The position numbers were made by a program, and so were the translations under genes. 64,000 bases of DNA from the NCBI GenBank assembly GCA_963514005.1, contig OY740803.1, positions 29,822,001 to 29,886,000 on the forward strand. Direction: 5' to 3'. The stretch comes from Raja brachyura (Eukaryota). Below the pieces are notes generated by a model. That model was not told the DNA's origin, searched no databases, and saw only the letters and a list, made by a program, of their open reading frames with translations. Below are positions 1 to 64,000 of this stretch, one piece after another. The number at the start of each line of letters is the position of its first letter. Positions within the stretch are counted from its first letter, which is position 1.

Positions 1-94
1 AAGCTGAGATGGATCAGCTCCTCATTTTTCCTGGCTAAACGTGGCTGCAAATGCTTCAGTCTTGCATTTAGCACTAAGATGCAAGGCCGCTCTG

Positions 95-392
95 AGCTGC
101 AGCCTCACAGTGCCAGATTACGAAGTTTGATCCTGACCTCGGCTGCTGTCTGTGAGTCTATTGCAAGTTCTCCCTGTGACCACGTAGGTTTCCTCCGAGC
201 GCACCAGTTTCCTCTCACATCACAAAGATGTGCAAGTTTGTAGGCTAATTGACTTCTGTAAAGAAAATGCCCCAAATGTGCAGGGAGTCGATGTGAAAGT
301 GGGATAACACAAAACTAGCGTGATCAATGGTTGGTGTGGATTCGGTGGCCCAAAGGACATGTTTCCATGGTGCATCCCAAAACTAAACTAAA
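95..392 (+). mobile_element. HE1-like V-SINE (tRNA-derived head, CR1-derived tail)
   Basis: V-domain-like core (ttgcaagttctccctgtgaccacgtaggtttcctccg...tttcctctcacatc) and (aaact)n tail; aligns by eye to copies at 48641 and 58888. Confidence 0.8.
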
Positions 393-2479
393 CCTCACCT
401 CTTTATACTGGCAGTCTTTCCTGTACCCTCTGCCCTGTAATGTTGACTATCCATTTGACTCCACAAATGCTGTTTGACCGGCTGAGTTCCTCCAGTATTT
501 TTTTTTTCATGCTCCAGTTTCCACCTTCTGCAGTATCCCTTGTGTACCTTGAAAATTGATTTGAAAATAAATGCTCAAAGTACACTTCCTTGCTTCATCT
601 TGTAAAATCAGACGAAAAACAATATCTTGATTGGAAAATGGATTTAAAATGACCCACGGACATCCGATTATATAATTTGTATGCGTTGATCGATGTTTAT
701 AACTAGCAGTCAGGAATTTTGGAATGGGGACAAATCACTCCAAAGGGAGTTAGACTTCAATGAAATATGAGTGGCAAAGAAACATTTATAGCAGTTGGTC
801 AACTCTGAGAATTTGTGCATGGAGATTGCAGTACAAATGCATTTTGTGATTGGTAATTGAAACTGCAGTCAGAAAGCCCCAACAAAAGAGGTACAAGATC
901 CTTGTGGACTAGTAGCTTGTTTACTGGTGCCAGAGTGGCAAATCTATACTACTTCCAGATTGACAGCATAATCAATCACGTTTTCTCTAGCCAACTACAA
1001 GTGTGCAGTTGGAACTGGGTAACAAAGTACAATCTCTTAGCTTCCAACAATCACATTTACATTCAGCCATGGACTGATATAGTCAGGATCTCTTTGGGAG
1101 GTACATCTAAAACCTAGGTAAAGGTGCGGTTAGATCCTGGATTCCAAGCAAGCCAGCAAGCACCAAGTGTCACTGCATTGTAAGGTGTTGTAATGTTGCC
1201 AAGTTGCTCAGAGATATTCCTTTAAACTGGAGTCACAAGAGATTGTAGATGCTAGAACCTAGTGCAACGAATTGATGGAGGAACTCAGCATGTTAAACAG
1301 CACCGTAGAGGGAAATGGACAGTCATTATTTCGGGTTGGGACTCGTGGGATTTGCCCGTGTAATACCATTCATCCTTTATAGAAAGATTTTTGTGTAGAA
1401 TATCACTTTTGACCGCGATAATGTGGCAGTGGTTGACACAGCATGCCCTAGAGGCCCAGTGAGACAAGGATTGATGGACACCGTGAGATGGTTTACTGCA
1501 CAGTCAAAGTCATTCGGCAGGTTGCTTCAATTCCAGAACTCTCAATCAAGCACTGGAGCTTTGCTTGGATTGTGGCAAGACGCACCCACCCCATCAGATC
1601 CTTCATGTACAAATGGAGTCTGAATGGGGATCCAAGGAACAGCAGATGTTGGAATTTGAAGTAAAACACAAACTGCTAGAGTAACTCAGTGGGTCAAGCA
1701 GTATTTGTGAAGAGAATGGATAGGTGATGTCTTGGGTCAGAACCTTTCTTCAGGCTCTTTGTCACCTAAACTTGACATTCAGTGGCAATATCACTGCAAT
1801 GTTTCCCACTTTAAGCATCCTGGGGATCCTCGTTGGCTGGACACTCAACTACACAAGCCACTTTAAGGCTGTGTCTACAAGAACTATCGGGTTATGTATT
1901 CTGTGGCAAGACATCACAGAGTCTGAGGCTTTCTGATATCCCAGAATCTTTCCACAATCTACAAGGCATAAATCAGAAAGATGATAAAATAATCTCATTT
2001 CCCATAGGTTTCACCGGGTAATGCAAACATAAGGTCTGTCACCTTAAGCACTAATTCCTTTCTCCATGGCACATTGTGACTGCGGTATGTACCGCCCATG
2101 AAAGGCACTACAGTTACTCAACCAAACTACTATGGGAGAACTTTCCAAACCTGTGACGTATTTTGCTGAGGGCGACAGGCGCATGGAACACCACCACCTG
2201 CAGTTAATCCTTCAATTTGCACACTCTGCTCACATTAAAATGTATTGGTACATCTTCGTCATGCTTGGATCTAAATTATGGGAGTACCTTCACCGAAGGA
2301 TTGCAGTATCTCCTTTTCTGGGGCATTTAGGGAACATAAGAAACGCTGGTTTTGCCAGCTATGCCCAATTCCCCTAAACGGAAAATAATCTCAAAGATCG
2401 CTCAAACAATTGAGATTTTCTGGGGGTTGGAATGAATGTGAAGTCCAGGTTTCTGATCCAATGAGGAACTATTGAACAT

Positions 2480-4830
2480 CTCTTCTTTGAAGGCAGTAAA
2501 AAAAAATGAAGCTTTGATGATTTCCTGACAGAAAGTATTTGCAAGAGCACTAAAAACCTCCTTCTGTCCCAGTAATATCAACTGCGACTCTAATCAAAAC
2601 AGTTACTCCAAAGACCTCCAAGCAATCTCAGGAAAGACGTGTCCGTTTTGGAGTTTACGACATTCATTGACACTGGAAGGATATCAGTAAAGAACTCAAC
2701 TAAGACTCTCTACCTGATGTGAAGGACTATGATGGCATCCACAATATACAGTCTCATCACAACCTAATGTAACATAAAGGCCCTAAGACAACTAATAAAT
2801 AACAAGGCCTCTGAAACATAAGATATCCAAAGTTCTAAAGCTTGGTTGAGGGGAACTTGAGATACATATTCATGAGCCTCATCATCCTAGGAAGAAAATT
2901 ATATGTCAATGACGTCAGAGGAATCATTTTCTTAATCTTCTTCAAGTAAGAAGAAGTTTCTGAATGTGGTTCTATAGAAGGACTTCCTGCTCTATACCAC
3001 ATGGAAAGTCATCACAAGGTTATAGCATCTAAATCCTCTCCTGCCATTAATTGAATAGCTGCTTCGTAAACCACAGTAATGATTCCACCTGCCTTCCACA
3101 TGATCTTCACCAGATGGCAACTTAAGGAAAATACAGTGATCCGCATCTATAAGTGTGGGCAGGCTATTTTGACCTAACAAAAGCCTTTGACCATGTCAAT
3201 CATGAAATTGGTATGGGCCTAAAGGGCAAAATGGGACAAGCTGAAATGGACAATTTAGGTCAACAGATGAGTTGGTCCAAAGGTCCTATTTCCATGCTGT
3301 ATGCTCTATGTCTCAGCAATATGGGAAGAATCATTTTTAGTTTTGGCAGCACTTGGTCTCCATAGTATGTATGCCACATGATGGCACATGATACGTAATT
3401 GCATATAATGGATCCTCTGCAGAACTAATCCTATTGTAGGCTGGGGTCAAGAAAGGCTGAATAAGCACAGATACTTTCCTCAGTATTTCTTTTCGTTAGA
3501 TTGCACTTCATTAACAAGCTTCCCAGTGGTTATCAAAAATTGCAGCAGGATCTTGATCAAATGGGCAGGTGGACCGAAGAATGGTCATTGGAGTTTATTA
3601 ATATAGATAAATGCGCAGTATTGTATTTATTGAGAAGTCAAACCAGGGCAGGACATGCACAGTGAGTGGTAGGGCTCTGGTGAGTGTTGCAGAGCAGAGG
3701 GATCAAGGAGTGTAGGTACATGGTTCCTTGAAAGTAGCATAACAGGGAGATATGGTGTCAAGAAGGCATGTACATGGATAGGAAAGGATTAGACGGATTA
3801 TGCAAAATGTAGGCAGGTGGGACTAATGAAGATAGGGCATCTTGGTCGGTGTGGGCAAATTAAAACCGTAAGGTCTGTTTCCATGCTGAATGACTCCATG
3901 ACTCAGTGGAGTGAAGCTAACATAAAGGAAGAAAGGGAAAATGGTCAGCTTCTATCACCTGCGCACTTGGACCAAGGTCACTACAACTTTAGCCATTGTG
4001 CTGGAGTGCATAAGTGATGTTTGCATATGTGTACATTCAGTTAGCCAAGCTCCAAATCATCCTTAACTTGTTTACTGAAGTGTATAAGGAAGGGCCTTAC
4101 ACTTAACAACCTCAATAAAAGTCCTCCACTGACCTGCCCCTGCTGTACATTACTATTCACTGTTTCCTCGAAAACTTTCAATATTTCTGAAGATATTTTT
4201 CAGCAAAGGCAAAAATTCATGACATCATCTCGGGCAATGGTACAGCTTTTGACAATTTGTGGAATATAGTTCTCAGAAATCCAGACCTCATTTTCTACCA
4301 AGCCTTAGTTCCTCCACTCTTCTGTATGCAGGTGCCCCAAAGCAATGTGGAGTATCCACTTCTATCAGGACAAAATCATTCAAGTCCTATGTCTATGTTC
4401 ATTCCCTGGCCAACAATCCCAGAATTGAAGCACTCGAGATATTGAGTCAGTTCACGATATGTTGGTGGATTGAGCATGTCTTGGATCTGACTCCCAAATA
4501 AGGTATTTGACTCGGATATTACCATGTGGACAGAGGAAACGTTTCAAGGCTATTCTCAAAGTCACTGTAGAAAAAAATTAATAGCATCACAGATTTGTGG
4601 GATCTGTGGCTGATGACTGCTTAAAATGGAGCAAAGGCATTGATTATAGAACCTTATCTCTTCATCAGCAGAAAACCTGACAGGAAAAGCAAGTGTCACC
4701 TCTCAAGCTGCCCACCTGCCTGGTAAAATATCACCTGCCACACTTATGGTTGAGTTCCATATTGCCCTCATTGCCCACTCAAAGCCTACAGAACTAGACT
4801 GGAAGCATCCTCAATTCTGAGGGCGAGTTG
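2480..4830 (+). mobile_element. Degraded RTE-like LINE interrupted by CR1 3' fragments (~3213-3310, ~3530-3905)
   Basis: RT motif FDLTKAFDHVNHE at ~3165-3205, many stops; the inserted pieces resemble the other CR1 copies. Confidence 0.6.
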
Positions 4831-5454
4831 CTTTGAAGCGCCTTGATTTTTAATAGGTCTCGCTCGAAAATTATTGTTTCATACTCAAGGCATCAATATA
4901 TTGTAATTGGAAAGGTAAAATAATTGACAGGATCATGGCTTCTTGCTTATCTCCTTGAATGAAGAGCAAAATGGTAAAGAACATGGCAAAATAAAAATAA
5001 TAGTTTAGCTTTCTGGTAAATGTCTGGTAAACATTTAACCAGACTTTTCTTATGAAGACAGGTGTTATCTTTCTTTTGAGAAACTTAATTAATTCAGTGC
5101 AGATGTCCAATGTATATCGCTGGGATTGTGCTTGTCAATGCATTTAATTACTGTCAATGACAACTTTGCCTGTGGTGCTTATAATTAATCTTAACTCTGG
5201 CTGTGTGGGATGGTGCAATCCCTAGAAACGGGTTTAAAAAGCACTGTCTTCTTAATTCTGTGCAATGGAAAATCAATATCTTTCATTGTTCATAGACCCG
5301 GTTATAATGTGAGGATTATGTGGTTTGGAAGGTTATGCGTAGCAGACTCTCACAGCGCATGCATATTAAACATATATCAAATCGTGTGTGAGCAATAAAG
5401 TAGCATCAGGAAACCTCTGAAATGTGTTTGAAAACCTCAATTCCCCTTGTCCTT

Positions 5455-6420
5455 ATCTTTCACCCCACCTGCCTCCTCATACAACACATTATTCTGCATC
5501 ATTGACACCACCTTCAATATGATCCCATCACCAGTCACATCTTCTCATCTCCACCCCTTTCCTCTTTCCGCAGAGCCCACTCCCTCTGTAATTCTTTGGT
5601 CTACTCAACCTTTCCCACCCAAATAATAGTTTCTCAGGTACTTTCCCTTGCAACCGGAGGAAATGTAACACCCGTCTGTACACCTCCATTCAGGGACCCC
5701 AGCAGCCTTTTCAGGTGAGACATAGGTTCACATGCACCTTCTCTAACCTCATCTAGTGGATTTGGTACTCCGAACGTGGCCTCCTTTACATCAGCAAGAC
5801 CAAGCGTGGACTAGACGATTGTTTCACCAAACATTTGTGCTTGGTCTGTCAGTGCTTGCTGGACTTACCAGTTGCTAACCATTTCCCATACCTATTCCCA
5901 TACTGAACATTCTGTCTTGGGTCTTGGAGGAACACCGCCTCATTGCTTGGGTAACGTACAACCCAACAGTATGAACATTGAATTTCCTATTTTAGAAACT
6001 AACTAACAACTCCCCCCGCCTCTCTTTTCTCCCCCTCTTCCCTGTGCTCCACGTGGATGCGCACACATTTCTCCCACTATTCTGCCACCTTTTCCCCATC
6101 CCCCCATCCCCTTCCACCTGCGTCCTTTTTTCTCACATGATTCAAGCCTCTCTCCTCCTTACAGCCTTTTATCTCCTTTTCATCTCTGGCCTTTGTCCAC
6201 CCAGCTGTTAATCTACTGTCCTCGCCCCAATTCACCTTGCATTTGCCTGGTTTTGTGCTGCCCCACCTCGATTTTCTTTCTACTACAATCCGTCTGAAGA
6301 AGGTTTCCGACCCGAAACATCATCTATCCAAATGCTCCATAGATGATGCCTGATCCACTGAGTTACTCTAGCCCTTTGTGCTTTTTGGCAGAAATGTGTC
6401 TGTGGTTTCAAACCATGAAA
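5455..6420 (+). mobile_element. Penelope-like element 3' part (decayed GIY-YIG endonuclease, pyrimidine-rich spacer, terminal repeat)
   Basis: ~5710-5840 reads FQVRHRFTCTFSNLI*WIWYSERGLLYISKTKRGLDDCFTKHL; terminus has ctgaaga...cccgaaac and gatgatgcctgatccactgagttactc. Confidence 0.8.
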
Positions 6421-7139
6421 CCTGGAAACGGAGGCTCTCACAAAAATATTTTCTTTCCATAAGTTTTGGGCACATTTCCCTTTTATTGAGAACAAGCTTA
6501 TTATGTCAGATACCTGGGTTCCATTTTGGTTTCCTTTTTGGAAGAATCTTTGAAAGTAGCAAGGAACAGAGTATACCCTAGTTATGGGAAGCCAATGCCT
6601 ATACCCAAGGTAACTTAGAAGCATCAGCACGAACCAAGCAGAATGATTTCTGAACCCACATCTAGTCTGCAGCAGATGATGAGCGATCCTACATGAAGGA
6701 TAAACCAACTTCACCAATCTACCTGTTACAGAAACATAGATCATTAGCAGTAGGAATGACCACCCTACCATTCGTGTGAAGACAAAATCACACAAACCAA
6801 GGATACCTTTCATCCTGTTAGGTGGAATGAGCCTCATGAGAAATATGGTACATTCAGGTAGAACAGTTCAGGCAGCTCAAAACTGTGGCACTGTGAGTCA
6901 ACAGTAGTTGTAGAAATATATCCCTTTGCAGTCTGTAACCTCATGATGGCCTGTCATATCCCCTGCTTTATTATTAGCTGCAAGAAGACCAAAGCAGGTG
7001 CAGTGAGGACTCAGGCAGGGAATCCTTAATGATGACAGTGCCAAACATGTGCGTGCCATCTCAGGCTGTGGTATTTGCAATCATATTTAGCCAGATGCGC
7101 TAAGTGAATTGTTCTACATATGTGATATGAATATGCCTC

Positions 7140-7660
7140 AGAGCATTGGATGCAGTAAAAACTATGGGACCACACAGCATCTCAGCTGTAATACAAAAGA
7201 TCTTTGCTCCAGAAACAGCCAAGCTGTTTCAGTGTAATTACAGCCCTGGCATTTCACTAACAATGTGGAAAACGAGCCAGGACAAATCCAATCCAACTAA
7301 TTACCACCCATTCAGTCTACTCTCGATCATCAGCAAAGTGGGGGGAAGCTGTCATTGACTGTGCTATCAAGCTGTTACCCAATAACTCAAAACTACTGAA
7401 ATATATCAAAAAAGTTAAACTTCGTAGGTGAGATGAGAGGCACTACCTTTAACATCTAGAGAGCATTTGACCCAGTGTGGCATCACGGAATTCTGGTAAA
7501 ACTGAAGTCAATAGATATCAAAGGGAAAATATTGTGCAAAAGCTTTAGGCCCAGCCAACCTCTCAGTTTCAATACGGAAGATATTTACTGCAGAAATAGC
7601 CAAGAGGTTTCAGTAAAATTACAACCCTTTCATCTAATCAACTGTATGGAAAACTGGTTA
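7140..7660 (+). mobile_element. Old CR1/L2-group LINE RT fragment
   Basis: QDKSNPTNYHPFSLLSIISKV and WHHGILVKLKSIDIKGK are RT-domain-like. Confidence 0.65.
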
Positions 7661-7674
7661 ATGGCTGTTGAATG

Positions 7675-8310
7675 TTAGTCACGGAACTGTGCAGCAGTTA
7701 ATTAGGCCCCTCAGGCCATCTTGTAAATGCCGATCAAGTGGGCATTCTTGACGAGTCCCATTTGCCTTCATTTGCACTGTAGTTCTCTAAGCCCTTCCTC
7801 TCAATCCACATCAATGCAAATGTAATTTAAACATCAGAATTCTATCTGTTTCTATAGCTTCCTGGCAGCTCACTCCAGATATGGACCACCTGCTAAGTGA
7901 AGAATTTGCCCATGTGGACCCTCTTAAATCTCAACTCATTATGTCCTTTAGTTTTAGAATCGCCTACCTTGGAAAGGGACTGTTCACTTTATCCCATGCC
8001 CGTCATGATCTTTTACATCTCAGTAAGGTCATCCCACAATCTCCTGTGCTCCAAAGAAAAAAGTCTCAGCCTATCCAACCTACCCCTGTAGCTCAAGCCT
8101 GCAAGCCCAGGTAACATCCTGGTAACTCACTTTTGCACCCTTTCCAACTTAATGACATCTTTCCTGTATCTGAGTGACCAGAACTGCATACAGTACTCTA
8201 AGTGTGGTCCTACCAGTGACTTGCACAGCTGCAACATGATGCGCCAATTTCAGCATTCGATACTCTTCCCATAAAGACAAGCGTGACAAATACTATCTTC
8301 GCCACACTGT
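7675..8310 (-). mobile_element. CR1/HER1-type LINE 3' fragment
   Basis: Reverse strand resembles the CR1 ORF2 C-terminus (RTTLRVLYAVLVT, cf. RPHLEYCVQFWSP) and 3' UTR. Confidence 0.75.
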
Positions 8311-10281
8311 CACAGGCCTCCAAAGCAGCTCACTACCTTCTCAAGGACAACTAAAGATGGGCAATAAATATTGGCCTTACCAACAATGACCACAGCCCAT
8401 ATATGTATTCAAAAAAATGTAATTGCCTTCTCTTTAACAACTTTATGGGCTAAATTGTGTCAGATCGCTGTGGCTGCTTTGTTCTGAATAACTTTGGGGC
8501 AGAGTTTAGCAGCGTTCCCAAGAATAACAACCACACCTCTCGATGTTGCATCCATAAGCCAAACCCACAGCAACACCTATATGGCTTTTAACAGGTTAAG
8601 ATTTGAAGTGTTTCATTCATATGTGCAGAGCCACATTAGGTGCACCGGCTATGGCTCTGGCTTGTTAAACTATGTAACCCACCTGCAATTAGTGGCTCCA
8701 GAGCAGAGCAAGAAATAATATATTTCCCTATTTGATCTCCAGTGCTTTCTATACTTCCACACTGAAGATATACAAAGGAAGAAAAATCAGAGCATGCTGG
8801 TGAATGCACTGCATTGAGCAGGTGAATTTCCATGGAATCTTAAGCAAGCCATCAGTGTGATCCAACTCATTCTGCATTAGGTGCACCATACTCCCTGTAT
8901 TTGCTCAACCACTGAAGCTGCAGGTCTTATCTATTTCTATAATTCATTCAGGTACAATTCTAAATTTCAAATCTGCCTTTTACAGTATGTATCACAGCTT
9001 GTCGCATTCACACTACTTTATCCAATCAACCTTCCTAAATCTGTTGATTCGTAGCTGTGTTACAGAGTTGTGAAGACTCCCATTTGCTCACACTGACGGC
9101 ATGAACTTAGACATGTTAAGCTGCTTTGTGCATCTTTAGCACAAATGCTTTTCCTCCAGTTGCTCCTGCCATTTCTTAAAGGCTTAATGGACCACCATCT
9201 CTTTATTAGTTCCGTACTATGTGGCTGTTCTTCTCTGTGATTATTGGTTTGCTACTTATCTGTTAGACACTACATTAGCATACAAGACCTTTTGAGTTAG
9301 ACTCTTGGAAATCTGATCAAGTGTATGTATTATTTTCAGTTATTTCCACCTGAAGCAACTAGGCCATCAAGACCACCTCCAATACTGTCCCCCACAATAC
9401 AATCAAATGATCTGGTTTCATTCTGGATGATTTTACAGTATTACATAATATTCTGGGAGTTAAATAAAGTCCCTGGTCTATGTGGCACAGTTCTGCATCA
9501 ACAAAATGTTCTTAACTGGAAATTGAAACCTAAACATTGGTGCCAGTGGCACCTTTTTGTACGTGCAGCTCATGTTCAGAAGCTTCCTAATGTATGTTAT
9601 AATGCAGCCACCGCCTTTTCTGGTTGAAGTCATGCCAGTTGCATGGCCATTTCCACAGGCTATCCACCATAGAACTGTTGACAATTTTCCCATGGCATTT
9701 GTGGATGTGATGCTGTCAGCAATGCATTCAACAGTCATCACTGCCTCACGGTGAAAAAATAAGTAATAATGTGCAATCTATAACCTTTATTTCTAACTCC
9801 AAGTAAACCAATGATCAATCCCCTCAGCAAATCAGCTGGGAGACATGAATCAAGGGTCACCATTGGGACTCGGGTTTGTTGAACTCTGCATGTGTCAATT
9901 TGAGTTTTTGGTACTATGCATGTTTGTTGCGTCATTGCTGGGACTCACGGTGCTTTCAAAATCGTGCACAACACAGATGTGAGCTCCACTTGAATAACTA
10001 CACTGTGTCTGCGAGATTGTTGGGCAGGATTCAGGGTAAAGCCAAACCCATTCAAAGACTTGCTCCAGCTCCCTTACGTTTTCCCTCACCTCTATGGGTA
10101 TCTGTGTCCTGTGGCTGCAAGGAGGAGAGTTCCTTAAAGACGTGATTCATTTCACAGACATCTTGACTGGCAAAGACACAGCAGCTGTGATCGAGAGCTG
10201 TGCTCTGTTATATTTAACAGAGTATTCAGGGGTAAAAAACACACCATGATAATTTAAAGTTAAGTTATTTCACTTAATTAC

Positions 10282-10408
10282 CTGCACTAAATTACCTGAT
10301 GCTGGTTTTAGTGTTAATGACCATTGAAAGGATCTCCAAATGACTGCAATTTGGAGATCCTTTCAATGGTCATTAACACTAAAACCAGCATCAGGTAATT
10401 TAGTGCAG
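10282..10408. repeat. Perfect inverted repeat, 60-bp arms with 7-nt loop
   Basis: 10282-10341 is the exact reverse complement of 10349-10408; loop gactgca. Confidence 0.97.
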
Positions 10409-10789
10409 CAAATAAGGTTGAGCTCCAACTTCCAGAAATGAGCTAGTACATTTATCACAGTATTTTATATCAGCTTTTGCTATTTACTTGGCTTTTTCTA
10501 TTTGACGTTCATTAACATTTGCTCGCAGCTGAATTATTTCTGGTCGACTATAATTTAAACCCACTATCTTGTATCTTAAAATAACATGATTACGGTTACA
10601 ATCTCCAGTGCTGCATTAAAATCCCAGACATCATCAGATGTCATCCACATTTGGACTGGATCAAATCCACATGATTGTAGTCCTTGCCAGAACATACATG
10701 TGACAGATTAGGTCTACAGTTAAATTGTGTTTGCTTGTAGATGTACTCAATGCATAAAAAGTCATTCATTATTCGTTATTCCAAGACAA

Positions 10790-11630
10790 AAGAGACAGCA
10801 AATACTGGAATTTGGAAGATATTACAGAATGCTGAAAGAACTCAGCAGGTCTAGCAGCATCTGTTGAGGCAAAAAGGTGCAAGTTAGCATTTCGGGTCGA
10901 GGTTCTAAATCAGAGAGGTGACCAATGGGAGAATAAAATCTTGGTGGATGGTTCAGAATGGGGGGGGGGGGGGGGACAGGGAATGTGGATTATCAGAAAA
11001 TGGAAAATTCAATGTTCATCCTATTAGACTGTAGACCAGCCAAGCAGAATATGAAATGTAGTTCTTCCAATTTGTATTTAACCTCTCCATAGCTATGGAG
11101 AAGGTCAAGGACAGACAGGTCAGTGTGAGAAGGGGAATGAGTTAAAATAACGTACCTAGAATCTCAAGATGGCTATTGAGGACAGAGTTCAGTTGCTCCA
11201 CAAAATGGTCACCTAGTCTACACTTGGTTCCTCCAATGTGGAAAAGGTGACATTGATAGCACTGAATGCAATAGAATAGAGTGGAAAAGATACAGGTATA
11301 TCTTCACCTCACCTGAAAGGGGTGTTTAGGTTCCTGGGTTGGTGATGAGGGAGAAGGATGTTACACCTCCTACTGTTGCAGAGGGAAGTGCCAGAGGATA
11401 GAGAGGGAGTGATGAGCTAAGCAGGGAATCATGAAGAGTGTGGTCCCTGTGGAAAGTAGGAATGGCAGCAGAGGAGAAGACGGGACTGGTAGGGGATCAC
11501 CTTGGAGCTGGCAGAAATGGAAGAGGCTGCTGTATTGGATGCAGAGGCTCATGGGGTAAAAGGTGTTCAGTTTGTGCAGAGGTGGATAGCGAGAACAGGC
11601 ACATGGGAAAAGGAGGAACTGTGTATGAGG
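10790..11630 (-). mobile_element. Penelope-like element fragment
   Basis: Reverse-complement similarity to 5455-6420 (cacctcacctgaaag; gaaaattcaatgttcat; gcagcatctg...tttcgggtcgag). Confidence 0.7.
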
Positions 11631-12310
11631 ACTTGAATATTCCAATATATCTCTATTAACTATGATGCCATTGTTCTACACATTCCCAATTATTGCAACA
11701 CTATTTCCCACATACGTAGGTCTTAGATTCAACATAGAACAGAGAGCATAGATCAGTACAGCACAAGAACAGGCTCTTAGAGAGGTTGGAACTGTCTTCT
11801 TTAAAGAGAAGAAAGAGGAGATCTGATGGAAATACATAAAATGACAAAGTTGTTAGTGGACGGTTGTTCTCTTTGGTAGGGGAGAGAGGGATCAAATGCT
11901 AGAGGTTACAGGAACAAAATAAAAGGGACGAGAATTAAGAGATTAACAAGATCAACATTTTTATACAATTTGAGATTAGAATCTGGAATGCATTGCCAGC
12001 AGATGTAGTGGAAGCACCTTTAGCAGAGAATTTGATATCTGTAAAGTGAGCACAAATTTATAAACATAGGGAAGAGGATGGAACTAATGAGGTGCTTTGG
12101 TAGATTCTGTGCAGACACAAGGCGCCGAATAGCCTCTTTCCATTGTGGGGACAGCTTGATTGAAATCATGTCCAGTCTTGATGGGATAGCACACAATAAA
12201 AAGAGTTCCACTGTACCTTTGTACACGTGACAATAATAAACAAAATAATAAATAATAAAATAATTTGGTGCTGCAACCTATTCTATGATTGTACTGTATA
12301 ATAGGCCAGC

Positions 12311-13026
12311 AGGGGGCGCCGCACGATGGCTGCCTCACTAACGGTCTGTCTTCGTCTTTTTCCTTCTTTGTTTTTAATTTGTAGTAAAATGAATGTTTTA
12401 GTTAATCTTTAGTTTTGTATTTGTGGAGGGTGGTGGGGGGGGGGGGGAGGGGGGTGGAAACTTTTCTTATCTCTTATCGCAACTTTTTCCGGGTCGTATC
12501 TCCGTCTACACTGTGGCCTAACAGCATGGAGCTGGAGGCCTCTTGCTGGGACTTCTACAGCTCCAAAACCGCTGAGTCTGCGGATTTTAACATCTTGGAG
12601 CGGGCGATCCCTTTGCCAGGGGTCGGCCTTTGGTGCTCCAACCTGCAGGAGCTGAGGACTTTAACATCGTGGAGCTCACGGTCCCTGGTTAGGTGCTGAC
12701 TTCGGGACTCCAAGCCGCAGGAGTTTCGACAGCCCCGATGCGTGAGCTAGACCGCCCCAACGTGAGAGCTCGATTGCTGGCTGCGGATGGTTCGACTCCC
12801 CCCGACCACGGGAGGAAAGGAGGAAAGAAGATAAGACTTTATTGCCTTCCATCACAGTAGGGAATGTGGAGGAGCCGCTGTGATGGATGAGTATGTCAAA
12901 TTTGTATGTAGTTGTGTGTCTTGTTGCTTTTTTGGTATGACTGTATGGCAAACCAGATTCCTCGTATGTTGCAAAACATATTTGGCTAATTATCACGATT
13001 ATGATTATGAGTATGATTATGATATT
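12311..13026 (+). mobile_element. GC-rich unclassified retroposon-like repeat, copy 1, with (GATTAT)n tail
   Basis: Shares blocks with 44680-45350; internal repeats of aaca(g/t)c(a/g/t)tggagc; CpG-rich in an AT-rich intron. Confidence 0.7.
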
Positions 13027-14479
13027 TACTTATGTAACATCAGTGACTACATTTCTTGTAAAAATGGTATTTGAATATGTTTAATTTTTTCAGTTTTCGT
13101 TAACACCTTAAGGTTGGCTTCTATTTGAACATCACAGAAACCACAGCTTGTAATTAAGTGTCACGGTTTCTAGTGTTGTGCTAATTCTGGAGCACAAAGA
13201 ACCACAGATGCTGGAATCTTGAGCAAAATACAAAGCTCAGCCACAGACACAAACACAAACACAGAATGCTGCCTGACCTGCTGAATTACTCTAGCACTTT
13301 CTTTGCTCTAATTCTGGAAGCAGTTTGTCAGTGTCTTATCTCATGCTTCCATAGTCTAAAAATCAATGAAACGTGTAATCCTCAAGTGGCTTAATTCCAT
13401 GAATGAGGATACCAAAACAATACTAGATTTAGTCTTTTGTTGCAACCAATCTTGTTACTTCTTTAATATTGCCGTCATCAATTGTGGTTTAATAAATAAA
13501 ATCTTTGAATACACTAACTAATGATAAATAGTATAAATCATTCTTTAAGTTATATGCCTTTCATTTTCCCAGTATTTTTAAATCATTCTGATCCAAATCA
13601 GTTATTTGATCGGTGGAAAATCCAACCGCATTGTAATCACAATAGATATTGCGATTAAATTCTCAAAGTGATTATACAGTTTAACATTCTATTTCATCCG
13701 GATTGTTTAGAAATAAATTCTCCAGTGACATGTGGCCCTGAAAAGATTTAAAAATATTAGGCAGAAATACAGAGAGAGACAATTAGATACTTCACTGAAC
13801 TCTGTGGCTACCTTGAACTAAGATAATAGCAATGCCATTTGTACAAAGTAATTAAACATGATTGAATTTTGAAGGTACTAATATTTGAGCTTCCAGCGTT
13901 TCACTGAATTACCTATTGGAGTTGCGAAGAAATATTGCAACATTTTCTCCCAAGAGATTTAATATATTGAATAAAGGCATTTGTACAAAGCATCCTCTGC
14001 ATATCCACCCTATCTAGGCCTTTCATTATTCTGTAAGGCAGATGTACATAATAGATTTTTTTTCTTAATTGTTTTACACTAATGTCCTGTTTTTTAGCAC
14101 ACTTTCTTATTTTATACTGTCTTTCTGAATTTCTGTGCAATTTATGTTTATTTTTTTGTTGTGTGTTTGAGTCTTTGTGCCTGTGATGCTGTTGCAAGCA
14201 AGATTCTTCATTGTACCTGTATCTCATTGTATCTTATTGTACATGTGCATATGACAGACATAAAGTCGACTTGAAGTTTCTTGATCCATGAGCCTCAAGA
14301 TTTACAAACAATCGTGATCAGATATAGAGGCCGTACATCTCTTCACATACATTAATAAGAGCCTGTGCTCGTCTTGTCGAAGAAACGGGATGATGAAATA
14401 TATTCTTAACTGAAGAGCAACCATCACTGAGTTGTATGAAAGTAGCATTGGAAGCGTTGTTTTTCCCTGATTCTGCCAT

Positions 14480-15546
14480 TTCTAAATGAGGAGAGGATTC
14501 AGAAATTGGAGGTGTTAAGGGACTTAGAAGTACTGATGCAGAATTCCCAAGAGGTTAATTTGCAGTTTGAGTTGGTAGTAAAAGCCCTGTCCCACGGTAC
14601 GAGTCCATTCCAAGAGCTCTCCCGAGTTTAAAAAAATTAAACTCGTGGTAAGCACGGAGAATAAACGTAGCGGGTATGTCGGAGCTCGGGGACGTCACTT
14701 AGCGGCTCGTAACACTAATGGCAGGTACTTGGGAAGACTCACTAACGGCAGGTAAGCACGAGAAGACTCGTGAAGTTTTTTCAACATGTTGAAAAAGGTC
14801 CACGAGAGCCCCGAGTACCGACGAGTGGCCATTACCGTAAATCTCCGAGTTCGAATCAGGGCAAACTCAGGTGAGCTCTTGGAATGAACTTGTACCGTGG
14901 AATAGGGCTTTAAGGAGGACAAATGTAAGTGTAGCATTCATTTCGAGAGGACGAGAATATAAAAGCAAGGATATAATACAGAGGCTTTCTAAGGTGCTGG
15001 TCAGACCTCATTTGAAAATTTGTGAGCAGTTTTGGGCGCCATATCTGCTGGCATTGGAAAGGATCCAGAGGAGGTTTATGAGAATGATCCCAGGGATGAT
15101 TAGGTTGGTGTTTGAGGAGCATTTGATCGCTCTGGGTCTGTACTTGCTAGAGTTTAGAAGGATGGGGGGGGGGGGGTCTCATTGAAACCTACAGAATAAT
15201 GAAAGGTCTAGATAGGGTGGATGTGGAGAAGATGTTTCCAGAAGTGGGAGAGTGTAGGACCAGAGGGCACAGAATAAAATTACATACCGTTAGAATGTAG
15301 AAGAGGAAGAGGAAGCAGAGGGCGGTGAATCTGTGGAATTCATTACCACAGATGGCAGTGGAGGTCCAGTCATTGGGTATTTTTAAAGTGGAACATGATA
15401 GGTTCCTAATAGGAATGGTGCCAAAGGTTATGGAGAGAAGGAAGGAGAATGGGGTTGAGATGGAAAAAAGATCAGCCATGATCAAATGGCAGAGCAGACT
15501 CAATGGGCTGAAATGGCCAAACTCTGCACCTATGTCTATGATCTTA
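14480..15546 (+). mobile_element. CR1/HER1 LINE 3' fragment, interrupted by a MITE
   Basis: VRPHLKICEQFWAPYL...ERIQRRFMRMIPG and [12 protein letters not shown], followed by 3' UTR. Confidence 0.88.
14582..14910. mobile_element. MITE, PIF/Harbinger-like (TAA target duplication)
   Basis: ~48-bp imperfect TIRs aagccctgtcccacggtacgag... / ...cttgtaccgtggaatagggctt; TAA on both sides; removing it restores the CR1 sequence. Confidence 0.85.
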
Positions 15547-17341
15547 TGATTTCTTTAATTTTAGTAGAACATCGCAAAGTGAATGGATATTTCTATCCAC
15601 CTGAATAAATGAGTATAATGGCTGAGTGTGTTTGGAAATTTCCAGACATGGTGTCCCTGTCTGTAATTGAAAAAATAATAATTGGAGACAAACAGACTGC
15701 AAATGCTGGAATACGGAGCTAAAAACAAAATATGGAGGATCGCAATGGATGAGGTTGCATGTATGGAGGAAAATTAACAATTGACGTTTCAGATCGAGAT
15801 TCTTCCTGCGGACTGTAAGTTTCCTCCACAGATGCTGCTGGACCCACTAAGTTCTTCCAGCAGCTTGCTTCTTGGAACAATTCCATTATTAATTTACAAG
15901 ATTATTGAAAGCAAAAAATAAGATAACTAGGTTCTTAGAGCAGACAACGGGAAGTGTCTAGAGGTTGGAATGTGCTCCATTGTATAACCACAGAATTAAT
16001 CTCTTCAATGTCAGTGTGGCATCCTTGGAATATTTTAGACCTGAAAATCTAAACCTGTCAAGTCAGCATTGCAAACTGTTGATTAGACAGCCTGACTCAT
16101 AATTGGACCCAGAAAAGATAGATCCGCAACTCCTATAGAGAGTGGCCCTAGCAGGATGTCCTTGCGCAAGGCCATTTATTTTAACTGAGAAAATTCCACC
16201 TTTAATGCCATGTGCATTTACAGGCTCCACCTCCATTTGGCCATAAAGATAGATTGACAGAATACAGTTTTATGGGAAGAGAGTGCATCTACATTTTAGT
16301 CAAATAGAAATTTGGAGAACAACAAAATATTAGAAATAGGAGTGACCCATTAAAAAATATACTGTCAACTTAGTAATCTCACATCGTTTTTCGTTTTTGT
16401 ATTTACCTTGGAATCAGAGTTAGAATATTTGATAGCCTTGGGTACTCTTTATTGTTGGACACTCCTCCTTTTAGTGGGCATCGATCAAAGGAAGCAAACG
16501 TTTTAGTTACTTTAATTTCTTTAACATGTCTACAACTTAATGCATCTCATTCAACCCCAAAATGTTGCTTGACAAGATTTCTTGAATCCGTAATGGTTGC
16601 TGCGGAAATGAGCAACCTGTGATGCAGCTAGCAGCTTGGCTTTTTGTCGCGACTCATTTATGTTTGGCAGTTAAGTGGCCTTTAAAATAAAATTAAGGCA
16701 GCCAGAACTTACCCATGCTAGGCCCTGAGGCGATTACTGTGACACATTGTCACGAGAATCTAACAGTTGACAAATTGTACCAGAGAGGGATATATTTCCA
16801 ACGTACTGATGCAGAGCAAGTTTATACTTTTTTTTTCCTACTGCTCCTTCTGGACAAGAAAAGATTAATTATCAAAACAGTACTGACTGTCAACTGATGG
16901 AGCCTTTGAACAACAAAATGCTTCACCGCTTAATGAACTGGTTAACAAAAAAAGAATTAATTAAATTGAAATTTCAATGACCTGCAATTTGAAGGGACTG
17001 TTGGAAAAAAAAAAGTTTTTTGGGGTTGGTTAACTTACAATGATAGTGTCTCCTGTTGACTTATTTGGCTTGATGTTAACAAAGAAAATGTGAGGTGTAA
17101 TCAGGGTTGCAGTGAGGATAAGCTATAAATGAGGACATCCAATTGATGCATTAATGGTAGTTTTCGAGAAAGTGTGAACAAAAGAATATAAAAGCTATGA
17201 AACAAGTGTAGGAAGTGAGTGAGCACAAAAAAAGGAATGTAAAAGTTACAGAATACGTAGCTGTTTGACTGTGTTAATGAAAAGAGAAAAACTGAGAGAA
17301 CATCACAGCTGAACTGGCCAGGCCAAGCAAGTTACTTAAGT

Positions 17342-17342
<1 letters not shown>

Positions 17343-17375
<33 letters not shown>

Positions 17376-19397
17376 GATGCATTTTATTTATGGCTGCCTT
17401 TCAGAACACTCAAAGACACCTTACAGTTAAAACAAGCAAATTACAAATATATAAATAAAATGAAACAAAAATAACATATGCCTGAATTTGACAGAAAGTG
17501 GAGTTACGTGGGATAGGCCAGTCTGAATAGGTGAGTTCTGAGGGAGGTTTTAAAGATGGGGAGAGACTCTATGGTATGGATGGATAGTGGGAGAGAGTTC
17601 CAGACGAGAGGGGCAGAACGGCTGAAGGCTCTGAACCCCATCGTGGACAGGCGGGCAGGTGGAGTGGAGAGCAGGGAGGAAGAAGAGAATCGGAGAGTTC
17701 GGGATGGAGTGTAAGGCTGGAGGAGATCAGAGAGGTATGGAGGAGCAAGATTGTGGAGGGCTTTGAAAGTGAGGAGGAGAATCTTAAAATCAATGCGGTA
17801 TTGGACAGGGAGCCTGTGCAGCTGTTTGAGAATGGGAGTGATGTGTTCGGTGGATGGGGTTCTGGTGATAATGCGGGCAGCTGAGTTCTGGACCAATTGG
17901 AGTTTATGGATGGACCTGTGGGGTAAACCAGAGAGGAGAGAGTTACAATAATCAATACGGGAGTTGACGAGAGCGTGGATGAGAGTAGCAGTGCTGTTAG
18001 GTGCGAGTGATGGACGAAGATGGTTGATAGTGCGTAGGTGGAAGTAAGCTGGAAGTAATTGTGAGATTATTGATGTGTTTTTCAAAAAGAAATGTGTGCT
18101 GTCAAGGATGACACACAGACTCTTGACCTGAGGGGAAGGAGGGACTATGGAATTGTCAATGATGAGTGAGAAATTAGGACATTTAGATAGGGTGGATTTG
18201 GAGCCAACAAGGAGAATTTCAGTTTTGTCACTGTTGAGTTTGTGAGCAAACAAGGTTTTAATTTCCACCAAGCAGTCAGACAAGGAAGAGGGAGGAAGCA
18301 TGGAAGTGAGTTTGGTGGACAGGTAGAGCTGGGTGTCATCCACATAGCAGTGAAATTGAATGTTGTATTTCCTGAAAATAAAACCAAGGGGAAGTAAATA
18401 AATTATAAAAAGGAGGGGCCCTAGGACTGAGCCCTGGGGAACACCACTGGTGACTGGGGAGGGTTGTGATTGGACATTTTTAAGTTGTACAAACTGAGAG
18501 CGGCTGGAGAGGTATGATGTGAACCAGGTGAGTAATGTGTTGATGATACCAATGGAGGCTAGACAGTCGAGGAGGATGGTGTCGAAGGCAACAGTCAAAT
18601 CAAGGAGGATGAGTATGGTGAGAGAACCGGAGTCGGCAGCCATCAGCAGGCCGTTGGTGACCTTGACTAATGCTGTTTCTGTGCTATGGGGTGGGCGCAA
18701 ACCAGATTGAAATTGTTCATAGAGGTTACTGCTGATGAGATGATTGTGAACCTGTGCAGCAACTGGTTTTTTTCTAGTATTCTAGAGATAAATGGCAAAT
18801 GGAGATTGGTCGGAAATTATTTAGATTGTTGGGATTTGCACCGGGTTTCTTAAGTACTGGAGTTATTGCAGCGGCTTTGAGAGAGGAAGGAACACGAGCA
18901 GAAATAAGGGAGGAGTGGATGATGTCAGTTATGAAAGAGGAGAGGGCAGGTAGACAGGTTTTGACTAAGTTGGTGGGGAGGGGGTCAAGCTGGCAGGTGG
19001 ATGATTTCGATTTTCGGATGAAATCAGATATTTCAGTAACAGTTGGGAGTTGAAAACTAGATAATAAAGAAAAGGGGGGGACAGAAGAAGGTGAATGGAG
19101 TGCACTATTATCCGTATTAGATAAAGAGGGGAGCTGTTTGTGAATGTTTTCAATTTTGGTTTTGAAAAAGGACATAAAACGATTATATTGAGAAGTTGAG
19201 TACAATTGGGGTGGAAGCATATAAGGTGGTCGTGAGATCATGTTAATTGTGGAAAACAGGGCTCGAGTGTTCCCTTCGCCAGATGAAATTAAATTAGCTT
19301 AGTATATGGATTTAGCTGTGGAGAGGGCATCCTTATAGTGCAGTATGTGGTTGTCATACATGTCCTTGTGAACAGCAAGTCCGATCTTTTTGTACAA
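17343..19397 (-). mobile_element. 5'-truncated L2-clade LINE with largely intact RT domain and (TTA)n tail
   Basis: ORF 17504-18700: [67 protein letters not shown]; upstream frameshifted ORF 18774-19241. Confidence 0.93.
17504..18700 (-). pseudogene. LINE reverse transcriptase remnant (398-aa open stretch)
   Basis: RT motifs present; frameshift near 18780 and no endonuclease or ORF1 region. Confidence 0.88.
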
Positions 19398-19780
19398 TTC
19401 AATATTGAATCCTAAGCCTGCAACATGCCTAGAAGAAGATGAAGTATCATTCCTCAAGCTTTCATTACAGTCACCAATCTGTGTTTGGTTTCACCAATGG
19501 AGAATAAAGCATATTGTGGATGCCTAATGCAATTTACTACACTTGGAGTAAGGCAAGTGCATTGCTGCCTCACCTGGAATGACTGTTTCCGTAGAGGGAA
19601 AAGAAGGGGTAAAAGAAAAGGTTTACATGGTGTCATTGATTTGCAGAATATCTGTGTCCAATGATGTCACTGTAATTCTCCACCCACTCTGATGAATGTG
19701 CCTGTGGCCTCTTGCTTTGATATAACAAAGCCCTAAGTAAGCTTGAGGAACAACACCTCATCTTCTTCTTGGCAATTTGC
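19398..19780 (-). mobile_element. Penelope GIY-YIG fragment with a short inverted segment
   Basis: FQVRQQCTCLTPSVVNCIRHPQYALFSIGETKHRL; ttcctcaagctt near 19451 is mirrored by aagcttgaggaa near 19739. Confidence 0.72.
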
Positions 19781-20871
19781 TAAGGGAGGCACATTGATGG
19801 TGTTGATGGAAAGAAGGTAGACCAAAGTGATCAACAAGCTATGGCTGATTTTTTGTACCAGCCTTGATGCCATCAAATATGAATCCAAGTCTTGGCACTT
19901 ACAAAGCAATCATGCTCTGGGTTAATGATAAATATTGGCTATAAGTAATGCCATGTGATCTTTTTCATCTGCCTGGAATGTAGTCAGGGCTAATCATGAT
20001 TCTATTATTCAAACTACACCCAGAATGAAGATACTCAGATTAGGACTTCTTTGGTTATCTAATGTGAAAGTTTACTTGCTGGTCAATCTGCAATATAATT
20101 TCAAACTCAGTCGTGGCTGCAGAATCACAGAACATAAATTTAAGAACATCTTTAAAAATATATTTTAAATTACTTTGTTTCTCTAATATTTGAAGTAGTC
20201 AACTAGGCGAGAGAGCAAAGGCCATTAACGATACTCAAACTGCCAATCAATATTTGTCCAGATAGTCTAGGGTAACAAAAGGATAATGTTTGATGGACGA
20301 ATGAGCAAACTTTATATTTGCTTTGCTCAAAGCATCACATATATATCTTGTGGGATGAAAAAAGGTTGGAATTGTCTGTGCCTCCTCAACCGAGCAATAT
20401 CCAACAATATTAATTTAGTCTGCCACGCAAATCATTCCAACCACAGCCACCACACGGCATTGACTGCTCATGCACAGCCTCACAACATGACCATACTTGC
20501 ATTTAATTGTCACCATCTACCATCTTATTGCCCTAATTTTATGAAAGATTATTATAGTTTATTCTTTAATTAGCAACGTGTTGAATCCATCTTAAGGAAT
20601 TATTGGTCTGTAAGTAATTAGTAGTGCTGTGACTTATCACTTCACAATCTTCCCAAATATAGCTCAACCACCTGAACCTTTATTTTTAATTTAAGCTTTT
20701 TTTTAGGATTATTTGGCGTGCAGTCTGATACAGAACAAACTTAATGAGCACAATGTTTATCAAAGAGTTTTTTGAGATATGTATTTGGTTTATATTTTGA
20801 GACATGCTTTTCAAACTGCCAGCTAATTTGGCTGGGAAGTTGGAACACATTACAAGAGCTTTGCGTTTTTC

Positions 20872-21165
20872 TTTTAATGAATCAAATTTTTTACAACATA
20901 AGCATGGACTTTAGTCAAACACAGTATTTATACATTGGAAAATTAAATTTAGTTTTGTACCTAGTTCTTAGCTATACTGTAATTATTGACAAAACTATGC
21001 CTGTAATGCATACATTTCACTGTTATTTTTAATGAATCAAAATCTTTACAACATAAGCATTAGTTAAACACAGTATTTATACATCGGGAAACTATGTTTA
21101 ATTTTGTACCTACTCAGCTATACCAGTACTGACAAAACTATGCCTACAATGCAATCATTTCACTG
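20872..21165 (+). repeat. Diverged tandem duplication, ~155-bp period, 2 copies
   Basis: aatgaatcaaa..ttacaacataagcat..aaacacagtatttatacat..ttttgtaccta..gacaaaactatgcct occurs twice. Confidence 0.9.
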
Positions 21166-22302
21166 CTCTTCTGTTTCCTTTATCTAAAACATTTTCAAGG
21201 TAGATATGAAGGTTAGTTTTGAAAGTTAACCGTATTTGACATGCTCGTTTGAATCCTAATGGCTGTGCTTCACAAAACTTCTTATTGATGGAGCAATGTA
21301 ATACTTTGAGTTCTGGAGATACAGAGGATGAGGGGTGACATTTATCACCAAAAACAATGCTAATTGGGCTCATAGCGAGTTAGTGGTCCTGTTTTATACT
21401 GTGCTTAGTTTTCTTTTAAAGGCAGTGGATAAGGTTGGGCTGGTGTAAAGCGGGCTGCCAAATGATGGCAGTAAGCAAATTCTGGACTATGGTTCTAATT
21501 CAGTCTCACGCTTGCTGAAATCCACATATACATTTCATTAAGAAATATTTTGGAGTAAAGGAAAGATTAATGTTTTAATGGGTGCATCTACTATGCAATC
21601 AGTATTCCAGCCAACAGGAATTCAGCTTCCAACTATTCCAGCTGTATTTTAGCTGAGACTGAAATAAGAATATTAAATTGGCTCCTCATGAGGGAAATCA
21701 TCCCTGATCTCCAGTGCAATGTGTGTGTAGTCACGGAAAATGAAGTAGAATTCACAGACTATTTTAACCGAGGTAACGTGAAGTCCAAGAAACTAGTTAA
21801 CTGGCTCTTCTCCTCTATGTTGAAGAAGACAGGAATATCTCTTTCAAAAGAGTAAGTTAACTAACAAAAAAACGTAATCGCCATAATACTTGTAGAAGCC
21901 CATGTGTTTTCTGATTTCCAACTCAGACATTCATCGGTCTTTTGTGTGTACTGTAAATGACATAATGGGAAAATAATATGTTAAAAAGTCCATTGACTGT
22001 GGTCAAATGGTTCAATGGATTGTTAGTGGGATTATAGTTTAAAATCCAGCCAGACTAAAAGGTTAAAAACACCGTTCCTTTGCTGGCTGCAAAGGTCTTA
22101 AATGCATTGTTTCCTCTAGTCAATGTTAATTGAGTTCTCAATGGGGCATTATTGACCTCTAATGGATCGAGGACTTCAGTAAGGTAAGTGAATGTTTTAT
22201 CTATCAGTGTAGAAAAGTTCACACTAATGCATTCAATGGCATTCTTCTGAATTTTGTGTTAAAGCATATTTTAAAGTAGGTTAAGAAATACTTTATAATG
22301 CA

Positions 22303-22790
22303 TAGAAACATAGAAACATAGACAATTGGTGCAGGAGTAGGCCCTTTCGGCCCTTCGAGCCAGCACCCCCATTCAATATGATCATGGCTGATCATCCAAA
22401 ATCAGTAGACAAAAATGCTGGAGAAACAGTGGGTTCGGCAGCGTCTATGGAGTGAAGGAAATAGGCAACATTTCAGGCCAAAATCCTTCTTCAGACTGAT
22501 GTAGGGTGGGGGTGTGGGGGGAAGGAAGAAGAAAGGAAGAGGAGGAGCCAGAGGGCTGAGGGAGAGCTGAGAAGGGGAGGAGACAGTAAGGGCTACCTGA
22601 AAATTATTTACCTTCGCTCCATAGATGCTGCCGCACCCGCTGAGTTGCTCCAGCATTTTTGTCTACCTTCAATTTTCCAGCATCTGCAGTTCCTTCTCAA
22701 ACATCCAAAATCAGTACCCTGTTCCAAATTTTTCTCCATATCTCTTTATTCCCTTAGCCCACAAGAACTGAATCTAACTCTCTCTTGAAA
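22303..22790 (-). mobile_element. CR1/HER1 3' end carrying a nested Penelope-derived insertion
   Basis: (AAACATAG)n tail then ggtgcaggagtaggcc...atcatggctgatcatccaaaatcagta; resumes at 22702. Confidence 0.88.
22408..22701. mobile_element. Short Penelope-terminus element with inverted arms and target-site duplication
   Basis: gacaaaaatgctggag...ctatggagtgaagg versus ccttcgctccatag...ctccagcatttttgtc; catccaaaatcagta at 22393-22407 and 22702-22716. Confidence 0.82.
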
Positions 22791-22983
22791 ACTAATCTAT
22801 CTGCATCTATCCACGACACCCAGGACTGGGAGATAGCAAAGAAAAAAATTATTATAGCTCACAATACTGACATCCTTTGGATTGATATGCCTAAAGATTA
22901 TATTCCGAAAAAAAATAAGTGAATTGTTGCCCTGAAATCTGGACGATGCTCATTCTAATGCCTTTTTCATTTATTCCCTCCAG

Positions 22984-23135
22984 CCAGAGGAACTGACTAA
23001 CGCACTGGAGATCAGCAACATTGTCTTCACCAGCCTGTTCGCATTGGAAATGCTCTTAAAGATCTTGGTGTATGGGCCTTTTGGCTACATCAAGAATCCT
23101 TACAACATCTTTGATGGTATCATTGTAGTTATCAG
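22984..23135 (+). CDS. CACNA1G: CACNA1G exon (~exon 10), 152 nt, IIS2-S3
   Basis: ccctccag|CCA...ATCAG|gtaaat; [50 protein letters not shown](S). Not in the ORF track. Confidence 0.96.
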
Positions 23136-26100
23136 GTAAATTGTCACAAGTAAATGTAGATTCATTTCTCACAACCTCAAACTTAACTTCTGTCAATGTG
23201 GATTGTAAATTCCAAAATACTACCTTTAGAGACCTTTAAAGATACACAAACTAGGAAACACAAAACAGACATTATTCACCTGTAAATTCACCATCACTCA
23301 TTCAATACTTTTGATCGTAGAAATGTATGGCACAGAAGGAGGCACAGCCAAAAATAAATCTAAGATCAATCCCATTTTTCAGATACTGGTGCATAGAAAT
23401 GCAGCTCACAGTTCCTCAAATGATGGTCCACATACATGAAATGTGGTGAGGGTCTCTGCTTGCACTACATTTTCAGGCAGTGAAGTCCAGATCCCCAATA
23501 CTTGTTCAGTGAAATCATATTACTACAATCCTCCACCATGAACTCAAATCTATGTCCCTATATTTGCGGACATCTCTGCAAAGTTTTGTTTTAACTCTGA
23601 ACAAACTTCTCATAATTAGTATATTTCTTCTTTGTCTCTTTTGGTCCATTAAAAATTATTTCATCCTGGACAGTTCCCATAACTGTAATTCGCCAGCCTT
23701 GGAAATATCATCGTAAATCTCCTCTATGATGCCATCACATGTCATTTTATTTGGTCCATCCCATTTTCCCTTTTTTTAAATCAATGATGCAATGTCTGCA
23801 ATTTTCCCGACTCCAGCTCCACAAATTGCAAATAGTAGTCAGAATCTGTGTTTTCCCTTCTCGAAGAGACCAGGATACATTTTCTCCAGGCCTGATGATA
23901 TATGCACTTTTAAAGATGTTAAACCCTTTAAATTGCCTTCTCCCTCTAATTTATTATTTCCAATATTCCTTCTTATTCAACATCTCCCTTTACATGGGAG
24001 GAGTCAATATCTATTTTCTTCTCCCCAATTTTAGTGCTCTCAATGACTTCCATTACTTTTCCCCATCTCACACTCTCTCTTCAAACCATTAATTTACAAG
24101 TTCTCATACTAATGTTATGTTATTCATTTTATTTTTGGCCTACCTTGCCCTGCGCTCCAGCGTGTGGGAGATTGTGGGCCAGCAGGGCGGTGGCCTGTCA
24201 GTGTTGCGTACCTTCCGGCTGATGAGGGTGCTGAAGTTGGTGAGGTTTATGCCAGCCCTGCAACGCCAGCTGGTGGTCTTGATGAAAACAATGGACAATG
24301 TTGCCACCTTCTGTATGCTGCTGATGCTATTCATCTTTATCTTCAGGTGAGTGAAGGGCAGAGTCCCTTTCTTCAAACATTACCTCAGGTGGGCCATGTT
24401 CATGCACACGCTAAAGCATTTCTTGACAGTGTAGAACACTGAGGAAGGTCAGGGAGCAATATCCATAACTAATAGACACTGTGTGCTGTCCCTTCTGTCT
24501 GAAGCAGAACGTTGGGTGCTTTCCTTTGGTGTAAGTTTCTGTCCCTGATCTTCTCTGGAGCGCATTTCTCTTATTTCTGTACTTTGGATATTTTAACACG
24601 TCATTTAACATTACTGATGGCAATGAGTTTTGAAGCAACAACCTTCCAACAACTTCTGTGATTGAACCAGGATAGAGGGATAGTGATTAGGGACAAATTT
24701 ATGATTAACTATATGTCTTTTCTGTGAGATTTTGGGATTTGGCAAGGCAGTGGATTGAGATGACATTTCACTAATGGCAATACATACCACAGATTTGGTT
24801 ATATATTGGTAAGATGTACATGGTTACATTATATTCTGCTTTCTTTTACAGTATTCTGGGAATGCATCTTTTTGGCTGCAAGTTTGCATCAGAAAAGGAA
24901 GGAGACACTCTTCCTGACAGAAAGAACTTTGACTCACTTCTCTGGGCTATTGTAACTGTCTTCCAGGTATGGAAAATGTTGCTCAACTTTTAAAAGTTCT
25001 AGCAATTACATTTGTACAATTTTGGCCAGTGTAAATTTGGAAGAATGTTAAGTTCTTGGAATGGGTGCAGAGGTGATTTGCTAGAATGCTCCCTGTAATA
25101 ATGGACACCAGTTGTATGGAGAGAGCGGGGAAACTGGGATTGTTTACCCTGCTCCAACAACATTTCAGGATTGATTAGAAACATAGAAACATAGAAATTA
25201 GGTGCAGAAGTAGGCCATTCGGCCCTTCGAGCCTGCACCGCCACTCAATATGATCATGGCTGATCATTCAACTCAATATCCCGTACCTGCCTTCTCTCCA
25301 TACCCTCTGACCCCCTTAGCCACAAGGGCCACATCTAACTCCCTCTTAAATATAGCCAATGAACTGGCCTCAACTACCCTCTGTGGCAGAGTTCCAAAGA
25401 CATATTTATAGCTTGGTTAGAGAGTCTACCAATGTTAGGAGGAAGAGCCCAGGAGAGAGCTGAGTAAAGGGCCTGTCCCACTTTCACGACCTAATTCATG
25501 ACCTCTGCCGAGTTTGCCCTTGACTCATACCCTCAGCAAGGTCATCACGAGGTCGTAGGAGGTCATTGGTAGGTCGTAGCAGGGCTTGATGCTAGTCGTA
25601 GGTACTCGCGGCATCAAGTAGGTCGGGCCGTTTTTCTAGCCTGATGAAAAATGCCCACGAGTTAAAAAGGTCATGAATAAGGTCGTGAAAGTGGGACAGG
25701 CCCTTAAGTAAATTTATTTGAGGGGATCTACCTGAGCTGGCTTCCCAGTGCTGTCCTGAAACCTGCTTACGGAGGGCTCATTGATGCCAAGTAGAATGGA
25801 CTTCACTGTTGGTGTGAACATCTGCTTCACCTTGAGGGTTACCTGCACTCAAGGGTACAAAATTGCAGAAATGGCATATCATTGAATGTTGCTGCACAAC
25901 TTTGGAAACCTCACCATTAGCCCAACAGACCATAGAGGATCCAGAATGAACGTTGTGTTCTTCACAGTCCAACTATGTAACACATTTTTATTTGGAAGAT
26001 TGTATTTTGGACTGGAGGCTTGTGAATAGTGGTGTGTCTCAGGGTTCGGTGCTGGCCCCATTGCTGTTTGTCATCAATAACAATGATTTAGATGAGAATG

Positions 26101-29100
26101 TACAAGACATGATTAGTAAGTTTGCAGACACTAAAATAGGAGGTATTGTAAATAGCGAAGTTGGTTTTGTCATAATTTGCAACAGTATCTTGATCTGTTG
26201 GGCAGGTGGGCCAAGGAATGGTTGAAGAAATTTAAAACAGAGAAGTTTGATATGTTGCTATTAGGGATGTCAAACCAGCACAGGGCCTACACAGTAAATG
26301 GCAGGACTCTGGGGAGTGTTGTAGAGCAGAGGGATCTACGGGTGGAGGTACATAGTTCCTTGAAAGTGGCGTCACAATTGGATAGGATGGTCAAGAAGGC
26401 TTTCAGCACATTGACCTTCATCAGTCAGAGTATTGAATATAGAAATTGCAAGGTTATATTACAGTTATACAAGATATTGGTGAGGCCACATTTAGAGGAT
26501 TGTGTTCACCTTGTTATAGGAAAGATGTTCTAAGCAGGAAATGGTGAAGAGAAGATTTGCAAGGATGTTGCCAGGACTTGAGGCCCTGAGCTACATGGGG
26601 AGGTTGAGCAGGCTAGGACTTTGTTCCTTGGAGGGCAGATGAATGAGGGGTGATTTTATAGAGGCGTATAAGATCATGAGAGGAATAAATACTTTTTACC
26701 CAGATTAAGGGAATCATGAACCGGAGGTAATAGGTTTAAGGTGAGGGGGGAAATAGGAACCTGAGAGATAACTTTTTTACACAAAGGGTGGTAGGTAAAT
26801 GAAGCAAGCTACTAGGGGAGGTAGTTGAGGCAGGTACTATCACAACATTTAAGAAATATTTGGACAGGTAGATGGGACATGTTGGTCTATGAATATGGGA
26901 AAAAAACTAGTAAAGTAGAATACTGTTCAAGTAAAGAGAATGCTAGAATATGGTGATGGAGAAAGTATCCTGATACAAGCTTCCCCTGTGATATGATATT
27001 CAGGTAATAAAAATGTACCCTTATAGAATTCACAAATCACTGCCCACAAATTTGAGATTTAGAATAGAATTTGCTCTCACAGAATGCATGTGAGAAAAAA
27101 ACAAATAAACACAATATTATTATTTTTCAATTCATATTTTTAGTGACCAGTGCAGATGACATGGCTTCATGTTACAGAAAATCACAATAGTCTGTTTTCT
27201 GGGAACACAACCTCCCTGCAATGCTGGGATCACCAGCATAGCAAATGTATAAAGTTGACATGGAGGTTCAGCATATAATTAGAAAAACAAAGGGAATGTT
27301 ATTTTTCATTGTCAATGGGATGGAGCATAAAAGTAGGGAAGTCTGGCTAAACTGTACAGGGCACTGTTGAGAATGTCTAGAATACTGAGTACAGCTTGGC
27401 TCTTTTTTAAGGGGGTTATGGCTTCAGAGAGCTGATGGTACTGAAACATAAAATTCTAAAGGTGCTTGTCAAGGTATATGTTGAGCTGTCCGTTTTACTT
27501 GCGCGGGGGGGGGAGGGGTCCATATATATTTGAGGCAGAGTTACTGAATAAAAAGACAACCACTTCAATAAAGAAGAGGAAAATCTTCTCACAGAGAACC
27601 TTCGAGTTCTCTTGAAATTCTCCGCCCTTGAGATCTGCGAAGATTAAATCATTGAATATATTCAAGGTTGAAGTGACAGGTTTTTAGTTTGTCAGGTTGA
27701 CAAAAATTATTTTAAAATATGTAGGAATAAAGTTGAAGATAATATTAGATCAGTTATGATCTTGTTGAATGACAGAGAAGGTTCGATCGGCTGTATGGCT
27801 GACTCCTGTTCCTAGTTCTTATGTTCTTATTTAATGGTACATAATCTGATTACTAAAAATATATATTTTTAAGCATTTCTTCAAAAAAACTAGTCAGAAT
27901 TTAGAAAAGTGAAGCAGAAGGCACCTTGTTAATTGATTATTAAAATTATTTAAATAGACTTCTAAGTTCAAACTACTCAGTAAGCATGGATCCCATGCAT
28001 CTTAATCTTCTGCATCTGCCTACCATGAGGTACCTTGTCAAATGCCTTATTGAAGTCCATGTAGACACCATTCGCTGCCCCAATCTCATCAATCCATTCA
28101 TCACCTCATTGAAAAAGACTATTAGTTTGTAAAAACATAACCTGCTCTGTGCAATGCCATGCTGATTATCCCTAATTATCCCATTCTCTTCCAATCGTGA
28201 GTAAATCCTGTCCCTAACAATCTTCTCCAAAAGCTTCCCTACCTCTAATGTTGGGCGCATGGACCTATAATTTAGTAGATTATTCCTATATTCCTCCTTT
28301 AAGGAATAACTGAAGTCACTATCCTCCATGCCTTTTTCTTTGGTGAATACCAATGCAAATTACTCATTTAGTACTTCGCCTCTATCCAACAGTATTGACC
28401 AGAACAAACCGTTTGGGAGAAAATCTCTTTATATAGTAATGGTGATGGGTATGGTGTGTATGTGGTTGTTCATAGACTGCTTTATGTAACTATATTTCAT
28501 TTTCATGCTTCCTAGAGCAATGAAATGTAGCCCTCTTTGTATTCATTGAAGGGCTTGACCTAAGACCCAATTGGCAATGTTTTTGCTAACGTGCAAGATG
28601 TTGATCTATTTGAATTACAAACTTGCTTTGGATTTTAGGAACAATTTACTACCTTTGGGCCAACCTATGGACTTGGTGAGAGCAGAGTTAGCAGTTATAT
28701 CAATGCTTGAATATAAAACATTAACTTCATTTTTTTATTGCTCCCTGAACATGTTAAGCGCCCTGAGGCTCTTCACAGGAGCTATTACTTGTTTTGGTAA
28801 AAGTGGTGCGCAGATGGTGACAGTATTGCTCTGTGGGGCTGCCAATCTCACACAAGCGAGATCTGGAATTATCATTTAAAACCATTTCTCAAGGAGAGAA
28901 TATTCTTTTGGCAGCAGACTTCTAGCAACCATATGTTCTTGATTATATTTTTCACATTTTGAAATATCACTGCTCCAACTAAACCTACAATAATAGTCTG
29001 GATGCACCATTCTACATATCAGTGACGCCACGCCATAAAGACTGACAGGAAGCACATTGAGAGATGTTCGTGCTTTCCGATATAGTTCATTATAGCCTTC

Positions 29101-32100
29101 GTCCAGCTGTAAAAGTTACTTGGATCTAAAACTGACCCTTACAATCACTTGAAAGCAATATCAAAAAGTTGCATTCTTGATCGTCATGTAATCTGCATTC
29201 ACACATTTGTTTGGAAGGAATACCAAACCCATGTTATGAGGTTATAGGTTATACCAAACCCACGCAAGTACATCCCATTTATCCAGACAAAATCTAGAAA
29301 TGTGCAGTCCAAGCAACTAGGCACTGGCTTCATAAAGCTGTTGTTTAATGAAAGCCTTGCAGCAGCACTGGCCGCAAGAATGGAATGTCTAGTGCTGATC
29401 AAGAAGCACATCTCTGGAGCGTTCCAACATAGACATTTTCTGGGTCATCTGTTTATCCAGCATGCAGGTCAATGACGGATCTTCATGATCCTGAGATGTA
29501 TTATCAGTGGAAATTAGTCAAATTTATTGAAGATGTTAGGTTTAATCTTGATTTTGTGCAATGTTAGCTACCAACCCTCTGTCATTCATTTTGCACAATC
29601 TTGCACGCAAGATCTTTCACATTGAGCCTTTAAATCTAGAGGATTTAATTAATATTATGTTTGGCATTTGCATGTTAACTTGAAATTATTTTAATCATGC
29701 TGTGTGTTCCCCATTTAAATGTAGTGGCTGAGTACTGACGTTTATTCCTGTTTCTGATTAGATCGCTTCCTTAGTAAAGTGAGTATGATAAATACTGTAA
29801 AAACAGTCACTTTACCAGGTGTTCGGTCAGTGCAATCAATGACAGTGTAAAATGGGTGATACATATCACCCCAAGATTTACGCCAGTCAGTCTTGTACTG
29901 CACCATTTTAAATGGAATTAACCCAGGGATAGTTAAATCAAGTTTTTTTTACTCCATTAGATATTTGTAACTCCCCGATACAGAATGTTATCAAACATTA
30001 ATAATTCCAAAATTCATGAAATTACAAAATTAATGACTGAAAGTAAGACAATTTAATATTCTGTGGAATATTTCTTCAAAAATTGGAATAGTGCAGTATT
30101 TGAAACCCCGAGGAAGTAGAAGTGTTTCCAGCACACAATTTAGGAGAGTGAAGACAAAATCCCCTGAAAAACAATTGAATGGTGCAAAGAGTATGGGGCA
30201 GCTTGTCATTCTCTATTAAATGTCAAGGCTAAATCAAGCAACAAAATTGCCATCTCCTCTCCCTGTCTGCCTCATTTCAAAATTTGTGTGCTCCATTCTA
30301 GTAAATATGACATTAATTTATGCAGAAATTGTGATTGGTAGAAAGTTCAAATAACAATGTGCTACAACGATGTTTAAAGATCATTTGTGTACTGCAGCTC
30401 TGTGTTAATTCATGATTTTTTTCAAATCATAAATGATTTTTTTAAATGTCTTCCACAGATATTGACTCAAGAAGATTGGAACAAGGTCCTCTATAATGGG
30501 ATGGCCTCCACCTCTCCATGGGCTGCTTTATACTTCATTGCCCTCATGACATTTGGGAATTATGTTCTCTTTAACTTGTTAGTTGCCATTTTGGTGGAAG
30601 GATTTCAGACTGAGGTAAAATACAAGTAATAACTCTTTGAGTGATGCATGACAGTTAGTATTGCATTGTGCAATGTAGCTTAAGGCTGTATGTGATTGGT
30701 GATAGTATTTCCTAAAGATCACTGCCATTCTCAGCTCCCTGATAAATATGCAGCACGTCAGAAAATTATATTTGGGTCCGTTGTCACCTCACACAATAAC
30801 ATAGGAGTCAACGAAAGCCTTTGAATTTAGGGATCCCTGACAGTTTTTCCAATCACTATTGTATTTGCTGCCATTCAATTTAAAATAAATGTAAAATATT
30901 TTTTAACAAATATAGTAAAATGTCCATTTGCATTCTAATATGTTTCTCTGCTTAAAATAGATTTATAAAGTGTCTATTGACAAATTTATTATTTATTCAA
31001 TACCCATTCTAATGAGGCTATAAAAACATAAATAATAAATGTAAAGCTATCGCCATGATTTACTGTGACAATTCATTAAAATTTGAGTCAGATCTTGCTG
31101 TAAAATGTTGGTGGTTACATTTAACACTGGACAGCACTGTGGTGCAGCTGTAAGAGCTGCTCCTTCTCAGCTCCAGTGACCCAGGTTCAATTTGACCTTG
31201 GGTGCTGCCTGTGTGGAGTTTGCATGTTCTCCCTGTGACTGCATGAGTTTCCTCCGAGAGCACCGTTTTCCTCTCTCATCCCAAAAATGTGTTTGCTGGT
31301 AAGTGAATTGGTTACTGTAAATTGCTCCTGGTGTGCAAGTAAATATTAGAATGTGAGGAGTTTTTTTTGGGAAACGATTGAAATAAAATAGGATTCATGT
31401 AAATGGATCCGTGGGGATTCAGTGGGCTAAAGAGTCTATTTCCACACTGTTTGGCTCTATAACTTTGGGGCATGAATATCTGAACATACAAGCCTCAGAC
31501 TTGATGAGACATTTGAACCAGCAAAACAGAAATGCAAGGTGAACTTGCTGAAAATCCCCAAATAGCTTCACCCGGCAAGCTTAGCGCCTTGGATTTGAAA
31601 CAGGTGAATGTGCGACAGTTGCAGAATCCAAGCGGCAAGTAAAGCAAGCGAGTCCCTCTCAGCAAAGTCGGTCTTGTAACACGAAATAGCATAATAAAGT
31701 GGTATTTAATGAAACCCCGCAGTGATATCCAACAAAATTAAAATAGGCTCACTGATGCACAGCGAATCTGCCACAGTCTATACTTATTAGGTGAGTCTGT
31801 CAGTAAAATAAAGGATCTGACAATGTAACCTGATGAATTGAGTTTGTTAATTTGAAGTTAATTCTTTGCTGCAGTTGTTCGAGGGCAACTGTATATTGGC
31901 TTTGCTGCATTATTCTAAATTTTTTGAAAATATATTTCTACAATTAGTCATATTTTTCAATATTGTTATTTATGCTTTAAAACTTCTGCTTCAAAGTTAT
32001 CTGGGACCAAATGTTTACATAGGATGATTCCCTTCAATTACATCTCAATTTGTGCTCTCAGAAAACATGTGAACCATGGGCCGAACAAAAAAGTCCAAGC

Positions 32101-35100
32101 TTTTTGCAATTGAAAGCTTCAACAACAGTTAGCACATGGTCTAATCTTCCTTTTCCTATGTGATTGTTGGACAATGCAGATGAATATGTTCTCCCTCTGA
32201 ATATATATGTTGGTAGTTCAGACTACAAACCAAAACTAGCTTTAACTTACAAGTTAATATTGTATGATTTTCCTCCAATCCCTAAATGATATTTTTTTAA
32301 TGCTTCGTGAAACAAGAATTTGCAAGTATCTTATGTAATTATTATTGTCTAATGTAAGTTCATTGCTAAGGCCATTCCAAAATTGCTGATCGGTTTCTCA
32401 CTTATTGATGGTTGGTCTTCATTAGGGCACCCAAGATGCAGACGTACTATATTATGCCTAATAGCTATGTGTTTTGTGCTCCAGTAATATCTTAATTTGG
32501 AAAAATTACAAATCAATCTATTATCCTTTCAGTTATGTAGCAATGTTGGCATTTCCTGTACTTTTAAAATAAGGTTATCAATGTTGGTGTTCATATCCAT
32601 TTTGCAATTTGTTTGTACTGTGAAAAGGCAGGCTTAAAATTAGCTGATTTGGTGACATTAACAGAGACTAACCCGACAGCCTCTTTAGGCATGACTGCAG
32701 TCTGCCGTATCAGATCACATCAATTTAAATACTTTGCATTATCAGGCAACTTTCTTGTTTTGACTGGTCTATTTCTTTTAAGTGTTTCATTTAAATTTAG
32801 ATTAACGGTGGGAATGTTTGTATTGGATGAGAATATTTTTTATTTCAAATGTGCCTTTCCGTGGAATTCCTCCTTTTTAAAAGTTAAACAGAAAATGTGA
32901 AAATACTCAGCAGATATTGTAGCAACTGCAGAGAGAGAGAGAGAGAGAGAGAAACAGTTAATGTATCAAGCCTTTCACTGGCCTAATAATTAAAAGCATT
33001 AATTATTTTTCTCCCAGTACAGATGCTGCCTGAAGTTCTGAGTATTTCATATAGTTTCTGCATTATATCAAACTTCTGGAAACTGCTATATTTTGCTTTT
33101 GTATATATTCTTTCATTCTGGTTCTTTCCGAGAGCAACGCTAAAGCGATAGGGAGAGTTTGGGAGAAGTATGAAATGGTAGAAAAATTAAGTTATCACTT
33201 ATCATGACGTCAATACTAGATAGAGGAAATGCATTTTGAAAGGAAAAATAACGAGGAAAATAAAATCAATAACACAATTTTATAGGGAGTGCAGGAACTG
33301 AAATTCTAGGTTTTTCAATGGCATACATGATTGAAATTGAACGAATAAAATTGATAACATTTTTTTTGAAGAGCTTGCTTTATAATAAAACTAATGAGCA
33401 CAAAAGCAAAGCAATTTAAACTAAACCTTTCAGAATCATTATTTAAACATCAACTGGCATCTTATGCCCAATTGTAAGACTGACAAGAGAAAGGACTTTG
33501 AGTCCAGAAAGTGATAACCAGAGTGGTCCAGGAAAGAGGAGTTTTAGCATCTTTATCCTGAGAAGCTGACAATGTTGGACAGGAGGTTATTGAGATATCT
33601 AGTTACTTTATTCCAAACTGTATCTGATTGCAAAAGTTTGGATAAGTAAAAACTGATGCCTTTCCAAAGGAGACATCTAAAAGAATTAGCAAAATAGCCT
33701 GGGAGAAATTTTTTTGCATTGCATGCTTTCATAAACTGTCTGGAAGAATAGTCGAGGCAAATTCAGTAATAACTTCTTGAACATTGGTGAATGACATTTT
33801 CGTCCACCTATTAGTAACAAATCATTATTAATTAAAAAAATATATATTCAAACATGCTTATCATTTCCAACCTGTAGAATTAACCAAACTAAATCATCTA
33901 TTTAATGTAATATGTTTTCTGTGCATTTCCTTTTAGAATATCAGCAAGTGGATGTTGAGATTGATGTGATCTAATGGGCAATGACTGTGCAGAAATGCAT
34001 ACAAGTGAATGCATTGGATCCATGAACTAATTCATTTCAGGGAATATATAAAATAAATGGAGCCGCATGGTTCAAACCAAGATCCCCAGAACTGAAAAAT
34101 GGCCCCAAAATCACTTCCCTGCATCAATTGCTGCATTTCGGAACATACATTATATATATATTGCTTAGACCCTTCAGAACTAACTTCAATTTATCTCCAA
34201 TATGTCAATGGGATGGTGCCCATTAAAACCTATACCCATTGCATTTTATTCCATGCCATTAAGCTGGTATACTATCCATTCATGTGGTTTCTAAAATCGA
34301 AGCTGGAGGTTCACTTGATGTTTTCTAAACTTGCTAGCAATCCCAACATACGATTTTCAAAGGGTAATTTTGCCTCCTCTTGGCATGAATAATTTTGGTA
34401 TATGTTTGAAGGCTTTATCTCGCCATCATTTACACCTCATTGATGTTACATACAGTATGTTAGGCGCACTATAGCATTTCTTATCTAACAATAGTACAGT
34501 ATTCTGCACTTTAACCTACATGAATTTGTCTGATGTCAGAAGAATGTTGATAGTAAAACAGGATTTAGCCAATTGCATTTGCCTTATTGAAAATGGACAT
34601 ATTAGTTATGAATTCAATCAGTAAAATAGTAAGCGTTTTAACATTGTTCCACGTCACCTGTACATTAAGTTGCACCTGAATAACCAATGTTATCGAACAT
34701 TGCCTGAGGCACTGCTCAACCAATTAAAAAAAGAAGGCAATTTCATCCAAAATATTTATTCAGAGCTATAAGAAATGGTTCTTGATGAATATCAAGGAGC
34801 CACTGTTTTTTTGGTGACTGTTACACTATGTTAGATTTGCACACCTTGTCAAAGATTTGTCTGATCTCCATTGAGAGTTCTTGAGCAAATTGACTCTATT
34901 CTGTATTTATTCCTCCAACTTACCAGTGATTTTCAGCACATAAACACATTTTGGTACTTTCATTACATGCTTTTGCTAATAATAGTGGTTGCTAGGCAAC
35001 AGTAATAATTTGCAAGTGAGACCATTTTATAAAATATGCTTTGGCTGCTGAAATGTGTTTGGGGTATCTTTTTGCATGATGTTTGTGGAGGGTTTACATG

Positions 35101-38100
35101 GAACTTGGTGTTTGGAGCTTATTTGTCTCTTTACTGCTTAAACAGATTATGTAATGTGACTGTATGAAGTTGCTGGCTATTTGCATGTTCATACAATAAG
35201 TAAGAATCACATGACTAATTTACAGGTTGAAATTTCTTGGATGTCTCTTCGAAATTTAATCATGTACCATTGACAATACTACCCATGAGCCTAAGTGTCA
35301 TCTTGTCAGAAATTTCGCCATGTTGTCTGATCATAATACTGTATGTGGAGAAAAGACGTCTACTTTATTCCTATCATCCTATACATTACTTCATGCCCAT
35401 ACTGTCACTGTCTCTTTTCAAAATATATTGTCCATATTGTCATTCTGTTCTCAAACCACACCTGCTACTTATCACTTTCTCTCTATGTTTTCAACTATTG
35501 ATTCCTATTTTCTGCCAAGTGGTGTACATGTGCAATTAGTAGTTATTGCTGACTGCACCTCACAATGTTAGGTCTGTTTTCTCTTTTTCTTTGTAGTTAA
35601 TTGTAATTTCCCACCAGGCAGCAGGCGCTTTTCCTTCAGCATCTCTACCTTATCACTATTTTGTATTAATGACATAACCTTCAGAGATACTGTACATGGA
35701 TGCAAATGATGCTGTGTCATGAGTTATTAGGGTTCAATATATTCACCAATTAATATTTATATTATCTATTTCCTCAACTGTTCTATATTTGTAGAATAAT
35801 TTCTCAGATGATAACAATGATACATTCTGTACCACTTTATGATATTACAATACAGATAAATAAATTTGATTGTAGTTGCAGAGGAATCTCCATAAATACT
35901 GTTGGGATTAACCAGTAGATTTTTCATTAGAAATGCTTCTTTACATCAATCAGATAGACTCCTGAGAATTTCAGATATTAATTCACTCATCAATATCCTT
36001 TTCTGAAATCTGAAATCTCCTCGAACTGCCCATTCTTGACTTAGTTTAGGATACTTGAGATCACCTTGTATTTCAGTCATCAGATGCCCGTAGTGAGGTA
36101 GAGAGCCAGATACTTACTCCCAGATGTAAATTTTTTTTCTCACTCGTATTTCCCTCTTAAATGAAAATGGTGTTAAATAGGGCCAGACTAATGCCAATCC
36201 AGTGCTGTGGACTTCATTAGAATTGGTTTGTGAGCTTATTGCATACAAAAAATAATGATGCTACGGTTTCGGAAGTAAAGTCAAGAACTACCTAAACAGG
36301 CTGCTACTTTAACAAATGACACATCATTGTTGGCAGCATGCCTCTGAGTCAAAGAACTAACTTAAAAGAAGGGAAAATTCTATCTTGCCACACATATATA
36401 TTGATTTTGATTTAAATTCAGCTTTAGAAAGATGAGTTTATCAAAATAATAATTATCATTTTGTTTCTGAAGGAAGCTAATATTTATTAAGAGCTGTTAG
36501 ATCAAATAGGTGGCAATAATAAGGCAAATCACTGGATTTGTGAATGTGATATCACCTGTAATATGGAGATTGGTTATCCAGGTATTATTATGTTATGTTT
36601 TGCCTGTGTTGTGATTAATTGTGGACTTATCCTAACCTCAGTACAAATAATTAGAAAAAAATCATAAATTTTTTGAACTTTTTTCCCTTCAATTAACTGT
36701 GCTTTCTGTTTCCAAAGTGTCTGAAATATTTAAGTTGAATGTATTTCAGTCACCTCAATATCGACACCATGTTTGTTTCACTTCAGGAGGTCCCGAAGCG
36801 GGAGGATGCGAGTGGGCAGTTAAGCTGTATTCAGCTGCCTGTCGACTCGTCTGGGGTACGTAACTGTTCACCGTGAATTCACAGCTGAGACTTTTTTTTT
36901 TAAATGAACCAGCACAGAGGGAGAAGAGTTGCCAGCCTTTGAACTGTTTTTTAAAAAACAATTGTGTCTGCCTCCTTTCTGATTTTTTTCTCTTTTCAAT
37001 GATCCCTTAATTGGTCTGACAGAACTTTTTTTATCATTTCATCTGACATTGCATCCAAACAAAGATTGATTGAAGACTGAACCCTTTGTTTCTTTTTGTT
37101 TTCAAGTCAAGAAAGTTTATTGTCATATGTCCCAAATAGGACAATGAAATTCTTACTTTAGGCTGACTTAGGTATTTACTTTTTCTAGTTGAATCTTTTG
37201 TGATTTGAATTTGATTTAAATATACAGTTATTAACAATGACACAAAAATGGCATGTTATATTTTTTATAGTGTTTTCAAACTTAACTGTGATGGCCACCC
37301 TAAAGATAAATCATCACCAGCAATGGTTTAGTGGATTAAGCCGGGATTTGGTTGATTACATTTGAAGACATGTTGCATTAATTTTGTACTCCTTGGGTAC
37401 AAAAAAAAATGTGATTGAATCCGAATTAAGTTACTTTAAATTTTGAATTTATGTAATAAGATGAATGCAGCAATTTTGTTTTTGCTGGTTGGTCAGGGGA
37501 ATAGAATGTTAATTCCATAGCTCGGCCATTTTGATGGGGAAGAAAGGTTTCAGTGGATATTCCACAAAATAGGTCCATTCGAGGCTAAGACCAATAGAGT
37601 TCCTTGGGCCAGAGTATCAAAAAGTCTAGGCAGGTAAAAAAAATAGAAGTGATAAATCAACCATGATCGATTTGAATGTCGGGGCTGATTTAGAATCCGA
37701 ACAGACTCCTCGTTTTGGAGTAAAGGAGTTCTACCCTTGGCAGGGTATTTGATGCCATAAGACAAGGTTGAATAGATATGTAACAAAGATAATGGAAAAA
37801 CATATTGTACTGGAGGATCAAAAGGCAAATCTTTTTTTACCACAATCTAAAACATGCTTAATGTGCCAGAGTTCACAATTAGATGAAGGGCAAAGTGCCC
37901 TTTATACTATACCAATAATATGTGCAACTACATTACTGTAGCATTCTCCATACTCGTCACTCTGTGGAAGCAAAATTGTGTCAGTGACTGATAAATTCCA
38001 GTTGTGGGCCAACACCCATTGTGTTTATGATTTGCGTGATTGGCAATCATTTCATGTCTCAAATTCAGTTGCAGAAAAATACTATACACGAGGGGGTAGT

Positions 38101-41100
38101 TCATTTAGCGATGTTACTTAGATTGCATTCAGGGATTTTGGACAAATGGAAAATGTTGAACTCTCGTTGTTAAATTTCTTGCATTACTTTCATCAAAGTT
38201 TGGTGATTCAAATTTCTGATTTGAGTGATGCTAACATAGCCAGTGTTTTGACATTGGACTGAATGAGATCTGGAATGGGTTAGTCACTCCCAGTGAGAAC
38301 AGTATGTGGCTTTGTATTATGTTATTCTCAGTTCCCATGCAGAATGACAGAAAATCAGTACAATAATCCATTCAGCAGGAGTTGAATTTACTGCTGACTG
38401 CGTTGAGTCACGTCTATCCTTATTCCAGTTTATAGCTCATCTGTGTTTTTGAAAACCCGGGTAGTCAAGCGGAGGTGTTGAATGATGATAACTGAAAATA
38501 AGTTTAAATATATGAATGTTACGAAAGGATTTGAGAAGGCTGAGAAGATATTGGTTTAAAAGAGGCCATAAGTCCAATAAAAGAGGCCATAAGTGCATTA
38601 AATTCAGCAAGAATTCAGGAGAAATATCTTTATCCTGAGTGGGCATAATGTGGAACTTGCTACCGCATTGAGTGGTTGGAATAGTGCAGGTGCTTTTTTT
38701 TTAAAGTTATATAAACACAGGAAGAAAATGGTGTGCAAAAAAAGGTTAGATGAAATAGGCAGAGGCAATACGAATTTGTAGCATAAGCATCTGCAAAGAC
38801 CAAGGTAAATGTTTAGAATGCTGGAGATTCTCAGCAGGTTAGGCAGCTTCTACAGAGAGAGCAACTGAGGTATGTTTCAGCTTGAGGACCATTCATCAGA
38901 ACCACAAAGTCCAGTCTGGCTGAATGGCTCATTTGTAAATTGCTAATTTGTTGTGATATGAAGTAACATATCCTTCTCAATATGCAAAATAGCTCAAGTA
39001 CTTGCGATGAACCTTTGCATGAAGTTGCTGTTGCCACTTAATGAATAGAGTCATTATTCACACACCTTTCCTCCCTGACATAAAACTGAGGGGTTCGATG
39101 CCACACCCTCTCTCCAGCACACCAGTGCCCCACTGCTGAATCAATGCTGGATCTTCTGGCATCAGAGTTCAGGCTCAGGCTTCATCTGTGACTGAGCATG
39201 TGTCACTGAAGTTTGAATGGCAGACATCTAGCAGTTCTCCACAAAATTACCAATAGTCAACCAGCTCAGTCAGACCCAGTGACTCAGTCTCACTGAAACA
39301 CGGCACCTTATTCAACCGAGAATGTCCACCACCAACAACTCAGTTTAAACAGTGCCTCTGTCAGTCTACTGCAGTGAACCCAATCATCTTGCCTATAATT
39401 TAGTTTTCTCTAGGATCAGATCTACCCCACTGATCTATTGGCTGCCTCCCATCCTTCACCTCCCATATACAATACTTAACTTTAAGCAAAAACCTTTCAG
39501 CCACTTCAAAAATTATACCACTTCAGAAACATTCTGTCCATTACATACAACCATCATCTTGACTTGCCAACCCATGAAATCTCTATTTTCCCCAATCCTT
39601 CAGAATTATAATGTATTTCAATTATTTCTGAGTCTTGTCCCTCAGTCTCTCTGTATCTCCTCTGGCTTAATCAAATCCTCAGTATACTGTAAACATCTGA
39701 ATCTGATATGTATTACTATCTCCCCTTTTACACTTTTAGCAGCTAATCAGTTACCAACGAATGCTCCGGGTCCTTGAATTCCCTCCAATACTTTCTGCCT
39801 CTCCATTCTCTCTTCCTTTAAGATATGCCTTAAACCCCAATAATTTGACCAAACTATTAGTTCTCATTCTATATGTTATCTTTTTCTTTCACTCCATCTT
39901 GGTTGGATTGCTCCTCTGAGAAATGGCCTGCAGCAATTTTCTACAATGAAAGGGCAGTGTGAGAGCATTCTTTTTTTTGTTGAGCAATTCAAATTAATAA
40001 TAAAGATGATCAAGTTGATGTGAGAAAGCAGAATACTCTGAAATAAGCTTAAGCTGAAAGGAAATAGGTGAGCCCTGTGAAGGAATTTGTAAAATAACTT
40101 ATGAAGGCAGTTTTTGTGTTTGCAAACAAACATTAAGTATTGACTGTAATTGGTCGACAAGAGAGATTAATTTGAACAGTAGTCTTGTCTGGACTTTACG
40201 TTTTCTCTTCCTAATCCTTCGAACTGATGCCACACTTCTTTGAACTCTCCAGATGTCTTCCCCCCTCCACGGCTTCTATATTATCAGACTACTTGGCGAA
40301 AATTAAATTCTGAATATGAAGCTTTTTATTTATAAACGCTTTAATGTCCAAAAGGATGCATTTGAATTGTAAAGCTAATTTTAGATTTATATCTCTGATG
40401 TTTGAGTCTTTGTTTTCCAGCTGCCATTGTGTCTGAGATGGGCTTCCCTGTGTTGTCTTATATTAATGATATTTATTTCACTATTTAACATCAAACTGAC
40501 AAAACTTACAAAACACTTACAAAATTCCTAAGGGGTTGGACAGGCTAGACGCAGGAAGATTGTTCCCGATGTTGGGGAGGTCCAGAACAAGGGGTCACAG
40601 TCTAAGGATAAGGGGGAATTCCCTTAGGACCGAGATGAGGAAAACATTTTTCACACAGAGAGTGGTGAGTCTCTGGAATTCCCTGCCACAGAAGGTAGTT
40701 GAGGCCAGTTCATTGGCTATATTTAAGAGGGAGTTAGATGTGGCCCTTGTGGCTAAAGGGATCAGGGGGCATGGAGAGAAGGCAGGTACAGGATATTGAG
40801 TTGGATGATCAGCCATGATCATATTGAATGGCGGTGCAGGCTCGAAGGGCCTAATGGCCTACTCCTGCACTTATTTTCTATGTTTCTCTGTTTCTATGTA
40901 TGTTCTCTTCTCGAATATAGGTTGGATATGTAGCAAAGTCACTTTCCTCACAAAACTTCCAATTTAACCAAGCGGTTGGCGTCATTTTCAAGATGGCACC
41001 GTGAAGATAGTCATCACAGTTTTGACCAAAAGTCATGCTGACAAATCTCCTTGATTTATTTCAACATGTTAATGGATAGATTTCGACTTAACAGTGCATT

Positions 41101-44100
41101 CTCCACTCCCGCTGCTTGCCTGATAAATATTAAGAGATTCAAGAAAGGTTTATATTTAGTAGGCTGCAATGAAGTGTCCATACTATTACACAATCAGCTG
41201 TGAAACTAAACTAAGGGTGTGTATGTGGCAATGCAGAGGGTGCTGCAGGGAATTCCAATCTGAAATGTGGTGCTTGGGTAGAAAAGGCTTCATGAAAAGA
41301 TTTGGCATTGTTTTAAACACTTGTACAGGTCCATCATTACGGGGCAACTTGCTGTGATGTTCCTGCCAGTTCTTAGATCCACGCCAACGAGGGAACTCAA
41401 CAAAGTAAAAAGAACAAGAATCCATCCACAAAAAAACAATTATTTCTGTTCTTCATAATTTAAGTAAACCGATATTTAACAAGAGCCTAGAGCATACTAG
41501 ATTGTACACATTTTGTAGTTTTGTCAATTAATCATATTCTGAACAATTGTGAGGTCCTTTGTGGATGACAGGAGAGTAAAAAGGAATAGAAAGAACTTCA
41601 AAATTCAGCTGTCCACTTCTAAGTAATCAGAAGCATGTTTACCTCAACTGTCAAGGTTGAACATTATTACTTTATACATTATTTTTAGGTTTTTAGCTGA
41701 GTGGAATGCAGTTGTAATTGTTTCTGATTACAGAATTTGGTAGGTTATCTCCAATCACATATCATGCCTGCATTGATTATTCATTTCGATGTCAGATCTG
41801 GTGTTGGTTCTCCATTCACTGAATGGTGTTGGTTCTCATTCAATGCTCTTTTGGATTTTTGCCGATGAAATTCATGCACGTAATCCAAAGAGAACCAGCT
41901 GTTTGCAACTCTGCCCAACCAGGTATAATTAAGACGCCTGAGGTACAGTAGCACAATTTAAAACGTGTCTCTCTGAGTAGGATTCAGGCTGGTTCTGGAA
42001 ACCCCCATTCAGATTGATCCCTGATAGTTAATTATTTTCCTTCACTTGTTTGGTCCAATGTTATGGCTCCACTCACTCCGTGTACAGATCCCACCTCACA
42101 AAGCTCAAAACCTTTCCCCAACCCTATCCAATCACCGACCAACTCCCCTCCAAGCCTGGATCACCCCAATCAGCCCCACCAGTCCATCAAATAACTATCA
42201 ATTGCAAATCCACTCTCCCCAAAAACCAATCATGGGCTTCTGAGCACTAACCTCAGATCCCTGATTACAGAATTTGACCCTCATCATTACTCTCAGCCTC
42301 TCTCGCCGATCACCCCAGCAAATACAACCATGGTAGTCCCTTCACATTGTTTACAAAGGAGAAGCCTTCCTTTTTAAAGTTAACCAGTAGGTCTGATATT
42401 TTGAGGGCCCCAGAGGCAATGAAGAATTTCTAGGCCAATGATTGTGTTTTGGAAAGTTGTAACGTCTCCTCAGAAGTGTGGGGAATGGTGATTCTCTTCC
42501 TTCCTGTTTCCAGTCAAGTAAAGCTTGCGGCTTCTATCTGTGCCTTTGTTCCATTTCTTTTCCACTTGGCTCACTTGGTGTCTATCAGTCTTCTCATGTT
42601 TCCTGTACATCCACCAAACCTTTCAGAATATATTGGGGGAAAAGAACACTGTATAAAATAGCGTATCTAGCATTAACTAAATTTTTCTTTCATTGAATCC
42701 TTCTTTTACTCAGAAAGTCAAAGTGGGACAAGAACCTCAGGTAAATAATGTAGACTTGATACATTCCTTGCCTGTTTACCAAATAAAGTTAGGCAATTGT
42801 TATTTCAAGGGCTAGTGGGACATTGGCATATTGCTACACTGGTTACAGAGAGACATTGAACTTTTGGATGAAGGTGGTTATCATAGTTCATTTTGCTACT
42901 CTATTCTATCACTACTGCTGTGTGTCTAAAATCCTTTATCTCTTTGTTTGCTATCACTTTTGGATCACAAAAGGCCAGAGGTCACAATATCATCAATCTT
43001 CTAAAATCTTCAGTCATGCAACAATTGTTACAACAAGCTTTAAGCCGTTTACATTGTTTTATGAGTTATTGAAATAATTATAATTTAGTTGGCCAAAGGA
43101 CAAGTTGGAAGCCAAATAGCAACTTAGGCACTAGGCTGAACTCATAACCCTTGTTTAGATCTACTTCTGTACAAAATATATAAGGAAATCACAGTGGCAA
43201 CTGAAGATATATGCCAAAATAACAAAAGTAGTGCATAATATTTAAATACATCAAACTAGCAGAAATGATCATTAATTGGCTGTTGTGTTTGTTAGTTCTA
43301 TCACATGATACCATAACCTGAAAATCCAAAATGACTGAATTTGCCCCAAGTTCATTGAAATTGTGGATCAATTTGTACCAGTCTCTTACAAAAGTGGTGG
43401 TTAAGCAGAGGGGCACACACCTCACGCATGTTCAGTAGCTCTGTCTGCTTCCTGCCACACTAAAGGTTTGGGGCTGATCAACTTTATGATCAAAGCCACA
43501 TCAATAACTCTTATTGATTTACTTAACTTGTTAATGAGTCGGTTATCAACTATTCCAATGGAAATTGTGTCAAGAGTCTAAGGTGTTTAATTGTCATATG
43601 TACCGGGAACAAAATAATGACATTCTTACTGAATACAGCTTTACAGGTCTAATAAAACAATACTGTAACTCAGTCTGCTAACTGAGATTGAGATTCTAGG
43701 ATGTGCAATGATAGGGAACTCAGTGCACATTTAAATTACTCCTGTGAATAATGTTATAAAACAACAATGGAGAGGATATAATGTGACGTTGAAAATATTT
43801 ATCTAATATAAAAGTTTCAATATAACATGATAGGTTGTAAGGATACTGTGGGCCTGAAACCATCCACTTCTCTTTTAACCTGCATTCATGGTTGTGTTAA
43901 ATGCGAGGACATGAAAAATCTGCCATTTGGTTGGAACAAGCTGGTACAAATCCAAGCTTTCATTCTCTAATTTGTGAAGCTTAGTTCATTTAGTAGACTT
44001 TACATACTTACATACATAAAGCTAAATCCAACCGTCATGCATTCCCTCAGTAGTAACTGTCCACTATCATTTTGATTGCACCTCTTCATTGTGGCTAGGT

Positions 44101-47100
44101 TGATGCCATTCACACCAGGGTTGGACAATTACAGATTCAAGGTTCTGTCCCTGAGCTTCAAACACTAAATTATGGATTACTGACAGAACGCTACATTAAA
44201 TGGCATGTTTACCCTTTTGCTGCAGCATTGAACTGAAGCGTCATCTGCCACCCTCAAATAGTTGTAAAGAGTTTTGGGCGACTGTTTGAAAAAGAACAAG
44301 CTCTCCCCATATTTATCTCTCATTCAAAATCTCAAAATAGACCAAGATCATTATTATATTTCATTTATTCGACCATGCTGTGTGCAAATGTGGTTGTTTC
44401 TTGCATGACAATGGCATCTACACTTCTAAAGTACCATAACATTGGTAGGGATGGCGAATGGTTTTGAAAGGTGCTTTGTAATTGTAAGTTTTTATTTTCT
44501 TTCTTGGTTTATGTTAACTGACCAGTGAACAGGGAAACACTTGCCACAATGAACTCATGATCTTCGACCAAGTTCTGTCACTACTTCGCTTTCTGAGGCA
44601 AGAGAGATTCACATAAATATAACAAAAACAAATGCTACAACATGTCCAGAGATTCTTAGCACCATTTTAATCTTTTTAATCTCTATCCTGAACGGGGTCG
44701 CAACTTTTCCCTGTCGAGTTTCCTGTTGTCGTTGGGGCCTAACATCGTGGACCCAGCGGCCTCAAACCGGAATCGACCTGGAGCTCCAGTCGCAGAGCCT
44801 GCGGACTCACCATCGCGGAGCTGGCTGACTTCGGAGCGTGGAGCGTTGTGGTGGCGCGCGGCTGCGACCCGACTTTGGAGCTTCGGAGGCTTCGGCTGCA
44901 GGCCCTGTGGACGGTAACATCGGGAGTTCGCGTGTCCCTGGTGGGAGACCGTTTTTCGGAGGTCCCGCAACGGCAACTTCGCCGGCCAGAATCGAGGGGT
45001 TTAAATTGACCCGGAGCGGGGCCTTACATCGCCCGGCGCGGCTTAAACGGCCGCGGGACTTACCATCGTCTGCCGGGGGCTCTAACATCAAGCGCCTCAA
45101 TCAGCTCAATCAGTTTGACTGCTTGACTGCGGGGGAAGAATAAAGAACAGAGAACAGGGAAGAGATAAGACTTTTGCCTTCCATCACAGTGAGGAGGTGT
45201 TTGGAGATTCACTGTGATGGATATTTGTGTGGAATTGTGTTAATTGTGTGTTTTGGTTTTTTGCTGTTATGACTGCAGGAACAAAATTTTGTTTGAACCT
45301 TGTATGTTTAAACGACAATAAATGGCATTCTATTCTGTTCTATTCCATCTATTTGTAACAATATTTTACCATTAATATTACCTTTAGTCCACCACTTTCA
45401 TACCCTCAATCCCTAAGCTACAATAAGCAATATTTCCAACACAAATAGTAGCATCTAGGACGTATGACAGATTCCAAAAGTAAGCAAGAACCAATAGTGA
45501 TCAAAAAACAGTGAATGAAAAGCGACCAAAAGATAATCTATTTCACTTTCTCACAGCATGCTCTTTTTATAACCTGGAATCCTACAGAAGTAACAACAGA
45601 AGTCACAAGCTGTAGCTCAGCAGGTAGCGTCTGATCCAATGTGAGGTTGTGATATTTTGTCAGCTGGAAGGTATATGGCCAATAAGAAGATATGTATGTT
45701 ATTAACCTTTTCAAATTATGTTACTATCTTGAAATCAACCAAGAGCACTTTATGCTGCATGAGCTGCTCACAATAAGCATGTTGTAATAATTGTTGTATG
45801 GCTGAGATTAAAATCAATTTCAAAAATTAAAATCAAATTATTACTTATCAGCTTTTTCCAAGACCCTCCCCTGTAATTGAGGTAAGGATCATAATATTTT
45901 ATTTACATTATTACCTTTTCCTTCCAAGATGTTAATTTCGATGATCAATGTCAGTGGAGGGAATGTGAGGGGATTGTACCTGAATTTTGCAAAATTCTGC
46001 ATCCATAACTTAAGTCTTTCCCTTCACTTTCACTCAAGGGAGATGTCTCAAAGTCGGACTCAGAGGCTGACTTTTATTGTCAGAGCCTGGATGATGATAG
46101 TGGAAGCAGAAAGGATCTTCCAAATACTGCGCGTAAGTTGATAAATACATTTAAGATACAGGTAGTGTACTGTGTGTATCTTAAGGAGGTATATATTTGC
46201 AATGCAAATTGACATTATTAATAGCAGAGCCAGTTTAAAAGATATGCTTTCAAAGTGTTTCCAAGGTAGATTGATTGTACTAAACCAGTAATAACCTCTA
46301 CAGCTGATTCCCTAAATCTGCCTGTATTTTATATGAAATTTGTATTCCTGAAACATCTACCTATTTATACCTTATACGTATAGATCACATCCTTCTATTC
46401 CCAGAAATTTTGAACGTTAACATCAGAAATTTTGGATGATGTTTTCATTTTGGTATTTCCAGTAGTACTATTTGTAATTCTGATCAAAACACAAAGTGCT
46501 AGAGGAACTTATTGGGTCAGGCAGCATCTGTGGAGGGAAGAGACAGATGACATTTTGGATTGGGCCCCATCTTCAGACAGATTGAAGTAGGGTGTGAAAG
46601 CTGGAAAAGAGACGTGGAGTCAGTGCAAAACCTGGCACGTGTTAGGTGGACGCAGGTAGACTCGGCAACTGTTTCACCGAGCGTTTGCAGTTTGACGGCA
46701 AAGGCCTGCCGGACCTCCTGATTGCTAATCATTTTAACTCCTTTTCTCATTCCGATACTTACCTTTCTGTCCCTTGCCAGAGTGAGGCCACATGGAAACT
46801 GAGCAACAGCACCTTATACTCCGCATGGGTAGCTTATAACCCTACAGTATGAACATTGAAATCTTCAATATCAAGGAATACCTCCCTCCCTCCCTCGCAT
46901 CTTCCTTCTCTATCCAATGCCACCTCCCCAACTGCTCTCCCCCCCCACACCTCAGTGCACATGCATTCTCTCGCCATCTCCTACCTCTTCCCGTCACCCT
47001 TCTCCTTCCCCTCCTACACACACTCATCTCCCTTCCCCTAGTCCCCCATATCCCTCGTATCCTCCCTTGATTCCCTTCCCCCCTGTCCCTTTCCACCCAT

Positions 47101-50100
47101 ATCATACCATGTCATAAGTGATAGGAGCAGAATTAGACCATTAGGCCCATTCAGTATGCTCTGCCATTCAATCATGGCTGATCTGATCTATCTCACCCTC
47201 CTAACCCCATTTTCCAACCTTCTCCCCATAACTCCTGACACCCGTACTAATCAAGAATCTATCTCCCTCTGCCTTAAAAATATCCACTGACTTGACCTCC
47301 ACAGCCTACTGTGGCAAAGAATTCCACAGATTCACCACCCTCTGATTAAATAAATTCCTCCTCATCTTCCCAAAGGAACATCCTTTAATTCTGAGGCTAT
47401 GACCTTTAGTCCTTGACGCTCCCACTCGTGGAAACATCATCTCCACATCCACTCTATCCAAGCCTTTCACTATTTTGTATGTTTCAGGAGTGAAGTGAGA
47501 ATGAGCCCAGGGTTGGGTGGGTCTCTGATGATGCTGGCGACCTTTTTGAGTGAGGGACTCCTGTAGATCCCTTCGATAGTGGGGAGACCAGTACCCGTGA
47601 TGGCCTGGGCAGTATTCATCATTTTTTGCAATCTTCTTCATTCCTGGCCATTGGAGTCGCGGAACCTTTCCTTGATGCAGCCAGTCAATATGCTCTCTAC
47701 TGCACACCAAGAGTGTATTCATTGGCATGCTGAATTTCCTCAATCCTCTAAGGAAGGATTTTAATGATTTTTTAATGATTTTTTAATACTTTTTTATGAT
47801 TACATCAGTGAGCTGAGGCTAGGACGGATCTTCAAAGACATGCACGCCCAGGAATTTGAAGCTTTTGCCAACGACCTTTAAGACAGAGTGAAATGATAAT
47901 ATCAATTCTTTGCTTGTGCTAAAAAATTGTTTGAAAGGAATATATCTTGAGTCAGTAAAATTATAGGTGTTATAAAATCAAGACCAACAAACTTAATTTT
48001 TTTTTTCTATGCAGTGATGACAGCAAATGGTAATTTGGATGTTAAAACCAGTCTGACCCCACCGCTCATCATCCACACCAATGCAACACCAATGCCAACA
48101 CCAAAGGGGATGCTTTGTGGTGATTCTGTGCACATGTACAGTGATTCCCGCAGAGGTAGCAATGTATCAATCGATCCCAATTACTACGAGCAGAAGTCAC
48201 CGGTAAGACCATCTGTATTTTCGACAGAATAGGGCATTTCTTTTCATAGCATGAGGAGCATTGCATCAGAATGTCGAACATAATTATTAGAAGCAAGTGT
48301 AGGCACTCCCCGACCTACGTAATAGGCAAATAAGGAACACACCCCTCAAAATATGGAATATTAACACAAAACCATCTCTATTGCGGTAGACCCTCTGAAA
48401 CGTTGCATACAAAACAATGATTGATAGATTTCTTTCTGTTAAAAGAATCAAGAGATATGAGAACAAATCAAGAAAATGGTGCTATAGCTATCAGATCTCC
48501 AAAACAAGATTAAGGGATCAAGTGGCCTTTCCTTGCCTCCATTTCTTATGTTTTCATGCTTTTTTAACAACATTTGACCCAACTGTCCCCTTCAGGGATC
48601 TGTGGACATACACAAAATCCACCTGTTCCTCCGCTCTCCTGGCGCAGTGAGAGAGTTGCTGCCTTACAGTTGCAGGGACCCGGGTTCGATCCTGACTACA
48701 GGTGCTGTCTGTACAGAGTTTGGGGGTTTCCTCCCGCACTTCAAAGATGTATATGTTTGTAGTCTATTTGGCTTGGTAAAATTGTAAACTGTCCCTAGTG
48801 TGTGTAGGATAGTGTTAGTGTGTGGGGATCGCTGGTCAGCATGGACACGGTGGGCCGAAGGGCCTGTTTCTGCACTGTATCTCTAAACTAGGCAAAACTA
48901 CTTCTTCCTTTTCTATGGAGCAGTCTGATAGTGTTTACCTCATTGGGTGTCATTCTTACCTTAGAGAAAGAAGGACGAGGTTTCAAGTCTCACTCCAGAG
49001 ACTTGAGCACTAATTCTATGATGCTGCACAGTTGGAAGAGCCACCTTTTGGATCCAGTGGTGAAGTAGATCTGTCTACTCAGATCAATGATAAATATTTA
49101 TTGGTACAATTTAGGAGGCGAGCAAGGGTGATTCTATCCAGCACCCTGATAAATTATTTATTGCCACCGGATATAACAAAGTAATTGCTATATGCAGATT
49201 GGGCACTGTGTTCTCATATGTTACTGGAGCAGCTGCACTTAAAAAGGGTACCAGATTATATAAGAGGAGCTTAGGAATTTCCTGAAGATGTTAAAAGAAC
49301 AATATAAATACAAGCTTCTATCTCTCCTATTCAAAATCTTCTTCTCTTCTTCCTTTCCACATTGTTCTCTCACTCCTTCCCAATACTTGGATAAAAAGTA
49401 ATAAATTAAATTTCCTTTTACCAATCTTAAGAATCGAAGAATGAGGAGCAGAAAGAGGCCATTCAGCTCCTCAAGTGTGCTCCACAACTCAACAGGGTAA
49501 TGGCATGTCTTCTATTTCAACACAATTTTCCTCCGCAGTCTCAATATCCTCTTTAACTTGCAGAAACCAATCAGTCTCATATTCAAATAAAATCCATAAC
49601 TAAGTCTCCACAGTCCCCAGAGTGCAGAGCCTAAAGGTTCACCGTCCTTTAACTGAAGAACTTTCTCTTCATTTGATCAATATCATGAAATTCTCCTTTC
49701 ATTGAAGGGGTTTATTCTTACTTGGGTACAAATACTTTGGTCATTACAAGACCTACCGGTTACGTTGCGTCAGTGTGGGTAAGAGTTACTGGTTTTCTGA
49801 TTCTGTGTTTATTCCCCCTCAGTCGAGTGCACGTAGCTCCCCCTACGCTCCTTGGAGCACAGCCAGTAGCTGGAACAGTCGCCGCTCGAGCTGGAACAGC
49901 CTTTGCCGAGCACAAAGCCTGAAGCGCAAGCACCAGTCTGGTGAGCGAAAGTCACTCCTCTCGGGTGATGGCAAAGAAAGTTCTGAAGAAGGCGATGGAT
50001 CGGAGGATGAGAAAGCCAGTCGGGCAGGTGGAGAGAGGGGGCCTGCTCCTCTGCGCCTGGAATCTCTGGAGATGAAGAGTTCTTTCGATATTCCTGAAAC

Positions 50101-53100
50101 CCTGCAGGTGCCCAGTCTTCACAGATCCCCCAGCATCCATAGCAGCAGGACCCCACCACTGGACTGCCAGGACTGTAATGGTAAGATGTCCCCTGTCAAC
50201 ATGCTACGCCAGTTCCACGTGGATGAACAGCGAGCTGAGTTCGAGAATGCTGAAGACGAAGTTGATTTGGTGAGTTGTACGTGTGCCTGAACTATACATA
50301 GTGTTTTATATTTGATGATTTCTCCCAGGGATACATTGAACGGTGTAAACAGAGGAAATGGATGTCCTATCATACTTATCTCTAGGCTTATGTCATTATT
50401 AATCTCCCTTTCTCCAGGAGAAGACACACTGGCTACTGAAAACCAAAGAAGTTCCCTCTATCAAACAGGATTTCTTTATTTCAGGTTCCCTGTTTTACTG
50501 TCACTATTTCTCTCATCTTCTTGTGTGTTGTGAATATCTCTTCCAATCACAAACATTGTGGCTCACAACAACATGAACCAGAGGCCTAAAGAAATAAAAA
50601 TGACCCACATTTTGGAGGGGAAATGTCAGCAATTTTGTGTATTGCTGCTAGGACTTCCCCAGCTCGGAGTCACCACGTATGAGATCTCTGCAACTGTGTG
50701 TCCAAACAAAATGGTTCCGAATTTCCTGACAACTGTTCATCAATTCAACTACGTTGCAAAGTTAAAATCGCTTGGAGTTTAGCATTGGAAATTGCAGAAA
50801 GTCATCCTCCATCCCTTACATGCTCGTAAGGGACAAAGCAGTACATTTTTTTTAATTGTTTAAACATTTTTTATCATTTTTAATAGTATTATAAAACTAT
50901 TTAATAATTTTGATTGATTCTGAATATCAGACTCTTGGACGCATATGTACCTTTTGACAGTCTGCTGCACAAGGGGGCAATGATTTGCCATCTGTCACTT
51001 TCATTGTGGGTCATAATATTCTAATCCATCTATGAAATGCCACCAAGCATAGAGCACAGTATATGGGCCAAAAATAAAAAAAACTCACTAAGAGCAAGAT
51101 ACGTTTGCTAACTGTGTTCAATACTTCAAATTGTATGTAGTTTGGTACCATTTAAGGATTGTGGTTGCAGGAGATGTTGCCAGAGTAGAATCATTTTGAT
51201 CGAACCCTGGATCATTTGGCTCTGTTATTGGTGATGATGCATATTCAGGGATTTGGCATCAATGTTATGTCTTATTACTATAATCTGTATGATACCTATT
51301 CATAAGGGGGCAACTCAGCCCATTGAGTCTATGCTGGCTCACCATGGAACTATTCCAGTAATCCTATTTGTCCTCTTTCTATCCTCTGCAACTTATTATC
51401 TCTCAATTCTCCTTTGACTCTTTTTCTACTTACCTGCACTTAGGTGTGATTTACAGTAAAACAATTAACCTTACAGCATATATTTGGTATGTGAGAGGAA
51501 ACATGAGAGCAACTGGGGGAAGCAGTGATGTAGCAGAGAGTATATGAAACATTCACCCACAGTGTGCAAGTATGAGATCGCACCCGAGTCCTTATTAAAG
51601 CTGTGTGATAGAAACATTTACTGCTACACCACCCAGTGTCCTACACATCACTTGCACTTTTGTTTTTGTCAAGTGAGAGTATTTTATCAGAGTTAAATTT
51701 GCCTCTGCCGTTGCTGAAGGAACCACTTCCAAATATGTTCTCTGAATGCAATCCTCCTGTATTCAGCGACTGGAATGAACCCAACACAGAATCTGGACTC
51801 CAGAACTGACATGTGCTACCTTGTTTCTGCAGAGCAAATGTGCACGGTTGCTGGCATGGATTCAAAGCAAGCTACCGCCTTGTTTCAAACAGCGGGAGGG
51901 CTGGTCGCTCTATCTCTTTCCACCACAGTCCAAGTAAGAAATTAAAACCTATTGAATTTTTGCCGTTAATTGAAAGAGGGCAACTGGAAATGTATTTATA
52001 TATTGCCTATAGTACAGCAAACTCCAGGGGCAACATAGAAGCCTAAACAGATACATTTTACCTTTTCCACATATGAGGGTGAAAATTGTGCTTAAAAACT
52101 ATATATTTTAACAATAAATATAAGCATTAACATAACGTGGTCTAATTACAAAGGACATGTTACAGCTTGAAATCCACAAATCAGAGATGGGAAAATTAAA
52201 TGAATTAGAATTGTGCTGATAATACACAGGTCATAAGGTCATAAGGGATAGTAGAATTAGGCCATTCAACCCATCAAGTCTACTCCACCGTTCAATCATG
52301 GCTGATCTATCTCTCCCTCCTAATCCCATTCTCCAGCCTTCTCCCCATAACCCTTGACACCTGTACTAATCAAGAATCTATCTATCTCTGCCTTAATAAT
52401 ATCCACTGACTGCCTCCACAGCCTTCAGTGGCAAATAGTTCCACAGATTCACCAGAGGGCTGAAGGAATCTACAGAGAAGTGGTGTCCATGTGTAAGTTT
52501 GAGACCTGGTGCCAATGTAGGATGTAGAGGCACATTAGTTATAGGTGAACAAGAGTTGATAGCCTTTTAGAGGTTCCCACAAGAAGTAAATGAAAAAAAC
52601 ATATCTTCAGGAGCTCAAATAAGTGGTTTTAAGGTCATGATAATTTAATTTTATTTATATAATTTAGTTGACAAACAAATGTTTAAGAAATTAAGTGCGC
52701 AGAAGTACTCTAGAGAACTGGGACAGTTTTTCATGACTTAAGCAGAGAAGGATATAAAACTATGATAGGCATTGATAGGGTGCCAATGAATAGGGGGCAA
52801 AGCTTTAAGGTAAAAGGAGGAAAGTTTAAAGAAGATGTGTGGGGCAAGGTTTTTACACAAAGTGGAACACTTTGCCAGGGGAAGCGGTGGAAGCCGATAT
52901 TATAATGGCGTTTCTACGACTTTTAGATAGGCACATGGCTCTGTGAGGAATGGAGTGGTATGGATCATATGAAGGCAGATGAGATTAGTTTATATTAGCA
53001 TTATGTTCAGCACAAACATTGTGGGTCAAAGGGACTATTCATGTGCTGTACTTTTCTATGTTCTATGAAACAAAGAGCTAGTTTCTCTAATATATCATCA

Positions 53101-55606
53101 GTACACATGAACTTGTGACTGGAACGAAAAACAGAATCAATATCCATGCTGGTTCTTCCTACTTACGCAGGTTAGAAAGTCAACACTTTATTTTTAGATA
53201 TGAGAGATTGTTGAGGCTGTTATTTGCTTTGTTCTTGACTGAATGAACCAACAGGAACACTGTCCCATTGTACAGCATGAACTAAGCCATAAAAAGCCTG
53301 TGGTATATTCATTCGAATGAGCAAACAAAGAAAGGTTAATCCATTCACAGTATGACTACATTAGTATTACTTAATCCAGGGATGCTGGGTCTATAGAAAT
53401 TTACCATTTCCAAAAAAAAGGTTGTTTAACGGATTTTTTATGATTCCATACATGAATAAAATGCTAAAGTTTGGGATGGTCAAATTGTGAATAGAATTTC
53501 TAGACTTAGAATTAAACTGCTTATTGTGGGTCTGGTTGGAGGAAACAAATGCTAGAGGGTAAATTGTATTGGCTAATTGCATTGAATACATTGCATTTAC
53601 AGTACAGAAACTGACATTAGTGTAACTTATCCATGCCAGTAAGTATTTTCCACAGATCTTAGTTTAGTTTAGTTTAGAGATGCAGCACAGAAACAGGCCT
53701 TCGGCCCATCAACTCCACACCGACTAGCGATCCCAGCACTATAACACTATCCTACACACACTACGGACAATTTTACATTTATACCAAGCCAATTCACTTT
53801 CAAACCTGTACGTCTTTGGAGTGTGGGAGGAAACTGAAGATCTTGGAGATCTTCACGGGGAGAACGTACAAACTCCATACAGACAGCACCCGTTGTCAGG
53901 ATCGAACCGGGGTCTCTGGCGCTGTAAGGCAGTAACTCTACCGCTACATCACGCTGCCACCCTTCTCCAGAAATTCTTTCCTACCACCATGTTACTCCCG
54001 TTTCATTATAAATACATCTATCCTAGAAACATAGAAACATAGAAATTAGGTGCAGGAGTAGGCCATTCGGCCCTTCGAGCCTGCACCGCCATTCAATATG
54101 ATCATGGCTGATCATCCAACTCAGTATCCCGTACCTGCCTTCTCTCCATACCCTCTGATCCCCTTAGCCACAAGGGCCACATCTAACTCCTTCTTAAATA
54201 TAGCCAATGAACTGGCCTCAACTACCCTCTGTGGCAGAGAGTTCCAGAGACCCACCACTCTCTGTGTGAAAAAATTCCTTCTCATCTCGGTCCTAAAGGA
54301 TTTCCCCCTTATCCTTAAGCTGTGACCCCTTGTCCTGGACCTCCCCAACATCGGGAACAATCTTCCTGCATCTAGCCTGTCCAACCCCTTAAGAATCTTG
54401 TAAGTTTCTATAAGATCCCCTCTCAATCTCCTAAATTCTAGAGAGTATAAACCGAGTCTATGCAGTCTTTGTTCATAAGACAGTCCTGACATCCTGTTAG
54501 ACTCAACTGCTCCACGTGGTAACACATTCAACATTCTAACTGCTTTCTTCATAAAACATTTTTACTTTTATTTCTCTTACTTGGCCATGAATCAACTTCA
54601 TTGGTGAAGGCAACATTTTGCGTCCAATTTAAAGTAACACTTGTTATCAGTAAGAAGCCTAGGCAGCCATAATTATGTTCAATTTTTCTGTTTAAAAAAA
54701 TGTTTTTTAACAAGCTGTTTAACACTTGCAATTGGCAAGATACCGATTATTTATCAGTGTAAAATAGATTGATTTCCAGTAATGGCACAGTGTATAAACT
54801 GACTCGATTGAGGTTTGGAGGCCTTGTATTCAACAAAGATGAGAGATGGGATATTCCTTTCAACACATGAGATAGCACATACAATGAAACCAGAAGTGAA
54901 GTAAATGATAGCACTTGCACAGAAGAGCAGAATCATTTAGTGTGAGGAAAAGAAAGCGATTCAAAGGAAGAACAGTATTTTTCAAAGGCCACTAACATGG
55001 ATCGATTTCAATATCAATATCAATTTGACCATCACACACTTTGGCATTTTTCATTCATCTGTACACCATGAATGGCTTGATTGTAATCATGTATTATCTT
55101 TCCACTGACTGGTTAGCACGCAACAAAAGCTTTTCACTGTACCTTGGTAAACGTGACAAAAAACTGAACTGTTTTAGTTGTGCTAACTATAGGTTGGAGA
55201 CTAATAGAAACTGCAACTCGGTTTCAGAAATGAGTGCCCTAGAATTTGCTGGGTGTTGACAGCAGTCCACAAAGAACATCCAGTATTTCTTATGTTTCTG
55301 CCTCTTGCTCATTTTTATGCCATCAGAATTAGATTCTCCTTACTTGTAATATTAAAACCTTTCATCATTTTTACTTAAGATAAAGGTGATGCCCACTCAG
55401 TTTGGTCACTGGTATAGAGTGATAGTTGCAAATGGCTGTACTTGTTTTGTGTTAACAGTAAATGGCTATCTTTATTTTATAGGATTCGACGTGTTTGCAG
55501 CAGAATTATTTCACACAAGATGTTCGACCACATAGTTCTTGTTATTATCTTCCTGAACTGCATCACTATTGCCATGGAGAGACCTAAGATCGATCCTAAG
55601 AGTGCA
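22984..55606 (+). CDS. CACNA1G: Partial multi-exon CDS of voltage-dependent T-type calcium channel alpha-1G (Cav3.1); 10 exons in the window, gene continues beyond both edges
   Basis: Exons join in frame at GT-AG sites. Cav3.1-type residues: [91 protein letters not shown], plus the exon-14 cassette typical of Cav3.1. Confidence 0.95.
24161..24346 (+). CDS. CACNA1G: CACNA1G exon (~exon 11), 186 nt, IIS4 voltage sensor to S5
   Basis: ctccag|C GTG...TTC AG|gtgagt; [61 protein letters not shown](S). Confidence 0.97.
24852..24966 (+). CDS. CACNA1G: CACNA1G exon (~exon 12), 115 nt, IIS5-pore loop
   Basis: ttttacag|T ATT...TTC CAG|gtatgg; [38 protein letters not shown]. Confidence 0.96.
25177..25395 (-). 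mobile_element. Young CR1/HER1 3' end
   Basis: Nearly identical to 54024-54245 and 62485-62705; octamer tail. Confidence 0.9.
25468..25704. mobile_element. MITE, PIF/Harbinger-like (TAA target duplication)
   Basis: TIRs agggcctgtcccactttcacgacct / aggtcgtgaaagtgggacaggccct; taa at 25465-25467 and 25705-25707. Confidence 0.88.
25985..26880 (+). mobile_element. CR1 LINE RT fragment
   Basis: [22 protein letters not shown]...[11 protein letters not shown]; [15 protein letters not shown]. Confidence 0.9.
27280..27830 (+). mobile_element. Older CR1 3' fragment
   Basis: Degenerate ORF2 C-terminus and 3' UTR ending ttcttatgttctta. Confidence 0.6.
27975..28380 (-). mobile_element. CR1 LINE internal RT fragment
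   Basis: VFTKEK...NYRSM...[29 protein letters not shown]. Confidence 0.85.
30459..30614 (+). CDS. CACNA1G: CACNA1G exon (~exon 13), 156 nt, domain II selectivity filter and S6
   Basis: ttccacag|ATA...ACT GAG|gtaaaa; [52 protein letters not shown]. Confidence 0.97.
31132..31462 (+). mobile_element. V-SINE/HE1-like SINE
   Basis: tRNA-like head then tgtgtggagtttgcatgttctccctgtgactgcatgagtttcctccg core. Confidence 0.8.
32929..32952 (+). repeat. (GA)n microsatellite inside a short inverted Penelope-terminus-like element (~32895-33100)
   Basis: About 11 GA units; flanked by aatactcag and ctgagtatt. Confidence 0.75.
34988..35000. promoter_or_regulatory. Candidate RFX X-box
   Basis: GTTGCTAGGCAAC matches the palindromic X-box consensus; function not shown. 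Confidence 0.4.
36787..36855 (+). CDS. CACNA1G: CACNA1G cassette exon (~exon 14), 69 nt, start of II-III linker
   Basis: tttcacttcag|GAG...GGG|gtacgt; phase 0-0; [23 protein letters not shown] versus recalled human [23 protein letters not shown]. Confidence 0.93.
40513..40900 (+). mobile_element. Young CR1/HER1 3' end
   Basis: [27 protein letters not shown]...[11 protein letters not shown]; ctatgttt-type tail. Confidence 0.92.
44100..44440 (+). mobile_element. Degenerate Deu-domain SINE (SacSINE/AmnSINE-like)
   Basis: Weak resemblance to 48945-49240 (tttgaaaaagaaca...atatttatctctca). Confidence 0.45.
44680..45352 (+). mobile_element. GC-rich unclassified retroposon-like repeat, copy 2, with AATAAA and (TTCTA)n tail
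   Basis: Shares cgcaactttt, ggcctaaca..tgga and agataagacttt..gccttccatcacagt..ctgtgatggat with 12311-13026. Confidence 0.72.
46039..46132 (+). CDS. CACNA1G: CACNA1G exon (~exon 15), 94 nt, II-III linker
   Basis: ttcactcaag|GGA...GCG C|gtaagt; [31 protein letters not shown], resembling human [20 protein letters not shown]; phase fits the next exon. Confidence 0.9.
46485..47100 (+). mobile_element. Penelope fragment: inverted terminus followed by GIY-YIG tail and CT-rich spacer
   Basis: caaagtgctagaggaact...ggtcaggcagcatctgtggag in reverse orientation, then [11 protein letters not shown] and acagtatgaacattgaa shared with ~5966. Confidence 0.75.
47112..47482 (-). mobile_element. CR1 3' fragment
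   Basis: [19 protein letters not shown]...[11 protein letters not shown]; similar to 52230-52455. Confidence 0.85.
47485..47870 (-). mobile_element. Rex1/Babar-like LINE fragment
   Basis: Reverse frames give [44 protein letters not shown], resembling the Rex/Babar C-terminal region. Confidence 0.65.
48015..48202 (+). CDS. CACNA1G: CACNA1G exon (~exon 16), 188 nt, II-III linker
   Basis: ctatgcag|TG ATG...TCA CCG|gtaaga; (L)[30 protein letters not shown]...EQKSP. Confidence 0.93.
48641..48891 (+). mobile_element. HE1-like SINE
   Basis: ggcgcagt..agagttgctgccttacag..ccgggttcgatcc (A/B boxes); tail gggccgaagggcctgtttc...tatctctaaact. Confidence 0.88.
48945..49240 (+). mobile_element. Deu-domain SINE (SacSINE1/AmnSINE1-like)
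   Basis: ttcaagtctcactccagagacttgagcac...gctgcacagttggaag..gccaccttttggat matches my recollection of the Deu core. Confidence 0.6.
49823..50269 (+). CDS. CACNA1G: CACNA1G exon (~exon 17), 447 nt, II-III linker
   Basis: cccctcag|TCG...GAT TTG|gtgagt; [27 protein letters not shown]...[10 protein letters not shown]...[13 protein letters not shown]...QDCNGK...DEVDL. Confidence 0.96.
51310..51635 (-). mobile_element. Degenerate V-SINE
   Basis: Reverse-complement similarity to the HE1 copies (aattaacc...tgtgagaggaaac). Confidence 0.55.
51833..51933 (+). CDS. CACNA1G: CACNA1G exon (~exon 18), 101 nt
   Basis: ttctgcag|AGC...TCC AA|gtaaga; [33 protein letters not shown](K). Confidence 0.94.
52230..53066. 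mobile_element. Two CR1 3' fragments (52230-52455 minus; ~52755-53066 plus)
   Basis: 3' UTR signatures caatcatggctgatct and ...gtgctgtacttttctatgttctatg. Confidence 0.75.
53659..53960 (-). mobile_element. HE1-like SINE with (CTAAA)n tail
   Basis: Reverse complement of the 58888-59176 family. Confidence 0.88.
54024..54495 (-). mobile_element. Young CR1/HER1 3' fragment
   Basis: Open ORF2 end [36 protein letters not shown]...GTGY; octamer tail; atcct on both flanks (possible short TSD). Confidence 0.93.
55483..55606 (+). CDS. CACNA1G: CACNA1G exon (~exon 19), 124 nt, IIIS1
   Basis: ttttatag|G ATT...AGT GCA|gtaggt; [41 protein letters not shown]. Confidence 0.96.
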
Positions 55607-57868
55607 GTAGGTTTTATTTCTCCAATTCATTTATCATGGCCTGTTTAATTTGTATTGTTATATTGAAGGCCCGAGGGCAACATGATTGTGAACATAGACA
55701 CAAAATGCTGGAGTAACTCAGCGGGCCAGGCAGCATCTCTGGAGAAAAGGAATGGGTGATGTTTTGGGTCTGACTGATTAATTAGCATATGGTATGAACA
55801 GAAATGAATGTCTCCCTACTTAACAAATTCTAAGATCGATATATGGATAAACAGACCAGGCTAGATAGATAGATAGATATTTAGATAATAACTACAGATG
55901 TAAACAGTGAATGTTTATATATCATAAGAAAATTAAAATAGATTAAGTGGACAGGTGGAAAGATACTGAAACATAAATAAAATACTAGAAGGATGCAACT
56001 ATTTGAACAATTGTGTTGCATTTGTATGCTTTACCAGATAATCCAAAAGGCTGACAGTTTACCTAAAGACATAAATGAACACCATCTAGCATCCTACTCG
56101 ATTATCTACTTACTTTTATGTGCCAACTAACCCTCCTCGAGATGATTTCTGATACAGTGTTTCAACCTTTTCTCCTTCTCACATAACCCTGGGGGTAGGG
56201 AGGTATCAAATATCACATGCCAGCAGCCAGCAAATTAGTATCTACAGCGCTAGATTATTGTTCCAGGGACACAGGTTCAACTCCCACAGTGGAATTTCAT
56301 GCAGAGTAATTCAATAAATCTGGAATTAAAGAAAGACAAATAATGAAAATAGTGACTGCCAATTTTCATCTTGTTGTCTGGGAAGCCCCTGAATCGGCAG
56401 TATAGTTCAGAAGGAGTAATCTTCCGTTCGTATCCTTGACAAAGGAAATTCAGCATGTCTCCAGCAACTCTTACCAACTTCCACAGACGTTGCACATAAA
56501 TACAATCAAGTTAAACTCAAGTACAATTGATAGAGCAAAGGGGAAGATACAGAGAGCAGAATACATTTCTCAGCATTGTAACACGTTATTCTATAGACAA
56601 ACTCCAATGTCTGCAATCAGAGGTGAATCAGGCAGTACCTTAGCTCATAGAAGCACCGTTCAAAATGGCTCGATTGTATTCATATGTTGTATTATATGAC
56701 TGGATAGCATGCAAACTAAGTTTTTCACTGAAACTTAATACACATGACAATAGTAATAAACCCATGATAATAATAAAATACCAAATAATAACTCTGCCCT
56801 TTTCCAATATCTTCATATATCATTGAGTATGATCTTTAGCTTGGTCATATCCTAATAATCCGAGAGCACTTTGGTCTGCCCGAAACCTCATGATCTTCCA
56901 TGAGATGTCCAATGAGATGCCAAAACGATGTCCGTATTCCTTTATGAATACTGCCAAATGGCACATTCCAAATGCAGGAGTACGTGCTGCGGGACACATT
57001 GAAGCCAATGCAATACCTTAGAGGGGAAGCACTGCAGTCTAATGTCCTTCTGCCATGAGGTGTTGAGGGGCTAAGCCCCGCATAGAAGCCACTTAGTTAC
57101 ATTAAGTTTGCACTGTCCCAGGAGGCCACATGCTGGCCCTACCAATATATAACATACAACATAGAATAGTACAGCAAAGGAACTGGCCCTTTGGCCCACA
57201 AAGTCTGTGTTGAATGTGATACCAAGTTAAACTAACCTCCTCTACCTGCACGTGATCCATATCCATCTATTCCTTGCATATCTACGTCCCTATCATATGC
57301 CTCTATCATATCTAATATTGTGAATATATAGTCTGAACGACACTACAGATATGAAGATAAACTTGCACTCTGGTTTTACTTGTATTTTGGATGTTTTTGT
57401 ACATATTTATTACGTATTGTATATTTTAAACTAAAAAAAAGCATATGTTGTAAACATAGCAGCTGCCAAACCATTCCTTTATAAATGATTCTGACCCAAT
57501 AGATGTGCAGTAAATCTAAGATTTATTCCCAATGTAAACAGAAAGTTGAATCTTGATTTTAAGTAAATGGATTCAATATTGATTTAAAAAAGGGTCAATT
57601 TTCAGATTCGTGAAAAACTGGGGATTGGGATTAATTCAACAAATTTTCAGAGCCAATGGGATGAATCGCTGCGTGTGCAACGCTGCGAAGAGGAGGATGC
57701 AGCAGGGTGACAGAGTCACAGTAAATGAACTGTTTGGATGTTGACAAGTAATGATACACATAGCAACTCATTCTTTGTCTACTGCAAGTCGGGATATTCA
57801 TGCACCGCATTACTTCCCAACTGGACAGTTGTCTGACATCTTCAGTAATATTTAGATAACATTTGGCT

Positions 57869-58036
57869 TAGAAACATAGAAAATAGGTGCAGGAGTAGGC
57901 CATTCAGCCCTTCAAGCCAGCACGGCCATTCAATATGATCATGGCTGATCATCCAAAATCAGTACTCCGTTCCTGCTTTTTCCCCATATCCCTGGATTCC
58001 GTTAGCCCCAAGAGCTAAATCTAACTCTCTCTTGAG
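57869..58036 (-). mobile_element. CR1/HER1 3' end
   Basis: agaaacatagaaaataggtgcaggagtaggccattc...; same subfamily as 22303 and 62196. Confidence 0.85.
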
Positions 58037-58887
58037 AGCTTAAGGTTGTTTTTGAAGTAATTTATGAATTATTTGTCTGCTAACATCAGTAATATTATTA
58101 ATAGTCTCAGCTTCTGTCTTGTGTGTGGACATGTACGTGTGTTTGCCTTGTATGCACAAGCAGTGCGTTTGTGTGTGCATGTGTGTGTATGTGTTTTTCC
58201 CATGTGAAATGAAGCACAGTTATGTTCCAACTTAAAAGCAGGTATAGACTTATGTTGTTTGCTATTCGAGGAAAATAAATTTATCTCAGTGTGTTATGAT
58301 TTGACACCCATTTGTATTTGTTTAATTACCATGACCTGCATTTGTATCATTGCTAGATTAATGATCCTAATTATTGATAATCACCAAAACCTCTGAGCGG
58401 TTTACAGCCAGGACTTTACAGTTTTGATGATTTAATACTAGATGGTTGTTACAGTAATAAAATATCACTTTGATTGAATATGTGCTATTTATAGTAATGA
58501 TTTTGGAGTGTTGTTAAACACATGGTCATATTTTATTGCTGGACTATTACCGTTTTATTTAACATCAACCACTGGCTTCTGGCAGATACTTAAATGAAGT
58601 GAAGCCAGAAATAATAGCAGTCCCATGAAAAGATAGGATAGAAATAGTTCTACAATTAGAAAGAATATTGATAGTAACCCAGTCAAGGCTGACACAACAT
58701 GAAATCCTGCTGTTGCATTTTATATTCGCTGCCAGTGCTGAAATGTAAAAAAGCATCTGTGAGCAACACGGGAGGCGGTGGTTAAACACAGCTCTAGAAA
58801 CGGCATTATGATATTCACAAGGATGTTCCAGTTCGATGTGTAGCTCGTGGGCCAGTGACATAAAGTTGCAAGCACAACAGTCACAGA

Positions 58888-59176
58888 GGCGCAGCGGTAG
58901 AGTTGCTGCCTTACAGCGCTTGCAGCGCCGGAGACCCGGGTTCGATCCCGACTCTGTACGGGGTTTGTACATTCTCCTTGTGGCCGCGTGGGTTTTCTCC
59001 GAGATCTTCAGTTTCCTCCCATACTCCAAAGACGTACAGGTTTGTAGGTTAATTGGCTTGGTGTATGTGTAAATTGTCCCTAGTGGGTGTAAGATAGTGT
59101 TAATGTGCAGGGATCGCTGGTCGGTGCGGACATGGTGGGCCGAAGGGCCTGTTTCTGCGCTGTATCTCTGAACTAA
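58888..59176 (+). mobile_element. HE1-like SINE (CpG-rich, young)
   Basis: ggcgcagcggtagagttgctgccttacagcgc..ccgggttcgatcccgact, V core and CR1-type tail. Confidence 0.9.
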
Positions 59177-62100
59177 AAAAATAGCCACTTTAATTATCTC
59201 TATTTTGAATCTGTTCCAGATGTAAATGGGTCAGTGAGAGCTCTAGCAGCCCCATCGCATGTCAGTGAAGCACAGCTTGCAGTGTAATAAATGTATGAGG
59301 CAACTTTAAATATCACCTCTAGACAATAAAGTACTCTTGACTCTTGACTAGATGGACCTGTAAAATGGCTTTAAATTTGCTCCACTATCAATCTTAACTA
59401 TAAATGAGGAATTGAAGTGATTAGGTTCTTTCTATGCAACATGAATGTGCTTTTAAGCAATCTTACAATATTGGTCCATAACACATGTTTTTGTATTATT
59501 AAATGGACAGTCCTTATAATTAACTATCAAGAAAATAGAAGACATTGTTGGAATATCATTCTACAGGTTATCAATAAACAGGTTTCCACTTTACACAATA
59601 ACATAAGCAGTGAGTCTGTTGTGGTAACATCACAGATCTTATTAAAATGTTATTAAAATCGCAAGTTACTGCAAATACTCAGCAGATTAGGCAGAATCTA
59701 TGGAAATTCAAACTGTGTTAAGACTTTAAATCAGTGGCTGTGATTTATTAAAGATGTCTTGCTTTTTTGACTGTGGAATTCCACAAGACCTACATCATTT
59801 ATTTTAAACTCCTATTACATTGGCAGCACAAATGCATGTATTTTATAAATGTTCGTGGTATGTTAATACCTATGCCTTCATGTTATCACAGTTCTTTTGT
59901 GCAGTCAACCTTCTCTGATCTCCAGCCCATTGTGTAAATTAAGAACAAGTGAAGGAGCTGAAGTTTAACTGAATATCCCAAAGGCTTTTAAATTAGATAT
60001 GCGCACTTGACAAGTTTATACAACAGATTCTTGTGAGGCAGCAGATACTGGTGAGGAAAGTGGAGCAGCTACAGCTGTTGGAAGGACTGACCCAATAGTT
60101 TTCAGTTCTTTCTATGACCGGAATCAGATTCCTGGCAGGTAAATTGGATGCAGGTTTAAAGTAACTGGTAAATGATCTAGAAGGGAGATTAGGGGATTTT
60201 TTTTTAAATCATCTGTGTAACTCACTATCTGAATTGTTGGTGGAAGGAATTACTACTAGAAAGGGAAAAGTATTGGTGAAAAATGAGGAGAGACCATGGA
60301 GTGGGACAAGTGGTAGCACATTCAATAGCCAGCACAATTATATGGGCGGAAAGGTTCTTCACTTCTTGCTATCCTCTATGAGCTTCCCTCGGCAAGATGG
60401 TTGGATTAATAATTCTGTTTGGTTAATTTGTTGGAATGATAATTATTTCCTAACCTGTGTGTAAATCATAAATATTTTTTTAAATGTTGAGGTTTTATGT
60501 GCTTGTTAAAATGCAGTTATTTTTCTGCAGAGTAACATTTCCTTTACATACCCAAGTCTGTTTAAAGCCCCACCAAACCAACCTATTTAAACCAACCCTG
60601 TAACTTCATTGAAAGGGAGTGTATACTTATTTCAAATCCTAGAGTATAATGATGTTGGTCTGAAAATGGATTAAAACTGGCATTTCACATTATGATCTTT
60701 GAAACCAGGAAGTAAAGAAGCTGCCATTGCTCTTTGCTACTTCTAAACTAGAAATAGAAGGAAAGTTAACTAATTATCCTTCTGAAAATCCTGATTTTAA
60801 CGTATTTAATTTAATTCTAACTTAATTCTAACAATTTCATAATCGTAGGAACTCAGTACAGAGTGACTGGGAGTTTAAGAGCATGTTTTGTTGACCAGTC
60901 ATTTGATGGATTCTCTTGGTTTCTGTTTTAAAATGGAAAAGACCTTTCAAAATCTTCAGTCAATTTTCACCAAATGTTTTAAAGCATTCAAACATCAAAG
61001 CCCATTTTCAGAAAGGATCTGTTGCTACTTTCGCAAATGAATCAATACCTTGCAAATAAAAGGTGATGAATTGTTTTGAAGCTGCTAATGAATCTATTAA
61101 CCTCCCGGAGTGTAAGGCGGCAAGGTGGATGAATGAAAAGGAGACACACATGCGGGAACAAGGCAGGTTATTGTGGGGTTTTCTGCATTTCCAGCATTCC
61201 TTTTTGATTCACATGGAAGTAAGGAAGCGCCTAATGCAAGGTGACCGAGCTCAACGCTCATGAAGTCTGAAAGTAACAGCCAAATAATTGCCTTTCTCAT
61301 TCCTAGCTTTCTTACTGGACATTTGTGAACCTATCCCATTTGCACTCAGTGGAGTTATATGGCACAGTAGTGCCACATATATGTAGTACAGTTACCACCC
61401 ACCTGTAGTGGCCTGGGATTCATACTGAGATTCCACAAGATCTGTTTTGCTTCCACAGCCCAAAGATGTTTGCTTGATTAAATGGCTACTTTACATTATA
61501 TCTAGAGTGGGTGGGTGACAGGAGATTCAGGGACAGTTCGTGGGTTTGTGATAGAGAATAGGTTGCAAGGAGATTTGTAGGGGAAGGGGACTGATGAGTG
61601 TACTCTGAACACTGGGTATCTAGCGCACGTGAACATTTCAGACAATGCAACTGATCTGAGCAATCCATCAGCAGTCACTTTGAGAGGTCTTTTTGGAATG
61701 ACTGCTTTCTGTTGCTCACTTACTCTGCCTCAATATGCTATCACTTTGTTGAGGCCAAAAAGAGATCAAGAAGCAGGGTAAAGAAAAGAGACTGTTCTAA
61801 GGATTCATTGAATTGCTGCCAACTTATAGTTCGACAGCAGCATTTCCTTGGAAATTCCTCCAATACTTCCCTTAGTATTTCGAAGGGAATTCTCCGTGGT
61901 CTGCACGCAAGCTTTTGATAGATAGCCAAGCAACTGAAGCCTGAGATGGCTGCACACAGCATGCTGCATTAGGAAGCCAAGTCATAATTGATTGCAGCTG
62001 AAGTCTTTCTCTTGCAAACAAAGTTTTGGTCAAGCTCTTAATCAGCTTCTCCGATTAAAGGATGAATATCCCAGTTGAACAGGATCGTTTTTCTTCCTCC

Positions 62101-62195
62101 CACCTCACCCTGTCCCAGTTTCTTCAATCTTTTTCAGAGGCAATTTGAGCCTAGTTATACTTCACAGCCCCAAATGCTGGACAGCCAGTGAATTA

Positions 62196-62735
62196 TAGAA
62201 ACATAGAAAATAGCAGGAGTAGGCCATTCGGCCCTTCGAGCCAGCACCACCATTCAATATGATTATGGCTCATCATCCAAAATCAGTACCCCGTGCCTGC
62301 TTTCTCCCCATTTCCCTTGATTCCATTAGCCCTAAGAGCTATATCTAACTCTCTCTTGAATACATCAGGAGAATGCCACTTTTGGAAATATAGATGCTGT
62401 TGTAATAGCCAAATTCCATGGGCAATTTGTGCACAGCAAGATTCCACAAGTCGTAATGTGATAATAACCAAATAGCCAACTGTTTAGAAACATAGAAACA
62501 TAGAAATTAGGTGCAGGAGTAGGCCATTCGGCCCTTCGAGCCTGCACCGCCATTCAATATGATCATGGCTGATCATCCAACTCAGTATCCCGTACCTGCC
62601 TTCTCTCCATACCCTCTGATCCCCTTAGCCACAAGGGCCACATCTAACTCCCTCTTAAATATAGCCAATGAACTGGCCTCAACTACCCTCTGTGGCAGAG
62701 AGCTCCAGAGACCCACCACTCTTTGTGTGAAAACA
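62196..62735 (-). mobile_element. Two CR1/HER1 3' ends (62196-62365, 62485-62735), apparently inserted into a Deu-SINE-like remnant (62370-62480, 62736-62960)
   Basis: Octamer tails and [23 protein letters not shown]; flanks resemble the reverse complement of 48945-49240 (gctcaagtc, aaagatcttg). Confidence 0.75.
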
Positions 62736-64000
62736 TTAACAAGGGTTAAACATTGGTCGAGGATCTGGAAAGGGACACCCCCAAGATCTTTTATTTTTAA
62801 ATGTTAATAAAACATTAATAAAACATTTCCAACTTTTACATCTAACTAAAGGAGCAGAAAGAGGTCAGTTTGGAAGCATTTCCAACAGTGCTTCATCTGA
62901 GTACCAGCCTAGATTCACTGCTCAAGTCTTGAGAGCGGGTCGAACCTATTTGGGTAAGAACGTACCCGCTGTATTATGGTCAACACTTGAGAAGATTTTC
63001 TATATGGTAGACAGTATATAAATGCTTGTATCCCTGTGACTTCCTAAATTTTCTGTCAAAACTGAGCATGTGCATGAGAATATTGATAATGGATGCCCCA
63101 AGATGGGCAAATGCATGCCAAGACTGACAACTTATCATCCACATATTAACCTGTTCACTGCCAAGTTTTTGGTTTCACTATAGGCCATGACCCAAGTGTA
63201 CTCTGGTGTGGCACCGAACAGGTTAACACCCTGAGTTATTTAAGAATGTAAATGTGCCGCATCCTATGCAGCAGATCATAGGACAATCACTAAGGTGACG
63301 TCCGGCCAGAACAGATGTAATTTAAAATTGAAATATTTATTCATCCATCCCAGGAAATTGCAGCTGTGGACAGAGTGCCACATGCTCTCCACCAACACAG
63401 TTGATTCTCTGTTAGAGTTGGTCCCCTGCCCTCCAACTTCATGCTGACCACTGAAGCAGTTCTCTTTTAATGATCCAATCATTTTCCCTCCTTTCTACAA
63501 TTGATTCTTGACCCCCCCCCCCCCCCCCCTAAACCCTGACCTGGGAATTCCCGGCACAGCACAGCTCTTGGGGAAATTTTAATGAGAATCAAAGCCAAAT
63601 TCTGGGTGCACTTCAGGCCTTACTTGGCTGAACACATGTTAAAATGGATGATTTCCTCAGTCTTCTTCCTCGTGTCCGGCCATCTTCTATATCACGTCTT
63701 TCCGGTCGGTCAGTGATGGTTGACGGTCAGTGGTTGCAGAATTGGCTACTTGAGTCAGTCACTGTGGTACAGTTCCTGTCGTCAGCATTGCCCGGGATGC
63801 GCCACGTGGAGGCTTCTGCATGCATCCCATTTCCTCAGTGTTTGTTGTTTATTAATAAAATCATTGAGTTTTACAAAAATGGCCACTGTGCCAATGTCAA
63901 CGTTTTTGTTAATCTGCACTAATCCCCCATTTGCCTGCAGTAAGACTGTGTCCTGCCATGCCTATTTAAGAATATGTCTTAAAATATCTCTTAAGAATCT

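Follow-up and report, generated by a model that had tools for sequence, protein, structure and literature searches.

Does a cartilaginous fish carry the optional exon that lengthens the II-III loop of mammalian Cav3.1, and if it does, how old is that exon, is it used as a choice and what has kept it constant? These questions are raised by the window analyzed here, a stretch of 64,000 nucleotides from Raja brachyura (contig OY740803.1, positions 29,822,001 to 29,886,000), the exons of which are numbered by the human/mouse convention (Table 1). Exon 17 is far closer to alpha-1G than to alpha-1H or alpha-1I, which identifies the host gene as CACNA1G, and the top named homologues returned for this exon by the homologue search are alpha-1G. 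The exon 15 peptide is identical, by eye, to Amblyraja and Leucoraja models. Its AAG acceptor (46036-46038) lies behind a strong pyrimidine tract, and the other ten mapped exons have CAG or TAG at this position.

Between exons 13 and 15, the preliminary description had placed a 69-nt phase 0-0 exon with introns of about 6.2 and 9.2 kb on its two sides. This structure was verified on reading the sequence: the coordinates, the CAG acceptor, the GTACGT donor and the open 23-codon frame are as described, the gaps to the flanking exons measure 6172 and 9183 nt, and the exon is indeed missing from the ORF track, its frame being absent from the list of ORFs of at least 60 aa. The interval is a real CACNA1G exon, correctly identified as exon 14, which adds 23 residues in frame at the beginning of the II-III linker, immediately after IIS6. 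It does not sit alone, as had been claimed, given that the 9.2-kb gap contains another phase 0-0 exon, 27 nt long and here named 14b, which divides it into 5858 + 27 + 3298 nt; this microexon also keeps the frame and adds nine residues at the start of the linker. We consider it highly probable that Raja Cav3.1 has a frame-preserving exon 14, likely left out of some transcripts, followed by a likely optional microexon, and that the resulting protein versions, up to four in number after the IIS6 gate helix, likely serve to tune gating.

Table 1. Exons of Raja brachyura CACNA1G and of its paralogues (window positions unless a contig is named)
Feature	Position	Strand	Description
CACNA1G exon 13 (pore loop + IIS6 helix), upstream constitutive	30459..30614	+	52 aa; E 6.5e-35 to human Cav3.1 (6KZO residues 919-970); AG/GT ends
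Exon 14 orthologue ('insertion e')	36787..36855	+	69 nt, phase 0-0 cassette; 23/23 vs several ray, skate and sawshark models; splice-scan candidate
Microexon 14b	42714..42740	+	27 nt, phase 0-0, peptide KVKVGQEPQ; pyrimidine tract + CAG, donor GTAAAT
CACNA1G exon 15, downstream constitutive, AAG acceptor	46039..46132	+	tblastn; weak match (E 0.28) to 6KZO 971-995
CACNA1G exon 16	48015..48202	+	tblastn 95% to skate P0234; AG/GT ends
CACNA1G exon 17 (II-III linker)	49823..50269	+	PDB: alpha-1G E 1.4e-32, alpha-1H 7.3e-14, alpha-1I 1.8e-4
CACNA1G exon 19	end at 55606		
Exon 13 equivalent, H-like paralogue	C21:29979137-29979292	-	next intron ~2.26 kb
Exon 13 equivalent, I-like paralogue	C55:11366858-11367013	-	next intron ~1.44 kb

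Comparison with bony vertebrates supports the Raja exon as the orthologue of mammalian CACNA1G exon 14. Homologue searches were queried with the flanking exons and isoforms were added by cluster look-ups, yielding a placental set of 120 models (whales, pig, bats and carnivores) in which one identical 23-residue insert occurs in 67 models, is skipped in 52 and could not be parsed in one. The Raja peptide agrees with this insert at 20 of 23 positions (87%); the match of about 20/23 that had been given for human exon 14 stands as a number, with non-human placentals as the partner in the comparison. The exon also aligns to marsupial, bird, coelacanth and bichir peptides, with identities of 21/23 in pigeon, 20/23 in coelacanth, 19/23 in wombat and 18/23 in bichir. 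The accessible texts describe human insertion 'e' as 23 aa within the II-III loop (PMC7503748) and mouse exon 14 as a 69-bp cassette that gives a 13-17 amplicon of 692 or 623 bp and is mostly skipped in cerebellum (PMC2696442). The Raja exon therefore shares with its human and mouse counterparts its length, its location at the beginning of the loop with exons 13 and 15 on either side, its high identity (to placental models) and the existence, among the skate's relatives, of both included and skipped forms. It differs in three substitutions relative to placentals and in being followed by a 27-nt microexon, an exon that does not appear in the human and mouse cassette lists as given in the accessible part of PMC2696442 (exons 14, 26, 34 and 35). 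The exon 14 peptide has no match in the PDB at E up to 10 because the human construct 6KZO skips this exon, with exon 13 running straight into exon 15.

The second exon is also matched by existing gene models. Its peptide is identical at 9/9 residues to stingray model P0226 and at 8/9 to skate model P0234, as compared with 5/9 for the next best site in the region and at most 6/9 in 100 shuffles, and the donor agrees with the consensus at 8/9 positions. A splice-site scan of the 15.4 kb between exons 13 and 15 (30615-46038), with thresholds chosen after both exons were known, returned two candidates only, exon 14 and 14b, both of which correspond to database inserts; control DNA gave three candidates in 45.4 kb. 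Among public isoforms, the nine extra residues occur either after exon 14 or in place of it, and the four possible forms (neither, 14, 14b, both) are all present among shark and ray models, with no one species having all four. Shark and ray CACNA1G isoforms such as XP_078257297.1, XP_072882846.1 and XP_067914009.1 have, as in Raja, the 9-residue insert behind exon 14; the stingray insert is identical to 14b, and these predicted models show no difference of substance from the Raja arrangement.

The distribution of the 9-residue insert is patchy. It is found in models of 6 of the 21 cartilaginous fish, in 1 of 15 bichir models and in five bird proteins, and is absent from all 146 mammalian models (mostly whales; 80 include exon 14, 62 skip it and 4 could not be parsed) and all 68 teleost models, as well as from three coelacanth models, four bowfin models and the 12 crocodilian-cluster members that could be parsed. 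The accessible text of PMC2696442 lists two sizes only for the mouse 13-17 amplicon. On the basis of length, position and 4/9 residues, the shark and ray insert is likely homologous to that of birds and bichirs, and 14b is likely an ancient exon that was lost in mammals. A competing explanation, which we regard as possible if distinctly less probable, is that the inserts do not descend from one ancestral exon and either had separate origins or, in birds and bichirs, arise from an upstream acceptor of exon 15. Raja and bird inserts indeed share just the four residues mentioned, the first and last residue of the insert may reflect splice-site bias, and the insert was not seen in coelacanth, bowfin, teleosts or the crocodilian cluster. 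However, all carriers have an insert of equal length at an identical junction, the bird and bichir inserts share 6/9 residues, and in Raja 14b is a free exon 3.3 kb away from exon 15. Short exons are, moreover, often missed by annotation. Common descent of the inserts is our preferred reading.

Neural microexons that depend on SRRM3/4 are 3-27 nt in size, a range into which 14b, at 27 nt and phase 0-0, fits. It further resembles them in preserving the frame, in its strong donor and in that it encodes a piece of a neuronal protein's cytoplasmic loop. Unlike these exons, 14b lacks a UGC between branch point and AG, as no TGC is present in the 150 nt upstream (42564-42713), and for this reason it was not assigned to the SRRM3/4-dependent class. 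The upstream UGC, according to the accessible part of the source, occurs in 74-79% of exons of this type and is not strictly needed (10.1101/2024.09.17.613571).

What, then, has kept exon 14 constant? Relative to narwhal, the transmembrane exons 10-13 are 95-98% identical and exon 14 is 87% identical, as against 45%, 42%, 54% and 52% for linker exons 15, 16, 17 and 18, respectively, in agreement with the earlier claim that exon 14 is better conserved than exons 15-16; across the bony-vertebrate comparisons (placental, pigeon, coelacanth and bichir), exons 15-18 range from 39 to 69%. This conservation is unevenly spread within the exon, with residues 11-18, an 8-residue core that includes a cysteine, invariant in 23/23 distinct peptides while the flanks vary. 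We favor the interpretation that this core is a short protein motif held beside the inner gate, and selection on the motif, rather than on CpG, would explain most of the conservation of exon 14.

The preliminary description had instead read the CpG content and the donor of the exon as hints of constraint on the nucleotides themselves. Exon 14 does retain five CpG in 69 nt (observed/expected 0.85) amid the CpG-poor introns 13 and 14a (0.28-0.29), yet as a sign of constraint this is weak: the density is raised relative to nine constitutive exons (P=0.036) and not clearly so relative to linker exons 15-18 (P=0.11), and in exon 17 alone at least five CpG occur in 55 of the 379 69-nt windows. The GTACGT donor proved ordinary, matching the consensus at 6/9 positions exactly as do those of exons 13 and 17, and the combination of CpG and donor was rejected as proof of nucleotide-level constraint. 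Conserved cassette exons are nonetheless often under constraint at the RNA level, and exon 14 could be conserved mainly as RNA, with splicing-control elements or structure fixing the bases and the peptide following passively. Together with the CpG count, the excess of NCG codons at synonymous Ser, Pro, Thr and Ala positions (3/5 in exon 14 versus 10/106; P=0.011, a post hoc comparison) leaves room for such an effect, although the excess over all synonymous opportunities is marginal (P=0.058). We judge this explanation unlikely, as the CpG density is like that of the other linker exons, the peptides vary conservatively in the flanks around an invariant core with its cysteine, and no TGCATG occurs in the 150 nt before exon 14 or in the 200 nt after it. 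TGCATG, an RBFOX-type motif, was also not found near 14b; nine copies are present in 30615-46038, one of them at 30645-30650, 31 nt into intron 13.

As to its age, exon 14 is found in models of 16 of the 21 cartilaginous-fish species (those with shortened names having been assigned via accession series). The five species without it comprise four that are represented by a single model and Callorhinchus, in which none of ten models includes the exon (four skip it and six are not parsable). Included and skipped forms of a 22-residue version occur in bichir and in each of the five teleost clusters read, and the exon encodes 23 residues in coelacanth, crocodilians, monitor lizard and birds. All the ray-finned fish seen thus have one codon fewer, and coelacanth, crocodilians and monitor lizard differ in the last residue of the exon (P0250, P0162, P0165 and P0523). 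The presence of exon 14 in sharks, rays and all the major bony-vertebrate branches sampled agrees with the earlier dating to the jawed-vertebrate ancestor. This date is supported as a minimum age because no cyclostome sequence was recognized: an exon 16 search of representatives returned 62 unnamed proteins, and of the 21 inspected none had an insert or could be recognized as cyclostome.

The alternative status of the exon, a further point of the preliminary description, is borne out for cartilaginous fish by database isoforms, which are predicted gene models, in that both included and skipped models occur in 7 of the 21 species, one of them a skate. A search of sequencing runs listed none of RNA. 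Contigs of four runs aligned to exon 13 and intron 13 consist of repeats plus one spliced exon 12-13 join that ends inside exon 13, and none shows either inclusion or skipping of exon 14; ten presumed-RNA runs matched 5-7% of words, shares that carry no evidence on exon 14. Hundreds of contigs from presumed-RNA runs of other organisms match a short interspersed repeat at 31125-31355. We regard it as very improbable that exon 14 is constitutive in Raja: several sharks and rays have only models that include it and no Raja transcript shows skipping, but seven relatives have both forms, and the single models available for Amblyraja and Leucoraja, the closest skates, contain neither exon 14 nor 14b. 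By analogy with these relatives, exon 14 is likely alternatively spliced in Raja. That it is a chance match or a dead pseudo-exon is practically excluded by its agreement with ray and skate models at 23/23 residues, its intact splice sites and a best local score of 117, far above the shuffle maxima of 35-38 for flanking intron pieces.

Both exons appear to be confined to one of the three Cav3 paralogues. The H-like and I-like loci lie on contigs other than that of CACNA1G, and their exon 13-15 introns (Table 1) are short in comparison with the 15.4 kb of CACNA1G. Searches of these CACNA1H and CACNA1I introns for exon 14 and 14b gave shuffle-level scores and no splice-scan candidate, which fits an origin of exon 14 on the G branch or its loss in both paralogues. 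Both paralogue introns contain a 7-residue stretch that resembles 14b, which was rejected as a dispersed repeat. A dispersed CpG-rich repeat at 44665-45335, within the intron that follows 14b, has copies at the paralogue loci as well. Exons 14 and 14b resemble the optional Cav3 linker exons 8b, 25c and 26 in being short optional inserts in cytoplasmic linkers with enlarged introns; these Cav3 exons, which tune gating or expression according to the accessible part of PMC3376122, are unlike 14 and 14b in being located in other linkers. In addition, 25c and 8b use alternative donors and have counterparts in snail, while 14 and 14b were found in the G paralogue only. We lean slightly towards a scenario in which the jawed-vertebrate ancestor had a G-specific switch of two cassettes, exon 14 and the 27-nt microexon, located at the IIS6 gate exit; mammals and teleosts would have lost the microexon independently and sharks, rays, bichirs and birds would have kept it, such that mammalian Cav3.1 would be a simplified form.

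At the level of mechanism, the choice at exon 14 multiplied by that at 14b would generate up to four versions of the stretch just after IIS6. Exon 14 would be regulated, probably by inclusion in neural tissue as extrapolated from mammals, with skipping expected from the skate's relatives and from mouse. Insertion e reportedly speeds Cav3.1 inactivation. An effect of exon 14 on gating or trafficking may extend from mammals, where one secondary sentence in the accessible part of PMC3376122 describes it, to Raja. Such an effect would also fit the II-III linker being, in the accessible portions of PMC3124264 and PMC9913649, a target of several kinases.

Exon 14 of sharks and rays is already in public annotation and is an ordinary, expected case of deep conservation, and 14b is likewise already present in public gene models. 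The surprise attached to the age of exon 14 was overstated, since the exon is annotated and vertebrate-ancestral neural exons are common: a preprint, in its accessible part, infers that 270 neural-specific exons were gained in the vertebrate ancestor, from a set that includes elephant shark (10.64898/2026.09.05.749416). Vertebrate-wide conservation of neural cassette exons is expected, and current views are not overturned. The 27-nt exon is a modest new lead. A literature search of titles and abstract starts, with subscription journals thinly covered, found no paper on exon 14 in cartilaginous fish or on the 27-nt exon, and the accessible part of PMC12149502 addresses neither. These results make a known splice switch of Cav3.1 at least as old as the split of sharks and bony fish, and the invariant 8-residue core is an obvious target for establishing how exon 14 acts. 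If 14b was truly lost in mammals and teleosts, its gain and loss would make chicken or catshark a natural setting in which to test how T-type channels are tuned. Finally, the crocodilian CACNA1G models P0170, P0520, P0523 and P0525 are about 3600 aa long, and P0170 contains ABC-transporter domains and clusters with ABCC3 proteins; these models are probably read-through or fused annotations of neighboring genes.
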